From NCBI GenBank assembly GCA_964389135.1, contig CAYMDA010000012.1, forward strand, positions 8,033 to 72,032: 64,000 nucleotides of DNA, given 5' to 3'. Below the pieces are notes generated by a model. It was given only the letters and a program-made list of their open reading frames with translations. It was not told where the DNA came from and made no database searches. This DNA is from an uncultured Verrucomicrobiota bacterium. GTDB taxonomy: Bacteria; Verrucomicrobiota; Verrucomicrobiia; Limisphaerales; CAIMTB01. Below, in pieces: positions 1 through 64,000 of the stretch (its first letter is position 1; each line of letters begins with the position of its first letter). Position numbers and translations under genes: made by a program.

Positions 1-1449
1 ATCGCGATGCGGGACGGGGTGTTGCAGGTCGCGGTGAGCGATCCGTTCGACGCCGCGATGCTGAATGCCATCCAGTTCGACGCGCAGTGCCCCGTCGAGT
101 TCGCCCTCGCGCCGCGCGCGGAGATCGAGAAGGCGCTGAAGCGGTTCTACGGCGTGGGCGCGGAGACCCTCGACGAGATGGCCGAGGACGAGCCGATCGA
201 GCTCGATGTCACCGGCGACCGCGAGATCACGGAGAACGAGCAGGACGCGAGCGTGATCAAGTTCGTCAACCAGATCATCTGGGAGGCGTTCAAGGATCGG
301 GCGACCGACATTCACTTCGAACCGGCGGAGGACGAACTGCGCATCCGCTACCGGATCGACGGCATCCTCCATCAGGCGCCGATGCCGCCGCAGCTCAAGC
401 GGTTCCAGGCCGCGATCATCTCCCGCATCAAGGTGATGAGCGGGATGAACATCTCGGAGAAACGGCTCCCGCAGGACGGCCGCATCAACGTGCGGATCAA
501 GGGGGAGGAACTCGACATCCGCGTCTCCACCGTTCCCACCGTGTGGGGGGAGAGCGTGTCCCTGCGCCTGCTCACGCGCGGAAAGATCTTCCTCACCCTG
601 GAGAAGCTCGGCTACGCCCCCGCCGACGAGGCGGCCCTGCGCGAACTGATCGTCAAGCCGCACGGAATCATCCTTGTCACCGGACCGACGGGATCGGGCA
701 AGTCCACCTCCCTGTACGCGTTCCTCAGCAGCATCAATTCGGTCCACAAGCGGATCATCACGATCGAGGAGCCGGTCGAGTATGAACTCAAGGGCATCAA
801 CCAGATCGCGGTGCGCCCGGAGATCGGACTGACCTTCGCGGTGGGACTGCGGCATATCCTCCGCCAGGACCCGAACGTGGTGATGGTCGGCGAGATCCGC
901 GACCTCGAGACCGCGGAGATCGCGATCCGCGCGGCGCTGACGGGGCACCTCGTGTTCAGCACGCTGCACACGAACGACGCTCCCAGCGCGTTCACGCGGC
1001 TCATCGACATGGGCATCGAGCCATTCCTCGTCGCGTCGTCGGTGGAGGCCGTGCTGGCGCAGCGCCTCGTCCGGACGATCTGCCCCCACTGCAAGGTCGA
1101 ACAGCAGGTCGACCCCGCCTACCTGCGCAAGATCGGCTTCCCCGAGTCCGAGATCGGGACGGCCCGGTTCTGGAAGGGCGCCGGATGCGAGGAATGCCGG
1201 GACCTCGGCTACCAGGGACGAATGGGAATCTACGAGCTTCTGCTGGTGACGGAGTCGATCCGACCCCTGATCATGAACCGCTCCCCGGCCTCGACGCTGG
1301 CGCAGAAGGCGATTGAATGCGGCATGCGCACGCTCCGTACGGACGGCTGGAACAAGGTGCGGGCGGGGTTGACGACCATCGAGGAGGTCCTGCGCGTCAC
1401 GCAGACCGAGGAGCACCTCGGCGCGCTCATCGAGGACAGCCGGAACTGA
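1..1449 (+). CDS. Type II secretion / type IV pilus assembly ATPase, GspE/PilB family (5'-partial, frame open to window edge)
   Basis: Walker A GPTGSGKST, Asp box VVMVGEIRD, His box TGHLVFSTLHTND and tetracysteine CPHC...CEEC, all typical of GspE/PilB ATPases. The frame continues upstream of the first Met at 7. Confidence 0.9.
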   Translation: MAMRDGVLQVAVSDPFDAAMLNAIQFDAQCPVEFALAPRAEIEKALKRFYGVGAETLDEMAEDEPIELDVTGDREITENEQDASVIKFVNQIIWEAFKDRATDIHFEPAEDELRIRYRIDGILHQAPMPPQLKRFQAAIISRIKVMSGMNISEKRLPQDGRINVRIKGEELDIRVSTVPTVWGESVSLRLLTRGKIFLTLEKLGYAPADEAALRELIVKPHGIILVTGPTGSGKSTSLYAFLSSINSVHKRIITIEEPVEYELKGINQIAVRPEIGLTFAVGLRHILRQDPNVVMVGEIRDLETAEIAIRAALTGHLVFSTLHTNDAPSAFTRLIDMGIEPFLVASSVEAVLAQRLVRTICPHCKVEQQVDPAYLRKIGFPESEIGTARFWKGAGCEECRDLGYQGRMGIYELLLVTESIRPLIMNRSPASTLAQKAIECGMRTLRTDGWNKVRAGLTTIEEVLRVTQTEEHLGALIEDSRN

Positions 1450-1456
1450 CCGCACG

Positions 1457-2851
1457 ATGGCCCGCGCAGACCGTTCTCCTCGCATTCACTCGGCCAACGT
1501 CGTCGTGGACGTCGGGGGGGTGACGCGTGTCTGGTCCTTCTCCGGCGCCGACGCGCGCCCCGCGGGGTCCGCGGAGATGCCGTCCGACTGGGCGCTCCCT
1601 CCGAAGCTCGTGGGGAAGGGCTGGGCGCAGCTCGCGCGCCCCCGGATGAACATCGCGTGGATCGCGGACCAGCCGGTGTTCCTCCAGCTCGTGCTCCTTC
1701 CCACGGACGATCTGTCGGAGGTGCCGGCCATGATCGAGCTGCAGCTCGAGAAGCTGTCGCCCCTGCCGGTCGGTCAGATCGTGTGGAGCTACGAGGTGCT
1801 CGGCCAGCGGCCTGCCTCGGGCGGGATGCCCGTGCTCGTGGCGATCGCGGAACGCAGCGTGGTCGAGTCCACCCTCGCCTCGCTGGAGAAGCGCGGGTTT
1901 CGCGCGGATCGCGTGGAGTCCCCGCTGCTGCCGCTCATCGGGCGGACGCAGTTCGTCAGCGACGGCGCGTACATCTTCGTCTTCAGATCCGGCCCGCGGC
2001 AGACCTGCCTCATCGGCTGGTACGCCGACGGGGCGCTGCGCGCGCTGAACGTCGTCAACGTGACGGCGGATGAACGCTGGGTTCGCCAGCTCGTGGACGA
2101 GCTGAACCGGCTGACCTGGGCGGGCGAGCTGGAGGGATGGGCCTCGGGTCCGGCGCCCGCGCTGCACCTCGTCGCCGATGAGGAGACGCTCACCGAGTGG
2201 CGGGCTCCGCTCGAGGACGCGTCCGGAATCGCGGTCACGCCGCACGTGCGTCCCTCGGACCCGGAGCTCGCGGCTGCCAGCGTGGTTCGCGCCGCGAAGG
2301 GGGTCGCCCCGACCAATCTTCTGCCGCCGGAGTACGCGGCTCGTTACCGCCAGGAGTACAATGACCAGCTCTGGATGGGAGGACTCGGGGCGCTGTTCAT
2401 GGCGTATCTCTTCGGGGTCCTTGTCTATTTCGGCGCCGTGGAGGTTCAGAAGTACCGTCATGCGCGCGTGGCGGAGGAGCTGGCGTCCGTCCATGCGGGC
2501 TACACGAACGCGCTGCGGCTGAAGGCGCAGGCGCAGATCCTCCAGGAAACCGTGAATCTCCGCTTCGCGGCGCTGGAATGCTGGCTGGCCACCGTGGAGG
2601 TGATGCCGGAGGAACTCAACCTCGAGAGTCTGAACTTCTCGGGCGGACAGAACGTGACGATCACGGGCTATGCCCCGGCGGACCAGGAGAACCGGATCTC
2701 GGAGTTCTGGCGGGCGCTGCAGCGCAAGCGGGTCGGCAACACGAACCTGTTCAGCCAGGTGCAGCTGCGCCCCACGATCATGAGGACCGTGCAGGGGGTG
2801 CCGCAGATTCAGTGGGGGTTCAACTGCACGCTCCAGCGGCCGGAGATTTGA
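1457..2851 (+). CDS. GspL-like / fused PilM-PilN-like bitopic assembly protein
   Basis: About 300-aa cytoplasmic N-domain, a single TM (LWMGGLGALFMAYLFGVLVYFGAV), then a coiled-coil/periplasmic domain of about 130 aa. Starts 8 nt after the ATPase stop. Family assigned by topology and context only. Confidence 0.6.
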   Translation: MARADRSPRIHSANVVVDVGGVTRVWSFSGADARPAGSAEMPSDWALPPKLVGKGWAQLARPRMNIAWIADQPVFLQLVLLPTDDLSEVPAMIELQLEKLSPLPVGQIVWSYEVLGQRPASGGMPVLVAIAERSVVESTLASLEKRGFRADRVESPLLPLIGRTQFVSDGAYIFVFRSGPRQTCLIGWYADGALRALNVVNVTADERWVRQLVDELNRLTWAGELEGWASGPAPALHLVADEETLTEWRAPLEDASGIAVTPHVRPSDPELAAASVVRAAKGVAPTNLLPPEYAARYRQEYNDQLWMGGLGALFMAYLFGVLVYFGAVEVQKYRHARVAEELASVHAGYTNALRLKAQAQILQETVNLRFAALECWLATVEVMPEELNLESLNFSGGQNVTITGYAPADQENRISEFWRALQRKRVGNTNLFSQVQLRPTIMRTVQGVPQIQWGFNCTLQRPEI

Positions 2852-2854
2852 GCG

Positions 2855-3610
2855 ATGCTGAAGTTCTTTGACCGTCTCAACCTGACGCCGTCCGAACGGC
2901 GGCTGGTCGTCATCGTGGCGGCCGTGGCGGTCGTCGTTTTGAACTACTGGCTGGTGTGGCCGCGCTTCAGGGATTTCGGGGACCTCGCCGACGAGATCGA
3001 GTCGATGCGGGCCAAGAAGCGGATCTACGAGGCGGAGATCGCGCGTGCGCCGGCCTACCGGGAGATCCTGCAGAAGCTCCAGGCGCAGGGATCGATCCTT
3101 CCGAGCGGCGAGGAGCAGATCCTCTTTCGCAGCGAGATGGAGCGGCTCGCGCGCGACGTGGGTCTCCACGTTCCGCGATGGGGCGAGGTGCTCCCGGAGC
3201 GCGGCGGCGGGACGAACGCCTTCTTTGAATCGATTTCGCTGACGATGAACCAGGTGGCGGGGACCGAGGCGCAGTTCGTCGAGTTCCTGTATCGCGTCGG
3301 CGCCAGCAATTCGACGATCCGCGTGAAGGAACTCACCCTCGCGCCGGGCGCCTATGACCACCGCGCGGGCGGAAGAACCAACCTTGTGGGAACCATCAAG
3401 CTGGTCGCGAGCGTCCAGAAGGAGGGCGCGGTGATACCGCCGCCCACGACCTCCGCGGGGGGGAACGACACCGGCGCGACGGCTTCGGTCGTCCAGCCGC
3501 CCGCGCGCGGCCAGGCTGGCGCCGGCACCGCCGGCGGCGCAACCAACCGGATCCCGGCGCCTTCGCGCGCCCCGGCCCGGACCAACGCAACGATGGGCCC
3601 GCGATCCTGA
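2855..3610 (+). CDS. GspM/PilO-like bitopic assembly protein
   Basis: N-terminal TM (LVVIVAAVAVVVLNYWLVW), a coiled coil (ADEIESMRAKKRIYEAEIARA) and a low-complexity A/G/P/T tail. Lies between the L-like gene and the secretin. Confidence 0.55.
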   Translation: MLKFFDRLNLTPSERRLVVIVAAVAVVVLNYWLVWPRFRDFGDLADEIESMRAKKRIYEAEIARAPAYREILQKLQAQGSILPSGEEQILFRSEMERLARDVGLHVPRWGEVLPERGGGTNAFFESISLTMNQVAGTEAQFVEFLYRVGASNSTIRVKELTLAPGAYDHRAGGRTNLVGTIKLVASVQKEGAVIPPPTTSAGGNDTGATASVVQPPARGQAGAGTAGGATNRIPAPSRAPARTNATMGPRS

Positions 3611-3619
3611 GAACGAGCC

Positions 3620-5719
3620 ATGAACCCGACTCGATGGAACAGCGTGCGGCACGTGCTGCTGCTCGCGATGGGGATGACGATGGGACCTTTCGAGACGGTG
3701 CTGCACGCCCAGCAGACACCGCAGCCCGCCCAGCCGCAGGTGCGCCAGCTCCCGATCCGCAGGCCGGGCACGCTGCCGACCGGCGTGCCGGGGCAGGCGG
3801 CTCCCGAGCCGGCCGACGTCGCCACGGGCGAGCCCAACATCACGCCCGAGGAGGTGGCCCGCCTCGCGGATGACGAGCTTGTCACGCTGAACCTGCCCAA
3901 CGCGCCCCTCGAGACGGCGCTCGACCTCTACGCCAGCCTCGTCCGTCGTGTCCTGCTCCGTCCGCCGCAGATCCCGGGCGGGCCGATCACCCTGAAGTTC
4001 GAGGACCTCACCCGGGAGGAGGCGGTCGAGGCGATGAACGCGGTGTTCGCGCTGAACGGCATCGCGGTGATCCCGGTCGGCGAGAAGTTCGTGAAGGTGG
4101 TCCCGTCCCAGCAGTCCACGCAGGAGGGCGGCGAGATCACCGGCGTGCCCGCCGCGGATCTCTCCGAGCTGGGACAGTTCGTGACGAAGCTGGTCCGGGT
4201 GACGGAGGTGAAGCCGGGCGACATCGCCCAGGCCGTGCAGCAGTTCGCCTCCGGCAAGGTGCAGAACCCGGTGCTCGTCTTCGATGACCAGAACTTCTTC
4301 ATCCTCCGCGACATGGCGGCCAACGTGAAGCGCATGGCCGAGTTGATCGAGGAGCTCGATGTCACTCCGGAGCTGGACTACGCGCTCGAGGTGATCCCCA
4401 TCCGCTACGGCCGCGTCGAGGAGATCTACGACACGCTGAACAGCGTCATCACCGGCCAGGCGACGTCGCTCGGGGCATCCTCCCGCACCGGGACGCGCGC
4501 CAGCGGATTCCGATCGGGAACGTCCCGCACCGGCACCTCCGGCTACAACACCGGACTCGGAACGTTCACCCCGCAGCAGGTGAACCGCATGCCGTCGCCG
4601 GGGGCGGCGCGCGGCACGTTCGCGGACCGCCTGCGCCAGGCGACATCGGCCGCCACGGGCGGCGCCGGCGGCAGCCAGTTCAACCTGCTGGGCGACGCCC
4701 GGATCATCCCGGACATGCGGTCCAACCAGCTGATCGTCTATGCCGGCAAGGAGGACTTCAAGATGCTGACGAACATCGTCGCGAAGATCGACACCCTCCT
4801 CGCCCAGGTGCTGATCGAGTCGATCATCCTCGAGGTCGGCCTCGAGAGGGGGAAGGACTTCGGCGTGAGCATGGTCCAGAACCCGCAGCAGTTCGGGAAC
4901 TGGACGACGGCCGGCGGCTCGATCAACGACGCCGCGATCGCCACGAACATCCTGTCGTCCCTGTTCACCTCCGGGTTCAGTTACTTCGGGCAGTACCGGA
5001 ACGATTTCAGCTTCGCCCTGAACGCGCTGGCGACCGACAGCAACGCGAAGGTCCTCGCGCGTCCCCGGATCCAGACCACGCACGCGCAGACCGCGTCCTT
5101 CGCGATCGGCGACACGATCCCCTACCCGCGGAGCAGCTCTCCCTACTACGGCGGAGTGGGTTCGATCGGACCGTACACGACCTACGACGAGAAGCAGGTT
5201 CTCACCGAGCTCGCCGTCACGCCCTACATCACGCCCGACGGACTGGTCACGCTCGAGGTCGAGCAGACGATCGACCAGCTCGGGCCGCCCACCCGGATCG
5301 GCCAGGACGAGATCCCGACCATCCGCACCCGACAGGCAAGCGCCGTGCTCTCCGTCCGCGACCGCGAGCCGGTGATCCTCGGCGGGTTCATCACCGATCG
5401 CTCCACCGAGGCCGTGAGCGGCGTGCCATGGCTGAAGGACATCCCGATCCTGGGCTGGGTGTTCCGCAGCAAGAACAACATGCAGCAGCGCTCGGAACTC
5501 ATCGTCCTGATCCGACCCACGATCCTGCACACCCCGCAGGAGGCGAGCGAGCTGGCGGAACTGGAGCAGCGATCCCTTCCGAACGCCACCGCCGCCGTGC
5601 GCGAGTTTCAGCGCAAGGAGGCCGAGATGGCCGAGCGCCTCAACGTGATTCCCGGAATCACCAACGCGCCGCCGGATGAACCCGAGCGCCCGAGACGCCG
5701 CAGCCGCCGGCGCAACTAG
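3620..5719 (+). CDS. Outer-membrane secretin (GspD/PilQ family)
   Basis: Signal peptide, N-domain repeats, and a conserved secretin C-domain (LLAQVLIESIILEV, VLARPRIQTTHAQTASFAIGDTIPY, VSGVPWLKDIPILGWVFRS, SELIVLIRPTIL). Confidence 0.9.
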   Translation: MNPTRWNSVRHVLLLAMGMTMGPFETVLHAQQTPQPAQPQVRQLPIRRPGTLPTGVPGQAAPEPADVATGEPNITPEEVARLADDELVTLNLPNAPLETALDLYASLVRRVLLRPPQIPGGPITLKFEDLTREEAVEAMNAVFALNGIAVIPVGEKFVKVVPSQQSTQEGGEITGVPAADLSELGQFVTKLVRVTEVKPGDIAQAVQQFASGKVQNPVLVFDDQNFFILRDMAANVKRMAELIEELDVTPELDYALEVIPIRYGRVEEIYDTLNSVITGQATSLGASSRTGTRASGFRSGTSRTGTSGYNTGLGTFTPQQVNRMPSPGAARGTFADRLRQATSAATGGAGGSQFNLLGDARIIPDMRSNQLIVYAGKEDFKMLTNIVAKIDTLLAQVLIESIILEVGLERGKDFGVSMVQNPQQFGNWTTAGGSINDAAIATNILSSLFTSGFSYFGQYRNDFSFALNALATDSNAKVLARPRIQTTHAQTASFAIGDTIPYPRSSSPYYGGVGSIGPYTTYDEKQVLTELAVTPYITPDGLVTLEVEQTIDQLGPPTRIGQDEIPTIRTRQASAVLSVRDREPVILGGFITDRSTEAVSGVPWLKDIPILGWVFRSKNNMQQRSELIVLIRPTILHTPQEASELAELEQRSLPNATAAVREFQRKEAEMAERLNVIPGITNAPPDEPERPRRRSRRRN

Positions 5720-5801
5720 TCAGAGTCACAACAAGCAACCCCGGTTCGTCCCGGTGCCTGTCCCACCACCCGGAAGGGCTCGGGCGAACGATCGCGCCGC
5801 C

Positions 5802-6002
5802 ATGAAACTGACATGGAAAGACCACGAGGAAATCGCCTGGGCACTGATGGACAAGTTCCCGGACCAGGACCCGCTCAAGCTGAGTTTCCCGAAGCTTCAC
5901 AAGATGGTGTGCGAGCTGGAGGACTTCGGCGATGACCCCAACGGGTCCAACGAGAAGATCCTCGAGAATATCCAGATGGCCTGGTACGAGGAGACGAAGT
6001 GA
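5802..6002 (+). CDS. iscX: Fe-S cluster assembly protein IscX (YfhJ family)
   Basis: The 66-aa product MKLTWKDHEEIAWALMDKFPDQDPLKLSFPKLHKMVCELEDFGDDPNGSNEKILENIQMAWYEE aligns end to end with E. coli IscX as I recall it ([22 protein letters not shown]...[21 protein letters not shown]). The internal ATG at 5802 is chosen because the upstream part of the ORF overlaps the secretin and is R/P-rich. Confidence 0.85.
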   Translation: MKLTWKDHEEIAWALMDKFPDQDPLKLSFPKLHKMVCELEDFGDDPNGSNEKILENIQMAWYEETK

Positions 6003-6167
6003 GTTCGGCCGGCGCCAGCGTCCCCGCGCGCGCATGCGCGGAGGCCGGCGGCTTCCCGGCCATTGCAGGACGAGAAGTGAGTCCCGCCCGCGGTCGGGCG
6101 GGCGAGGGATGCCCCCGGCCGGCCGCTCCCGTGATCCCGGACGCCGCGGCCGTCCACCGACCCTTCC

Positions 6168-6548
6168 ATGAAAACCGTGATTCGACCCGCCCGCGCGGCG
6201 GCACCCGTAGGTCCCTACAACCACGCCGTCCGGTACGGCGACCTCCTGTTCTGCTCCGGTCAGATTCCGCTGGACCCGTCCACCGGTGAACTGGCCGGAA
6301 GCGACATTCGCACGCAGACCGAGCGCGTCCTGGAGAACATCCGTGTGATCCTCGAGGACCAGGGACTCTCCTTCCGGCATGTGGTCAAGAGCACCGTGTA
6401 CCTCGCGAACCTTGCGGACTTCTCCGCGATGAACGAGGTGTACGCACGCTACTTTCCGGACGAGCAGCCCGCGCGCACGACGATCCAGGTCGCGGCGCTC
6501 CCGCGAGGCGCCCTCGTCGAAATCGAGGTGGTGGCGGGCTACGCCTGA
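6168..6548 (+). CDS. ridA: RidA/YjgF/TdcF-family reactive-intermediate deaminase
   Basis: 126 aa. PVGPYNHAV..LLFCSGQIPLDP..G, TERVLENIRVILE, VVKSTVYL and ARTTIQVAALPRGALVEIEVVA match the RidA family throughout. Confidence 0.9.
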   Translation: MKTVIRPARAAAPVGPYNHAVRYGDLLFCSGQIPLDPSTGELAGSDIRTQTERVLENIRVILEDQGLSFRHVVKSTVYLANLADFSAMNEVYARYFPDEQPARTTIQVAALPRGALVEIEVVAGYA

Positions 6549-6557
6549 GGAGTGCCC

Positions 6558-8627
6558 ATGAGCGGAATCGCCGCAGACAGGGAGACCCGGCGGGCGCACC
6601 CGCGTGCGCCGGGCCTTCGACGGGCGCGATGGATTCCTTCCGCGGCGCTCGCGATCGCACTGGCGCTCGCGCCCGCCCCCGGCGCGCGCGCCGAGGGCAT
6701 CGTCAGCGAGGCAACCACCGCCGCCCTGCTCGAGGCGCTCGAGGGTGGAGGCCGCGTGCAGCTGACCTTCACCCAGGTGCTCACCCTGCAGACACCCCTG
6801 CTCATCGCGACGGACACCGTCCTGGAAGGCTCGGCACCCGGCGGCGAGCGCGTCACGATCTCCGGCGGCGACCGTCACCGCCTGCTCGAGGTCCTCCCCG
6901 GCGTCACGCTGCACCTCCGCAACCTCAACCTGCAGGACGGCCTCGCCACCCACGGCGCGGGAATCCTCAATCGAGGAGTGCTCATCGCGAGCAACATCGT
7001 CTTCTCCGGATGCCGGGCCGTGGGCGCCGACGGCGCGGACGGCGAACGGGGCGAGGATCGTTTCGGCATCGGCGGAAAGGGCCGCGACGGGGCGGACGGC
7101 GGACCCGCCATGGGCGGCGCCGTGTACAACGAGGGCTCCGCCTCCCTGGTCGACTGCACCTTCGTCGGGAACGAGGCGCAGGCCGGCTCGGGCGGCGATG
7201 GAGGTGAGGGCGGCACGGGGACCATTCTCCATGGCAGCGGCGGCGACGGCGGCAATGGCGCTCATGCCTTCGGCGGCGCCGTGTCCAGCGCGGGCCCCCT
7301 CGAGGTCCTGCGGGCCGTCTTCGCAAGCAACATCGCGGCCGGCGGCGATGGCGGAGCGGGCGGCGCCGGTGGCGGCGGCGTCGGACCCGGACAGGGCGGG
7401 GCGGGCGGCGACGCCGCGGGTGGGGCGATTCACGCCTCCGGATGGCTCTTCGTCGCGGAATCGGCGTTCGCGACGAACCTGGTCACCGGGGGCAATTCCA
7501 GCAGTGGCGGCGCGCCGGCCGGAAACATCGGCGAGGACGGTCCCGACGGCGGCAACGCGGTGGGCGGGGCGATCGCCGCATGGGGTGACGCGGTCATCGT
7601 GAACAGCACGTTCTTCACCAACCTCCTCGTGGGCGGAACGGGGGGAGACGGCGGGAACGGATCCTTCATCTCGGGCAGCGGCGGGGACGGCGGCCATGCC
7701 CTGGGCGGGGCGGTGCACTCCGTGCGCAGCCTCTGGATCACCAACGCCACCATGGCCTACAACTCCGGTACGAACGGCGCACCCGGGACGGCGGGGAGTT
7801 CGAACTCCGGACGGGACGGACGCCCCGGCACCCTTGCCGGAAGCGCCGTCTCCGCGCAGGGCGGCTCCGCGTTCGTCATCAACTCGATCCTCGCGTCAGC
7901 CGCCATCCCGACCGTGCACGGAAATGTGACCGACGGCGGGCACAACCTTTTCACCGACGCCGGGACCGGCGCCGCGGGCCCCGGTTCCATCCGCGGGGCC
8001 GAGCCGCTTCTCGGCGAATACCGCGTCTGGACCTCAGGCACACCCGGGATGATCCCGCTCAGCGGCAGTCCCGCGATCGATGCCGGAGACCCGGACGCCG
8101 CCCCGCCCCGGGACCAGCGCGGAGTCGAACGCCCGATCGGGCTCGGTCCGGACATCGGCGCCCTCGAGTCGAGCGGCTCCCTCTTCACCCTCGCCGGGCG
8201 TGTCCTCGACGGCTCCGCGGGCCTGCCCGGCGTCACGGTCCGCGCCAATGGCCGGGACGAGATCACCGACGGGCAGGGCGCGTTCGAGTTCGATCGACTC
8301 CCCCCGGGCTACTACACGGTGGAGCCGGTTCCGGAGGGACGACCCTTCACGCCACGACTCGTGCAGGTCGCGCTCTTCGGGCACCGGACCGACCTCGAGT
8401 TCCGGGTGGTCGCCCTGCGGCTTGAGTCCGCGTGGGACGCAGACGCCGGCGTGCTGCGGCTGACCGGCACGGGGACTCCGCTCGGATCCTACCGCCTCGA
8501 GGGCAGCCGTGATCTCGCGGAGTGGGTGACCCTGGGCACCGCGACCGCCGATCCCGGCGGTCGAATCACCTTCTCCCATTCGCCCGGAACGGACGGGCAC
8601 TGGTTCTACCGGCTCGCGGCGCCCTGA
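6558..8627 (+). CDS. Secreted parallel beta-helix protein with Pmp-type (GGA[IV]/FxxN) repeats, CarboxypepD_reg-like domain and C-terminal FYRL module
   Basis: Signal peptide (RRARWIPSAALAIALALAPAPGARAEG). At least 5 repeats of GGA[VI]...(F/Y)xxN, e.g. GGAVYNEGSASLVDCTFVGN and GGAIAAWGDAVIVNSTFFTN. PAIDAGDP...RDQRGVERP motif. GRVLDGSAGLPGVTVRANG...DGQGAFEFDRLPPGYYTV. GGAG lies 5 nt before the ATG at 6558; a GTG at 6552 is an alternative start. Confidence 0.75.
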   Translation: MSGIAADRETRRAHPRAPGLRRARWIPSAALAIALALAPAPGARAEGIVSEATTAALLEALEGGGRVQLTFTQVLTLQTPLLIATDTVLEGSAPGGERVTISGGDRHRLLEVLPGVTLHLRNLNLQDGLATHGAGILNRGVLIASNIVFSGCRAVGADGADGERGEDRFGIGGKGRDGADGGPAMGGAVYNEGSASLVDCTFVGNEAQAGSGGDGGEGGTGTILHGSGGDGGNGAHAFGGAVSSAGPLEVLRAVFASNIAAGGDGGAGGAGGGGVGPGQGGAGGDAAGGAIHASGWLFVAESAFATNLVTGGNSSSGGAPAGNIGEDGPDGGNAVGGAIAAWGDAVIVNSTFFTNLLVGGTGGDGGNGSFISGSGGDGGHALGGAVHSVRSLWITNATMAYNSGTNGAPGTAGSSNSGRDGRPGTLAGSAVSAQGGSAFVINSILASAAIPTVHGNVTDGGHNLFTDAGTGAAGPGSIRGAEPLLGEYRVWTSGTPGMIPLSGSPAIDAGDPDAAPPRDQRGVERPIGLGPDIGALESSGSLFTLAGRVLDGSAGLPGVTVRANGRDEITDGQGAFEFDRLPPGYYTVEPVPEGRPFTPRLVQVALFGHRTDLEFRVVALRLESAWDADAGVLRLTGTGTPLGSYRLEGSRDLAEWVTLGTATADPGGRITFSHSPGTDGHWFYRLAAP

Positions 8628-8780
8628 GTTTCTCGTCCGCAGGGCCGCCGCCTCGTGAATCATCACCCGGCGGTCGTCATTCCTGCGTCCGGCGTGATCT
8701 CCCGATCGCGCGAGACCCCCTGGAGGATGCGCCCGGCCCCAGCTCGACAGGGTTGTCCGCCCGGGGACACAGTGCGTGCC

Positions 8781-9956
8781 ATGAAGGCCATCGTTCAAAT
8801 TCTCGGATGTGTCCTTGCGGTCTCTTCCATGGCCGCCGAGCCCCCTCCCCGTGCCGGCCGCAGCGCTCCCCGGGAGGTGAGATCACCCGAGATCCTCGAG
8901 AACCGGCAGGTGGCGTTTCGAATCTTCGCGCCGGCGGCGGGCACGGTGCGTCTCGGGGGAAGTGACCTCGGATCGGGCGGTGACATGGAACTGACCCGCG
9001 GCACCAACGGGGTCTGGGAGGTCGTGGTCGGGCCCCTGGCGCCGGGAAGCTACCGCTACCACTTCAACGTGGACGGCCTCCAGGTGATCGATCCGCTGAA
9101 TCCTCGCACAAGTGAGTCGAATGCGAACACGTGGAGTCTCGTCCATGTTCCAGGCGCAGAGTACATGGACACACGGCCCGTGCCGCGCGGCGCGGTGTCG
9201 GAGGTCACCTATTTCTCCGCGACGCTCGATCGCTTCCGGAGGCTGCACGTGTACACGCCGCCAGGCTATGAGACCGGCACGGACCCCCTGCCGATCCTGT
9301 ACCTGCTGCACGGCGCCTTTGACTCGGATGACTCATGGACCACGGTCGGACGCGCCGGCTTCATCATGGACAACCTCATCGCGGACGGTCTCGCCGAACC
9401 CATGATCGTCGTGATGCCCGCGGGTCACACGGGCCCGTTCCGGTTTGGATCATCGGCCGGCGATGCGTTCGAACGCGATTTCGTGAATGAGATCATGCCG
9501 CAGATGGAGCGGAGATACCGGGTCCGGGCCGACCGGGATCACCGGGCGATCGCGGGTCTCTCCATGGGAGGCGCGCAGACCCTGAACATTTTTGCCTCCC
9601 GCATGCAGGACTTCGGGTATGTCGGCGTGTTCAGCTCGGGAGTCTTCGGTATCGCGGGGCGCCAGGGACGACCCGGGGACCCCGGGTGGGAGCAACGACA
9701 TCGGGAGGCGCTCGAGAACGCTCACCTGCGCGACGGCCTGAGGCTGGTCTGGTTCGCCACGGGAAAGGATGACTTTCTGCTGGAGACCACGAAGGCGACG
9801 GTCGAGATGCTCCGGCGGCACGGGTTTGACGTGGAGTACAGGGAGACGGAGGGCGCGCACACATGGCACGTGTGGCGGGAGTACCTTCGCGAGTTCGCGC
9901 AGAAGCTCTTCCGCGCGGAGGCGGATACGGATGGCGACGCCGCGGGGAAACGGTAG
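8781..9956 (+). CDS. Secreted esterase (PF00756/CE1-like) with N-terminal E-set/CBM48-like domain
   Basis: Signal peptide MKAIVQILGCVLAVSSMAA. Ig-like module (VAFRIFAPAAGTVRLGG...GVWEVVVGPLAPGSYRYHFNVDG). Esterase core (PILYLLHGAFDSDDSW, nucleophile elbow GLSMGGAQT, EGAHTWHVW). Confidence 0.75.
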   Translation: MKAIVQILGCVLAVSSMAAEPPPRAGRSAPREVRSPEILENRQVAFRIFAPAAGTVRLGGSDLGSGGDMELTRGTNGVWEVVVGPLAPGSYRYHFNVDGLQVIDPLNPRTSESNANTWSLVHVPGAEYMDTRPVPRGAVSEVTYFSATLDRFRRLHVYTPPGYETGTDPLPILYLLHGAFDSDDSWTTVGRAGFIMDNLIADGLAEPMIVVMPAGHTGPFRFGSSAGDAFERDFVNEIMPQMERRYRVRADRDHRAIAGLSMGGAQTLNIFASRMQDFGYVGVFSSGVFGIAGRQGRPGDPGWEQRHREALENAHLRDGLRLVWFATGKDDFLLETTKATVEMLRRHGFDVEYRETEGAHTWHVWREYLREFAQKLFRAEADTDGDAAGKR

Positions 9957-10118
9957 ACCGTTTCGGCGGCGTGATCCTTGCGAAATGCCCGAAATCGCGA
10001 GTTTACTCACGTTTTTCCGCGAGTGAATGGCGCATTCATCGGGCACTTACTGAGTTGGCGATTGACCTCTGCGCCGGGTTCTGGCTTTTTCAAGGCTTTC
10101 CGAAAGAGGAAAAACAAG

Positions 10119-10391
10119 ATGATCCCAAGCGCTGAATCACTACAACGAGCCAACGAGATCCTGCGACAGATCGAAAGCCTACAGTCAGAGCTGGTGTCTC
10201 TGTTCAACGGTAGCGGCGCCCGGGCCGCGGGCGGGGGAACGACGGCGGCGCCCGCGAAGCGTCGCGGCCGGCCGCCGGGCAGCGGAAAGAAGCGCCGCCA
10301 GATGAGCCCCGAGGGACGCGCGCGCATCGCCGCCGCGGCGCGTGCGCGCTGGGCGCGGTATCACGCGCAGCAGTCCGGCGGGAAGAGTTGA
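10119..10391 (+). CDS. Small basic protein: N-terminal coiled coil plus AT-hook (KRRGRPPGSGKKRR) plus R/A-rich tail; function unknown
   Basis: ATG preceded by AAGAGGA about 8 nt upstream. Sits in a local GC dip and is followed by hairpin terminators. The product has no enzymatic motifs. The part of the ORF upstream of 10119 looks non-coding. Confidence 0.5.
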   Translation: MIPSAESLQRANEILRQIESLQSELVSLFNGSGARAAGGGTTAAPAKRRGRPPGSGKKRRQMSPEGRARIAAAARARWARYHAQQSGGKS

Positions 10392-10439
10392 GATGACGCG
10401 CCCCCCGGCGCGTCTCCGGGATCAGGGCCGAGATTGGAA

Positions 10440-10475
10440 TCGTCCCCCGGCGGTCTCGCCGGGGGACGATTTGTT
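10440..10475 (+). terminator. Rho-independent terminator candidate after the small basic protein gene
   Basis: Perfect 13-bp stem TCGTCCCCCGGCG / CGCCGGGGGACGA, loop GTCT, followed by TTTGTT. Confidence 0.55.
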
Positions 10476-10519
10476 CCGGCACGCGAGGAAGGAGGCCCGG
10501 GCGCGGCCGGGAAACGCAG

Positions 10520-10559
10520 CGGGCGGCGCACCGGTACCGGCGCGCCGCCCGTTGTGTTG
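10520..10559 (+). terminator. Second hairpin in the convergent gap (possible bidirectional terminator)
   Basis: Stem of about 15 bp, CGGGCGGCGCACCGG / CCGGCGCGCCGCCCG, with one mismatch, followed by TTGTGTTG. Lies 17 nt from the stop of the convergent minus-strand gene. Confidence 0.4.
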
Positions 10560-10575
10560 AGCGGGTGCAGCGGCT

Positions 10576-13500
10576 TCAGCGCCGCGGCGCCGCCAGGGCG
10601 CCCGCCTGGTACTCCTTGCTGATCTCGGTGGGACTCATTCGGCGCTCGACGATCTTGAATTCATCGATGACGCCGCGGAAGGGGAACACCGGGCCGCCTA
10701 CGGAAAAGCCGTAGTTGTTCGACAGGTCGCCGATCCCGTCCTTCCCGACGGCGGAGAGGTTGACCGGGTCACTGGCGATGCCGTCCGTGTAGAGTACGAG
10801 CGTCTGGCGGGACCGGTCGATGACGGCGGCGACATGATGCCATTCCCCGTCATTGATGGCCGGCCCGTTGTTGTTCGCCACGTAGCCGGTGTCATCGCCG
10901 TCCGCGTCGCGAAGGCGGACAAACAGGCGGCTCTCGTGGTGGTTGAGGTGGAGCATCGTGAAGCCCGGGCGCACGAACGATCCGGCGCCGGTCGCGATGA
11001 AGCTCGTGATCGCCCGGTTCCGCGGCGTGCGCACCCATGCGGAAACGGAGAAGGATTCCGACGCCTCGAAGTTGAAGAGACTCGGCTCGGGCACGTGCAT
11101 GAACCCGGTGAGTCCATCGAAGGAGAGCGCGTTGCCGATCACGCCGGGCTCCTGACGGACGAGCCCGAGAATGAGTCCGAGCAGGCGCGAGGGGCTGGAG
11201 TCGTAGGCGATGCCGTCCTGCACCGCCTCGAACCTGAAGTCCATCAGCGGGTGGGTGTCGGGAATCTGCGGGGTTGCATCCTCGACGATGACCGGCACCG
11301 TGACGATGGGGGATTCGTTGCCCGACTGGTCGCGGGCGCGAACGCGGAAGGAATAGTTGCCGGGCGCCAGTCCCGCGTAGGACGCGAAGGCGCGCGGATT
11401 CCACTCGGACCAGTCTGAGTCGAAGCCGGCGAGCATGTAGCTGTAGGTGATGACCCACGGCTCGAGCTGCGAGGGAAGGTCGGTCTCGTCGATCGCGATC
11501 CATCGGAAGCGGACGGGATCGGAGCGCGTGGGGCCCGTGGGCCACGAAGTCATCGCGAGGTTCGGCGGCGTGGTGTCGCGGACGACGGAGACGGCGCCCG
11601 CCTGGAACGCCTTCACGAGGTCGGCCGTGGAGACGCCCTGCGCCGTGACATAGACGGGGGTGGCGTTGCACTGGATGAAGCCGTGGAAGGGGATGTTGTT
11701 CCCCATGAGGTCATGGACGCGCACGCGCTGCGGATCCACCCCGAGGGTCAGGATGCGATTCAGGCGGTCGTTCGCCCAGACGGCGGCGACGGGCTGTGCG
11801 TCCCGTTCAAAGACCTGCGCGACAATCCCGGGGTCGGGGCTGGCGTCGACCACGCCCTTCGCGTAGTCGAGCAGGCTCGCGAGCACTCCGACGGCCGCGC
11901 CCTTCGGACGCACCGAATCGTCGTACTCAAAGATGGTCGCGTGCGTTTTCGTGATGCCGGGGCCGTTGTAGATGCGGTTGTCGTAGTAGAAATACTTGCC
12001 GATGCCATTTCCCAGACTGCGGAGCGCGGCCTGCGCCGTCAGTTCCGGGGCGCCACGTGCGCCGTACTGGTAGCGTTCGCTGTCGAGGTGCGGCCAGATG
12101 TAATGGTCGTACTCGACGAAGCCGGAGTTCTCTCCCATGTAGAAGCCGCGGTCCCAGACGCCGGATTCCGTGTTCCATGTCTCGAGGTTGAACTCGTTGA
12201 TGACGTTCTGGTGGAAGTCGGCGTAGGCCTTGGCGGACATCTTCGGGTAGAGATGGGTGGCCCCGAGGTCCATGAAGTCGCGCCAGTTCGGGCCCAGCTC
12301 GAGCACCACCTGGCGGCACCAGTTGAAGTCGGTGACGCCCCCGAATCCGAGGATGCGCGCCTGCGGGTCCTCGGCGCGGATCACCTGCGCGGCGGTGCGA
12401 AGGAGCGCGGCGTAGAAGTCCGCCTGGAACCACCAGTTGGGTTCGTTCCAGATCTCCCAGTATTTCACGCGGTCCTTGTAGTGGCGGACGATGCCGCGGA
12501 CGAAGTCGGACCACTTGCCGAGGTCCGGGGCGCCGTTGGCGTCGGCCCATGCGGGCCATTCCTGGCCCAGCGTGCCCAGCACCGTCATGCCGTTCGCGAC
12601 CGCCCGGTCGATCTCGTCGTCGAACCAGATCCATCGATCCTCGGTCGGATGAGCCGCGATCCAGCGGAACGCGCGTGACGGGCTGGTGGTGCGCACCCAG
12701 GTGGTCCCGAGCCGCTTCAGTGCGGCGAACTGGAAGTCCGTGAAATCCGGGTGGGCCCCGAAGATGCCCTGTCCCGGGGCGCGCTGCGCGAGGAGGCGCG
12801 GCTGGATGGTGTAAACGAGCTCATCGAGCGTGTTGTCGAGGCCCACGATCCAGGTCAGCACGCGGAACGCGCCGGTGGCCCCCGTCTGGAGGTTGAGCGT
12901 CTGTTCCGATGTGGATTCACCCGGCACGCTGAACGGGACTTCCCCGGAGGCGACCCGCCGGTTGAGCGTGTCATAGATCTCGTAGCGCACCTGGCCGGTG
13001 ACCTGGTTCCGCTGATGATTCCGGACGAGAAGGCGCGCGACCGGCGGCTCGTCGGAGGTGAAGATGTTCGAGGGAGCCCGGCAGGTCAGGCCCGCCTCGA
13101 CGGGGACCCTCGGGGCGAAGTCACTCAGTTCGCCTTCCTCGAGCTGCAGTGCGTCGATCCATGTGTAGCCTTCCAGCGGCCCCTGGACGAAAATGCGGAA
13201 CTGATAATCCGGAGTGGGGTAGTCCAGCAGGTACCCGGAGACACTCACGCGCGTCCAGTGCGTGCCGATCTCGAACGTCCTGGAGAGCTGCACCGTGGGA
13301 GGATATCCCGGGGGCGCGGCGGTCATGTTCTTCGCGAAGAGCGTGACCTTCGAGGGAAAGCTGGCGCGCACCCACGCGGAGAACGTGTGGAGACGGTTGG
13401 GGCGCACCCGGTAAACCTTGCTGACGAGCTCCCCGTAGTTCGGGAGGCGCACGGCTCCGGAGCCGGAGAAGGCAAGGTCGGTGGTCCAGAGGGAACTGAC

Positions 13501-14166
13501 GGTGTAGGGGCGGGAGGCCGCCTCCCGGAGGCCCCAGCCGCGGCCCAGGCCGACCTCGAAGTCCGGGTTGTCGAGAAGGTTCCCCTTTCGTGGCGGGGAG
13601 TCATCCATCGCGGTGGGGTAGTGGAGATTCATGAGGATGTCGCCGCTGTTGACGATGGCGTCCTCACGCGTGGTGATGCAGATGCCCTTCAGGAGATAGA
13701 TCTGCCGGACATTCAGCGGGAGGGACCTGTGCACCGTGAGCTGGAGGGTGTCGGTCGGCGAGCTGACGTCGAGCGTGACAGGGAGCGTCCACCAGCCCGT
13801 GAAGTCCGAGGGATCAAAGTCGGTGATCGACTGGCTCGCCCCGCCCAGATGCACGTCAAGGCGGCCGTTGTTCTTGTAGTCATAGAGTTTGACCGACAGG
13901 TAGTACCGTCCCGGCTGCAGCGTGCGGCCGAGCGGGATGGATCCCTGGATCGTCTGCTCGCCGGGAAGGATCGTGCCGAGGTACGCGCCCTCCGGTGAGT
14001 CGGTGGGATTGAACCAGATGACCCAGCCGTGCTGGCCATCCATGGAGAGCCCCTGTCCCATCACGGACAGGGTGGCTCCCCGCGATGCTTGGAGGGTTGC
14101 GGCAAGGAGCAACAGCGCCGCAAGCCATCTGCGGGCTGTTTTCGTTCGGGAGGTGAGGCAGGTCAT
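10576..14166 (-). CDS. Secreted multidomain glycoside-hydrolase-like protein (TIM-barrel GH with WEIWNEPN motif, Y_Y_Y domain, C-terminal LamG/concanavalin-like domain)
   Basis: Signal peptide MTCLTSRTKTARRWLAALLLLAATLQASRG at the internal ATG 14166. KYWEIWNEPNWW (clan GH-A acid/base motif) near 12440-12470. YSYMLAGFDSDWSEW...YAGLAPGNYSFRVRARDQSGN (three-Y motif) at about 11300-11520. LamG-like FDGLTGFMHV...FSVSAWV...GEWHHVAAV...LYTDG at the C-terminus. Confidence 0.8.
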   Translation of the reverse strand: MTCLTSRTKTARRWLAALLLLAATLQASRGATLSVMGQGLSMDGQHGWVIWFNPTDSPEGAYLGTILPGEQTIQGSIPLGRTLQPGRYYLSVKLYDYKNNGRLDVHLGGASQSITDFDPSDFTGWWTLPVTLDVSSPTDTLQLTVHRSLPLNVRQIYLLKGICITTREDAIVNSGDILMNLHYPTAMDDSPPRKGNLLDNPDFEVGLGRGWGLREAASRPYTVSSLWTTDLAFSGSGAVRLPNYGELVSKVYRVRPNRLHTFSAWVRASFPSKVTLFAKNMTAAPPGYPPTVQLSRTFEIGTHWTRVSVSGYLLDYPTPDYQFRIFVQGPLEGYTWIDALQLEEGELSDFAPRVPVEAGLTCRAPSNIFTSDEPPVARLLVRNHQRNQVTGQVRYEIYDTLNRRVASGEVPFSVPGESTSEQTLNLQTGATGAFRVLTWIVGLDNTLDELVYTIQPRLLAQRAPGQGIFGAHPDFTDFQFAALKRLGTTWVRTTSPSRAFRWIAAHPTEDRWIWFDDEIDRAVANGMTVLGTLGQEWPAWADANGAPDLGKWSDFVRGIVRHYKDRVKYWEIWNEPNWWFQADFYAALLRTAAQVIRAEDPQARILGFGGVTDFNWCRQVVLELGPNWRDFMDLGATHLYPKMSAKAYADFHQNVINEFNLETWNTESGVWDRGFYMGENSGFVEYDHYIWPHLDSERYQYGARGAPELTAQAALRSLGNGIGKYFYYDNRIYNGPGITKTHATIFEYDDSVRPKGAAVGVLASLLDYAKGVVDASPDPGIVAQVFERDAQPVAAVWANDRLNRILTLGVDPQRVRVHDLMGNNIPFHGFIQCNATPVYVTAQGVSTADLVKAFQAGAVSVVRDTTPPNLAMTSWPTGPTRSDPVRFRWIAIDETDLPSQLEPWVITYSYMLAGFDSDWSEWNPRAFASYAGLAPGNYSFRVRARDQSGNESPIVTVPVIVEDATPQIPDTHPLMDFRFEAVQDGIAYDSSPSRLLGLILGLVRQEPGVIGNALSFDGLTGFMHVPEPSLFNFEASESFSVSAWVRTPRNRAITSFIATGAGSFVRPGFTMLHLNHHESRLFVRLRDADGDDTGYVANNNGPAINDGEWHHVAAVIDRSRQTLVLYTDGIASDPVNLSAVGKDGIGDLSNNYGFSVGGPVFPFRGVIDEFKIVERRMSPTEISKEYQAGALAAPRR

Positions 14167-15009
14167 GATGGGTACTGAGTGGGTTTCTCCCGCGGACAGC
14201 AGACGCTCGAACGGGGTGGCCCCGTTCGGCGCGCCTTTCGCGGGCAGGTGTTCTGAGGGACGTCGTGTTCGGGTGGGGCGAAAGGTGTGGCCGGCCGCGC
14301 CCGCGGCGCATCGGCCGGAGTCCGGCTGGCCTGACCGGCCCGCAGCGCCGCGTCTCCGCGCGCGTCGTTCACCCGGCGCCGGGCGGCCGGATGAATGCCC
14401 GGGGACGACACCGCGCACACTGATGAAAGCGGAGACGGGTCTGTCGGGAATCGAGCGGCGCGCCGGCGCCGGGACGGCCGCAGGCCGGCCGTGCATCCCG
14501 AATTGGGGGAGAGACAAGTCACATTGACTCAGTTGATTCGGGATGGCAGTTCAGACGAACCTGACATCCTGCCTGGCACGAAAACGCGGCCAGGCTCCCC
14601 GCGGGATCGACGTGCGATCCCGTGCATTCGCCGTCCGGCAGGTGTTCTCCCGCCGGGAGCGGTGGGCCATGGAACCAGACAGGCTTGCCGGACCGTGGGC
14701 GGCACGGGATGCCCCGCAGTCCGGGGCATTCCGGCCTGTGTAGGCATCGTGCCGGGCCCAGCTCATGCCTGCACGGCGGAGGGGTGGTCTGCCGCCGGTG
14801 CGCCGATGGTACCCGAGGGCGCCGAGGCTGATTTCTCGGTGCTACAAGCGCGGGAACATCTCCGACCGCAGCATGGCTTGCAAGCCTGATTCGGGGCATC
14901 GAGCCGGCGCTCCCATGCGCGATTCCACCCGGATTCGGGGGCGCCCGGGCTTCCGTTTCGCCCCCGGCCGGACCACCGTGGTTCCGTGCATCCATTCCTT
15001 TCCGAGGTG

Positions 15010-16356
15010 ATGGACGCGATCGAACGGCGGGGCCTGTTCCCGCCGGAAACGGGGTGCGTCGTGGCCGTGTCGGGCGGCGCCGACTCCATGCTGCTGCTCG
15101 AGGCGATGACCGCCTTCGTCCGCTCCCGCGGCGGCGGACGGCGCTGCGTGGTGGCCCACTTCAACCATCGCCTTCGCGGGACCGCCGCGGACGCCGAGCA
15201 GGCCATGGTGGCGGGGGAGGCGGCGAAGCGCGGGCTTCCCTTCGTCGCGGACTCGGTAGACGTGCGAGCCGCCGCGCGCGGCGCCTCGCTCGAGGTTGTC
15301 GCCCGCCGGCTCCGCCATGACTTCCTCGCCCGCGCCGCGCGAACACATGCCTGCTCCCGCATCGCGACCGGACACCACGCGGACGACCAGGTGGAGGGCG
15401 TGCTGATGCGCTGGCTCCGCGGATCGGGCAGCCGCGGGCTTGCCGGGATGTCCGCGGACGATCCGTCACCCGTGGATCCGGCGATCCGTCTCATCCGTCC
15501 GCTGCTGCCGTTCGAGAGGGCGGCCGTGCGCGCGGCGGCGTCGGAGCTCGGGCTGCGATGGTGCGAGGATTCGACGAACGCGGACACCGGACTGTTCCGG
15601 AACCGGATCCGGCACGAACTGGTTCCGCTCCTGGTCCGAGACTATCAGCCGGCTCTGACGCGCGTGGTCTCGCGGACGGCCGCCGTGCTGCGTGACGAGG
15701 CGGAGTTCATCCGAGCCGCGGCGGCGTCATGGCTGCAGGGGGCGGAGCGGGACCCGTTCCGGGAACTGCCTGCGGCCCTGCAGCGCGAGATTCTGAGAAT
15801 GCAGCTCGAGGCGGCAGGCGTGCCGGTCTCGTTCGACCTTGTGGAAACGCTGCGGCGCGACCCGCCGGCTGTCGTGCAGGTGGGCGGGGCGCGCCGTGTC
15901 GCGCGAACGCGCGACGGCTGCCTCGCGTTCCTGCCGGTGCCGGAACGCGAGCCATTCCGCGATGCGACACTGTGCGTGGACGTCTGCGCTTCCGCCGGAG
16001 CCGTGGCATTCGGCGGGCTCGAGATCGAGTGGAACCGCCTGGAGGCGGACGGCCGGATTCCCGTTCGTACGGCGGGGGAGGAGCGGTTCGACGCGGACGT
16101 CGTGGGCGGCGTGGTGACGCTGCGTCACTGGTCGCCGGGGGATCGCTTTCAGCCGATCGGCATGCCCGCCCCGGTCCGACTGCAGGACCTGTTCGTCAAT
16201 GCCCGCGTGCCCGCGGACGAGCGGCGCCGGCGGGTCCTGGCGTCGGACGCGGGCGGACGCATCTTCTGGGTCGAGGGCCTGCGGATCGGGGAGGCGTGCC
16301 GCGTCCGGCCCGGCACGGGGCGGCTCCTCGTGTGGCGATGGCGGCGAAGCGGGTGA
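15010..16356 (+). CDS. tilS: tRNA(Ile)-lysidine synthetase
   Basis: PP-loop VAVSGGADSMLLL, HFNHRLRG, ATGHHADDQVE, and the C-terminal TilS substrate domain (RHWSPGDRFQPIGM..RLQDLFVNARVP). The start is uncertain: GTG at 14986 or ATG at 15010. Confidence 0.85.
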   Translation: MDAIERRGLFPPETGCVVAVSGGADSMLLLEAMTAFVRSRGGGRRCVVAHFNHRLRGTAADAEQAMVAGEAAKRGLPFVADSVDVRAAARGASLEVVARRLRHDFLARAARTHACSRIATGHHADDQVEGVLMRWLRGSGSRGLAGMSADDPSPVDPAIRLIRPLLPFERAAVRAAASELGLRWCEDSTNADTGLFRNRIRHELVPLLVRDYQPALTRVVSRTAAVLRDEAEFIRAAAASWLQGAERDPFRELPAALQREILRMQLEAAGVPVSFDLVETLRRDPPAVVQVGGARRVARTRDGCLAFLPVPEREPFRDATLCVDVCASAGAVAFGGLEIEWNRLEADGRIPVRTAGEERFDADVVGGVVTLRHWSPGDRFQPIGMPAPVRLQDLFVNARVPADERRRRVLASDAGGRIFWVEGLRIGEACRVRPGTGRLLVWRWRRSG

Positions 16357-16509
16357 CCGGGATGCAGAATCCGGAGCATTCGGCCGGAACGGCGACGCCG
16401 GGGCGCGCATGGCGCCACCGCGCGAGGTTCGGTCCCGCCCGATCGCCGCGCCGCATCAGAACTCCCTTGCTGGACGGGGCGGATTGACTGCACGTTGCGG
16501 CCCCTGGTC

Positions 16510-17691
16510 ATGCTTAATCACGTTCCCATCGCCCGCCGGGCGGCGGCGCTGTCCCCGTCACTCACCCTCGCCATCGACGCGCAGGCGAAAGCCATGAAGG
16601 CCGCGGGCGAGGATGTCGTCGGGTTCGGCGCGGGCGAACCGGATTTCGACACGCCCGAGCACATTCGAAAGGCCGCGGCGGACGCGCTGGCGGCGGGCTT
16701 CACGAAGTACACGCCGTCGAGCGGCATACCCGAGCTGCGCCGCGCGATCGCGGACAAGTTTCAGCGGGAGAACGGGCTCACCTACGACCCGTCGCAGGTG
16801 ATCGTGTCGTGCGGCGGGAAGCACTCGTGCTTCAATGTCATCTTCGCGACGTGCCAGCAGGGGGACGAGGTGCTGATCCCGGCCCCATACTGGCTGAGCT
16901 ATCCGGAGATGGTGAAGCTCGCCGGCGCGACCCCGGTGATCCTGCCGACGACCGACGCGACGGAGTTCAAGGTCACGCCGGACCAGCTTCGGGCCGCGAT
17001 CACCGCCAACACGCGGCTGCTCATTCTCAATTCCCCGGGAAACCCGACCGGGACGGTGTACACGCCGGATGAGCTGCGCGTGCTCGGCGAGATCTGCATC
17101 GAGCGCGGCGTGATGATCATGAGCGACGAGATCTACGAGCACCTGCTCTACGACGGCGCGGTGCATCGCTCGATGGCCAGCTTCAGCAAGGAGCACCAGG
17201 AGCACACGATCATCGTCCATGGCTTCGCGAAGGCGTGGAGCATGACCGGGTGGAGGCTCGGATTCCTTGCGGCGCCGGCCCCCATCGCAAAGGCCATCGA
17301 CGCCGTCCAGAGCCACAGCACGAGCAACCCGACGAGCTTCGCGCAGAAGGGGGGCGTGGCGGCACTGACCGGGCCGCAGGATCATCTTCCCGTGTGGCTC
17401 GCCGAGTATTCGCGCCGCCGGCAGACCGCCTGGCAGCGGCTCAACGCGATGCCCGGAATCTCCTGCGTGAACAGCAAGGGCGCCTTCTACCTCTTCCCGA
17501 ACATCAGCGGGACGGGCCTGAAGAGTGTCGAGTTCTGCAGCCGCCTGCTCGAGGCGGAGAAGGTGGCCGCGGTGCCCGGCATCGCGTTCGGCGCGGACGA
17601 CTACATTCGCATCAGCTACGCCACCAGCCTCGAGAACATCGAGAAGGGCCTCGAGCGGATGGAGCGTTTCGTTCGCGGGCTGCAGCGCTGA
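16510..17691 (+). CDS. Class I PLP-dependent aminotransferase (aspartate/prephenate aminotransferase-like)
   Basis: GAGEPDFDTPEHI, YTPSSGIPELR, LNSPGNPTGTVY and the PLP-lysine motif FAKAWSMTGWRLGF. ATG at 16510 is preferred over TTG at 16495. Confidence 0.85.
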   Translation: MLNHVPIARRAAALSPSLTLAIDAQAKAMKAAGEDVVGFGAGEPDFDTPEHIRKAAADALAAGFTKYTPSSGIPELRRAIADKFQRENGLTYDPSQVIVSCGGKHSCFNVIFATCQQGDEVLIPAPYWLSYPEMVKLAGATPVILPTTDATEFKVTPDQLRAAITANTRLLILNSPGNPTGTVYTPDELRVLGEICIERGVMIMSDEIYEHLLYDGAVHRSMASFSKEHQEHTIIVHGFAKAWSMTGWRLGFLAAPAPIAKAIDAVQSHSTSNPTSFAQKGGVAALTGPQDHLPVWLAEYSRRRQTAWQRLNAMPGISCVNSKGAFYLFPNISGTGLKSVEFCSRLLEAEKVAAVPGIAFGADDYIRISYATSLENIEKGLERMERFVRGLQR

Positions 17692-17873
17692 GGGCGCCGG
17701 AGGATCCCTGCATCCCGGGGCGGGGCAGGCGGCCGCGGGCCAGGGCCATGGCGCCCGAGCCGCAGCCCTGAAATGCCTTTTCCAGCGGATTCCCGGCGCA
17801 TAATGTGCCCGCTCTCGCGTGGTCTTCGGATTCCGGTGGCCGGCGTGAAGCGGGCGCATCGTTCCGCGTCGAT

Positions 17874-18878
17874 ATGTCAGAACGAATTCTCGTCATCGGC
17901 AGCAACTCCTTTTCGGGATCGAGTTTTGTCGCGCACGCGCTGGAGAAGGGCGCGGATGTGATCGGCGTGAGCCGGTCGCCCGAGCCGGCGACGGCGTTTC
18001 TTCCGTACAAGTGGAAGGAGGGCGCGGCGCGGCGGACGGGGACGTTCCGGTTCGAGCAGCTGGACCTCAACCATCACACCCGGGAGATTCTCGGCCTCGT
18101 GGAATCGTTCCGGCCGGCCTGGGTGGTCAACTTCGCGGCCCAGAGCATGGTCGCGGAGAGCTGGGAGCATCCGGAGCACTGGTACCAGACGAACGTCGTG
18201 GCCAACGTCCGCCTGCACGATGGACTGCGGCGGATGGATTTCCTGCGGAAGTACGTTCACGTGTCCACGCCCGAGGTGTACGGAAGCTGCGAGGGCAATG
18301 TCGCCGAGGACGCCCGCTACAACCCGAGCACGCCCTACGCGGCGTCGCGCGCCGCGTGTGACCTGCACCTGATGACGTTCTTCCGGAACTACCGTTTTCC
18401 GGTGGCGTTCACGCGCGCGGCGAACGTCTTCGGCCCGGGACAGCAGCTCTACCGGATCGTGCCGCGCACGATCCTCTACATCCTGATCGGGCGGAGGCTT
18501 CCGCTGCACGGCGGGGGGCGTTCCGTGCGTTCCTTCATCCACATCCGCGACGTGGCGGAGGGAACATTCCGCGTGGCGAAGGACGGCGAGCCGGGCGGGA
18601 TCTACCACCTGTCCACGCGGGAAACGCGGTCCATCCGGGAGGTGGTGGAGACCATCTGCCGGAGGATGAACGCGCGGTTCGAGGACGTGGTGGACGTCGT
18701 GGGAGACCGGCCGGGCAAGGACGCGGCCTACCTGCTCGACAGCACGAGGGCCCGGGAGCGGCTCGGGTGGCGCGATGAGATCCCGTTCGAGCAGGGGGTC
18801 GAGGAGACCATCCAGTGGCTCACCGCAAACCTGGAGGAGCTGCGGCAGCAACCTTTCGAGTATATTCACAAGCCCTGA
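17874..18878 (+). CDS. Extended SDR, NDP-sugar 4,6-dehydratase/epimerase-like (RmlB-like) with Tyr-x-x-x-Arg in place of Tyr-x-x-x-Lys
   Basis: Rossmann start ILVIGSNSFSGSSF, STPEVYG, and PYAASRAACD (compare RmlB YSASKAASD). First gene of the co-directional cluster. Confidence 0.75.
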   Translation: MSERILVIGSNSFSGSSFVAHALEKGADVIGVSRSPEPATAFLPYKWKEGAARRTGTFRFEQLDLNHHTREILGLVESFRPAWVVNFAAQSMVAESWEHPEHWYQTNVVANVRLHDGLRRMDFLRKYVHVSTPEVYGSCEGNVAEDARYNPSTPYAASRAACDLHLMTFFRNYRFPVAFTRAANVFGPGQQLYRIVPRTILYILIGRRLPLHGGGRSVRSFIHIRDVAEGTFRVAKDGEPGGIYHLSTRETRSIREVVETICRRMNARFEDVVDVVGDRPGKDAAYLLDSTRARERLGWRDEIPFEQGVEETIQWLTANLEELRQQPFEYIHKP

Positions 18879-18888
18879 AGGATCCCTG

Positions 18889-19923
18889 ATGACGCACGTA
18901 CTGATCACCGGCGGCTTCGGTTACGTGGGCAGCCGCCTGACCCCGCACCTGCTCGGACTCGGACACCGCGTCCGTGTGCTCGACGCGATGCTCTACACGC
19001 GCGCGGGGCTGGACGCCCTCGAGAAGGCCCCGGGGCTCGGGGACTGGCGTTCGCGGTTCGAGCTGGTCGAGGGCGACCTGCGGGACCCGGAGGTCGTGGA
19101 GCGCGCGGTGCGGGGGATCGACGCCGTCGTCCACCTCGCGGCGATCTCGAACGATCCGACCGGGGAGATCGACGAGGTCCTGACGCGCCAGGTCAACTTC
19201 GACGCGGTCGGGATGCTGATCGCGATGTGCAAGGCGGCCGGCGTGCGCCGGTTCGTCAACGCCTCGTCGAGCAGCGTGTTCGGAATCAAGAGCGAGACCG
19301 ACGTGACCGAGGAACTCGAGCCCGAGCCCATCACGGCCTACTCGAAATACAAGATGCTTTCCGAATGGCTCGTCGTGGCGGCGGCGTCCCGTGACTTCTG
19401 CGCGGTGAACGTCCGGCCGGCGACGATCTGCGGCTATTCGCCGCGGCAGCGGTTCGATCTCACGGTCAACAAGCTCACCGCGGACGCCATCCGCAAGCGC
19501 GTGATCACCGTGCACGGCGGCGAGCAGCGCCGCCCCAACGTGGGGATGACCGACATCATCCACCTGTACGCGCGCCTTCTCGAGATCGACCCCGCGCGCA
19601 TCCAGGGGCGGACGTTCAACTTCGGGTTCGAGAACCTGAAAGTGATCGAGATCGCGCGGCTGATCCAGTCCGAGCTCGCCGAACTCGGCGTCGAGATCCG
19701 GATCACCGACACGCTCGACCGCCGTGACTATCACATCTCCTCGCGCAGAATCCTCAACGAGCTCGATTACAAGCCGGTGAGCTCGATCCGCGCCGAGGTG
19801 GCGAATCTCCGGCGCGCGCTCGAGGGCGGCGCCTTCGCCGACATCGACGCGCCCGAGCACTACAACATGAAGTTCATGAAGATGGCGCGGAACCCGGCCG
19901 CGTACCGATTCTTCTCCCGCTGA
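18889..19923 (+). CDS. NAD-dependent epimerase/dehydratase (extended SDR)
   Basis: VLITGGFGYVGSRL, SSSSVFG, and catalytic YSKYK. Starts 10 nt after the previous stop. Confidence 0.8.
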   Translation: MTHVLITGGFGYVGSRLTPHLLGLGHRVRVLDAMLYTRAGLDALEKAPGLGDWRSRFELVEGDLRDPEVVERAVRGIDAVVHLAAISNDPTGEIDEVLTRQVNFDAVGMLIAMCKAAGVRRFVNASSSSVFGIKSETDVTEELEPEPITAYSKYKMLSEWLVVAAASRDFCAVNVRPATICGYSPRQRFDLTVNKLTADAIRKRVITVHGGEQRRPNVGMTDIIHLYARLLEIDPARIQGRTFNFGFENLKVIEIARLIQSELAELGVEIRITDTLDRRDYHISSRRILNELDYKPVSSIRAEVANLRRALEGGAFADIDAPEHYNMKFMKMARNPAAYRFFSR

Positions 19924-19939
19924 AGCCTGCAGGCGCGTC

Positions 19940-21484
19940 ATGGCTGCAGCCCTGTCGAAGATTCTCGCCTTCGAGGCCGTCCCGGCCGAGATGGACCGGC
20001 TCCGCGCCTCGGGGAGGCGGATCGTGCAGTCCCACGGGATCTTCGACCTGATGCATCCCGGGCACATCGCGCACCTCGAGGCGGCGCGGGCGCTGGGAGA
20101 CGTGCTCGTGGTGTCACTCACCCAGGATCCCTACGTGCAGAAGGGACCGGGACGCCCGTACTTCAACGAGACCCTGCGGGCGATGAGCCTCGCGGCGCTG
20201 GAGTGCGTCGATTACGTGGTGCCCGTGCCGTTCGCCGGCGCCGTGGAGGCCATCGGAGCGATCCGTCCCCATGTGTACTGCAAGGGCAAGGAGTACGAGG
20301 ATCCGGAGTTCGATGACACGGGCGGGCTGCAGGAGGAGATGCGCGCGGTCGAACGGGTCGGGGGGGAGTTGCGCTTCGTGGGCCCGATCAAGTTCAGCTC
20401 CACCCGGCTGCTGAACCTGTACTTCGAGCATCCCACCGCGCCGGTCGCGCAGTTCTGCAGCGACCTCGCACGGCGCTACACGCGCAAGGACCTCCGGGAG
20501 GCCGTGGAGAGCCTTGCCAGCCTGCGCGTGCTGGTGGTCGGCGAGACGATCTTCGACCGCTACGCGTCGGTGAAGGTGCAGGGGCTGACATCGAAGAACC
20601 GGATCCTCTCGGGCCGGTTTCTCTCCCGCGAGACCCACTGCGGGGGAGCGCTCGCCGCCCTGCGCCACGTGCGGCAGTTTGCACCGAACGCGCGCTTCCT
20701 CAGCCTTGTGGGGACGGAGCCATGGGTGGACGAGATCCTCCGCGCCGAACTGCCCGGGGCGGCGGACCTCGTGATCCGCGACGCGGCGGTGACGACGATC
20801 GTCAAGGAACGGTTCGTCGAACCCCGCCGCAACGGGGACGAGGTCAGCAAGCTGTTCGCGGTGAATTACCTCGACGCCGATCCTCCCGGCGTCGGCGTGC
20901 AGTCGATGCTCCGGGACCGCCTCGCGGCCGCCGCGAAGGAATGCGACGTCGTGATGGCCCTCGACTTCGGGCATGGACTCTTCCACGAGGAGATGCGGCG
21001 GACCCTCGAGGAGAGCGCCCCGTGCCTTGTCCTCAACTGCCAGACCAACAGTAACAATCACGGGTTCAACATCATCAACCGCCAGTACCGGCGCGCGGAC
21101 GCGTTCACCCTCGACGAGCAGGAACTCCTGCTTGCCGTCGGCCGCCGCCGGCTCGAGTTCGAAACCGAGCTCGCCGGGCTGAAGCGGCAGTTCGGAGCCT
21201 CCTACGCATGGCTGACCCGCGGACCGGTGCAGACGATCGGACTCGCCGACGGCGCGCCCGCGTGCGTGTGTCCCCCGCTCGAGCTCGAGGTCGTGGATCC
21301 CGTGGGCGCCGGCGACGCGTTCTTCTCCGTCGCGGGCCTCGCCGCCGCCCGGCGGCTGCCCATTGATCTCGCGACGTTCATGGGTCAATTGGCGGGAGCG
21401 CAGGCCGTGCGCATCGTCGGCAACGCGCAGCCGATCTCGAAGCAGATCCTCGTGAAGAGCGGCATGTCGCTTCTCAACCGCTGA
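19940..21484 (+). CDS. Bifunctional nucleotidyltransferase / PfkB sugar kinase (HldE/RfaE-like with swapped domain order)
   Basis: The N-terminal cytidylyltransferase-like domain (GIFDLMHPGHIAHLEAARALGDVLVVSLTQD...KGKEYED) resembles RfaE domain II. The C-terminal ribokinase/PfkB domain (VLVVGETIFDRY..., DPVGAGDAFFSVAG) resembles RfaE domain I. Confidence 0.8.
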   Translation: MAAALSKILAFEAVPAEMDRLRASGRRIVQSHGIFDLMHPGHIAHLEAARALGDVLVVSLTQDPYVQKGPGRPYFNETLRAMSLAALECVDYVVPVPFAGAVEAIGAIRPHVYCKGKEYEDPEFDDTGGLQEEMRAVERVGGELRFVGPIKFSSTRLLNLYFEHPTAPVAQFCSDLARRYTRKDLREAVESLASLRVLVVGETIFDRYASVKVQGLTSKNRILSGRFLSRETHCGGALAALRHVRQFAPNARFLSLVGTEPWVDEILRAELPGAADLVIRDAAVTTIVKERFVEPRRNGDEVSKLFAVNYLDADPPGVGVQSMLRDRLAAAAKECDVVMALDFGHGLFHEEMRRTLEESAPCLVLNCQTNSNNHGFNIINRQYRRADAFTLDEQELLLAVGRRRLEFETELAGLKRQFGASYAWLTRGPVQTIGLADGAPACVCPPLELEVVDPVGAGDAFFSVAGLAAARRLPIDLATFMGQLAGAQAVRIVGNAQPISKQILVKSGMSLLNR

Positions 21485-21492
21485 CGCATCGA

Positions 21493-22539
21493 ATGAAGAC
21501 CGTCGCCGCCATCCTCGTGAAACAGCGGGAACCCCTCGTCATCGACGAGGTGGAGGTGCCGCCGCTCGGGTACGGCCAGGTGCTCGTGGACATCCACGTG
21601 AGCCGCATCTGCGGTTCCCAGATCGGCGAGATCGACGGCGTGAAGGGACCGGATCGCCACCTGCCCCACCTTCTCGGCCACGAGGGTGGCGGCACGGTGC
21701 TGGAGGTCGGCCCCGAGGTCCGCCATGTCCGGCCCGGCGATCGCGTCGTGCTCCACTGGCGCCCCGGCCGCGGGATCGAGGCCCGCCCGCCGGTTTACGG
21801 CTGGAACGGGGCAAGGGTCAGCGCGGGCTTCGTGACCACCTTCAATCGCCTCGGCGTCATCTCCGAGAACCGCCTCACGCCCGTGCCCGCGGACACGGAC
21901 CTCGAGGTCTGCGCGCTGCTGGCCGACACGCTGACGACCGGCTTCGGCGTGATCCACAACGACGCGCGCGCCCGCATCGGCGAGTCCGTCGTGGTGATCG
22001 GCTGCGGCGGCATCGGTCTGGGCGTCGTGCTCGGCGCGCATCTCGCCGGAGCCCACCCGGTCATCGCCGTGGACCTGCACGACTGCAAGCTCGAGGTGGC
22101 GCGCTCGCATGGCGCGACGCACGCCATCCATGCCGGCAGGACCGACTTCGCCGCCGCGGCGCAGGAGATCCTCGGCGGCCGCGGGGCGGACATCGTCGTG
22201 GACGGCACCGGGAATCCGCAGGTCCTCGAGAAGGCCTTCGCGCTGACCTCGCCCTCCGGCCGCTGCATCGGCGTGGGCGTCATGCCGCATGACCGGACGC
22301 TTTCCATCAACACCCTGCCGCTTCACCTCGGGAAGGTCCTGCGCGGATCGCACGGCGGCGACAGCCGTCCCGCGGAGGACATCCCGCGCTACGTGCGGAT
22401 GATGCGCGACGGCCGCTTCGATCCCCGCGGCATGGTCTCGCACCGCGTGCGCCTCGAGGAGGTCAACGACGCCATCGCCCGCATGCGCGCGGGGGAGGTG
22501 GTGCACTGCATGATCCATTTCGGAGACGGCCGCCCATGA
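21493..22539 (+). CDS. Zinc-dependent medium-chain alcohol/polyol dehydrogenase
   Basis: SRICGSQ...LLGHEGGGTV (Zn ligands C/H/E) and Rossmann VVVIGCGGIGLG. ATGA overlap with the next gene. Confidence 0.85.
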   Translation: MKTVAAILVKQREPLVIDEVEVPPLGYGQVLVDIHVSRICGSQIGEIDGVKGPDRHLPHLLGHEGGGTVLEVGPEVRHVRPGDRVVLHWRPGRGIEARPPVYGWNGARVSAGFVTTFNRLGVISENRLTPVPADTDLEVCALLADTLTTGFGVIHNDARARIGESVVVIGCGGIGLGVVLGAHLAGAHPVIAVDLHDCKLEVARSHGATHAIHAGRTDFAAAAQEILGGRGADIVVDGTGNPQVLEKAFALTSPSGRCIGVGVMPHDRTLSINTLPLHLGKVLRGSHGGDSRPAEDIPRYVRMMRDGRFDPRGMVSHRVRLEEVNDAIARMRAGEVVHCMIHFGDGRP

Positions 22540-23366
22540 CACCGACCGTGGACGAACAGCAGATGGACCGGATCGCGCGCCGCCTGCGGCTGCGCCTCGT
22601 CGAGATGTCGCACGCGGCCGGCACGCCGCACCTCGGCTCCGCGCTGTCGTGCGTGGACATTCTCGTCGCGGCGTACTGGGGCGTGGTGCGCGTCGATCCC
22701 GCGCGCCCCGACGATCCGGAACGCGACCGCTTCATCCTGAGCAAGGGGCACGCGGCGACCGCGCTGTATGCGACCCTTGCGGAGCGCGGGTTCTTTCCGG
22801 CCGCGTGGCTCGACACCTTCGCGCAACATGGCTCGCGGCTGGCGGAACAGCCCGCGCCGCGCTGTGCGCCGGGAGTGGAACTGGCCACGGGCTCGCTCGG
22901 GCATGGATTGCCGGTCGGCGTCGGAATGGCCCTCGCCGGCCGCATTCAGAACCGGAAGCATCGCGTGTTCGTCTGCATGAGCGACGGCGAGTGCAACGAG
23001 GGCACCGTGTGGGAGGCGGCGCTCTTCGCGCCTGCGCAGCGGCTCGACCACCTCGCGGTGATCATCGATTACAACAAGTGGCAGGCGACCGGCCGCAGCG
23101 ACGAGATCATGTCCCTCCCCTCGCTCGCCGCGAAGTGGGCGGCGTTCGGATGGAACGCGGTGGAGCTGGACGGCCACGACCGCACCGCGCTCGTGAATGC
23201 CATGCGCGCGGTGCCGGACGGTTCCGGGCGTCCCGTGGCGATCATCGCGCACACCGTGAAAGGGAAGGGGATCTCCTTCATGGAGGACGACAACAACTGG
23301 CACTACCGGATCCCGAAGGCCGCCGAGGTGGAGGAGGCGCGCGCCGAACTGAACGTGGCCGGTTGA
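22536..23366 (+). CDS. Transketolase, N-terminal (TPP-binding) subunit
   Basis: GTPHLGSALSCVDIL, LSKGHAATALYA, GSLGHGLPVGVGMA, and SDGECNEGTVWEA (TPP/Mg motif). Confidence 0.9.
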   Translation: MTPTVDEQQMDRIARRLRLRLVEMSHAAGTPHLGSALSCVDILVAAYWGVVRVDPARPDDPERDRFILSKGHAATALYATLAERGFFPAAWLDTFAQHGSRLAEQPAPRCAPGVELATGSLGHGLPVGVGMALAGRIQNRKHRVFVCMSDGECNEGTVWEAALFAPAQRLDHLAVIIDYNKWQATGRSDEIMSLPSLAAKWAAFGWNAVELDGHDRTALVNAMRAVPDGSGRPVAIIAHTVKGKGISFMEDDNNWHYRIPKAAEVEEARAELNVAG

Positions 23367-23381
23367 GACGGAAGACTGCCC

Positions 23382-24323
23382 ATGCGCAACGCATTCGCCC
23401 GCCAGATCACCGAGCTTGCCTGCGAGGACGAGCGCATCGTCGTGCTGAGCGGTGACATCGGCAATCGCCTGTTCGACGACCTGAAGGGGCGCTGCCCCTC
23501 CCGCTTCTTCAACTGCGGCGTCGCCGAGGCGAACATGGTCGGCATGGCGGCCGGCATGGCCATGAGCGGTCTGCGGCCGGTCTGCTACACCATCACCCCG
23601 TTTTTGACCTACCGCTGCATGGAGCAGATCCGTGTGGACGTCTGCTACCACGACGTGCCGGTGGTGCTCGTGGGAACGGGGGCCGGACTCTCGTACGCCT
23701 CGCTCGGGGCCACCCATCATTCCTGCGAGGAGATGGGCATGCTGCGTCTGCTTCCGGGCCTCACGGTGCTCGCGCCGGGAGACGCCTGGGAAGTCCGCGC
23801 GGGGATCCGCGCGGCCGTGAGGCACCCCGGCCCGGTGTACATGCGCATCGGCAAGAAGGGGGAGCCGGATGTCCACGGGTCCGAGCCCGCGTTCGAGATC
23901 GGGCGCGCGATCCGGATCCGGGACGGCGGCGATGTCGCGCTGCTCGCGGCGGGAACCGTGCTCGGGGTGGCGCGCGATGCAGCGGCCGAGCTCGGAGGCC
24001 GCGGCCTCGCGGCGGCCGTTTACAGCTTCCACACGATCAAGCCCCTGGACGAGGCGACGCTCACGGAGGTGTTCCGGAGGCACCGCATCGTGGCCACGAT
24101 CGAGGAACACAGTGTCCTCGGCGGCCTGGGCGGGGCGGTCGCCGAGTGGCTTGCGGACTTCCCGGATCCGTCGGCCGCGCTTCTCCGGCTGGGCACGCGC
24201 GACGAGTTTCTCCACCTGACCTGCGAGCAGGAATCCGCACGGGAACACTTCGGCCTGACGCCGGGGGCGATCGCCGACCGGATCGAGGCCGCAGCCGCCG
24301 GTCCTCATGCGCATCGGCGTTGA
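23382..24323 (+). CDS. Transketolase, C-terminal (pyrimidine-binding) subunit
   Basis: FFNCGVAEANMVGMAAGMA, GATHHSCEEMGMLR, PGPVYMRIGK, FHTIKPLD. Confidence 0.9.
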   Translation: MRNAFARQITELACEDERIVVLSGDIGNRLFDDLKGRCPSRFFNCGVAEANMVGMAAGMAMSGLRPVCYTITPFLTYRCMEQIRVDVCYHDVPVVLVGTGAGLSYASLGATHHSCEEMGMLRLLPGLTVLAPGDAWEVRAGIRAAVRHPGPVYMRIGKKGEPDVHGSEPAFEIGRAIRIRDGGDVALLAAGTVLGVARDAAAELGGRGLAAAVYSFHTIKPLDEATLTEVFRRHRIVATIEEHSVLGGLGGAVAEWLADFPDPSAALLRLGTRDEFLHLTCEQESAREHFGLTPGAIADRIEAAAAGPHAHRR

Positions 24324-25968
24324 TTTCGACAACACAATCGTCTGCTACGACGCGCTGTTTCACCGGGTCGCGCGGGAGGGCGGCTGGATTGACGCGTCCG
24401 TGCCGGTGAACAAGACCGACGTGAGAAACCGCCTCCGCGCCGACGGACGCGAGGAGGTCTGGACCCGGATGCAGGGCGAGGTGTACGGGGCGCGAATGTC
24501 GGAGGCCGACCCGTTTCCCGGGGTGCTCGAGTTCTTTCGCGCGTGCCGCCGCGCGGGCGTCCCGGTCTCCATCATCAGCCATAAGACGCGCACCCCGATC
24601 CTCGGTCCCGCCCACGATCTTCATGCCGCCGCGATGGCGTGGCTGGAGGAACGCGGCTTCTTCGACCCGGCCGTGATCGGACTGGACCGCGCCGATGTGT
24701 CCTTCGAACAAACGCGGGAGGCCAAGCTCGCGCGGATCGCGCAGCGGGGGTGCACGCACTTCATCGATGATCTTCCCGAGTTCCTGCGCGAGCCCGCCTT
24801 TCCGCGCGGGGTGGAACGCCTTCTCTTTGATCCGGGAGGCGTGCACGGGGATGTGGAATTCCCGCGGGTCCGGAGCTGGGATGAGGCGCGGGGGAGGCTG
24901 GAGCTCGACGCGCTCGAGCCCGTGCCCCCGGAGGTGCGCGGGTTTCTCGTGCGCCTCGGTTTCTCGGGGGATGACTGGCGCCGCCTGAAGGGAGGCGCCA
25001 ACAACCGTGTTCACCACGTCCGGCTCGGGACGGAGGATTTCGTGGTGAAGTCCTACTTCAGGCATCCGGCGGACACGCGGGATCGGTTCCGCGCGGAACG
25101 CGCCTTCTACACGTGGGTCATGGAACGCGGAATCGATCGCACGCCTCGGCCGGTGGCCTGGGATGAGGCCGGCCGGCTGGGAGTCTTTCACCTCGTCCGC
25201 GGACGCAGGCTGGCCGCGGCCGAGGTGACCTCGGAACGCGTCGACGAGGCGGCCGCGTTCGTCCGTGAACTGAACGACGGACGCGAGGCGGCATGGGAAC
25301 GGGGGATCCCCGAGGCTTCGGAAGCATGCTTCAGCCTGGGCGCCCACGCGGCGTGCATCGACCGCCGCGTCGCGCGCCTCGAAGGAATGGAGCGCCGTTC
25401 CGCGATCCACGGGGAGGCCTTGCGATTCGTCACCGAGGCGCTCGCGCCCGCATGGAAGCGCGTCCGCCGTCGCCTGGAGGAATCGAGCGACCGCGAACTC
25501 ACGCCGGCCGAACGATGCCTGTCGCCGTCCGACTTCGGTTTCCACAACGCCGTCTGCGCGGCCGACGGGCGTCTGCGGTTCCTCGACTTCGAGTACGCGG
25601 GCTGGGATGACCCCGCGAAGCTCGTCTGCGACTTTTTCCTGCAGCCGCAGGTTCCCGTCGGGCTGGAGCACTGGGATCGGTTCATCAGCGCCGTGGGGGA
25701 TGCGGTGGGCTGGGGGGAGCGGCTCAGGGAACGGGTGGAGACGCTGCTGCCGGCCTGCCGGGTCAAGTGGTGCTGCATCCTGCTCAATGAATTCCTGCGC
25801 GGCGAGGACGCGCGGCGGGAGTTTGCGAGGGGCGGATCCTCCCCGGTGGAGGAGGGGAATGCCGACCGGGAGTCGCGCAGGCGGGCGCAGCTCGAGAAGG
25901 CCCGGCGCGCGCTGGATGCGCTTGTCGGCGATCCAGAAACGTTGAGCCGCGGCGGCGGATGCGATTGA
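24307..25968 (+). CDS. Fusion protein: N-terminal HAD-like phosphatase plus C-terminal APH/choline-kinase-like phosphotransferase
   Basis: HAD motif I IGVDFDNTIV. Kinase catalytic loop LSPSDFGFHNAV and metal-binding FLDFEYAGWDDP. Overlaps the transketolase C-subunit stop by 17 nt. Confidence 0.75.
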   Translation: MRIGVDFDNTIVCYDALFHRVAREGGWIDASVPVNKTDVRNRLRADGREEVWTRMQGEVYGARMSEADPFPGVLEFFRACRRAGVPVSIISHKTRTPILGPAHDLHAAAMAWLEERGFFDPAVIGLDRADVSFEQTREAKLARIAQRGCTHFIDDLPEFLREPAFPRGVERLLFDPGGVHGDVEFPRVRSWDEARGRLELDALEPVPPEVRGFLVRLGFSGDDWRRLKGGANNRVHHVRLGTEDFVVKSYFRHPADTRDRFRAERAFYTWVMERGIDRTPRPVAWDEAGRLGVFHLVRGRRLAAAEVTSERVDEAAAFVRELNDGREAAWERGIPEASEACFSLGAHAACIDRRVARLEGMERRSAIHGEALRFVTEALAPAWKRVRRRLEESSDRELTPAERCLSPSDFGFHNAVCAADGRLRFLDFEYAGWDDPAKLVCDFFLQPQVPVGLEHWDRFISAVGDAVGWGERLRERVETLLPACRVKWCCILLNEFLRGEDARREFARGGSSPVEEGNADRESRRRAQLEKARRALDALVGDPETLSRGGGCD

Positions 25969-26009
25969 CTTGCCCGCTGTTCGTCCGGTGGGCGGACCCT
26001 GCAATCACC

Positions 26010-26672
26010 ATGGCATTGATCGACTTCGTCAGTGTCCTGCACAAGCGGACCCGGCGCGACTACCTCGCGCGCGTGAACGAGTTCCCGAAGGCCCGGGCCG
26101 CCGAGGTCGCGAAGCGGTTCGGGCAGGAGTACTGGGACGGCGACCGGCGCTTCGGCTACGGGGGCATGCGCTATGACGGCCGCTGGCGGGTTGTGGCCGA
26201 CGCGATGGCGAAGCACTACGGCCTGAAGGCGGGCGACCGCGTGCTCGACGTCGGGTGCGGGAAGGGCTTCCTGCTCTACGACCTGACGCAGGCCGTGCCC
26301 GGGCTCGAGGTCCGCGGGCTGGACATCTCGCGGTACGCCATCGAGAACGCGAAGGAGGAGGTGCGCCCGTTCCTTGACGTGGGCCACGCCAGCGAGCTGC
26401 CCTACGAGGGCGGGAGTTTTGATCTCGTCATCTCGATCAACACGCTCCACAACCTTTACTGCCATGAGCTCGATCGTGCGCTGCGCGAGATCCAGCGCGT
26501 GGGGCGGCGCCACCGCTACATCTGCGTGGAGTCATACCGGAACGAGGATGAGAAGGTGAACCTGCTCTACTGGCAGCTCACCTGCGAGTCGTTCTTCACG
26601 CCGCGCGAGTGGGAGTGGTGGTTCCAGTGGTGCGGCTACGTCGGGGACTGGTCGTTCATCTTCTTCGAATGA
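26010..26672 (+). CDS. Class I SAM-dependent methyltransferase
   Basis: Motif I VLDVGCGKGFLL, then FDLVISINTLHN. ATG at 26010 is preferred; the ORF opens at 25959. Confidence 0.8.
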   Translation: MALIDFVSVLHKRTRRDYLARVNEFPKARAAEVAKRFGQEYWDGDRRFGYGGMRYDGRWRVVADAMAKHYGLKAGDRVLDVGCGKGFLLYDLTQAVPGLEVRGLDISRYAIENAKEEVRPFLDVGHASELPYEGGSFDLVISINTLHNLYCHELDRALREIQRVGRRHRYICVESYRNEDEKVNLLYWQLTCESFFTPREWEWWFQWCGYVGDWSFIFFE

Positions 26673-26673
26673 A

Positions 26674-27390
26674 ATGGAACCCGGACGGACCGACGCGGGA
26701 GGGATGCATCCCATGACCGAAAAGACCAAGGAACCCCAGTACCAGTTCCTGCTGGACCTCGAGAAGGAGGGGCTCGAGACGCTCGGCCTCATGAGCAGCC
26801 AGGTATGGCGCGAGGATCCGCGCCGGTTGCTGTTCGTGCTCTCCCGGTACAAGTTCGTCGCCAAGATGTGCGTCGGCCTCAGGCGCGTTCTCGAGGTCGG
26901 CTGCGCGGACGGCTTCGGCACCCGGATCGTGCGCCAGGAGGTGCCCGAGGTTGTCGCGGTGGATTTCGATCCGGTGTTCATCCGCCGCAATCTGGAACGG
27001 CCTCCCGGCTCATGGAACGTGGACTTCCGCGTGCACGACATGCTCGCGGGCCCGCTGCGCGAGGATTTTGACGCCGTGTACGCCGTGGACGTGATCGAGC
27101 ACATCCCCGCGGACCGGGAGCTGGAGTTCGTCGGCAACATGGTCGCGTCGCTGAAGCCGGAAGGGTTCGCGCTGCTCGGCACGCCCTCGCTCGAGTCGCA
27201 GGCGTACGCCTCCGCGCCGAGCCGGGAGGGACACGTCAACTGCAAGACCGCGAAGGACCTGCGCGCATTGATGGCGCGCTTCTTTCACAACGTGTTTGTG
27301 TTCTCCATGAACGACGAAGTCGTGCACACGGGCTATCCCGCGATGGCCCACTACCTCTGGGCGCTCGGCGCTCACCGGAAACCGGCGTGA
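26674..27390 (+). CDS. Class I SAM-dependent methyltransferase
   Basis: Motif I VLEVGCADGFGT, then FDAVYAVDVIEHI. Start is ATG 26674, with 26704 or 26713 as alternatives. Confidence 0.8.
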   Translation: MEPGRTDAGGMHPMTEKTKEPQYQFLLDLEKEGLETLGLMSSQVWREDPRRLLFVLSRYKFVAKMCVGLRRVLEVGCADGFGTRIVRQEVPEVVAVDFDPVFIRRNLERPPGSWNVDFRVHDMLAGPLREDFDAVYAVDVIEHIPADRELEFVGNMVASLKPEGFALLGTPSLESQAYASAPSREGHVNCKTAKDLRALMARFFHNVFVFSMNDEVVHTGYPAMAHYLWALGAHRKPA

Positions 27391-28262
27391 GCGATCAAGT
27401 GAACTCCGGTCTTCTCGTGGTGGGGGCCGACAGCGTCATCGGCCGCGCGCTGGTCGATCAGGCCCTCCGGGACGGGCTCGCGGTGACCGGAACGACGCGG
27501 CGCGGATCCTCCAGCGCGCGGGCGTCGGTCCGCCTCAACCTCCTTGACTCGCTCGAGAAGTGGGAGCCTCCCGAGGGCATCGGCTCGGCGATCCTCTGCG
27601 CGGGCGTGACGAGCCTCGAGGCCTGCCGTCGCGACCCGGTTGCCACCCGGCAGATCAACGTCACGCAGACCGTGCGCCTCGCCCGGCATCTCGCCGACGC
27701 CGGCGTCTTTGTCACGTTCCTCTCCACGAACCTCGTCTTCGACGGCGCCCGCCCGCACGAGGCGGCGGATGCCCCCACGGCACCGCGCACCGAGTATGGC
27801 CGGCAGAAGGTCGCCGTGGAGGAGGCGCTCGGGGAAGTCGCCGACGCCGGCCATGCGATCGTGCGCATGACGAAGGTCGTGCACCCGGAATGGCCGCTGC
27901 TCACCGCATGGGTGGATCAGCTTCGCGAGGGCGCCGAGGTGCGCGCGTTCCAGGACATGCCCTGCTCGCCGATCCCGCTGCCGATGGTCGTCCGGGGATT
28001 GATCCGCATCGCCCGCGACCGCCGGCCGGGGGTGTGGCAGTTCTCGGCGGACTCGGATGTCACCTACGCCGAGATCGCGCGTCACGTTGCCGCGCGGATG
28101 GGCCGCGAGGGGCTCGTCCGCGAGGTCTCCTACCGGAGCGCCGGTGACGTCGAACATGTACCGGCGCACACGACCCTCGACGCGGCACGCGCGCGGGAGG
28201 AACTCGGACTGACGTTTCCCCCGCCGCTCGCGGCGATCGATGCCGTGCTGCCGGCGGTTTGA
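27387..28262 (+). CDS. SDR-family NDP-sugar reductase (RmlD-like)
   Basis: LLVVGADSVIGRAL and catalytic YGRQK. About 290 aa, as for dTDP-4-dehydrorhamnose reductases. GTGA overlap with the upstream methyltransferase. Confidence 0.7.
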   Translation: MSDQVNSGLLVVGADSVIGRALVDQALRDGLAVTGTTRRGSSSARASVRLNLLDSLEKWEPPEGIGSAILCAGVTSLEACRRDPVATRQINVTQTVRLARHLADAGVFVTFLSTNLVFDGARPHEAADAPTAPRTEYGRQKVAVEEALGEVADAGHAIVRMTKVVHPEWPLLTAWVDQLREGAEVRAFQDMPCSPIPLPMVVRGLIRIARDRRPGVWQFSADSDVTYAEIARHVAARMGREGLVREVSYRSAGDVEHVPAHTTLDAARAREELGLTFPPPLAAIDAVLPAV

Positions 28263-28351
28263 GGCCCCCGCGCGGCGGGCGAGCCTCCCCCGCGGCTCCG
28301 CGGCCGGTCCCGCACCGGGAACGCGACGAACCGCCCCCGTGCAGACGCGGG

Positions 28352-29179
28352 TCAGGGCGGGAGAGCCGAGGTGTCGTCCGCCGGCAACGCCGAGGGGGGA
28401 TGCGTGAAGGCTGCCAGCGACGCGCGAATGCCGGTCTCGAGCGCGGCGACGCGCGTCTCGAGGATGAAATCGGACGGCGCCTCCAGCGTGTAGCTCAGGC
28501 GCGTCTTGTTTTGGATCAGGTAGAATGCCTCCGCCCAGTCCGTGCGCGACGCCGGGTCGGGATTCGGGCGGATGATGCCTCCGGCCGCCTCCCGGCCGTC
28601 GATCAGCGGGGATTCGTCGATCGGGCAGACGGACCGGACGGCTTCGACCATGACTTCCGCGAGCGAGGGCTGCCCGGCGGGATTCAGCTCGTACACGTAG
28701 AAGCCGGCCGCCTCCCAGTCCTCGTGGAGACAGAAGGCGATGTCGAACATGGGCTGGCGCTGGAGCCATTCCACATGAACGCGCGCCTCGGGAGTGCGGA
28801 GGTGATGGTAATCCCGGTTGAGATCGATGCCGTCACCCGTCTCCCTCGAATTGCGCCGAAATCCGGTCGGGTTGAGGCACGGGCAGCACCAGACCCATGC
28901 CGCCTCGGGAAAGGCGTTCTGCTCGAACAGCCGCCGGATCGCGAGCGGGCCCGCGGGTTCATCACCGTGAATCCCCGCGGAGAGATAAATCCGGGGCGCC
29001 CACGAACAATGGACCACGGGCGGGCGGTGAAGGGCCGGGAACTGGATGTGCCCGGCGGCGCGGAGGATTTCGACGTTCCATCCGAGCCGGCCGGCCGCCT
29101 CCACGATGTCACGCAGCACCTGATCGATCTCGATGGTGTCGCCGAAGTAGCCCCCGACATTACGGCCCAGCCGTGTCAT
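28352..29179 (-). CDS. M14-family zinc carboxypeptidase-like protein (MpaA/AstE-AspA-like)
   Basis: Zn motif SAGIHGDEPAG, NPTGF, DLNRDY, and a later H/E (CLHEDWE). Confidence 0.7.
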   Translation of the reverse strand: MTRLGRNVGGYFGDTIEIDQVLRDIVEAAGRLGWNVEILRAAGHIQFPALHRPPVVHCSWAPRIYLSAGIHGDEPAGPLAIRRLFEQNAFPEAAWVWCCPCLNPTGFRRNSRETGDGIDLNRDYHHLRTPEARVHVEWLQRQPMFDIAFCLHEDWEAAGFYVYELNPAGQPSLAEVMVEAVRSVCPIDESPLIDGREAAGGIIRPNPDPASRTDWAEAFYLIQNKTRLSYTLEAPSDFILETRVAALETGIRASLAAFTHPPSALPADDTSALPP

Positions 29180-29340
29180 GCCCCGAATGCTAACGTCGGA
29201 TCACCGCGGGCTGGAAGCGGCGACGGGCCGTCCCGTCCTTCAGGGAAGCCGGGCGCGATCCCGCGGGTGGCGGCATGGAGCCTCCCGAAGCGGGTCTTGC
29301 GTGACGGGTTCCGCGCCGGAGAGGGTTCGCGCCGCGCGCG

Positions 29341-30729
29341 ATGCTGTTTCACACGACCGAGTTTCTGCTGTTCCTGGTCGCGTTCACGCTGGCGTACGCG
29401 CTCGTTCGGGAGCGGCTGCGCTGGCGGAACCTGCTCGTCGTGGCGGCGAGCCATGTGTTCTACGGCTGGTGGGACTGGCGCTTCCTCGGCCTGCTTCTCT
29501 TCTCGAGCTGGCTGGATTACCGGGCCGGGATCGGCATGGCGCGGGCCCGTCACGAGGCCGGGCGGCGGCGCTGGCTCGTGGTCAGCGTCGCGGGCAACCT
29601 CGGCGTGCTCTGCTTCTTCAAGTACTTCGGGTTCTTCATGGAATCCTTCCACGCGCTGCTCGGCCGGCTGGGGGTGAGCGAGCCGTCGTGGACGTGGAAC
29701 ATCATCCTGCCGGTCGGGATATCGTTCTACACGTTCCAGACCCTCAGCTACTCGATCGACGTGTATCGCCGCCGGATCGAACCGACACACGACTGGACGG
29801 CGTTCTTCGCGTACGTGGCGTTCTTTCCCCAGCTCGTCGCGGGACCGATCGAGCGCGGATCCCACCTTCTGCCGCAGTTTCTCACGACCCGCAGGATTCG
29901 GGCCGAGGACCTCGAGGAAGGCGCATGGCTCGTGACGTGGGGCTTCTTCAAGAAGGTGGTGGTGGCGGATCAGCTCGCGCCCTTCGCGGACCTCGCGTTC
30001 GGGGACGGGCCACGGGTTGCCGCGGTGGTCCTGCTCGGCGTGCTCGCGTTCGCGGGGCAGATCTACGGGGATTTCTCCGGCTACTCCGACATCGCGCGGG
30101 GACTCGCCCGATGGTTCGGCTTCGATCTCATGCAGAACTTCAACCTGCCGTACACGGCGGGAAGCGTGCGCGAGTTCTGGCAGCGATGGCACATCAGCCT
30201 GTCCACATGGCTGCGGGATTATCTCTACATCCCGATGGGCGGGAGCCGGTCCGGTGAGTGGCGCACCCGGCGGAACCTGATGATCACCATGGTTCTCGGG
30301 GGACTGTGGCATGGCGCGGCATGGACGTTCGTGCTGTGGGGCGCATGGCACGGGATCGCACTCGCCGTGCACCGGGCGTGGTCGTCGCGCGCGCGCCTGC
30401 CGCGGTGGGCCGGCTGGATCCTCACGATGCTCGTCGTCGGCTACGGATGGATGCTCTTCCGGGCGGAAAGCCTTGCGGACCTGGCCGCGCTGCATGCCGC
30501 GCTGCTGGACTGGAGCGCGCCCGGCTGGATCGGCGGCTTCGCCCTCGGCGTCGCGGCAAGATGGATGCCGCTCATCCTTGTCCAGGCATGGCAACTGCGG
30601 AAGGGCGACCTGCTCGCACCGATGCGCGCGCACTGGGCGGTCCGCGCGCCCCTCATGGGCCTGTTCCTTGTCGCCATCGCGGCGTACTGGCAGCAGGACC
30701 GCACGCCGTTCATCTATTTTCAGTTCTGA
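29341..30729 (+). CDS. MBOAT-family O-acyltransferase (AlgI/DltB-like)
   Basis: Multi-TM protein. [43 protein letters not shown], and conserved His in GGLWHGAAW. Confidence 0.9.
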
Positions 30730-30731
30730 GC

Positions 30732-31730
30732 ATGGAAGCGCGCAGCCATGTGTGCGAGTTCAAGGCCGCCGACGTCCTTCGGAACACGGCGTCGCTCGCG
30801 GGCGGCGTCATCGTGATCACGCTGCTGCTCCACGTGCTCGCGGCGTCCGGCTGGCTGCCGGCACCGGCGCCCGCCGACCTGGAACGCACCATCCTGAGAA
30901 CCAAGGCGCGGCTCGCGATGTCGGGCGGCGCGGCGGACATTCTCCTCGCCGGGGATTCGTCCTGCATGATGGATGCCGACGCCGTCGCGCTCGGCGAGCA
31001 GCTCGGGAAGTCCGTCCTGAACCTCGGCACGCTGAGCTTTCTCGGCGTCGATTCGCACGCCGCCCTGGTGAAGGCGCACGCGCGGGCGCATCCGGCCTCG
31101 AACGTCACGGTGGTGCTGCTGATGCATCCAGACGCGCTGCGGCGTCCATCCGGCGTGGCCCGGCACGAAGACTACCTCCGCGCGCTTCTGGAGGGACGGA
31201 TGGAGGACGCGTGGACCGCTCCGTGGCTGCGCGTGCTGGGCGGCGGAATCCTGAAGGAGCGCGTTCTGCAGTCGTGGATCCCCGTGATGATGCCGGGTGC
31301 GTTCGGGGCGAGATACGGGGATCAGTTCTCCATCGCGCGGAGCCTTCGAATGCAGAGGGGCAGCCTCCAGGATCCCGGCCGGTTCGATCCGGCCGTCGAG
31401 GCGGGAAGCCGGGAGGTCCGGCTGGCCGGAACGCTGGAGGGCGCGGCGCGGCGTTTTCGTGCCTCGCTGCCCGGATCGGCGCGTCTGGTGGCGGGAATCA
31501 CGCCGGTGCCCGGGTCGCTGGCGGCATCAGACCACGTCGAGCGCACGCGGGCGCTGCTCCGGGAGTGGGGGGAATGGCTCGGCGCGGACGCGACGCTGGA
31601 CGAGCTGCCGATGGTGTGGCCCGACGATCGGTTCGCCAGCCGCGCGCACCTGAATCCCGACGGCGCGCGGGAGTGGACACGGGCGCTCGCGCGGGCGCTG
31701 GCGAGTCACGGCCCGCGCCCCGCCCGTTGA
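30732..31730 (+). CDS. Membrane-anchored partner of the MBOAT, GDS-motif (SGNH/AlgJ/DltD-like) protein
   Basis: Starts 2 nt after the MBOAT stop. N-terminal TM ([16 protein letters not shown]). [12 protein letters not shown] resembles SGNH block I. The rest has no motif I can name. Confidence 0.55.
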
Positions 31731-31918
31731 GTAACGGCATTCCATCCCGTGTCCCGGCGGCCCATCCGGCGCGACCCGACGCCGGGAATGCCGGAAACGA
31801 CGGTCTCCGGCGGGAGGATTCGCGCTTGAGCCCGGGCGCGAGGAGGGCGCATATCCCTTTCGTGAGGGAGGAAGCACGAAGGCCACTGGCCAGAGACCCT
31901 CAGTGCGCACGGGGTGTC

Positions 31919-32569
31919 GTGGAGGGCCGGCGTTCGAATCGGGCGTTCACGCTGATCGAGCTGCTGGTCGTCATTGCGATCATCGCGATCCTTGCGAGTC
32001 TTCTGCTGCCGGCGCTCGCCAGGGCGAAGGAGAAGGGCAGGGCGACGGTGTGCCTGAACAACCTGAGGCAGACCGGAGTCGCCGCCCTGATGTATGCGGA
32101 AGACAACGGCGGGCACATTCCGATCGACGCGCCCCTTCTCAAGGGAGTCACCTGGGGCAGCATGCTGGCGTCCAACGCCGCGGTCCGGCCGTTTGATCTC
32201 TTCGTCTGCCCGAGCTACAGGCCCTTTCGGTTCACGAACTGGCTCACGATCTACGGCGTCCGCCTGGATCCGCCGGCCTCGGTCACGCGGGGCGCCTTCC
32301 GCGAGAACCTGATCGTGGACGCGGTCGAGCATCCCGCGGAGTACCTTCACATCGCGGACACAACGAGCCGGGGGAGGGAGGGCTTCGGTGCGCAGCAGTT
32401 CTATTTCTTTCGCGCGGAGAGCGAGAAGGAGGTGCACGGACGTCATGGCCGCGTGGCGAACGGCTTCCTGCTGGACGGCCACGTGGAGGGATTGAACGCG
32501 CACCGGCTCGAGCGCCTCGGGATCATCGGCTTGTTCGAGCAGGACACCGTGCCCGGCTATTTCCCCTGA
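31919..32569 (+). CDS. Prepilin-type N-terminal cleavage/methylation domain protein with H-X9-DG motif (DUF1559-like pseudopilin)
   Basis: [32 protein letters not shown] after a short basic leader. H-X9-DG is [12 protein letters not shown] at 32444-32479. There is no in-frame ATG, so GTG 31919 gives a 9-aa leader and GTG 31862 is an alternative. Confidence 0.8.
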
Positions 32570-32582
32570 GGACGCCCGTGCG

Positions 32583-33311
32583 ATGATGGAGTCACCACGG
32601 CAGGTGCGAGGTCGCCGTCTTCCCGGCGCGTACGCATGGGCGTTTCCGCTGATGCTCCTGATCCTCGGGATCACCGGCTGCGGTTCTCCCGCGGAGGACC
32701 ACGCGCTTGCGCGGCGTGAGCTCGCTCTGGAACGGCTCGGGCGAGAGATTGCCCGCCGCGTGCCCGGCGCCCGCGTGCTGGTGGTCGGGAATCCGTTTGT
32801 CGGGGCGCCGGGCGCCGGGAGGGCGATCCGCGACGCGGAGGAGGCCGCCGTGCGCGGCCTGCGAAGAGGGCTGGAGGGCGGAGGCGAGATCGTCGCCGTG
32901 TCGCACCCGCGTTTGCGCGACGGCGCGCTCGAGGACCCCCGCCGGTTCCCGATGCCCCCTGGAGCGACAACCCCGCTGAGCTATCTCACCGAACCCGGCG
33001 CCTGGGACGAACTGCGGCGGGAACATCCGCAGGCCAACGTGTGGGTGAGCCTGATCGGCCTGCCGGTGGACCTCGCCTCGACCGAGGCGTGGAATGCGGA
33101 GGACGGCCCGAAATGGGCGCTGTTTCTCCCGGATCTTCGAATCGTGGGCGGGCCGGAGGAAGTGCGGGCCGCCTTCGGGCGGCAGATCCTCGCCGCGGTC
33201 ATTCCGGCGCGCGGCGCGCCTCCCGATTCCGAACCGCTGCTCCCGAATCGGGAGGCGGAGTTCCAGCGCGGCTACGAGTTGCTGACCGCGCCCGGCGAGA
33301 TGGCGGAATGA
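32583..33311 (+). CDS. Hypothetical lipoprotein
   Basis: Signal peptide plus lipobox LLILGITGC. No other motif recognised. Confidence 0.6.
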   Translation: MMESPRQVRGRRLPGAYAWAFPLMLLILGITGCGSPAEDHALARRELALERLGREIARRVPGARVLVVGNPFVGAPGAGRAIRDAEEAAVRGLRRGLEGGGEIVAVSHPRLRDGALEDPRRFPMPPGATTPLSYLTEPGAWDELRREHPQANVWVSLIGLPVDLASTEAWNAEDGPKWALFLPDLRIVGGPEEVRAAFGRQILAAVIPARGAPPDSEPLLPNREAEFQRGYELLTAPGEMAE

Positions 33312-33342
33312 GGCGGCGAGCCCTCTCCGGCAACCGGACGGC

Positions 33343-34527
33343 TCATTCCAGCATCCGCACCCGAAAGAAGACCGCCGGGTGCGTGCAGCAATCCTGGACG
33401 ACGGTCTCGAGCGCGGTCGTCGGCTCGGTGACGGTTTCCCACTCCCCGGCATCGAGGGACGTGCTGCGCTCGACCACATACTGGTGAACCGGCTGCTCCA
33501 CATCGTCCCCCTCGTTGCGGAGCAGCGCCCGGGGGCCGTGCCAGCGGATGCGAAGGGCGCCGTCCGCCATCGGGGACATCTCGATGATCCGCGGGCGCGG
33601 GCGGAACCCGATGACGCCGCGGAGGGGGAGGTTGAGCTGTCCGTTGGGCGTCCAGTTGTCGGAAGTCCATGCGCTGAACTGGTTGTCGCCGCTTGCCCAG
33701 CTCGAGCGATACCGCACGTACTGGCCGCCGGCGTCATCGATGACGTAGCCGTAGGCCAGCAGCGCGTGGATGGGCGGGTTCAATCCGGGGCGGCCGTGCA
33801 GCGTCCGCGATTTCTGATCGAACGGCTGCATGAACAGCAGAACCGGGAAACCCGCGTCGATCTCCGCCTTGAGATCCTCAAAGGTGAAACCCTTGCCGGG
33901 TTCGACGTCGGGATGGAAATCCGCGAGCTGCGAGAAGGTGTCCGCCTCGTAGCCTCGGAAGCGCGCCCAGGCGCGCAGGCCGGACTGGATGTCGCGGACG
34001 CCCGCCGGAGGGGTGAAGTTTTCGAGCCGTTCGCCCGCGGGATCGAAGAAGTTGTAGGAGTAGCCGTCGACGTTGCCCTCGCATTCGCCGCCGAGGTCAT
34101 TCCACTTGAACTGGTTGAGACCGATGAAGTCCCCGATGCAGTCGGGGGTGTGCTCTTCGCGGCCGGCGACCACGTAGGGATCGGGGGCAACGCTCTCGTA
34201 CGCGAACCAGTAGTCGTCCACGTGGCCGGGCATGTTCTCGGGGCGGCCGTCCCAGCCGGCGCGTGATGCCCACATGGAGACGATCCCGCGGTTGTCGCCG
34301 AAGCTGTTGAGGGGCGCGACGCCGCCGCCGGTCGGGCCGGTGTAGAAATCGGGCAGCCCGTTGCGATCCCAGAACCCCATGAGATTGCCCGTGGCCGTAC
34401 CGAAACAGCCGTAGTGCCACTCATAATCGGGAACCTCCTTGAGATAAACGTTCACCGCAGCGGGGGATGACAGGACCGCCAGCGAGACGGACAGGAGAAC
34501 GGAACGGAGAACGCGGGGCGAATGCAT
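33343..34527 (-). CDS. Secreted peptidase C39-like/papain-fold protein with C-terminal FFRV module
   Basis: Signal peptide MHSPRVLRSVLLSVSLAVLSSPAA. YEWHYGCFGTATGNLMGFW resembles a Cys-nucleophile motif, and a later His sits in PPIHALLAYGY. The functional call is tentative. Confidence 0.55.
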   Translation of the reverse strand: MHSPRVLRSVLLSVSLAVLSSPAAVNVYLKEVPDYEWHYGCFGTATGNLMGFWDRNGLPDFYTGPTGGGVAPLNSFGDNRGIVSMWASRAGWDGRPENMPGHVDDYWFAYESVAPDPYVVAGREEHTPDCIGDFIGLNQFKWNDLGGECEGNVDGYSYNFFDPAGERLENFTPPAGVRDIQSGLRAWARFRGYEADTFSQLADFHPDVEPGKGFTFEDLKAEIDAGFPVLLFMQPFDQKSRTLHGRPGLNPPIHALLAYGYVIDDAGGQYVRYRSSWASGDNQFSAWTSDNWTPNGQLNLPLRGVIGFRPRPRIIEMSPMADGALRIRWHGPRALLRNEGDDVEQPVHQYVVERSTSLDAGEWETVTEPTTALETVVQDCCTHPAVFFRVRMLE

Positions 34528-34748
34528 GGGCGATTCGGGTGCTTCGGTTTGGGGTTCGCCTTTCACGAACCGGAGAGGCCGCCGTCGGCGGGTGTCGCAG
34601 GTCCGCGGGCGTTCATCGCGTGCGGGGATCCCCAGGGCTCGGCAACGTTTGAGATTGTAGCGCGACCGGCCGGTGTTACTCTCCGGGAAAGCCGGTGAAG
34701 ACCGGTTCGTGCGTAACGAGTCCGGCGCCGGCGAACCCCCGTTTATCT

Positions 34749-37700
34749 ATGACAGGTTCAGTCGAGCTGCCCATCGCGGTGGCGGACCGTAGCAAGGCCT
34801 CTTCTTCGAAGCAAACGCACGCGCGCCCGAAGTATCCGGGAATTCGGGTGACCTGTAACGGGAATCAGCTTGTCGCCCAGTGGGTTGAGGCTCGAATCAC
34901 CGAGGGCGGCGTTTTTTACCCGATCACCCCGTCGACGGAGGGTGGGGAGCTGTACCAGCAGTCCTATGCCCAGGGCGAACTGAACGTGTGGGGGCATCCC
35001 AAGGTGGCGATCGAGGCGGAGGGCGAGCATGCCGCGCAGGGCGGCGCGACCGCGTACGCCGTCACCGGGCGGCGGACGGTCAACTTCACGTCGGGCCAGG
35101 GGATCGTGTACGCGATGGAGCAGTACTACCACGCTCCCGGCAAGCTCTCGACCATGGTGCTCGAGGTCGGCGCCCGCGCCCTGACGAAGCACGCCCTGAA
35201 CGTGCACTGCGGCCACGACGACTTCTACGCGGCGCTCGACACGGGCTGGACGATGCTCATGGCCCGCGACGCCCAGCAGGCGGCCGACCAGGCCATCATC
35301 CTGCGCAAGGTCAACGAGCTGTCGCTCAACCCGGGAATGAACATCCAGGACGGGATGCTCACGACCCATTCCGAGCGCACGTACCTCGCGCCGGAGGCGG
35401 ATCTCCTTCGCGAGTTCCTCGGCGCGCCGGATGATCTGATCGACTGCCCCACCCCCGCGCAGCGGGAGCTCTTCGGACCGCGCCGCCGGCGGGTTCCGCA
35501 GATGATCGACCCGCGCAACCCGATCCTCCTCGGCCCGGTCCAGAACCAGGAGCACCACATGAACGGCGTGGTGGCGCGCCGGAACAATTTCAACGAGCCC
35601 ATCCTCGGCATGCTCGAGCATGCCTACGCGGAGTTCGGCCGGCTCACGGGGCGGCACTACGGCCTCATCAGCGAGCATCGCACCGAGGACGCGGACACGG
35701 TCTTCGTCTCCCTCGGAAGCGCCGCGGAGAACATCGAGGCGGCATGCGACTACCTCCGGGAACAGCGCAACGCGCGCGTCGGCTCCATCCACATCAACGT
35801 AATCCGCCCGTTCCCCGAGGCCGCCGTGGTCCAGGCCCTCCGCGGAAAGAAGCAGGTGATCATCCTCGAGCGCACCGACGAAGGCATGGCCGGCGAGAAC
35901 CCGCTCGCGCGTGACATCCGTGTCGCCCTTGGCAAGGCGCAGGAGGCCGCGCGCCACGGCGGCACCCTCCCGCCCCTCGAGCCCGGGGAGACTCCGCGCC
36001 TGTTCCGCGGCTGCTACGGCATCGGTTCGAGGGATTTCCGCCCGGAACACATCCTCGGCGCCTACGAGTTCGCCACGGGCCAGACCCGGCGGAAGGACGG
36101 CCGCGGGGCGGCCGACGGCGAGACCTACTTCGTCCTCGGTGTCGATCATCCCTACAGCGTGATCAGCCGGGACACGCCCTCGCTGCTGCCCGAGGGCGCG
36201 ATCGCGGTCCGGTTCCATTCGATCGGCGGATGGGGAATGATCACGACCGGGAAGAACCTCGGCTCGATCATCGGCGATCTCGGCAAGTTCATTTCCGAGC
36301 GCGACCCGACTTACGACGAGGAAGGCCTCCTGCGCGATCGCCTCCACGTGATGGCGAACCCGAAGTACGGCTCCGAGAAGAAGGGAGCGCCGACCAACTA
36401 CTATCTTGTCGTGGCGCCGGAGCGGATCCGGGTGAACTGCGAGCTGAACCATGTGGACGTTGTGCTGTGCTGCGATCCCAAGGCGTTCACGCACACCAAT
36501 CCGCTGGAGGGCATGAAGAAGGGCGGCTGCCTGGTGTGGGAATCGAGCGAGACCCCGGAGACCGCATGGCAGCGCATCCCGGCGGCTCACCGGAAGTTCA
36601 TCCGGGAGAACGGCATCCGGGTATTCATCCTGCCGGGATTCGAGATCGCGCGTCACGCGACCTCGCGGCCGGACCTGCAGCTGCGGATGCAGGGCAATTC
36701 GTTTCTCGGCGCGTTCTTCCGCGTCAGTTCGTTCCTCGCCGACTACCGGATCAGCGAGGAGCAGTTCACGTCGGTCGTGCGGAAGCAGTACGAGAAGAAG
36801 TTCGGCCGGTTCGGCGAGGCGGTCGTCGCATCGAACATGACCGTCATGACGGAGGGCTTCTCGCGGGTGCGCGAGATTCGCTACGGGGAGATCGAGGAGC
36901 CGGATCGTTCCTCGATGCGCAATCCGCCGCTGCGGCCCATCGGGGATCACCCGCTCCCGCCGACGGCGGGCTGCGGTTCCGCGACGCCGGGCATCCCCGC
37001 CCCCGCGGGGCAGACACGCGCCCCGTTCCAGACGGTGGCGAAGTTCGACAGCGAATTCCGGGCGGGCTACGGCTATCACCAGCCGGCGAGCGCCCTGGCA
37101 TCCCTCGGGGTGATGGGCGCGGCGACGGGCGCGACGCAGTCCAAGTACGTCGCCCGCCGCGAGACCCCGGTGTACATCCCGGAGAACTGCACCCAGTGCA
37201 TGGAGTGCATTTCGGCGTGCCCCGACACCGCCCTCCCCAACACGGCCCAGGAGATCGGCACGGTGCTGCGCACGGCCGCCATCCATTACGTGCGCGAACC
37301 GGCGGAACGCCGGAAACTCGTCGACGAGCTCAAGGGACTCGAGGAGCGGGCGCGCGCGCGGATGGTCGATGCCGTCAAGAAGCGCGAGAAGCTTCCCTTC
37401 AAGGACATCATCCGCGACGAGGTCGGCCGGCTCACGCACATGTCCGAGACGGCCCGCGCCCAGTTCATGGGCATCCTCGAGCAGCTCCCGCTCGCCTACT
37501 CGAACGTTCCGGCGATCTTCCGCTCGCCCGAGCAGAAGTCGCCGGGATCGGGGGGGCTCTTCTCGATCTTCGTGAGCGACCTGTGCAAGGGGTGCGGGGA
37601 ATGCGTCCAGGTCTGCGGCGACCACGACGCCCTTCGCATGACGCGCGAGACGGAGGAACTCAACGCGCAGCTCACGACGGCGCAGATCTTCTCGCGGCTG

Positions 37701-39503
37701 CTGCCGGACACCCCCGCGAAGTATCTCGGCCTCTACAACGACGAATCCCCGGAACAGTCCCGCGAGGCGGCCCTCCGCAATCACCTCATGGTCCGGCGCA
37801 ACTACGAGGCGCTCGTTTCGGGAGACGGCGCGTGCGCGGGCTGCGGAGAGAAGAGCGTCCTCAGGGCGGCGGCTTCGGTCACCGAGGCCTACATGCGGCC
37901 CATCTATCATCGCAAGGCGGACCGGCTCCGGGAGAAGGCCGACCGGATCGAGCGCGACGGCGTGCGTCTGCTCGAGGCGCTGCGCGAACGCGACCCGGCG
38001 CAGTACGAGCTGTATCGCCGGACCTTCGCCCACGTGATCATGGGACTCGGCGGCGAGAACGACGAGGACACCTCGAGTCGCATCGCGCGGCACGAGGCCG
38101 AGCACGGTCCGATCGATCCCGCGCAGATCGCCGGCGGCCTCGCGGCGGTCATGCGCCAGGATGCCTTCGATCATCGCGACCTTCAGGCGACGGAAGGGCG
38201 GCGCGCCAACGGCATGTCCGTGATGATGATGGGCGCCAGCACCGGATGTAACACCGTGTACGGATCGACGCCGCCGTCCAACCCGCATCCCTACCCGTGG
38301 ATGAACTCGCTGTTCCAGGACGGCGCGACGATCTCGTGGCTCATGGCGGAGTCGGTCATCCTGAGCCACGCCCGGCGTTCCGTGGTGCCCGAGCGGCTCG
38401 CCGACGCCCTGCTCGAGGGCGGCGATCGCGTGATCTCCGACGGCGACTACTTCACGCTCACGCACCTCGACGACACGCTCATGACGGAGCGCGAAATCCG
38501 CGAGCTGCCGAAGGTGTGGGTCGTCGGCGGCGACGGGGCATTCGGTGACATCGGGTTCCAGAACGTCTCCAAGGTCATCCTGCAGAACAGGCCGAACGTG
38601 AAGATGCTCATGCTGGACACGCAGGTGTACTCCAACACCGGCGGCCAGAACTCGGATTCGTCCACGATGCTGGGCGGGTACGACATGAACCAGTTCGGCG
38701 TGGCGTCCCAGGGAAAACTCATCGAGAAGAAGAACGTGGCCGAGGCATTCACGAGCGGACACGGCTCGGCGTTCGTGGCGCAGGTTTCCATGGCAAATGC
38801 CGCCAAGCTCTACAAGGCGATCCTCGACGGCCTCGAGTACCGCGGCACCGCGTTCTTCCAGTGCTACACGACCTGCCAGCCCGAGCACGGGGTCGGTGAC
38901 AACATGTCCGCCGACCAGGCCAAGCTCGTGCGCGACGCTCGCGGCATGCCGGAGTTCGTGTTCAACCCGCGCAGGGGCGAGACGTCGCAGGAGGCGTTCG
39001 ACCTCCGAGGGAATCCTTCCGTGGACCGCGACTGGTGGCGCACGAAGTTCGCGAGCACGGGCGAGGAATACGACTTCACCGTCGCCCACTGGGCGGTGAC
39101 GGAGGGGCGCTTCCGCAAGCACGTGAAGGCGATCACCGAGGAACAGGCCGCCGGCATGATTCCCTACACGGATCTCCTCATGTTCATCACCCAGGATGAC
39201 GTGGTGCACCGCCGCGTGTTCGACCCCGGCCATCGGAGCTACGTCCCGAACTTCGGCGCGTACATCAAGGTGGAGGTGGACGGGAAGATCAAATACTACG
39301 CGACGAGCCGGCAACTGGTCCTGTTTGGCGTGGAACGGCGGAAGGCGTGGCGGATGCTCCAGAGCAAGGCCGGCGTGGTCAGCAGGGACTATCCCGTCCA
39401 GAAGGCTTTCCTCGCGCGGATCGACAGTGGCGAGATCAGCCTGCAGGAAGCGCGTGCGCGCACCCGGGAGCTGCTGGCGGAGGCCGCCGCGGCCGCGGCG
39501 TAG
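34749..39503 (+). CDS. Pyruvate:ferredoxin (flavodoxin) oxidoreductase, single-chain, atypically long (about 1584 aa)
   Basis: All PFOR domains are in order. Domain I is YPITPSTE...GEHAAQGGATAYAVTGRR. Domain III is IGGWGMITTGKNLG. The two ferredoxin motifs are CTQCMECISACP (37188) and CKGCGECVQVCG (37584). The proximal cluster has CAGCGE and TGC. The TPP motif is GGDGAFGDIGFQNV...LDTQVYSNTGGQNS. Start is ATG 34749, with GTG 34695 as an alternative. Confidence 0.9.
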   Translation: MTGSVELPIAVADRSKASSSKQTHARPKYPGIRVTCNGNQLVAQWVEARITEGGVFYPITPSTEGGELYQQSYAQGELNVWGHPKVAIEAEGEHAAQGGATAYAVTGRRTVNFTSGQGIVYAMEQYYHAPGKLSTMVLEVGARALTKHALNVHCGHDDFYAALDTGWTMLMARDAQQAADQAIILRKVNELSLNPGMNIQDGMLTTHSERTYLAPEADLLREFLGAPDDLIDCPTPAQRELFGPRRRRVPQMIDPRNPILLGPVQNQEHHMNGVVARRNNFNEPILGMLEHAYAEFGRLTGRHYGLISEHRTEDADTVFVSLGSAAENIEAACDYLREQRNARVGSIHINVIRPFPEAAVVQALRGKKQVIILERTDEGMAGENPLARDIRVALGKAQEAARHGGTLPPLEPGETPRLFRGCYGIGSRDFRPEHILGAYEFATGQTRRKDGRGAADGETYFVLGVDHPYSVISRDTPSLLPEGAIAVRFHSIGGWGMITTGKNLGSIIGDLGKFISERDPTYDEEGLLRDRLHVMANPKYGSEKKGAPTNYYLVVAPERIRVNCELNHVDVVLCCDPKAFTHTNPLEGMKKGGCLVWESSETPETAWQRIPAAHRKFIRENGIRVFILPGFEIARHATSRPDLQLRMQGNSFLGAFFRVSSFLADYRISEEQFTSVVRKQYEKKFGRFGEAVVASNMTVMTEGFSRVREIRYGEIEEPDRSSMRNPPLRPIGDHPLPPTAGCGSATPGIPAPAGQTRAPFQTVAKFDSEFRAGYGYHQPASALASLGVMGAATGATQSKYVARRETPVYIPENCTQCMECISACPDTALPNTAQEIGTVLRTAAIHYVREPAERRKLVDELKGLEERARARMVDAVKKREKLPFKDIIRDEVGRLTHMSETARAQFMGILEQLPLAYSNVPAIFRSPEQKSPGSGGLFSIFVSDLCKGCGECVQVCGDHDALRMTRETEELNAQLTTAQIFSRLLPDTPAKYLGLYNDESPEQSREAALRNHLMVRRNYEALVSGDGACAGCGEKSVLRAAASVTEAYMRPIYHRKADRLREKADRIERDGVRLLEALRERDPAQYELYRRTFAHVIMGLGGENDEDTSSRIARHEAEHGPIDPAQIAGGLAAVMRQDAFDHRDLQATEGRRANGMSVMMMGASTGCNTVYGSTPPSNPHPYPWMNSLFQDGATISWLMAESVILSHARRSVVPERLADALLEGGDRVISDGDYFTLTHLDDTLMTEREIRELPKVWVVGGDGAFGDIGFQNVSKVILQNRPNVKMLMLDTQVYSNTGGQNSDSSTMLGGYDMNQFGVASQGKLIEKKNVAEAFTSGHGSAFVAQVSMANAAKLYKAILDGLEYRGTAFFQCYTTCQPEHGVGDNMSADQAKLVRDARGMPEFVFNPRRGETSQEAFDLRGNPSVDRDWWRTKFASTGEEYDFTVAHWAVTEGRFRKHVKAITEEQAAGMIPYTDLLMFITQDDVVHRRVFDPGHRSYVPNFGAYIKVEVDGKIKYYATSRQLVLFGVERRKAWRMLQSKAGVVSRDYPVQKAFLARIDSGEISLQEARARTRELLAEAAAAAA

Positions 39504-39591
39504 GGAGTCCCGGTCAGTGCGGCTGCGGGTGACAGCGGATTGGCGTGCAATGCGGACATGGGAACACGCGGAAGAATGACCTGACAGGGGA

Positions 39592-40407
39592 ATGGATCCG
39601 GGCACATGGGCGAGGCGGGGGATCATGGCATGGAGATGGCGGTGGGGCGCCATCGGCCTTCCGGTCCTTCTCGCGGTCCTGATCCTGGTGGCGCGGCCCG
39701 ACGGTGCCCCGGGCACGATGCAGGTGCCGCTCGCCGACGGCTCGATCCTGATCGTCCACGCCTTTACGTGGGGCCGCTCCCAGGACGTCTCGCTGGATCC
39801 CGCGTGGAAGGCATGGCTGCGTGAGCGGCTGCCATCCTGTTTTCAGGCCCGTCTGGCCCCGAATCGGGTCTTCACCCTGCGGGGCGAGGAGGAGGCGCAC
39901 CTTTGGTTGAGCCGCCGGGATCCGGCGACCGGCGCATACCTCCTCCTGAAGAACCATCAGTTCGCCGCCGTGGACAACCAGGGACGGGTCTTCCCCTCGA
40001 CGGGTGGAAGCGGCTGGGGGCTCTCGACGAATCGGATGCTGTTCGCGGCGCGCTTCCCCGCCATCGACTGGCGCGCGAGGGAGTTGCGCTTTCTTGTCTG
40101 GGACGGAACCACGCGCGCGACGAATAAGTTCGTCATCGCCAACCCGCGTTTCAGGGACGACCTGGAGGGGCGGAAGTCGGCCCGCTTCCGCAGACGCGGG
40201 AGGGGGACGGCTTCACGGTCACCCCGGCCGCGCAGCAGCCACTTCCCGGGATCGAAGCCGGGAATGTCTCCCGCTCCTCGATATCCGCCGCCACGGGGAG
40301 GAGGGATCCTGGTGGTCACTCCTCGCGCGTGGCGCGGGTCACTGCCTCTTCCGGGCGCAAAGGGTCCTCACCGTACGCCCGAGGCCTTGAACACGCGGAA
40401 GAGGTAG
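39592..40407 (+). CDS. Hypothetical membrane-anchored protein; the 3' third is compositionally aberrant (possible degraded gene)
   Basis: N-terminal TM (WGAIGLPVLLAVLILVA) and a plausible globular part up to about FVIANPRFRDD. After about 40160 the frame becomes R/P/S/G-rich and runs 40 nt into the convergent cydB. Confidence 0.35.
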   Translation: MDPGTWARRGIMAWRWRWGAIGLPVLLAVLILVARPDGAPGTMQVPLADGSILIVHAFTWGRSQDVSLDPAWKAWLRERLPSCFQARLAPNRVFTLRGEEEAHLWLSRRDPATGAYLLLKNHQFAAVDNQGRVFPSTGGSGWGLSTNRMLFAARFPAIDWRARELRFLVWDGTTRATNKFVIANPRFRDDLEGRKSARFRRRGRGTASRSPRPRSSHFPGSKPGMSPAPRYPPPRGGGILVVTPRAWRGSLPLPGAKGPHRTPEALNTRKR

Positions 40408-41369
40408 TAGATCGACGGCAGGAGCACGACCGCGCCGACCCCCAGCGCAACGACGAGGAGGCGCAGGGTGATCTCCGGCGCGGCGGTGTTGCGGATCGTC
40501 AGGTCCGGGTAGATGAGGTGCGGATACTGAGCCAGGCACCAGCCGAGGAGGATGGTTGTGACCTGTCCGATGGCGGCGACCCGGGCGAGGCCGAAGTGCC
40601 GCCGGAGTAGCCCGAACAGGGCCGTCGCGCCGCAGACCGCCGTCCAGACGAGGAGCAGGGGCGCCCACCAGTCCGTGAGTTCGCGGTACATCTGCGGCGC
40701 CCCCCTCCGCGAGGTGAAGAACACGATCGCGGCGATGGGAAGAAGGATGATTTCCGCGACGATGGCGCGCACGCGGAAGTCGTCCTGGAGGTCGGGCTCA
40801 CTGGCGGTGTCCACGGCCAGGTACGCCGCGGCGATGAACGCGAACAGGACCAGGGCGAACGCGCCGCACGCGATGGAGAACGGGGTGAGCCAGCCCGCGA
40901 AGAAGCCGGTCTGCACGACTCCGTTCTGCACGCGGATGTGGCCGGTGGTCAGGGCACCCAGGGTGAGTCCCTGGACGAATGGAGTGAATGCGCTCGAGAT
41001 GCCGAAGAGTCGGCTCCAGCGGCGCTGGATGTGGTCGCGCCGCGAGTCGTACTTGCGAAAGACGAAGGCGGAACCGCGCAGGACGATGCCGACGAGCATC
41101 GCCGTGAGCGGGATGTGGAGGGCGGTCATCATGGCGGCGAACGCGGGCGGCCATGCCGTGAAGAGCAGAACAACCACGAGGATGAGCCACACGTGGTTGG
41201 CCTCCCAGATCGGGGCGATGGCGTCGGCGACGGCCTCGCGCTGGCGCTGCGCGCGGGGACCGTGTGCAAGGAGATCCCAGATGCCTCCGCCGAAGTCGGC
41301 GCCGCCCATGAGGGCGTAGAGGATCAGCGAAACGAGCGTGACGATCGCGATGAGGTCTTCAAGTCCCAT
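40368..41369 (-). CDS. cydB: Cytochrome bd-type quinol oxidase subunit II
   Basis: LILYALMGGADFGGGIWDLL start motif. About 8 TM segments. Overlaps the cydA stop by 11 nt. Confidence 0.9.
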   Translation of the reverse strand: MGLEDLIAIVTLVSLILYALMGGADFGGGIWDLLAHGPRAQRQREAVADAIAPIWEANHVWLILVVVLLFTAWPPAFAAMMTALHIPLTAMLVGIVLRGSAFVFRKYDSRRDHIQRRWSRLFGISSAFTPFVQGLTLGALTTGHIRVQNGVVQTGFFAGWLTPFSIACGAFALVLFAFIAAAYLAVDTASEPDLQDDFRVRAIVAEIILLPIAAIVFFTSRRGAPQMYRELTDWWAPLLLVWTAVCGATALFGLLRRHFGLARVAAIGQVTTILLGWCLAQYPHLIYPDLTIRNTAAPEITLRLLVVALGVGAVVLLPSIYYLFRVFKASGVR

Positions 41370-42678
41370 GGCGTCTCTCGATCAGGCGGGGCGAGGCGGT
41401 TTCCCGGAACTGCCGGCGGAGGAGGAAGACCACGATCACCGAGAGGAACAGATACACGATCGTGAACAGGGTGAACGGCACCACGAGCCCGCGCATGGGG
41501 GTGACGGCCTCGCTCGTGCGCATGAAGCCGTAAATGATCCATGGCTGGCGTCCGAACTCGGTGACGAACCAGCCGGCCTCGATCGCGATGAAGCCCATGG
41601 GGGACGCGACGAGGAAGGCGCGCAGCAGCGGAGGGCCAGGTCCGCGTCCGCGCCACCAGTTCCATCCCGCCCAGACGGCCACCGCCAGCATGAAGAGGCC
41701 GCAGAAGACCATGATGTCGAAGCTCCAGTGGACGACCCGGACGTCGGGCCATTCCTCGCGGGGGAACTGGTCGAGCCCGATGACTTCAGCGTGGGGGCTG
41801 TTTCCGACGAGCAGGCTCAGGCCGTAGGGAATCTTCAGCGCGAACCGGGTCTCCATGTTCTCCTGGTCCACGACTCCTCCCACGAGGAACGGAGCTCCCC
41901 TGGTGGTGTGGAAGTGCGCCTCCATTGCGGCGAGCTTGGCGGGCTGCAGTTCCGCCACCCGCCGCGCGGCATAGTCCCCGGCGACGATCTGGAGCGGGAT
42001 CGTCGTGCAGCCGAGGATCGCGCCGATGCGAAAGGCGGACCTGTGAAAGGCGCTGGAAGGATCGCGCAGCAGGTAGAATGCGTGGATGCCCGCGACCAGG
42101 AATCCCGTGGCGCACCACGCGGCCAGGGTCATGTGGATCACCTCGTGCAACGCGGCCGGGTTCAGCATGGCACGAATCGGATCGATGTTGACGAACCTGC
42201 CGTCCGCGAAGTCGAACCCCACCGGCGTGTTCATCCATGAGTTGGCGGTGACGACGAACACACCCGAAAGGGTGCCGCTGATCGCGACGAGCACGCCGGC
42301 CAGCCAGTGGGCCGTCGGGGGGATGCGGTTCCAGCCGTAGAGAAACACGCCGAGGAAGATCGCCTCGGTGAAGAAGGCGAATCCCTCCAGGGAGAACGGC
42401 ATGCCGATGATCGCGCCGGCGTGTTCCATGAACGCCGGCCAGAGCAGGCCGAGCTCGAAGGAGAGCACGGTGCCGGAGACGGCGCCCACCGCGAAGAGAA
42501 TGGCCGTTCCGTGCGCCCAGCGCCGGGCGAGCTCGAGGTGAACCGGGTCGCCGCGGCGGAGGTGGAGACCCTCCGCGATGGCCATGAGCACGGGCATCCC
42601 GATTCCGACCGTCGCGAAGACGATGTGGAACGCGAGGGACATCCCCATCTGCGCCCGTGCGAACTGGAGGTCCGTCAC
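41359..42678 (-). CDS. cydA: Cytochrome bd-type quinol oxidase subunit I (short Q-loop, about 439 aa)
   Basis: LQFARAQMGMSLAFHIVFATVGIGMP (heme b558 His region), GWFVTEFGRQPWIIYG. GTG start at 42678. Confidence 0.9.
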   Translation of the reverse strand: MTDLQFARAQMGMSLAFHIVFATVGIGMPVLMAIAEGLHLRRGDPVHLELARRWAHGTAILFAVGAVSGTVLSFELGLLWPAFMEHAGAIIGMPFSLEGFAFFTEAIFLGVFLYGWNRIPPTAHWLAGVLVAISGTLSGVFVVTANSWMNTPVGFDFADGRFVNIDPIRAMLNPAALHEVIHMTLAAWCATGFLVAGIHAFYLLRDPSSAFHRSAFRIGAILGCTTIPLQIVAGDYAARRVAELQPAKLAAMEAHFHTTRGAPFLVGGVVDQENMETRFALKIPYGLSLLVGNSPHAEVIGLDQFPREEWPDVRVVHWSFDIMVFCGLFMLAVAVWAGWNWWRGRGPGPPLLRAFLVASPMGFIAIEAGWFVTEFGRQPWIIYGFMRTSEAVTPMRGLVVPFTLFTIVYLFLSVIVVFLLRRQFRETASPRLIERRHGT

Positions 42679-42750
42679 GGGCGCAGAATCAGGGAAGGGG
42701 CCGCGGGAAGCAAACCCTGTCGAGGCGGGGAAGCCTGCCCGCGGGGCGAC

Positions 42751-44751
42751 TCACTCCGCCGAGGCGGTGAGTAGTTCCAGCAGCGCGGTTTCCTTCTCCG
42801 GGCCGGTCTGGAAGTCGAACGCGCGGAAGTAGCGCGGCTTGTCCGTCTCCGGGGTCGCGGGATCCCTCAGGATCGCGGCGAGCAGGGAAGGGGTGCCGCG
42901 CGCGCGCGATCGCCAGACGATGTCGCGTCCGGCGGCGGTGCGCGTGGGATCCCCCTCGGCTTCGATGTATGCCGCGAGAAAGGAATCCCACTGTCCCTCG
43001 GCGCCGATCCCAAGGGCCTCGAGGTACCAGCGGTCCCTGCCGTCGTGGCGCCGCGCAAGCTTCGCCCAGAGCTTCGGGGCCTCGGGCGAGGACTGGCCGC
43101 GCAGGGCGATGGCGCACTCGCGGCGGACCTGGGGGTTCGGATCCTCCGCGAGCTGCCGGACGATCGGGATGACGTCCATGCGCAGCGCCCGGGCGATGCG
43201 GAGCCCGGTCATCCGGATGTCGGGGTTCTCATCGCGAATCGCGGCATTCACATGGGCCGGGTTGAGGCGCGCGAGCAGGTGGAGTGCGCGTGCGCGCATG
43301 CGGGGATTGGGATCCGACAGGACCGTCTTCAGCGCCGGTTCCGCGGAGGCGCCCATCCGGCGGAGGGCCGTCCACGCGAGGTAACGGGTCGCCTGGTTGG
43401 GCGACTTGAGGGCTGCCGCGGCGCCTTCGGCGGATTCGAGGTCGAGGGCGGGACGCACCGGCTTGTGCCCGGCCGGCGCGACGCGATAGACGCGGCCGGA
43501 GATGGAGTCGAGCTTCTGGTCGGCCATGTAGTGGCCGCCGACCCCGGCGTCATTCCAGTCGGTGACGTAGAGGGAGCCGTCGGGGGCGACACAGACATCG
43601 CTCGGACGGAACCACGGATCCTCGGTCGTGATGAGATCCACGATGCGGGCGGAGTAGCCCGCGCCGGCGGGCGTGACCGGATAGGCCCGCACCACGCGCG
43701 GGCCGGCGTCGCAGTGAATCATCTGGTTGCGGAACGGCTCGGGAAGAAGGTCGCCCTCGTACACGCACATGCCCGTCGGCGAGCCCGCGCCGGTCTGGAG
43801 GAGGTTGGGCACCACGCCGGGATCGTTCAGGTGCCAGTGGCGTCTCGGGATGTCCTCCTCGAGGTTCGTGCGCTTCTGGTTCCAGCCCGCGCCCGTCATC
43901 TCGTCGCGGAATCCGTAATTGCCGAACTCCATGACGAAGTTGATGCGAACCCCCTGGTTTCCGTCGTCGTCGTTGTCGGACTGCCAGAGGGCGCCGAAGG
44001 AATCGACCGCGGTTTCGTAGTTGTTCCGGAAATTCCAGGCGATGGTCTCGAGGTTCGAGCCGTCGAGGTCGCAGCGGAAGACCATGCCCTCGCGGTAGGG
44101 CTTGCCGTGGTCAGCCACGATGTTGCCCGCGAGGTCCCGGACGGGGTTGCCGTCCGCGTCCATGAGCTGGCGGCCCTCGTTCCCGAAGTTGAAGTAGAGA
44201 CGGCCGTCGGGGCCGAAGACGGCGGCGTGCGCGCCATGGTCGTGGTCCACGCCCTTGATGCCGGTGAAGAGTTTTCTGGGAGGGCCGTCGGCGCGGTCAT
44301 CGCCGTCGAGGTCCTCGAAGACGAGGATGTTGGGGGAGCACGAGACGATGACCCGGCTGCCGAGCACGCAGATGCCGAGGGCGGCATTGATTTCGTCGCC
44401 CTGGTAGAACGTCTTCTGCGTGTCGGCGCGTCCGTCGAGGTCGGAGTCCTCGAGGATGACGATGCGATCCCCGGCGGGTTCGAGTTTGCCCCACTTCTGC
44501 CAGAGGCGGTAGTTCACCCCCTCGGTGACCCAGACGCGCCCGCGGGCGTCGATGTCGAGGTTCGTCGGGTTGCGGACGAGGGGTTCGGAGGCGAAGAGGG
44601 TGAGTTCGATTCCCTCGGGCGTGCGGAGCGCCTCGGCCTGACGGCGCGCGGCGTCGGGTCCCGAGCCGGCAGGGTTCTGCGCGAGCGACGGCATCGCGAT
44701 CGCCGCGGCCACGGCGAACGCATGGGAAGGCCTGAGGACGGACGGGTGCAT
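42751..44751 (-). CDS. PVC-type putative membrane-bound dehydrogenase domain (beta-propeller) protein with C-terminal HEAT repeats; no CxxCH
   Basis: Signal peptide. ELTLFASEPLVRNPTNLDIDARGRVWVTEGVNYR (TIGR02604-like start) and GRLYFNFGN / GSLYVTDW propeller blades. HEAT repeats (DPNPRMRARALHLL, DENPDIRMTGLRIA, DPNPQVRRECAIAL). Confidence 0.75.
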   Translation of the reverse strand: MHPSVLRPSHAFAVAAAIAMPSLAQNPAGSGPDAARRQAEALRTPEGIELTLFASEPLVRNPTNLDIDARGRVWVTEGVNYRLWQKWGKLEPAGDRIVILEDSDLDGRADTQKTFYQGDEINAALGICVLGSRVIVSCSPNILVFEDLDGDDRADGPPRKLFTGIKGVDHDHGAHAAVFGPDGRLYFNFGNEGRQLMDADGNPVRDLAGNIVADHGKPYREGMVFRCDLDGSNLETIAWNFRNNYETAVDSFGALWQSDNDDDGNQGVRINFVMEFGNYGFRDEMTGAGWNQKRTNLEEDIPRRHWHLNDPGVVPNLLQTGAGSPTGMCVYEGDLLPEPFRNQMIHCDAGPRVVRAYPVTPAGAGYSARIVDLITTEDPWFRPSDVCVAPDGSLYVTDWNDAGVGGHYMADQKLDSISGRVYRVAPAGHKPVRPALDLESAEGAAAALKSPNQATRYLAWTALRRMGASAEPALKTVLSDPNPRMRARALHLLARLNPAHVNAAIRDENPDIRMTGLRIARALRMDVIPIVRQLAEDPNPQVRRECAIALRGQSSPEAPKLWAKLARRHDGRDRWYLEALGIGAEGQWDSFLAAYIEAEGDPTRTAAGRDIVWRSRARGTPSLLAAILRDPATPETDKPRYFRAFDFQTGPEKETALLELLTASAE

Positions 44752-44793
44752 GCGCGATCTTTTCGATGACGCGCAGGCGCGGTCCAGCGGTTT

Positions 44794-45621
44794 TCAGGCC
44801 GGTTCGTCGCGAGGCTCCGGCGGCGGACGGAACTTCGGGCACTGGCTCATGAACGCGATCGGGTTCCTGTACAGGACGCGGTCGATTTCGTTCCCGCTCC
44901 AGCGGCGTCTCCGCATCTCAAGGGCGGCCTGCGGCACCGCGAGGGGAACGCTCTCGCCCCAGTCGCACGCGGAGTTCATCCAGATGCGCTCGGTGCCGTA
45001 GCGGTCCAGGATGTCGATCGCGCGGGCCGGGGTGCACTTGCTGACGGGGTAGAGCGTCATGCCCGCCCAGTGGCCGCGATCGAGAACCATCTTCACGGTG
45101 TGCTCCTCGACGTGATCGATGATGACGCGCTCGGGCCGGATGCGGCTGTCGGCCCTCAGCGCGTCAAGGATGAGCCGGGTGCCCTTCAGCTTGTCCTCGA
45201 GGTGCGGGGTGTGGACGAGGATCAGCTGCTCGTGGCGCGCGGCGAGGTCGATGTGCATCTCGAGCACGCGCAGTTCGTTCCGGGAGTTCTTGTTCAGGCC
45301 GATCTCACCGATCCCGAGCACGTTCGGGCTCTCGAGGAAACTGGGAATGACCTCGAGGACCTCGGTGGCGAGCCGCACGTCCTCGGATTCCTTCGGGTTG
45401 ATGCACAGCCACGTGTAGTGATCGATGCCGTACCGGGCGGCGCGCCGCGGTTCGTGCCGGGTGAGCTGGGCGAAATAATCGACGAAGCCGGCGACGGAAC
45501 TCCGGTCGAAGCCCGCCCAGAAGGCGGGTTCGGAAACGGCGCAGCAGCCGGCCATGGCCATGGCCTGGTAATCGTCGGTGACCCGGCTGACCATGTGGGC
45601 GTGAGGTTCGATGTAACGCAT
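44794..45621 (-). CDS. TatD-related TIM-barrel metal-dependent hydrolase
   Basis: [10 protein letters not shown] (HxH metal motif), [23 protein letters not shown]. Confidence 0.7.
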
Positions 45622-45801
45622 GAGGCCTTGGACGCCGCACGGAAGCCGTGTCCAGCTCCAGTGGAGCTGCCAGCCCTGACGGGGTGCGGCTGAAGGAGGT
45701 TAGGCCGGCGTCGGCCCGAGCTCAATCCCGGGAACCTCCGGGAGCGCGACGAGGTGTTCGTCGCCATGGGGGAAGGACGGGGATGCGCGTTCGGCGCCGC
45801 C

Positions 45802-46854
45802 TCAGGCGGGAGGCTCCGCCGCGGCGGCCCCCCCCTCGAGGCGCGCCTCGAGCTCACGGACCCTTCGCGTCAGATCCTCCATGCGGCGGTTGAGCTCGGG
45901 GAGCCGCTGGAGCGCGATGTACTGCCGTTTCGCGCGCTGTTCGGGGTGGGCCGGCGACCCGAGCCACTTCTGGCCCGCCGGGATGTTGTTCATGACCCCG
46001 GACTGCGCCCCGATCATCACGCGATCTCCGATGTTCAGGTGGCCCGCGATCCCGACCTGGCCGGCGAGCGTGACGTAGTTGCCGAGGCGCGTGCTGCCGG
46101 CGACGCCCACCTGGGCGATGACAAGGCAGTGCTCGCCGATGGTCACGTTGTGGGCGATCTGGACGAGGTTGTCGATCTTGGTGCCGCGACCGATCACGGT
46201 TGCGCCGAGGGCGCCACGATCGATCGCCGCGTTCGCGCCGATCTCCACGTCGTCCTCGATGACCACGTGGCCGACCTGCGGGACCTTGCGGTGAACCCCC
46301 TGGTCGAAGACGTAACCGTATCCGTCCGATCCGATCACGGTGCCCGAGTGGATGCGCACGCGATGGCCCACGTGGGTGCGCGCGTACAGGACCACGTTCG
46401 GGAAGAGACGCACGTCGTCCCCGATGACGGAATCATCGCCGACATGGTTCCCGCCGAGGAGGACCGTGCGTTCGCCGATCCGGACGCGATCGCAGATCAC
46501 GCAGTGCGGACCGATGTGCGCGGTCGGGGCCACGACCGCGGTGGCCGCGACCACGGCGGTGGGATGGATGCCACCCGTGTACTCCGGCTCACGGAAGAAG
46601 AGGGGAACGACCCGCGCGAAGGCGATGCGCGGCTGCGCCACGCGGATGAGCGTCTTGGCGGAGGAGACAAGGCCCGGTCCCACGAGGATGGCCGCGGCGG
46701 CGCTCGCCTCCGCCGCGGCGAGATAAGCTTCATTCTCGGCGAACGTCAGATCCCCCGCGCGTGCCGTATGGGCGGGTGCGAAGCCGGTCAGGGGCAGGTT
46801 GGGATCGCCTTCGACGGTTCCGCCGAGCAGCTCCGCCACTTCGCGCGTTGTCAT
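45802..46854 (-). CDS. lpxD: UDP-3-O-acylglucosamine N-acyltransferase
   Basis: N-terminal LpxD domain ([10 protein letters not shown]). Left-handed beta-helix hexapeptide repeats. Catalytic region [34 protein letters not shown]. Internal ATG 46854 forms an ATGA overlap with the panD stop. Confidence 0.9.
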
Positions 46855-47219
46855 CGTGCCGCCGCCTTGGCGGAGACCGCCTGGTTGCGCTCGTCGAGCA
46901 CGAGGACGCGGGGCTGCCATTCGATGGCCATCGCGCGTTCGACTTCGGCGAAGGCCATGATCGTGAGCCGGTCGCCGATGTCGCCGAGGTGCGCGACCGC
47001 CCCATTCAGTTCGATCGCCCCGGAACCGCGCGGGCCCGGAATGGCATAGGTCTCCCAGCGTTCCCCGTTGGCCATGTTGCTGCAGAGGATCCGCTCGTAG
47101 GGATGGATGCCGACCGCCTCCATGAGGTCCTCGGCAATCGTGAGACTGCCTTCGTAGTGGAGACTCGCGCCCGTCACGGTGGCGCGGTGAAGCTTCGATT
47201 TGAGCAGGTGAACCCGCAT
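46851..47219 (-). CDS. panD: Aspartate 1-decarboxylase (pyruvoyl-dependent)
   Basis: [28 protein letters not shown] (Gly-Ser self-cleavage site) and [23 protein letters not shown]. Near-collinear with E. coli PanD. Confidence 0.92.
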
Positions 47220-47449
47220 GATAGCCGACGCCGGTCCGGTGGTGTCCTGAACGCCCGCCGCAAGGGGAGCCGGGGCGGGACCAACCGCGAAGGCGCCACG
47301 AATATACGGCGGCATGTCGATCGAACAATCCCCCATTTGCGGCCGGGGCGGCGGCGCCGGACGTTGACGCGCCGGGCGCCGCCGGGAGACACTGAGCCCC
47401 GGTTTTCCGCGATCACGATCAGATTGTCTGGAACATCATCGATCTCTCT

Positions 47450-48613
47450 ATGGCAGACAAAGTACTTCGGGTTGGAATGGTCGGTTACAACTTCATGGGG
47501 AAGGCCCATTCGAACGCGTGGCGGCAGGTGAATCACTTCTTCCCCGACCTTCCGGCGAGGGTGGAGTTGCACACGCTGTGCGGCCGGAATCCGGACGCGA
47601 CGGCAAAGCACGCCCGGATCTACGGCTGGGCCCACACGTCCAACGATTTCAACGCCCTCCTCGCCAACCCCGAGATCGACATCATCGACATCACCAGCCC
47701 CAACAACCAGCACGCCGAGATGGCGATCGCCGCGTGCAAGGCGGGCAAGGCGGTCCTCTGCGAGAAGCCGCTCGCCATGAACGTCGAGGAGGCGAAGGCG
47801 GTGGTCGCCGCCGCACGGGAGAACCGGACCATCAACATGGTCTGCCATAACTACCGGCGCGCCCCGGCGATCGCGTTCGCGAAGCAGATGATCGAGAACG
47901 GCGACCTCGGCGACCGGATCTTTCACTTCCGCGCGCGCTACGCGCAGGACTGGATCGTCGATCCGAACTTCCCGCTGGTCTGGCGCCTCCAGAAGGAGGT
48001 CGCCGGGTCCGGATCCCACGGCGACCTCGCCGCCCACCTCATCGATGTCGCGCACTACCTCGTCGGCGGCATCCGCGAGGTCTGCGGCCTCATGGAGACG
48101 TTCATCAAGCAGCGGCCGGTGCTCGCCGAAGTCGGCGCCGGGCTCAGCGCCCGCGCGGGCCAGACCATGGGCGAGGTCACGGTGGATGACGCGGTCAGCT
48201 TCGTCGGGCGCTTCGAGAACGGCGCCATCTGCAACATCGAGGCGACACGCTTCGCGACCGGCCACAAGAACGGGATGGAGTTCGAGATCAACGGGAACAA
48301 GGGGTCGATCTACTTCTCGTTCGAGGACATGAACCGGCTCAAGTTCTACAGCGCCGCGGATCCCGCCGGAAAACAGGGTTTCAGGGACATCCTCGTGAGC
48401 GAACCCGGCGTGCACCCCTACTGGTCCGCATGGTGGCCCCCGGGACACATCATCGGCTACGAGCACACCTTCGTCCACACGGTGGCCGACTTCATCACGA
48501 ACGTCGTCGAGGGGAAGAACACGCATCCCACGTTCGAGGACGGCCTCCAGTGCCAGCGGGTTCTCGACGCGGTGGACGAGTCGGTCCGCAACAAGGCGTG
48601 GGCCCAGGTTTGA
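47450..48613 (+). CDS. Gfo/Idh/MocA-family NAD(P)-dependent oxidoreductase
   Basis: LRVGMVGYNFMGKAHSNAW, VLCEKPLA, and a C-terminal alpha/beta domain (GDLAAHLIDVAHYL). Confidence 0.85.
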   Translation: MADKVLRVGMVGYNFMGKAHSNAWRQVNHFFPDLPARVELHTLCGRNPDATAKHARIYGWAHTSNDFNALLANPEIDIIDITSPNNQHAEMAIAACKAGKAVLCEKPLAMNVEEAKAVVAAARENRTINMVCHNYRRAPAIAFAKQMIENGDLGDRIFHFRARYAQDWIVDPNFPLVWRLQKEVAGSGSHGDLAAHLIDVAHYLVGGIREVCGLMETFIKQRPVLAEVGAGLSARAGQTMGEVTVDDAVSFVGRFENGAICNIEATRFATGHKNGMEFEINGNKGSIYFSFEDMNRLKFYSAADPAGKQGFRDILVSEPGVHPYWSAWWPPGHIIGYEHTFVHTVADFITNVVEGKNTHPTFEDGLQCQRVLDAVDESVRNKAWAQV

Positions 48614-48717
48614 TGGGCCGCCTTTGGCGGCGCGGGGAGGTGTCGTCTCCGCGCTCCGGCGCCAACCGAACGCGGTCCTTCCACGTTCGCCGAAGCGGAT
48701 CGGGCGGCGGTCCGGCC

Positions 48718-48760
48718 AAACGGGGTGTCGGCTCGAACGGGCGGGCACCCCGTTTCCGTT
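48718..48760 (+). terminator. Hairpin terminator candidate downstream of the oxidoreductase gene
   Basis: AAACGGGGTG / CACCCCGTTT 10-bp stem with an 18-nt loop, followed by CCGTT. The T-tract is weak. Confidence 0.3.
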
Positions 48761-48799
48761 CCGCCTCCGGCATGGAAAGGCCGCGCGTTCGCGAGAGTG

Positions 48800-48836
48800 C
48801 GAACGAAAGAGGGTGATCCGGCTTCGGATCACCCTC
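48800..48836 (-). terminator. Rho-independent terminator candidate for the PEP-CTERM gene
   Basis: Perfect 12-bp stem GAGGGTGATCCG / CGGATCACCCTC, loop GCTT. On the minus strand it is followed by TCTTTCGTTC. Lies 34 nt after the stop at 48870. Confidence 0.5.
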
Positions 48837-48869
48837 CAGCGAAAGGGAAGCAGATCGGGGACGGGAGGC

Positions 48870-49676
48870 TTATGCGGCGAGCACGCGCCGACGCTGCATC
48901 CACGTGAGACCGCACAGCAGGCCAAGCCCGCCAACCGCGAACACCGTCCCGGACTCGGGTACCACCGTGAAGTTGGTGATGTTGAACTCGAACTCGAACC
49001 CGCTCTGCCCGATCAGGCTGGCCGTGATCCCGGGCATCGACGTGGAAAGATCTCCGATCGCGCTGGCCTCCGCATAGAAGCGGTACGTGCCAGGCGCAAG
49101 CACGCCGTAGGCGTTGAAACCCTCGTTCACACTGGTCGTCTCGAAGATCACTGAATTATAGGTGACCGACTCCAGATAGAACTCGTTGTCGAGCAGCGGG
49201 GAGCCCGGCGAACCGGCGCCGATGTCGGTGAACACCGAGCCCACAAGCGTGAACGGCGTGAACGTGTCGATCGTGAAGACGAGGTCGAAGAGCGAGACCG
49301 CCTCGCTCGACGCCGTGGCAAGCCCGGGCAGCGTGCCGGGCCGCTGGATCAGCAGGTCGATGCTCGCGAGGCCCGACGCGGATATGCTGGAGACGGAGTG
49401 ATCCGAAACCTGGGTCGCCACCGCATCCGCGAAGGAGGAGGCACGCGGGGAGGCGCTGATCGCGGCCGCGGAGGCCGAAGCCGTCGCATCGAACAAACCG
49501 AACCCGGGGGCGTTCACTGAATCCGCATCGTTCGATCCGGGCACTCCGGGAACGACCGCCTCGGCGGAGGCGCTGACGGAACGCGACTGGGAAACCGGCG
49601 TGAGCGCCAAAGCACTGGGTACGGACGCCGTCAGTGCGATGGTGACTACGAGCGGCAAGTTGGTCTGGGTTCGCAT
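48870..49676 (-). CDS. PEP-CTERM sorting-domain secreted protein
   Basis: Signal peptide MRTQTNLPLVVTIALTASVPSALA. S/A-rich body. C-terminal VPESGTVFAVGGLGLLCGLTWMQRRR (PEP-like motif, TM, then basic tail). Confidence 0.75.
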   Translation of the reverse strand: MRTQTNLPLVVTIALTASVPSALALTPVSQSRSVSASAEAVVPGVPGSNDADSVNAPGFGLFDATASASAAAISASPRASSFADAVATQVSDHSVSSISASGLASIDLLIQRPGTLPGLATASSEAVSLFDLVFTIDTFTPFTLVGSVFTDIGAGSPGSPLLDNEFYLESVTYNSVIFETTSVNEGFNAYGVLAPGTYRFYAEASAIGDLSTSMPGITASLIGQSGFEFEFNITNFTVVPESGTVFAVGGLGLLCGLTWMQRRRVLAA

Positions 49677-49743
49677 AAGTCGTCTCGCTACGCAGCGCTT
49701 GGGGTGAGGCTGGCGATCTGCAAGATCCCTGTCAAGGAGATGA

Positions 49744-50568
49744 TTAGATTGTCCCCGCCGGCTCCGAGGAGCTGGAAGTTGCCTCCCGTGAACCCGCCCC
49801 GGCGGGGCGCGACCCGGGTTCCACCAGTTCCCGCAAGGCACGCGCCTCGGCGAGGAGTTCCCTCGCGGCCTCCAGGGTCTCGCCGCCTTCCCCGGCGGCG
49901 GACTCGCTGCGGTCGGGCTCCGCGGGATGCGCATCCGGGTCGCCGAGGCCCGTGTCCTTCAGCCGGCGAAGATGCGCGAGGATGAGATCCCGGATCTCCT
50001 CCGCGTTATCCACCCCGTGGAAGGAAGCCACGTGGGACTCCGCCGCCATTCCTCCCTTCGGTCCGGGAGAGCCGCCGCCGGCGCTTCGGACGCGGAGGTT
50101 CGCGATGCCCAGCAGGCGGTGAATCGGGCCCTGGGAGACAGTCATCTCCTGGATGTTCGCGAACGTCATCGTGAGTTCCTCGACCGTCCAGATCCCGGAG
50201 CGAATGCGCAGGCTGCGGTCCGTGACGAGGTACCATCGCAGTTCGTAATCGAGGCGGGTGGCGGCGAGGGTGAACGGGATCTGGATGAAGAAGACCAGGA
50301 TGCCGAGGCCCTCGAGCATCAGCAGCAGGGGGGCGAAGCCCTCGAAGGGGATTTGTGTTCCTGCATGGGTCCGCATTCCCTGGAGCCCGATCACGGCCAT
50401 GATGACGCCGCCAAGCGCCGAGAGCTGCCGGAATCCCCACTGGATCAGGCGGAGGCGGTAGAAGGCGGGGGCGGCGCGAAACACCCGCAGCGAACCCGGG
50501 GCGCCCGCGGGTGGCTGGGGTTCGGGAGGAATCCGGAGTGCCCGGAGGACGAAGCTGGAACCGATCAT
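49744..50568 (-). CDS. bPH (bacterial PH, DUF304/YdbT-like) membrane protein
   Basis: TM hairpin, then YELRWYLVTDRSLRIRSGIWTVEELTMTFANIQEMTVSQGPIHRLLGIANLRVRSAGG. ATGA overlap with the upstream gene at 50565-50568. Confidence 0.7.
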   Translation of the reverse strand: MIGSSFVLRALRIPPEPQPPAGAPGSLRVFRAAPAFYRLRLIQWGFRQLSALGGVIMAVIGLQGMRTHAGTQIPFEGFAPLLLMLEGLGILVFFIQIPFTLAATRLDYELRWYLVTDRSLRIRSGIWTVEELTMTFANIQEMTVSQGPIHRLLGIANLRVRSAGGGSPGPKGGMAAESHVASFHGVDNAEEIRDLILAHLRRLKDTGLGDPDAHPAEPDRSESAAGEGGETLEAARELLAEARALRELVEPGSRPAGAGSREATSSSSEPAGTI

Positions 50569-51140
50569 GTCCGTGGCAGGCGCGCGGCCAGCGTCTCGCG
50601 AATGGAGCGCAGTTCCCCCGCGATCTCCCGCAGGATCCCGGCGAGCTCGCGGGAGTCCTGAACGTGTGGCGCGCTCGCGGAAGGCCGCGCCGTCCGGGCA
50701 TGGTGGTCGCCCTCGCGTGCTCCGCGCATGCGCTCGTAGAGAAAGTCCCGGATCTGCTCGTAGTTCGGAAAGCCCTCCAGGGTCATCTCGGCCTCGGAAG
50801 ATCCCGTGGCCGTCTGGATCTGGATGCGCGCGAGGCCGAGCCACCGCTCGATGAGGTTCGCCCGGATCTGGATGTCCTGAATCCTCGCGTAGTTCAGGAC
50901 GATCTCGCGGCGGAACAGGATTCCCCAGCGCATTGACACGCCCTCGGCGTCGAAGCGGTACCGCAGCGTGTGATATCGGAAGTACAGCGGGAGGATCAGG
51001 AACGGGAACAGCGGCGGAATGATGAGCGACTGCAGAATGTAACAGGTGAGCAGGCTCGGACTCGGGCGCTCGAGCGATTCGATGGAACTGGACGTCGCCG
51101 AGGTCATGAGGAGCGACAGGTGTCGCATGCTCGCGCGCAC
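50565..51140 (-). CDS. bPH (DUF304/YdbS-like) membrane protein
   Basis: TM hairpin (LLTCYILQSLIIPPLFPFLILPLYF), then YRFDAEGVSMRWGILFRREIVLNYARIQDIQIRANLIERWLGLARIQIQTA. Confidence 0.7.
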   Translation of the reverse strand: MRASMRHLSLLMTSATSSSIESLERPSPSLLTCYILQSLIIPPLFPFLILPLYFRYHTLRYRFDAEGVSMRWGILFRREIVLNYARIQDIQIRANLIERWLGLARIQIQTATGSSEAEMTLEGFPNYEQIRDFLYERMRGAREGDHHARTARPSASAPHVQDSRELAGILREIAGELRSIRETLAARLPRT

Positions 51141-51200
51141 GGCGCAAGGCGCGGCACGCCGGGCCGGAACCCGACGTGCCGCTCGCCCCCGCGGCGGGAA

Positions 51201-53390
51201 TCACGGTGCACCAGGCTGCCGGGGCAGGCGGACCTGGATGACGTCGCCGCGGATGTCCACCTCGGTGGAGTCATCGCCGGGCGTGAAGAGCCGCAGGGGG
51301 CGCGACGGCACCCCGTGGACATGCACGCGGATGCGTTCGGGCTCCGCGGTCACATCAAGGCGGACGTCGTGCAGCCGAATCCCGCGAACCGTCAGGGAGG
51401 GCCACGCCGCGGGAAGGCGCGGGGCCACCAGGCAGCCGTCCATGCGCGGGCGGAAGCCAAGGAATCCGTACAGCATCACCTGGGGGACCATGACGCTCTC
51501 GAAGAACTCGTGGTCGAGCCCGAGGCCGCCCGCGGTGCCGCCCCCCTGGAGCGTGCCCCTTTGCGGCTGGGCGTAGTAGGCGCGGTATCCCCCCGCCTCG
51601 CGGACCTCTCGGTACCATCGGATGATCTCGCGCAGCCGGTTCCATGCGTCGTCCGGACCGTTGACGTCGAGGCGCGCCATGAGGTCGTGGAAGCTGAAGC
51701 CGAGCACCGCTCCGCCGTCCTGCACCTGGCCGCCCCACGGGATGCTCGCCGGATCCGACCAGCCCCAGAAGTACGACTGGACATTCCGCCGGGTCGTCGC
51801 GCGCGGACCGAACCGCCAGTGGTAGATGTCCAGCCCGGTTGACGTGTCGCCGGGAACCGTGCGTCGTCCGTCGATCCAGTCCCGGATGGAACGCGCGTGT
51901 TCCGGCGTGGCGAAGCCGTAATAGATCGCCTCGTTGTTCACGAACGTGAACCCGTAGTCATGCGCGTGCCCCGTGGAATCGATCCACCCGGCGAACCGTC
52001 CGGCCGTCGAGTTCCAGAAGCGCTGATTGCCGGCGGACTGGATCGCCCGCGACAGCGCGACGAGCTCCGCCGGTGGAAACCGCAGCGGACCGGAAGGAAT
52101 GTTCCACCCGGGGTGGCGTTCGATCTGACGTTCGAGCGCGGCCATTCGCCGGATCGCGTCGAAGTAGTAGATCGTGGCGAGGGCATCCTCCCCCCCGAAC
52201 GGGAGCAGATCCCAGTAGTTGTTGCCCACCCCCACACCGGGAAGCAGGACGCGTTTGCCGTCGGGGTTGATCTGGTGGCCGCTGCGGCCGTCGTGGCCGA
52301 CCCACGGCGTGACCACCACGTGCCGTTCCGCGATGTCAAATTCCTTCAGGGCCCACGCGAGCGCCAGCCGCATCGACTGGATGTTCTCCCGGAGGAAGCG
52401 GAGGTCGCCCGTCCAGCGAAGGTAGTCGTCGCAGGCCTGCAGGTACGCGGCGTTGTTGATGTTGTGACGGCTGTCGATCGCGGAGAACAGCCGCTGGAGG
52501 GTCCATTCGGCTCCGGCCGGCAGTCCGTGGATCCGGATCCGGAATCGCGTGAGGCGGCCCTCCCACGCGGGATGGCGATACAGCGGCACATGAACATCCG
52601 AGGACCGGTCATCCGCGCCGCCGAGGTTGAATGCCATCTGCTGCCCGGGCGGGAAATCGGCCTGGCCGGCGCATTGCCATTCGAGCATCCCGTGGGCGCC
52701 TTCCGGCGCGGCTCCGGAGAACCGGATGCGAACGAAGGGCGCGACGGTGGCCGCAATGTCGAAGGCCGGCGTGGTGATGGAGACGACTCCGCCCGAGGCG
52801 ACGAGTGTCCAGCCCCGCTGCGGGTCGAGACGGGCGGTGTCCGCGCCCAGCACGGTCCAGTTCGTGACCGAGGCGGTCGCGTGCACGCCAAACTCGGGGC
52901 CGTACGGCACACCGCGCGTGGTGAAGTGCCAGCCGACGCCTCCCGCCTGGGTCCAGAGCGGGAAGGGCCATCCGTCGGCGTGCGCGAGCCCCTCGTGCTG
53001 GAGTGTCGAGACGTATCCCTCGGCGTCCATCGGACGACGCAGCAGCCGCCTGCGCCATTCCGCGCGGATGTCATCGAGCGCCGGCGCGTTCGTCGTGTCG
53101 AGCCAGAGCACCGACATCGGGATCCATGCGCCCCACAGCGTCGAATTCGGACCGGTGACCCGGTGCTGGTGAAACAGGTGCTCGAGCTCGGTCATGTCGC
53201 GCTCGTGCCCCGGCACTTCGAAGATGGCGGCCGCGGCGGGCATCGCCGCCGAAATCTGGGCGATCGCCGCGAGGACCAGCGCGGCCGCGCGCCGGACGCG
53301 GGAATTCCGCGTCCCGCGAAGGGGAGTGGCGTGGCGGTCGGAGGGAGAACGGCAGGTCGGGGGAGTTGTCATGAGTCGCACAAACTTCAT
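51201..53390 (-). CDS. Secreted hypothetical protein, possibly an (alpha/alpha)6-barrel glycoside-hydrolase-like enzyme
   Basis: R-rich signal (RVRRAAALVLAAIAQISAAMPAAAA). The long ORF has normal composition. NNYWDLLPFGGEDALATIYYFDAIRRMAALE and YGFLGFRP resemble six-hairpin GH cores, but the family is not assignable by eye. ATGA overlap with the adaptor gene stop. Confidence 0.55.
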   Translation of the reverse strand: MKFVRLMTTPPTCRSPSDRHATPLRGTRNSRVRRAAALVLAAIAQISAAMPAAAAIFEVPGHERDMTELEHLFHQHRVTGPNSTLWGAWIPMSVLWLDTTNAPALDDIRAEWRRRLLRRPMDAEGYVSTLQHEGLAHADGWPFPLWTQAGGVGWHFTTRGVPYGPEFGVHATASVTNWTVLGADTARLDPQRGWTLVASGGVVSITTPAFDIAATVAPFVRIRFSGAAPEGAHGMLEWQCAGQADFPPGQQMAFNLGGADDRSSDVHVPLYRHPAWEGRLTRFRIRIHGLPAGAEWTLQRLFSAIDSRHNINNAAYLQACDDYLRWTGDLRFLRENIQSMRLALAWALKEFDIAERHVVVTPWVGHDGRSGHQINPDGKRVLLPGVGVGNNYWDLLPFGGEDALATIYYFDAIRRMAALERQIERHPGWNIPSGPLRFPPAELVALSRAIQSAGNQRFWNSTAGRFAGWIDSTGHAHDYGFTFVNNEAIYYGFATPEHARSIRDWIDGRRTVPGDTSTGLDIYHWRFGPRATTRRNVQSYFWGWSDPASIPWGGQVQDGGAVLGFSFHDLMARLDVNGPDDAWNRLREIIRWYREVREAGGYRAYYAQPQRGTLQGGGTAGGLGLDHEFFESVMVPQVMLYGFLGFRPRMDGCLVAPRLPAAWPSLTVRGIRLHDVRLDVTAEPERIRVHVHGVPSRPLRLFTPGDDSTEVDIRGDVIQVRLPRQPGAP

Positions 53391-54634
53391 TGCGAGGAGA
53401 CCTGGACCGGGCGCACGCGCGCTCCGTCCTCGACGCGGTCGCCTGGATAGAGAATGACCGTTTCGCCCGGTTCGAGTCCCTCGAGGATCTGGGTCTCGGT
53501 CTGGCTCGCCTCGCCGGTGCGCACGGGTCGAAGGACGGCGCGGCCATCGCGCATGACGAACACGGCCCAGCCGTCGCCGCGGTGGAAGAGGGCCCCGGCC
53601 GGAATCTTGAGTGCGTCCGGCTCCTCCCGGACGATGATGCGGGCGTCCACCCGGAAGCGATCGCCGAGCCCGGCGCGTTCCTCCGGCGGCGTGACGAGAT
53701 CGGCGACGACGCGCACCCGCTGTTCCTCGACACCGAGCGCGGAGACCTTCGTGAAAGCGGACGGTTCGACGAGGCGCACGCGGGCCTCCAGGGGGGGGCC
53801 GGGGCCCCAGTGATCCAGTTCGACGAGGGCGCCCGGCCGGATCCGGGCCCCGTCACGGGAAAGCACCTCGATCACGACCTCGAGGCGGTCGGGGTCGCCG
53901 ATCTCGAGCAGCGGCGTGCCCGCGGAGACGACCCGCGCATGCTCCTCGAGGACGCGGAGGACCCGTCCGGTTGTCGGTGAGAGGACCTCCACGGGCGCGG
54001 CCGCAGAGACTCCCGGAGCCGGGGTGCCGGCGCCCTGCCGATCGAGCTCGAGCAGCTCGGCCTCCGCCTGGCGCAGAGCGCTGGTGGCGGCGGCGAGATC
54101 GCGCGCGGCGGCAGTCTCCCGCCAGCGCATGTCCTCGAGCTCCTGCTCGGAGATGACCTGGTCGCGAAAAAGGCGCTCGAACCGGGCGAGCTCGCTCGCC
54201 GCGAACTCATGGGCGGCCCGGGCCTTGTCGAGCTGCGCGGCGGCGGAATCGCGGCGGGCCACGGCCACGGAACGGCTCCTCGCGTCGAGCGGGGCCGGGC
54301 TGAGCGGATCCAGCACGGCGACCACGCTGACGTCCTGTGTCACGACCGAGCCTTCCTCGAGCGGCGTGCGGCGCAGATGCCCGTTCACCGGCGCGCTCAC
54401 GACGAAGCGTTCGCGGACGCGCGTGTGGCCTTCCTCGGAAACCACCGAACGCAGCGGGCCGCGCACCGCCTCGGCGACCTCGACCGGAGCCGGCCGGGGG
54501 CGGAACGCGAGGATCAGCGCCGCCGCGACGAGCGCGAGCAGGGCGTAGGGCAGCCCTCGCCGGAGGCGGGAGCTTCGCGAGCGCGCGCCGATCCGCGTGG
54601 CCGCGCGTGTCTGTTCAGGCGGCGGAGCGCTCAT
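53387..54634 (-). CDS. HlyD/MacA-family periplasmic adaptor subunit
   Basis: N-terminal TM (LPYALLALVAAALILAF), a barrel-sandwich region with a long coiled-coil hairpin (AAAQLDKARAAHEFAASELARFERLF...ALRQAEAELLELD), and C-terminal beta domains. Start 54634; the ORF opens at 54739. Confidence 0.8.
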   Translation of the reverse strand: MSAPPPEQTRAATRIGARSRSSRLRRGLPYALLALVAAALILAFRPRPAPVEVAEAVRGPLRSVVSEEGHTRVRERFVVSAPVNGHLRRTPLEEGSVVTQDVSVVAVLDPLSPAPLDARSRSVAVARRDSAAAQLDKARAAHEFAASELARFERLFRDQVISEQELEDMRWRETAAARDLAAATSALRQAEAELLELDRQGAGTPAPGVSAAAPVEVLSPTTGRVLRVLEEHARVVSAGTPLLEIGDPDRLEVVIEVLSRDGARIRPGALVELDHWGPGPPLEARVRLVEPSAFTKVSALGVEEQRVRVVADLVTPPEERAGLGDRFRVDARIIVREEPDALKIPAGALFHRGDGWAVFVMRDGRAVLRPVRTGEASQTETQILEGLEPGETVILYPGDRVEDGARVRPVQVSSQ

Positions 54635-54710
54635 GGAACGCAGTCGGCGCGAGGGCCATCGGCGGCCGGGCGGAGGGGGACGAGGTGGGTTGGGGAAGGT
54701 CGCATGACAA

Positions 54711-57077
54711 TCACTCGGGAGCCTTGAGCGCGCCGACAAGGTCCAGCCTTCGAAGGCGGCGCAGGACGACCGCGGCCGACATGGCGGAGGCCGCCGCCAC
54801 GGTGAGCACCGCGAACGCGAAGTTGTGCGGGGTCAGCACCAGCGGCAGGCGAACCGTCTCCGTGTTCACGAGGCCCAGGATGCCGCCGGCGAAGCCCGCG
54901 CCCATGACGAGCCCGATCGCCACCGCGACGGCCGCGAGCAGGCCGAGCTCGATCATGAGGATCGCGCCGACCTCGCGTTGCGTGAACCCGATGACGCGCA
55001 GCGTGGCGAGCTCGCGACCGCGCTCCGCGAGCGAGATGCGGGCGTTGTTGTACACGACGCCGAAGGCCACCACCGTGGCGAACACGAGGTACACGGTCTG
55101 GATCAGGTTGATGCTCGCCGCCGTGGTCCGGCGGAAATTCTCGCGCAGGCTCGCCTTGATGCCGACCCAGCTCACGGCCGGGATCTCCTTGAGCGCGCGC
55201 AGGAAGTCGGCGCGGCGCCGGGCGTCGATCGTGAAGCTGGCGCCGCTCACGAGGTCGCCCTCCATCAGCATCCGGTTGAGGGCGTCGAGCTCCATCCATG
55301 CGGAGACGCCCGTCGAATCGTCGGCGAGCCCGACGAGCGGGACCGCCCTGCGCACGCGCCGTCCGTCGAGCACATCGAGGATCAGCTCGTCGCCGACGCG
55401 CGCGCCGAGCACCTCGGCGAGCTTCCGGGACACGACCACGCCATGGCGCGGGACCGGCACCTCGCGATAGCCGCGCTCGATGATCCGGCTGTGGCGGGTG
55501 TCGGCCGGCAGACCCTGGATGGCGAGCTGCCGGCTGCGGTGGCCGTGGCGAATCCGGACCGGCACCGCGCGGAACGGCTCGACCGCCAGCGCGCCGGGAA
55601 GGTGGCGGAGTTCATGAACGACGGAGACATGTTCCGGGTCGAAGAGGCCGATGTTGATGTCCTGTCGCTGCACGACGTCCCACTGGAAGCCGAGGAGCTC
55701 GGCGACGCTGTCGCGGAACGAGTTCGGCACAATGAGGAGGGCGGTGGCCAGCGATAATCCCGCGATGGTGAAGAGCGCCTGGGCGGGGCGCCGCTCCAGA
55801 TTGCGCACCCCGATGCGGAACGCGTGCGAGAACAGCCGCGCGACCCCGAGCCGCTCGATGAACGCGGGCCGGAAGCTGGCGGGCGGTTCGGGGCGCATGG
55901 CCTCCGCGGGGGGCAGCCGCGCCGCGCGCCGCACGACCCCCAGCACGCCGGCCAGGGCCGCAATCACGCCCACGCCCACCGCGATCGCCACCGCCGCCGT
56001 GTCCAGTCGGAACGCGAGTTCCGGGAAGCGGAAGAACATGTGGTACATCCCGACGAGGCGCCGGCCAAGGGCGACGCCGAGCAGGGTCCCGAGCACCGTT
56101 CCCGCCGCGACGGGCACGATCGCGAACTTCAGGTAGTGGAGGGCGATCGAGCGGTTGTCGAAGCCGAACGCCTTCAGGATGGCGATCTGTTCCCGCTGCA
56201 GCGCGAGCAGGCGCGAGAGCACGGCGTGCGTCATGAACGCGGCCACGCTCAGGAACACCAGCGGGAAGCCGACCGAGAGCGTCTGCAGCACGCGGATCTC
56301 GTCGGTCACCCGGATGTCCGAGGCGTGATCCGCGCGGCCGTACGCGCCCCGCGAGCCGTGCGAATCGAGCAGCGCGTCGAGGCTCGCGATCACCGCCCGC
56401 TCGGTCGCGCCCGGCGCGAGCGCCACCGCGAGGTGGTTGAACGCGCCGTCGAGGTCGAACGCCGCGGCGAGGTCGCGCTCGCGCATCCAGAAGATGCCGT
56501 ACGTGCGGTTGTCCGGAAGCGCGGCGCCGGGGCGGGATTCGAAGATGAACTCGGGGGAGAGCACGATCCCGGCGATGCGCAGCACTTCGCGCCGGCCGTT
56601 GAGCAGCATCACCAGCGAATCGCCGGGCTCGAGGCGGTTCGCGTCGGCGAACGCCTCACCCACCAGGACCTCGCGTCGGCTGTCCGGCCGGAGCCACCGT
56701 CCGCGGCGCAGGAACAGGCGGTTGAGCGCGGGCTCGCCCGAGTCGGGCACGGACCGCACCATGCCGCTCGCGGGCTCATCCAGGTCCGCGAGGTCGAGGG
56801 TGACCTGCGCGGAGATGGCGGGCTGCACCATGGCCACCCCGGGGAGCTCGCCCGCCCGGCGGGCGACGTCGAGCGGCGCGCGTTTCAGGTCCACGAACAC
56901 ATCCGCGAACCGGTGCGACCGGTAGTAGGCGTCGCGCGCCGACTCGAGCGAATGGATCAGGCTCCGCGCCATGATGAGCATCGCGAGCCCGCACGCCATG
57001 ACCACCGCGACCGCGGCCATCTGGCCCTTGAGGCGGGTCAGGTCGCGGAGGAGTTTTCGATCGAGCTGTGAGGTCAT
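54711..57077 (-). CDS. ABC transporter permease with duplicated FtsX/MacB-type domains (about 788 aa)
   Basis: LLRDLTRLKGQ start. Two 4-TM FtsX modules, each preceded by a large periplasmic domain. Lies 13 nt after the ATPase gene. Confidence 0.85.
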   Translation of the reverse strand: MTSQLDRKLLRDLTRLKGQMAAVAVVMACGLAMLIMARSLIHSLESARDAYYRSHRFADVFVDLKRAPLDVARRAGELPGVAMVQPAISAQVTLDLADLDEPASGMVRSVPDSGEPALNRLFLRRGRWLRPDSRREVLVGEAFADANRLEPGDSLVMLLNGRREVLRIAGIVLSPEFIFESRPGAALPDNRTYGIFWMRERDLAAAFDLDGAFNHLAVALAPGATERAVIASLDALLDSHGSRGAYGRADHASDIRVTDEIRVLQTLSVGFPLVFLSVAAFMTHAVLSRLLALQREQIAILKAFGFDNRSIALHYLKFAIVPVAAGTVLGTLLGVALGRRLVGMYHMFFRFPELAFRLDTAAVAIAVGVGVIAALAGVLGVVRRAARLPPAEAMRPEPPASFRPAFIERLGVARLFSHAFRIGVRNLERRPAQALFTIAGLSLATALLIVPNSFRDSVAELLGFQWDVVQRQDINIGLFDPEHVSVVHELRHLPGALAVEPFRAVPVRIRHGHRSRQLAIQGLPADTRHSRIIERGYREVPVPRHGVVVSRKLAEVLGARVGDELILDVLDGRRVRRAVPLVGLADDSTGVSAWMELDALNRMLMEGDLVSGASFTIDARRRADFLRALKEIPAVSWVGIKASLRENFRRTTAASINLIQTVYLVFATVVAFGVVYNNARISLAERGRELATLRVIGFTQREVGAILMIELGLLAAVAVAIGLVMGAGFAGGILGLVNTETVRLPLVLTPHNFAFAVLTVAAASAMSAAVVLRRLRRLDLVGALKAPE

Positions 57078-57090
57078 TCGGCGGACGCGG

Positions 57091-57825
57091 TCACCAGCGC
57101 AGCGATGCCGGAGCCTCCCGGTGCGCATTGTGGCGCACGCTCTGGACCCGGCCGTCGGAGAACGAGATGACCCGGTCGGCCATCCCGGCCATCACCGCGT
57201 TGTGCGTGATGATCACCGTCAGGGCGCCGAGCTGACGGTTGACGTGCTCGATCGCCTCCAGCACCGCGATGCCCGTGCGCACGTCGAGCGCTCCCGTGGG
57301 TTCGTCGCAGAGCAGGACCTCGGGCCGCTTGGCGATCGCGCGGGCAATCGCCACGCGCTGCTGCTCGCCGCCGGAGAGCTGTGCCGGGAAATGGTCCATG
57401 CGCCGCTCGAGCCGCACCAGCGCGAGCGCCTCCTCCGGTGAGATCGGGTCGCGCGAGATCTCCGTGATGAGCGCGACGTTCTCCCGGGCGGTGAGGCTCG
57501 GGATCAGGTTGTAGAACTGAAACACGAAGCCGACCGAGTCGCGCCGGTACAGCGTGAGGGTCTGTTCGTCGGCGCGCGCGAGGTCGAGGTCGCGGTAGCG
57601 CAGCTCGCCCGAGGTCGGCGTGTCCAGGCCTCCAAGGTTGTTCAGAAGGGTCGTCTTCCCGCTGCCCGAAGGTCCGAGCAGCACCACCAGCTCGCCCGCG
57701 TGCAGGTCCAGGTCCACCCCGGCGAGCGCATGGACCGCGGTCTCGCCCGATCCGTACACCCGCGTGAGACCGCGCACCCTGAAGAGCAGGGTGTCCGGCG
57801 GGGGCGGCGTGGCGCGAGGATCCAT
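57091..57825 (-). CDS. ABC transporter ATP-binding protein (MacB/LolD-like)
   Basis: Walker [12 protein letters not shown]-loop, signature [14 protein letters not shown], Walker [12 protein letters not shown]. Internal ATG 57825. Confidence 0.9.
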
Positions 57826-57857
57826 CCGTGCACGACGACGCGCCGCGGCGGAAACGC

Positions 57858-59336
57858 TCAGCGCAGCGCGTCGGGCGCGAATTTCCGCGATGGATCCATT
57901 TCCGGCAACAGCGCCGCGTCCGGCTCCATTCCATGCTGGATCCAGTAGCGCTCCTTGAACGGGTTGATCGCCGGCCCCTCCGCGAGCTCGTTCTCCAGCG
58001 CCGCCGGCAGCACATCGTCCCACCACGCGTCGTACGCGGCCCTGAGGCGCGCCACGATCTCCGGATGTTCAGCCGCGACGTCGCGGCCTTCCCCGGGATC
58101 ACTCGGCAGGTGATACAGCTCCGCGTGGTTCACGAGCTTGTATGACCCGACGCGGATCGCGCACCGGCGATGCCTCGCTTCCGCGGCACGCCCCGACGGC
58201 CACCTCCCGACGTGGGTGACGAACTGCCGTTCGGGCCATGCCGCATCGGGATCCTTCAGGCACGGCACGAGGCTGACGCCCTCCAGCGACCGGCGATGGT
58301 CGGGGGCGATCGCGGCGCCCGCAATCTCCGCCAGCGTCGGCAGGATGTCCAGGTGCGCGGCCGTTTGCGCGCGGTCGCCGGGCGCGAACCGTCCGGGCCA
58401 GCGCCAGAAGGACGGCACGCGAATGCCGCCCTGGTACGGCGATCCCTTGACCCCGCGCATGCCCGCGTTGTGGAGGTCCCCGAACGGGTGCCCGTTGTCC
58501 GTCATGAAGATCACCAGCGTGCCTTGTTCGATCTCCCACGCGCGAAGGCGGTCCAGCAGGAGGCCGACGTTGTCGTTGATGTTGCGAATCATCGAATAGT
58601 AGGCCACCTGCGCCGGCGTGAGACCGTGTCCCTCGAACAGACGGTCGTACTCGGCCCCCGGGCTGACGTAGGGCCCGTGCGGCGCGTTGGGCGTGATCAT
58701 CGCGAAGAACGGCCTTCCCCGCGCGCGCTGCTCGTTCATCCATTCGAGCGCCCGCCGGAAGAAGACGTCGGTGCAGTACCCGGATGTCTCGACGAACCGG
58801 TCGTTGTGCAGAATCGAGGGATCGAAATAGCCGTTGCCGGGGGCGTCCCCGCAGCTTCCGGGATACGTCTGCCCGATGCCGCCGCCCCCATGGATGAACA
58901 TCTCGTCGAAGCCGCGGCGGTCCGGGAGCCGGTCGCGCTCGTCGCCGAGGTGCCATTTGCCGAAGATGCCCGTGCGGTATCCCGCCGAACGGAGAACCTC
59001 CGCGAGGGTGACCGCGCGCGGACTCAGGCGTTCCCGTTCGTAGATCGTGTGCGTGACGCCGGACCTGAACTCGTGCCGCCCCGTGAGCAGCGCGGCCCGC
59101 GTGGGCGCGCACGTGGGGCTGACGGTGAAGTCGATGAAGCGCGCGCTCTCCGCGTGCAGCCGATCGAGGCTGGGCGTCCTGAGGATCGGGTTTCCGTGAC
59201 AGCCCAGCTCCCCGTACCCCTGATCGTCGGTCAGGATCAGGATGATGTTCGGCGGCGCGTTCGTGCTCGCCGAAAAGCCGGTGAGCGACGCGCAGGCGGC
59301 CACGAGCGATCCAAGGAGAAGCGGCAGGCGTTTCAT
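57858..59336 (-). CDS. Formylglycine-dependent sulfatase (arylsulfatase family)
   Basis: Signal peptide [31 protein letters not shown]. Sulfatase signature [15 protein letters not shown] (C-x-P-x-R). GKWHLG. Confidence 0.9.
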
Positions 59337-59472
59337 GGGAGGTCCACGGGTCCGGCGGGAGCCTGCGAAATCCCGCGCGGAATACCAGACCTCCTTCGCG
59401 GCGCGCCCGCCCGGCCCATGAACTCCCCGCGCCACCCCGCTGGTTTGCCCCGCGCGCCTCCAGGCGGCCGCC

Positions 59473-60258
59473 TCACGCCGGCCCCACGGGCACCGCCGCC
59501 GACGGCGCGACGACCACCTCGATCCCCCGCGCGCGCAGGTCGTCGAGCATGCCCGCCGGCGCCTTGCGATCCGTCACGATGACATCGATGTCGTCCAGCG
59601 GGCAGAGGAACGAGACGGAACGCCGGCCGAACTTGGTGTGGTCGAGGCACAGGATCACCCTGCCGGCGGCCGCGATCATCGCGCGCTGGATGTCGATGAG
59701 CAGTCCGTGCGAGTTGGTGACGCCATCGAGGGTGATCCCGCCGCTGCTCATGATCGCCACGTCCGCGTGCATCCGGGAGAAGGTCTCCACGGCCAGCGGA
59801 CCCACGAGCACCCCGATCCGCGGATAGATCACCCCGCCCGAAAGGAGCACCTCCACCCGCGGGTGCGCCGCGAACAGGTTCGCGACCGGCAGCGAGTTGG
59901 TGATGATCTGCGGCGTCTTCGGCTCCAGGTGCCGCGCGACGTGAAACACGGTCGTGCCGGCATCGAGGATCAGGCTCTGGTTCGGCTGGATGAGCCCGGC
60001 GCAGGCGCGGCCGATCTGTTCCTTCTCCTCGAGCTGCTGCGCGTCGCGTGCGGTGAACACGAACTCGTCCGAGCGCGGGTTCACCAGCCGGGCGCCGCCG
60101 TGGGTGCGCCGGATCGTGCCCCGGCCCTCGAGCACCTGAAGGTCGCGGCGGACCGTGGAGGGGGAGGCGTCCACCAGCTCCGAGAGTTCGTCGAGGGAGG
60201 CGAACTCGACTCGGTTCAGGTGCTCCTCGATGCGCGCCTGACGTTCTTCAGCTTGCAT
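59473..60258 (-). CDS. DeoR/GlpR-family transcriptional regulator
   Basis: N-terminal wHTH (LDELSELVDASPSTVRRDLQVLEGRGTIRRTHGGA) and a C-terminal DeoR sugar-phosphate sensor domain (LDAGTT..., MSSGGIT). Divergent from the BMC operon. Confidence 0.88.
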   Translation of the reverse strand: MQAEERQARIEEHLNRVEFASLDELSELVDASPSTVRRDLQVLEGRGTIRRTHGGARLVNPRSDEFVFTARDAQQLEEKEQIGRACAGLIQPNQSLILDAGTTVFHVARHLEPKTPQIITNSLPVANLFAAHPRVEVLLSGGVIYPRIGVLVGPLAVETFSRMHADVAIMSSGGITLDGVTNSHGLLIDIQRAMIAAAGRVILCLDHTKFGRRSVSFLCPLDDIDVIVTDRKAPAGMLDDLRARGIEVVVAPSAAVPVGPA

Positions 60259-60314
60259 GTCCGTGGATCACAGGGGTCAGCGATGGACGTCCGCGACGAC
60301 ACACCACGCGCGGG

Positions 60315-60344
60315 TTTGGAAGATTTTGGAAGATTTTGCAAGAT
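60315..60344. promoter_or_regulatory. Three tandem 10-bp repeats (TTTGGAAGAT x2, TTTGCAAGAT) in the deoR/pduL divergent region; candidate operator
   Basis: Read directly from the sequence. One-helical-turn periodicity and a locally AT-rich context. Lies 57 nt from the deoR start and 51 nt upstream of the pduL start. Confidence 0.45.
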
Positions 60345-60394
60345 CCCGTTTGACTCCATGCGCGGTTTTGGGTTGTTCTTGCGCCGTTCGAACC

Positions 60395-61072
60395 ATGGCC
60401 GCCGCTCCTCCCGCCATTCATCGCGCTGTCGTCGAGCATCTCGTCCGGCAGGAGGTGTACCGCCGGCTCGGGCGCCCCCTGCCGCGGATCGCGCGGGCGC
60501 CGAGTCCGCTGGTGGTGAACGTCAGCGCCCGGCACTGTCATCTGACGCCCGAGGCCGTCGAGGCGTTGTTCGGGCCGGGTCATCAGCTGACGCCCTTCAA
60601 GTGGCTGTATCAGGAGGGGCAATTCGCGGCCCGGGAGACCGTGACGCTGATCGGGCCGCGCAGCCGTGTCATTTCGAATCTGCGGATCCTCGGGCCGTGC
60701 CGGAATCTGAACCAGGTGGAGCTTGCGTACACCGATTCGATCTCGCTGGGCTTCGACATCCCGCTGCGGCTCTCCGGGAACATCCAGGGCACGCCCGGGT
60801 GCATGCTGATGGGGCCGGCCGGGTTCTTCGAGATGAAGGAGGGGGTCATCCGGGCGCTGCGGCATGTGCACATGAGTCCGGCCGACGCCGAGCACTACGG
60901 GGTGAAGAACGGGGACAACATGCGGTTGCGCGTCGGGGGAGGGTGCGCGGTGACGTTCGAGAAGGTGCTGGTGCGGGTGGATCCCAGCTTCAAGCTGGAG
61001 GTCCATATCGACACGGACGAGGGGAACGCCTGCAACCTGCAGCCGGACACGTCGTGTGAGTTGCTGAAATGA
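60395..61072 (+). CDS. pduL: Phosphate propanoyl/acyl-transferase PduL
   Basis: Two PduL repeats with metal-site motifs [11 protein letters not shown] and [40 protein letters not shown]. Preceded by a helical N-terminal extension of about 40 aa. Confidence 0.9.
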
Positions 61073-61082
61073 ACGACAAGCT

Positions 61083-61373
61083 ATGAACGAAGCGGTTGGC
61101 ATGATTGAAACGAAGGGCTTCACGGGCAGCGTCGAGGCGACGGATGCCATGGTGAAGGCTGCGAACGTCCACGTGGTGCGCACGATCCCCATCGGCGGCG
61201 GCCTGATCACGGTGCTGGTGCGGGGCGACGTGGCGAGCGTCAAGGCGGCGGTGGACGCCGGAGGCCGCGCGGCGGCGAAGGTCGGCGAGCTGGTCAGCTC
61301 GCACGTGATCGCCCGCCCGCATGAGGACCTGGTGCGGGGTTTCCTCGGTGAAACGACGAAGCCGGCGAAGTGA
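61083..61373 (+). CDS. BMC-H shell protein (PF00936, PduA/EutM-like)
   Basis: [26 protein letters not shown]...[23 protein letters not shown]...VIARPHEDL. Confidence 0.92.
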
Positions 61374-61425
61374 CAGCAACGGCCGGACCGCGGGGGAACC
61401 CGGGGAACGGCGCGAGAAAGGATCT

Positions 61426-61701
61426 ATGTCTCAAGCGATCGGGATGATTGAAACGAAGGGCCTCTGCGCGCTGCTCGAGGCGACCGACGCGGCGCTGAAG
61501 GCCGCGAACGTGAGCTTCACGGGCTGGGAGAAGGTCGGCAGCGGCTACGTGACGGCATTCCTGCGGGGCGACGTGGCGAGCGTGAAGGCGGCGGTGGATG
61601 CCGGCGCCGCGGCCGCGGCGTCCGTCGGCCAGGTCGTCGCCGTGCAGGTGATTCCGCGCCCGCACGAGGGGCTCAGCGGTCTCGGCAAGTGGCTGCAGTA
61701 G
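61426..61701 (+). CDS. BMC-H shell protein (PF00936)
   Basis: [26 protein letters not shown]...[25 protein letters not shown]...[21 protein letters not shown] upstream of ATG 61426. Confidence 0.92.
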
Positions 61702-61743
61702 CGGGGACGGGGTGAGGGTGCGGGAAACCCATCGATCCTGCGG

Positions 61744-63009
61744 GTGAACGTGAAAATCCTGGTGGCCAACCTCGGATCGACGTCGCTGAAGTGGCGGCTG
61801 TTCGATTGCGCCGGCGACTCGGAGCGTCTGCTGCACAAGGGCGGGTTCGAACGGGTCACGGACCATGCGAAGGCCATCGAGGACTGCCTCGCGCAGCTTC
61901 GCGACGCGGGACACATCCGGCAGGAGGCCGACCTCGCGGCCGTCGGGTTCAAGACGGTGATGGCGGAGGGCGTGAGCGGCTGCGTGCGGCTGGACGAGGC
62001 CGCGGTGCGCGCGATGGAGGCGTTCAACGCGATCGCGCCGGCGCACAATCCGCCGTACATCAGCGGCGTGCGGCTGTTCGCGAAGAGGCTGCCCAGCGTG
62101 CCGCTCGTCGGACTGTTCGAGACGGCCTTCTACCAGTGGATTCCGGAATGGGCGCAGCGCTACGCCGTGCCCGAGGCATGGCATGCGGCGGGCGTGCGGC
62201 GCTGGGGCTTCCACGGCGCGAGCCACAAGTTCATCGCGGAACGCTCCGCGGAGCTGCTCGGGCGGGAGGACGTGGCGCGGCGCGCGCGGGAACTGTACGT
62301 GACAGGGGGGGCGCAGGGCGGGCTGCGGGAGCCTTCGCTGCGGGTGATCTCCTGCCATCTCGGGGGCAGCTCGAGCGTGACGGGCATCCTCGACGGCGTG
62401 GCGATCGGGAACAGCCTCGGCATGAGCCCGCAGTCGGGAGTCCCGCACAACAACCGCGTCGGCGACCTCGACGCGTTCGCGGTGCCCTTCGTGATGCGGC
62501 GCTTCGGATGGAGCCTCGACGAAGTCGAGCGCCAGCTCTGCCGCGAGTCCGGGCTGAAGGGCCTGAGCGGGATCTCGAACGACGTGCGCGACGTCCTCGC
62601 CGCCGCGTCGCGCGGGGATGCGGCGGCGCGCCGCGCGATCGACGTCTTCGTGCACGAGGTGCGCCGGTGGATCGGCGCCTATTTCGTGGAGCTCAACGGG
62701 GCCGACGCCCTGGTCTTCACGGCAGGCATCGGGGAGAACCAGCCCGAGATCCGTGAGGCGATCTGCGCGAACCTGGACCGGCTCGGCATCGTGCTGGATC
62801 CCGACGCGAACCGGCGCGTGCGCGGGGAGGAGGCGGTGATCTCGGCGTCGTCGTCGCGGGTTCGCGTGATCGTGATGCCGACCAATGAGGAACTCGTCGT
62901 GGCCCGCGAGGTGAGGCGCTGGCTCGCGCACGAGGTTCCGGCCGGGGGGGTACCGGTCCCGCCCTCGCCGGAGCTGCTTTCGGATCCGGCCCGGTTCGGG
63001 CCGGTGTGA
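61744..63009 (+). CDS. ackA: Acetate (acyl) kinase
   Basis: KILVANLGSTSLKWRLFD, AVGFKTV, PAHNPPY, GFHGASHKF, CHLGGSSSVTGI, FTAGIGEN, PTNEELVVARE. GTG start at 61744. Confidence 0.9.
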   Translation: MNVKILVANLGSTSLKWRLFDCAGDSERLLHKGGFERVTDHAKAIEDCLAQLRDAGHIRQEADLAAVGFKTVMAEGVSGCVRLDEAAVRAMEAFNAIAPAHNPPYISGVRLFAKRLPSVPLVGLFETAFYQWIPEWAQRYAVPEAWHAAGVRRWGFHGASHKFIAERSAELLGREDVARRARELYVTGGAQGGLREPSLRVISCHLGGSSSVTGILDGVAIGNSLGMSPQSGVPHNNRVGDLDAFAVPFVMRRFGWSLDEVERQLCRESGLKGLSGISNDVRDVLAAASRGDAAARRAIDVFVHEVRRWIGAYFVELNGADALVFTAGIGENQPEIREAICANLDRLGIVLDPDANRRVRGEEAVISASSSRVRVIVMPTNEELVVAREVRRWLAHEVPAGGVPVPPSPELLSDPARFGPV

Positions 63010-63058
63010 GACGGGACATGCGCCGGCGCGGTCCGGCGCGAAGATTCTGAGAATTGTT

Positions 63059-63343
63059 ATGGCTCAACAAGCAATTGGACTGATCGAAACCCGCGGCCTC
63101 GTGGCGCTGGTCGAGGCGACGGACGCGATGCTCAAGGCGGCCAACGTCGAACTCGCCGGGCCGATGACCCAGGTCGGCAATGCGCTGGTCACCGCGGCGG
63201 TGGTCGGCGACGTCGCGGCGGTGAAGGCGGCGACCGACGCGGGCGCCCAGGCGGTGAAGAACGTGCGCGGCGAGCTCGTGAGCGTGCACGTCATCGCCCG
63301 GCCCCACCCGGACACCGACCAGGTGCTGCCCAGGCGCCGCTGA
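63059..63343 (+). CDS. BMC-H shell protein (PF00936)
   Basis: AIGLIETRGLVALVEATDAMLKAANV...QVGNALVTAAVVGDVAAVKAATDAG...VIARPHPD. Confidence 0.9.
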   Translation: MAQQAIGLIETRGLVALVEATDAMLKAANVELAGPMTQVGNALVTAAVVGDVAAVKAATDAGAQAVKNVRGELVSVHVIARPHPDTDQVLPRRR

Positions 63344-63419
63344 CGGAGCGGCGCGGACGCCGCGGGCCCGGCGAAACCGGGCGGCGCGCGCCGCGCGATT
63401 CACGATCCGGAGACACGGA

Positions 63420-63734
63420 ATGTTTCTCGCACGCGTCGAAGGTCACGTCGTCTGCACGAAGAAGGATCCGGCCATGAGCGGACGGAAGCTGCTGCTGCTG
63501 AGGCCGCAGCTTGTGGACGAGAAGGACCCGACCCGCTTCCGCGGAGGGACGAACACCATCGTGGCGGTGGACACCCTCGGGGCGGGCCAGGGCGAGATGG
63601 TGATGTTCTGCCAGGGAAGCAGCGCGCGCCTGGCGCCGGGAATGAAGGAGGCGCCCGTTGATGCCGTGGTGATCGGCATCGTGGACGCCGTCGATGTGCT
63701 GGGCCGGCAGGTGTATTCGGCCCGCGGGACTTGA
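63420..63734 (+). CDS. BMC-P pentameric vertex protein (PF03319, EutN/CcmL/PduN-like)
   Basis: MFLARVEGHVVCTKK...LLLLRP...IVAVDTLGAGQGEMVMFCQGSSAR...VDAVVIGIVD. Confidence 0.88.
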   Translation: MFLARVEGHVVCTKKDPAMSGRKLLLLRPQLVDEKDPTRFRGGTNTIVAVDTLGAGQGEMVMFCQGSSARLAPGMKEAPVDAVVIGIVDAVDVLGRQVYSARGT

Positions 63735-63741
63735 TCGCGAA

Positions 63742-64000
63742 ATGAGCACTGTGAATGAGAATCTGATCCGCGACGTCGTCGCGGAGGTCCTGCAGCGCCT
63801 CGGGAGCGCCGGCAGGATCAGCGCCGAGGGGGCGTCCGCGCCCGCCTCATCGAACGGCGGCGGGCGGGTGCGCCCCGCGCGGGGGCGGCACGGGATCTTC
63901 TCCGACGCGGACGAAGCGTGCGCCGCGGCGCACGACGCGTTCCTGCAGCTCGCGGAGAAGGGCGTCGCCGGGCGCGCGAAGGTGATCGAGATCGTCAAGA
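63742..64000 (+). CDS. Acylating aldehyde dehydrogenase (PduP/EutE-like), 3'-partial, with N-terminal encapsulation-peptide-like helix
   Basis: My own translation from ATG 63742 gives MSTVNENLIRDVVAEVLQRLGSAGRISAEGASAPASSNGGGRVRPARGRHGIFSDADEACAAAHDAFLQLAEKGVAGRAKVIEIVK. GIF..DEA..AA..A...L....R..II is the usual start of BMC aldehyde dehydrogenases. The frame is open to the window end. Confidence 0.8.
   Translation, partial: MSTVNENLIRDVVAEVLQRLGSAGRISAEGASAPASSNGGGRVRPARGRHGIFSDADEACAAAHDAFLQLAEKGVAGRAKVIEIVK

Follow-up and report, generated by a model that had tools for sequence, protein, structure and literature searches.

The locus

The cassette lies in a window of 64,000 nucleotides (the whole stretch of DNA analysed) and consists of ten co-directional genes on the + strand, as given by the ORF listing and by genes called separately on public contigs of identical sequence (L084). 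The initial annotation had placed a co-directional cluster at 17874-28262, and both sources agree with these coordinates and the shared strand. It had counted eleven genes; both sources give ten, as does the annotation's own list of entries. The features are:

17692..17873, + strand: presumed promoter region, the 182 nt intergenic stretch upstream of g1, a role suggested by position only
17874..18878, + strand: g1, 334 aa, extended SDR, dTDP-glucose 4,6-dehydratase homologue (Pfam GDP_Man_Dehyd, 4.6e-47; GDP_Man_Dehyd/Epimerase)
18889..19923, + strand: g2, 344 aa, extended SDR with an intact Ser/YxxxK triad (Epimerase/3Beta_HSD)
19940..21484, + strand: g3, 514 aa, fusion of an HldE-domain-II-like nucleotidyltransferase (CTP_transf_like, N-terminal) and an HldE-domain-I-like PfkB kinase (PfkB, C-terminal)
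21493..22539, + strand: g4, 348 aa, medium-chain Zn-dependent dehydrogenase (Pfam ADH_N, ADH_zinc_N)
22536..23366, + strand: g5, 276 aa, N-terminal (PP-domain) subunit of a split transketolase-like ThDP enzyme (Transketolase_N, 1.5e-36)
23382..24323, + strand: g6, 313 aa, C-terminal (Pyr + C domain) subunit of the same split enzyme (Transket_pyr, Transketolase_C)
24307..25968, + strand: g7, 553 aa, divergent HAD phosphatase domain with a cap, fused to a small-molecule kinase of the choline-kinase/APH fold (Pfam APH, 1.8e-7)
25959 or 26010-26672 (true start probably 26010), + strand: g8, class I SAM methyltransferase, conserved core (Methyltransf_31/11/25)
26674 or 26713-27390 (gene caller: 26713), + strand: g9, second class I SAM methyltransferase, accessory (Methyltransf_23/25)
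27387..28262, + strand: g10, 291 aa, RmlD-like reductase, accessory (RmlD_sub_bind, 8.2e-24)
28352-29179, minus strand: convergent AstE/AspA-like gene, which marks the operon end

From the coordinates, the intergenic gaps among g1-g6 are 10 nt (g1/g2), 16 nt (g2/g3), 8 nt (g3/g4) and 15 nt (g5/g6). ATGA and GTGA overlaps join g4/g5 and g9/g10, respectively, and g6 overlaps g7 by 17 nt. Depending on the g8 start, g7 and g8 overlap by 10 nt or are separated by 41 nt; the later start (26010) is favoured because the g8 orthologues measure ~220 aa. With the exception of this start, the junctions are as described before (mostly gaps of 17 nt or less or ATGA/GTGA overlaps), and the ~40 nt reported ahead of the first methyltransferase, with an uncertain start, corresponds to one of the two options. 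All ten genes are real by codon-position GC (GC3 0.84-0.92), and together they form one real operon. In the 182-nt region upstream of g1, neither a sigma-70-like site nor an Rfam match was found. Pfam and NCBIfam confirm all the earlier domain calls, and none of the ten proteins reaches a curated equivalog cut-off among the NCBIfam profiles.

Conservation of the cassette

Relatives of the g3 fusion are encoded in 241 species-representative genomes, and gene presence was counted in 28 related loci with full flanks. Four components occur in all 28: g2, g3, g4 and a ThDP (thiamine diphosphate) enzyme of either the TK or the E1 type. Furthermore, g8 is present in 25/28, g1 in 22/28, the APH kinase in 19/28, g9 in 10/28 and g10 in 4/28. 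The gene order is identical in L001 and L003. The cassette is conserved in many uncultured Verrucomicrobiota, and the neighbourhood check proposed in the initial annotation thus finds it strongly co-conserved. No characterised homologous cassette was found in the literature, in agreement with the earlier view that this enzyme combination maps to no characterised pathway.

The variable presence of g9 and g10, and the RfbF/C-methyltransferase modules for a second CDP-hexose which adjoin the cassette in some loci, would be expected if several independent sugar-nucleotide or housekeeping modules merely lay side by side. We regard this explanation as very improbable: the four constant components stay together despite rearranged order in Verrucomicrobiota, Omnitrophota and Planctomycetota, and start and stop codons overlap within the window, which indicates translational coupling.

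In relatives, the cassette stands in a polysaccharide context, its neighbours including an RfaH/UpxY-type antiterminator, a Wzy-like protein, GT2s and RfbF. The window contains no GmhA, GmhB, glycosyltransferase, flippase or polymerase, so that entry into a heptose route would rely on genes located outside it. The earlier statement that GmhA, glycosyltransferase, flippase and polymerase are missing therefore holds for the window but not for the relatives, in which GmhA-like, GT2 and Wzy-like genes adjoin the cassette.

Proposed sugar activation by the g3 fusion

The domain order of g3 is the reverse of that in HldE, with the nucleotidyltransferase at aa ~19-155 and the PfkB kinase at aa ~190-497. 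Its best-scoring profiles are HldE domain II (93.9 bits) and domain I (69 bits), with values of 7.5e-27 for TIGR02199 and 3.3e-19 for TIGR02198, whereas the nucleotidyltransferase scores only 34 bits against the glycerol-3-P cytidylyltransferase profile. ECT, HldC-like and HldA-type proteins, among them the heptose kinase 4e84, are found as PDB matches. The HxGH, SST and GAGD catalytic motifs are invariant in 82 sequences. Ahead of SST, g3 has KF where the STTR5 hallmark has GR, and the nucleotide is therefore not predictable.

In 30 related loci (23/51 of the loci having enough upstream sequence), the gene immediately preceding the cassette encodes a GmhA-like isomerase, which links the pathway to sedoheptulose-7-P. 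The HldE/GmhB-style activation logic suggested earlier is strengthened by this finding. By contrast, the profile scores leave the CDP-alditol (TarJ/TarI) analogy without specific support.

Short-chain dehydrogenases and a proposed C4 oxidation

The best PDB match of g2 is 6vo6 (E 1.6e-28), which we take to be Cj1427. We propose that g2 is an NDP-heptose C4 dehydrogenase of the Cj1427 type, recycled by alpha-ketoglutarate. A gene for L-2-hydroxyglutarate oxidase (LhgO), bona fide by profile (551 bits, cut-off 299), adjoins the cassette in 12/81 loci; in 8 of these 12 (Verrucomicrobiota and one Planctomycetales MAG) it is co-directional with GmhA or g1 and located immediately upstream of it. This linkage and the match to 6vo6 fit the proposed recycling, since Cj1427 is a ping-pong enzyme which converts alpha-ketoglutarate to L-2-hydroxyglutarate (PMC10680097).

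The first SDR of the cassette, g1, matches 2hun best (1.6e-47) and scores 215 bits against TIGR01181, under the cut-off of 365. Its motifs are altered (STPE, YAASR, GSNSFSG), with little or no variation in these changes among 55 orthologues. Essentially all of them lack the family catalytic Asp (TDE to TPE), the Lys of YxxxK (replaced by Arg) and the middle Gly of the Rossmann motif. The RmlB-like label given previously is correct as to family homology, but with three signature motifs absent its activity as a 4,6-dehydratase is not to be taken for granted; g1 might be a tailoring dehydratase or reductase. Lastly, g10 scores 91 bits against TIGR01214, under the cut-off of 224.

The split transketolase-like enzyme and the Zn-ADH

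The closest structures to g5 and g6 are the two subunits of the genuine split transketolase of Carboxydothermus hydrogenoformans (6yak, 4e-70, and 6yaj, 7e-57; 196-240 bits). The subunit division, the ThDP-binding motifs and the catalytic histidines are shared, and the SDGEC-NEG/DYN and His motifs of g5 are invariant in 58 sequences. In canonical transketolases (E. coli, yeast TK), His461 binds the sugar phosphate and Asp469 the acceptor C2-OH. In the cassette enzyme, the equivalents of E. coli His461, Asp469, Ser385 and Arg520 are Gly, Leu, Arg and Lys. The first three of these states occur in 53/53 g6 orthologues and in most of 150 cluster representatives (Gly at the His461 position in 133/150), so that a large clade shares this pocket. 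To our knowledge, no transketolase-like enzyme of this kind has been characterised. An E1 alpha/beta-like pair (pyruvate-dehydrogenase type) replaces TK in L070, L043 and L080 and accompanies it in L064 and L076. Related loci also encode a YerE/AHAS-type ThDP enzyme, TylC3-type C-methyltransferases and B12-radical SAM enzymes.

The replaced pocket residues and the E1 substitution favour C2 transfer onto a nucleotide-linked carbonyl over the building of ketose phosphates. Of the earlier proposal that the skeleton arises by C2 ketol transfer, the conserved ThDP enzyme is retained, but this is not an ordinary transketolase. Spelled out at the sugar-phosphate level, that proposal would have the transketolase make sedoheptulose-7-P or octulose-8-P from ordinary aldose phosphates and a GmhA-like isomerase turn this into the aldose. 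Activation would fall to the PfkB kinase, HAD phosphatase and nucleotidyltransferase, and SDRs and methyltransferases would deoxygenate and decorate an NDP-heptose or NDP-octose. A similar logic is known from the lincomycin octose pathway (LmbR, LmbN, LmbP, LmbK, LmbO), in which a carbon-skeleton enzyme is followed by a GmhA-like isomerase, kinase, HAD phosphatase and nucleotidyltransferase and then by SDR tailoring. That pathway differs in using a transaldolase, a GHMP kinase and an NTP_transferase-fold enzyme, and we know of no protein in it that is homologous to those of the cassette past superfamily level. The activating enzymes and the GmhA-like isomerase are all in or beside the cassette, and the likeness to a true split transketolase, with its ThDP and catalytic His motifs kept, suits assembly at the sugar-phosphate level. 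We nevertheless consider such assembly rather unlikely, though a real contender, given the invariant Gly/Leu at the His461/Asp469 positions and the replacement of TK by E1 enzymes, which do not make ketose phosphates from ketol donors. In addition, the Zn-ADH, which co-occurs universally, would have no function in it.

This Zn-ADH, g4, lacks the structural-zinc lobe; its PDB matches span only aa 114-344, and its NCBIfam matches are all under cut-off. We propose that it reduces (or oxidises) the carbonyl on which the ThDP enzyme acts.

The HAD-kinase fusion

The HAD domain of g7 (aa 1-~195) is weakly supported by Pfam (E 6e-4) but has an invariant DFDNT motif. It bears a helical cap, unlike the capless GmhB type, and matched neither GmhB nor any other HAD family. 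For the kinase domain (aa ~205-545), Foldseek retrieves choline/ethanolamine kinases, LicA and APH(9) at about 1e-9 (g7 AF2 model pLDDT 91.4). The two domains are separate genes in L003.

These kinase folds recall a CDP-polyol or phospho-alcohol pathway (TarJ/TarI or LicA/LicC logic), whose product would be a CDP-alcohol for transfer as a phosphodiester substituent. Here, the Zn-ADH would turn a TK-like ketose into an alditol or alditol phosphate, the HAD-kinase fusion would dephosphorylate and re-phosphorylate it, and the cytidylyltransferase-like domain would activate it. TarJ-type reductases are indeed Zn-ADHs, and the g3 nucleotidyltransferase has a cytidylyltransferase fold with ethanolamine-phosphate cytidylyltransferase as best PDB match (6.3e-17). 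The same domain, however, scores far higher with HldE domain II than with glycerol-3-P cytidylyltransferase, and the kinase is absent in 9/28 full loci whereas g2 is in every one. Nor would such a pathway give a role to the GmhA-like gene, to LhgO or to the three extended SDRs, which are of the NDP-pyranose-modifying type, and we judge it improbable.

Proposed pathway

Our preferred reading, to which we assign a probability of about 0.45, is that the operon makes a heptose destined for a surface polysaccharide, nucleotide-activated, methylated and either extended in its carbon chain or branched. This general picture agrees with the initial annotation of a nucleotide-sugar-type cassette. We infer every substrate and the order of steps from sequence, starting from the observed gene set, co-conservation, domain families and motif states.

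First, a GmhA-like isomerase, encoded outside the window and adjoining the cassette in many relatives, would convert sedoheptulose-7-P to heptose 7-phosphate. Then, the PfkB domain of g3 would phosphorylate the anomeric position, a phosphatase (possibly the HAD domain of g7 or a housekeeping GmhB) would remove the distal phosphate, and the nucleotidyltransferase domain of g3 would yield NDP-heptose. Like Cj1427, g2 would oxidise C4, its bound NADH being re-oxidised by alpha-ketoglutarate. The g5/g6 enzyme may next take glycolaldehyde, a two-carbon unit, from a ketol donor and attach it to a carbonyl of the nucleotide sugar, so that the product is either branched at C-4 or extended in its chain. 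Aldehydes are the normal targets of transketolases and E1 enzymes, which is why extension and branching are not distinguishable. The associated carbonyl would be reduced (or first created) by g4, and methylation by g8 and g9, further dehydratase- or reductase-type tailoring by g1 and g10, and phosphorylation of a hydroxyl by the choline-kinase-fold domain of g7 would follow. Other enzymes would put the product into surface polysaccharide.

Several points count against this pathway. Genes for GmhA, GmhB and glycosyltransferases are missing from the window. The nearest folds of the g7 kinase would equally suit a phospho-alcohol pathway, the HAD domain is not similar to GmhB, and LhgO is found in only 12 of the 81 loci. 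If the branch is at C-4, no 4-keto group would be left for the RmlD-like reductase, and g1 and g2 both acting at C4 would be partly redundant.

Comparison with known systems

NDP-heptose biosynthetic enzymes have been described across kingdoms (PMC11573728). With ADP/GDP-heptose activation (GmhA, HldE or HldA/HldC, GmhB), the cassette shares a PfkB heptose-kinase-like domain, a cytidylyltransferase-fold heptose nucleotidyltransferase-like domain, a phosphatase and, adjoining it in relatives, an isomerase-like gene. It differs in the reversed HldE domain order, the non-GmhB phosphatase and scores all far below equivalog cut-offs.

The tailoring of capsular heptose in Campylobacter jejuni (Cj1427, epimerases, C4 reductases; PMC10680097) also has a counterpart here, as SDR reductase-type partners are present and LhgO in relatives matches the alpha-ketoglutarate/L-2-hydroxyglutarate ping-pong. 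However, g2 is only about 30% identical to 6vo6, cupin epimerases are lacking, and a ThDP enzyme, Zn-ADH, methyltransferases and kinase are added. Furthermore, C. jejuni uses a GDP-alpha-heptose route (HddA/HddC) and the cassette an HldE-like fusion.

For the two-carbon step, E1-like (AviB1/AviB2, Pau11/Pau12) and YerE (yersiniose) enzymes are known to add two-carbon branches to 4-keto sugars, which then undergo ketoreduction (PMC4753412). The cassette enzyme is transketolase-like, which points to a glycolaldehyde unit rather than acetyl; the reductase is a Zn-ADH and not an AKR (Pau7 being the ketoreductase), and the sugar is probably a heptose, not a 3,6-dideoxy- or 2,6-dideoxyhexose. In both cases a ThDP enzyme is encoded with enzymes generating an NDP-4-keto-sugar and then a dehydrogenase, and sister loci carry E1 alpha/beta-like and YerE-like genes at the same position.

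Organization of the cassette

Ten co-directional genes occupy positions 17874-28262 of the plus strand, in a window of about 68% G+C. The ORF listing, codon-position GC (GC3 of 0.84-0.92 in each of the ten genes) and independent gene calls, taken from identical public contigs (L084-L086), agree on this set. The initial annotation spoke of eleven genes; the co-directional cluster is real, but every gene call gives ten, as does the annotation's own list.

17874-28262, plus strand, the cassette, comprising:
g1, RmlB-homologous SDR
g2, second SDR
g3, nucleotidyltransferase-PfkB fusion
g4, Zn-ADH
g5 and g6 (g6 at 23382-24323), N and C subunits of a split transketolase-like ThDP enzyme (TK)
g7, HAD-APH-kinase fusion
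g8 and g9, class I SAM methyltransferases
g10, RmlD-like reductase
28352-29179, minus strand, AstE/AspA-like gene, convergent, closing the operon

The genes are tightly packed, as had been described, with gaps of 10, 16, 8 and 15 nt, an ATGA overlap between g4 and g5, a GTGA overlap between g9 and g10 and a 17-nt overlap of g6 and g7. The start of g8, already regarded as uncertain, lies at 25959 (overlapping g7) or at 26010 (leaving a 41-nt gap), and the latter is favoured because orthologues measure about 220 aa. A 472-aa plus-strand ORF (28259-29677) abuts the operon end and was rejected as a further member: it is an antisense shadow of the AstE/AspA-like gene, has no Pfam match and is not a gene in the independent calls. 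Promoter-like sites were not found and the terminator-like matches are all intracoding, which speaks neither for nor against co-transcription. Rfam gave no match across the whole window at gathering thresholds.

Pfam and NCBIfam recovered every domain that had been named from the sequence. None of the ten proteins reaches a curated NCBIfam equivalog cut-off.

Conservation across genomes

At E<=1e-3, 1,933 of 8,000 scored candidates are relatives of g3. Identity is 59-73% for the best 120, and the few named ones belong to Verrucomicrobiota or Pedosphaera. In a scan that took a single genome for each species, 241 genomes had a g3 relative; the best 80 of these are nearly all Verrucomicrobiota MAGs, a few being labelled Omnitrophota or Planctomycetes. 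Locus comparisons rest on these best 80 of 241; gene counts, obtained from a tblastn matrix over all loci and from ORF clustering, rest on the 28 loci with full flanks.

Table. Occurrence of cassette genes in the 28 loci with full flanks
g2: 28/28
g3: 28/28
g4: 28/28
ThDP enzyme: 28/28 (TK only 25, E1 alpha/beta only 2, both 1)
g8: 25/28
g1 (at least 33% identity): 22/28
g7 kinase: 19/28
g9: 10/28
g10: 4/28

The cassette is thus co-conserved in the gene-neighbourhood check, with g2, g3, g4 and a ThDP enzyme found together in every full-flank locus. Two long contigs keep the gene order of the window; one encodes the HAD part and the kinase part of g7 in two separate genes. Other lineages differ in gene order and retain the gene set, which is good evidence for one functional unit. 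That unrelated modules merely lie side by side is very improbable in view of this co-conservation across shuffled orders. The aminotransferase, AstE-like and MBOAT genes of the window were discarded as parts of the system since they are missing from related loci in the tblastn matrix, the sole exception being an aminotransferase in one close relative (L001/L007, same contig).

Five neighbour types recur in the relatives, and tblastn found none of them in the window. The gene directly preceding g1 or g3 encodes a GmhA-like SIS isomerase in at least 30 loci and, among the 51 loci whose upstream sequence is long enough, in 23; against the gmhA model this protein reaches 111 bits, under the cut-off of 209. 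A bona fide L-2-hydroxyglutarate oxidase, LhgO (551 bits, cut-off 299), adjoins the cassette in at least 12 loci, a minority (L019:5963-7162, L072:7230-8396, L082:8147-9388 and nine other loci). In 8 of these 12 it comes just before the GmhA-like gene or g1 on the same strand, and does so in distant lineages too (Spartobacteria, a Planctomycetales MAG and a Verrucomicrobiae contig of 52% identity). Pairs resembling PDH E1 alpha/beta occur in at least nine loci; they take the TK position in L070, L043, L080 and L038 and lie beside TK in L064 and L076. TylC3-type C-methyltransferases accompany at least 15 loci, B12-binding radical SAM proteins are also present, and one YerE/AHAS-type ThDP enzyme was seen among the related loci. 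Furthermore, the relatives carry markers of polysaccharide loci (an RfaH/UpxY-type antiterminator, a Wzy-like membrane protein, GT2s, RfbF and GmhB). From these neighbours, the cassette is therefore read as a sugar-nucleotide module of surface-polysaccharide loci; in the source genome it stands apart from transferases.

In MAGs labelled Omnitrophota, Clostridia and Chthoniobacterales, carbon-carbon bond-forming enzymes are stacked in one operon: E1 alpha/beta, a second TK pair, B12-radical SAM, TylC3-type C-methyltransferase and YerE/AHAS-type ThDP enzyme. Such stacking suggests heavily branched sugars. The operons are:

L064:12489-21523
L076:5250-14281
L080:12504-21519
L070:8496-17352

Sugar activation and oxidation

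The g3 fusion reverses the domain order of HldE: its nucleotidyltransferase (aa 19-155) precedes the PfkB domain (aa 190-497), whereas in HldE the kinase is N-terminal and the nucleotidyltransferase C-terminal. Scores lie below the HldE equivalog cut-offs (NF008454, 101.7 against 521 bits; TIGR02199, 93.9 against 181.5; TIGR02198, 69.2 against 345). The HldE-type catalytic motifs HGxFDxxHPGH, FSST and GAGDAF are nevertheless invariant or nearly so in 82 sequences, and the protein matches the heptose kinase 4e84 (1.9e-6). The motif '(F/L)XXGRSTT' is the hallmark of nucleotide-promiscuous heptose nucleotidyltransferases (PMC11573728); where these have GR, g3 has KF before SST.

As had been proposed, g1 is an RmlB homologue (best PDB match 2hun, 1.6e-47), with 215.4 bits against TIGR01181, under the cut-off of 365. 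In RmlB, Thr-Asp-Glu and Tyr-xxx-Lys are catalytic. Here the catalytic TDE is replaced by STPE in 55 of 55 sequences, the lysine of YxxxK by arginine (YAAS-R) in 53 of 55, and the GxxGxxG NAD site by GSNSFSG. We give g1 no 4,6-dehydratase label ahead of an assay. The RmlD-like g10 scores 91.3 bits against TIGR01214, under the cut-off of 224.

The second SDR, g2, is a normal extended SDR with invariant Ser and YxxxK. Among solved structures the nearest relative is 6vo6 (E 1.6e-28, about 30% identity), which we take to be Cj1427, a GDP-heptose C4 dehydrogenase. The bound NADH of Cj1427 is re-oxidised by alpha-ketoglutarate, which yields L-2-hydroxyglutarate (PMC10680097). The LhgO linkage is as would be expected were the by-product of a Cj1427-type enzyme recycled. 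As for g4, PDB matches span residues 114-344 only and the loop is free of cysteines; this Zn-ADH thus appears to be without the structural-zinc lobe.

The split transketolase-like enzyme

The genuine split transketolase from Carboxydothermus is the nearest match for both g5 and g6 (4e-70 and 7e-57), which score 268.8 and 173.9 bits against NF004559 (cut-off 488). The enzyme is transketolase-like, not a homologue of YerE (AHAS-like) or of E1 alpha/beta; the E1_dh match is only 2.8e-10. Motifs for ThDP/Mg binding and the catalytic histidines (SDGECNEG...DYN, PHLG, GH, WH, THH) are invariant across the two subunits.

The substrate pocket is altered. Relative to the reference 6yaj, all 53 orthologues of g6 carry 'TG(A/S)GLSYASLG(A/S)THH' in place of 'THAGLTVGEDGASHQ', 'DIGNRL' in place of 'DLSKST' and 'GKK' in place of 'GRS'. 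In E. coli numbering, Gly thereby replaces His461, Leu replaces Asp469, Arg replaces Ser385 and Lys replaces Arg520. The four E. coli residues hold the substrate phosphate and the C2 hydroxyl of the acceptor. An exhaustive search covered 1.84 billion cluster representatives, and the best 150 (P0241-P0390; 50%-identity cluster representatives, 35-81% identity) were analysed. Glycine occupies the His461 position in 133 of the 150, and Asp469 is kept in only 5. The altered pocket is thus shared by a large clade of split transketolase-like proteins. No link to any characterised enzyme was found for the best 150 representatives.

Following lincomycin-like logic, the transketolase could build the skeleton at the phosphate level, making S7P or an octulose phosphate. 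We consider this unlikely: the altered g6 pocket is invariant, E1 alpha/beta pairs replace TK in some relatives, and the Zn-ADH is left unexplained. A simple S7P supply by TK becomes less likely because of the invariant substitutions together with the E1 replacements.

The kinase fusion and the methyltransferases

The AlphaFold model of g7 (pLDDT 91.4) places the kinase half nearest to choline/ethanolamine kinases, LicA and antibiotic kinases (Foldseek, E ~1e-9), with equal weight for the choline/ethanolamine and the antibiotic groups. In the HAD half, DFDNT is invariant, so the DxDxT motif is present. No assignment to GmhB or another HAD subfamily could be made, since the domain has no NCBIfam match at E<=1 and a 12-sequence profile found nothing better than E 0.37 in the PDB. 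In addition, the AF2 model shows a helical insert after strand 1, whereas GmhB is a capless HAD-IIIA protein. Both g8 and g9 are generic class I methyltransferases.

The choline-kinase-like fold of g7 and the cytidylyltransferase fold of g3 favour a CDP-polyol or phospho-alcohol pathway. This alternative is improbable: the scores of g3 are HldE-like, the cassette has three SDRs of the NDP-pyranose type, and both GmhA and LhgO are linked to it in relatives. The CDP-alditol (TarJ/TarI) logic once read into the cluster found no support either: no matching family model is among the hits, and a TagD-type score of 34 bits compares with 93.9 bits for HldE domain II.

Proposed pathway

We favour, at a probability of roughly 45%, a pathway in which an NDP-heptose is made, oxidised at C4, enlarged by two carbons through g5/g6, reduced, methylated and tailored. 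Gene content, conservation and motif states are the observed basis from which we infer every substrate. Heptose-7-P would come from a GmhA-like isomerase encoded elsewhere in the source genome. The g3 kinase domain would phosphorylate the anomeric position, the g7 HAD domain or a housekeeping GmhB would remove the distal phosphate, and the g3 nucleotidyltransferase domain would then yield the NDP-heptose. After oxidation at C4 by g2, g5/g6 may transfer a two-carbon ketol unit onto a nucleotide-sugar carbonyl, giving a branch or a chain extension. The new ketone would be reduced by g4; alternatively, g4 may first make a terminal aldehyde that is then extended. Finally, g8 and g9 would methylate the product and g1 and g10 might tailor it further.

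The scheme gives the g7 kinase no step, and g1 and g2 look partly redundant in it. With a C-4 branch in place, an RmlD-like enzyme would have nothing left to reduce, but g10 is accessory (4/28 loci).

Rather doubtful in its entirety is the joint claim that a large g5/g6 clade has exchanged its sugar-phosphate pocket for one accepting nucleotide-linked keto- or aldehydo-sugars. Here glycolaldehyde would be added onto an NDP-4-keto-heptose; Zn-ADH reduction and O-methylation would then lead to a C9 sugar, either chain-extended or carrying a 1,2-dihydroxyethyl branch, so far undescribed in bacterial glycans. The oxidation would run on an alpha-ketoglutarate/L-2-hydroxyglutarate cycle, closed by a dedicated LhgO in some genomes.

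Other genes of the window

Outside the cassette, the window holds the following features:

7-5719, ATPase of type II secretion / type IV pilus type (T2SSE, 7-1449) and secretin (3620-5719), with two unannotated ORFs between them
10576-14517, minus strand, 1,313-aa protein with Y_Y_Y and Laminin_G_3 domains
29341-30729, MBOAT-family O-acyltransferase, followed by an unannotated next-frame ORF (~30702-31730) without Pfam match
31802-32569, protein of a type characteristic of Verrucomicrobiota and Planctomycetota, with a prepilin-type N-terminal methylation motif and a weak DUF1559 match
34695-39503, 1,602-aa protein with POR_N, PFOR_II, POR, 4Fe-4S and TPP_enzyme_C domains, a fused 2-oxoacid:ferredoxin oxidoreductase
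40368-42678, minus strand, cytochrome bd oxidase subunits I and II, adjoining the fused oxidoreductase
57858-59435 and 51201-53390 (minus strand), sulfatase and GH65 C-terminal domain protein
59473-60258, DeoR regulator, near the sulfatase and GH65-domain genes

Long plus-strand ORFs over 10576-14517, without Pfam match, are probably shadows, and the long ORF 30311-32569 probably over-extends the true start. The genes at 29341-31730 could be an AlgI/AlgJ-like pair for glycan O-acylation and are not conserved with the cassette in relatives. The sulfatase, the GH65-domain protein and the DeoR regulator fit a glycan-degrading lifestyle.

Novelty and significance

The view that the cassette has no characterised counterpart stands: full-text literature searches found no characterised homologous cassette, and those for transketolase with cytidylyltransferase, heptose, O-antigen or nucleotide sugar found no description of it. 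A paper on the kosinostatin genome was set aside as precedent, transketolase being only a housekeeping marker there. The proposed product of the initial annotation, an activated, methylated, deoxygenated higher-carbon sugar or polyol, is partly supported; its observation was essentially right except for the gene count. The building blocks are familiar, and the novelty lies in two points: a reversed HldE-like fusion is combined with a Cj1427-like SDR, a non-canonical transketolase and a Zn-ADH, and the transketolase pocket is altered.

If g5/g6 act on a nucleotide sugar, the transketolase family would gain a new type of reaction, and biocatalysis a new route to sugars with branches or extended chains. 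To our knowledge, no transketolase-type enzyme has been shown to act in two-carbon branching of 4-keto sugars. If true, many split 'transketolase' genes with the altered pocket (133/150 nearest representatives) would also gain a function. The LhgO linkage may mark Cj1427-type ping-pong sugar dehydrogenases in genome sequences and would carry that mechanism beyond Campylobacter.

Verrucomicrobiota abound in soil, in freshwater and in the gut, and we know of almost nothing on their surface glycans. At least 241 species-level genomes carry the cassette, and what it makes is thus probably a common part of the envelope. ALPK1, a sensor of mammalian innate immunity, is activated by NDP-heptoses (PMC11573728), and the nucleotide choice of g3 is therefore of immunological interest.

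Comparison with known systems

YerE and the E1-like AviB1/B2 and Pau11/12 place a two-carbon branch on 4-keto sugars, which is followed by ketoreduction; for the proposed g5/g6 step, this branching is the closest precedent by analogy (PMC4753412). In two-carbon branched-sugar systems of the YerE and AviB1/B2 types, the ThDP enzyme is encoded with NDP-4-keto-sugar-forming enzymes and a ketoreductase. By gene content, the cassette would have the same make-up, a ThDP enzyme being accompanied by g2 and g4 in 28 of 28 loci and by g1 in 22 of them.
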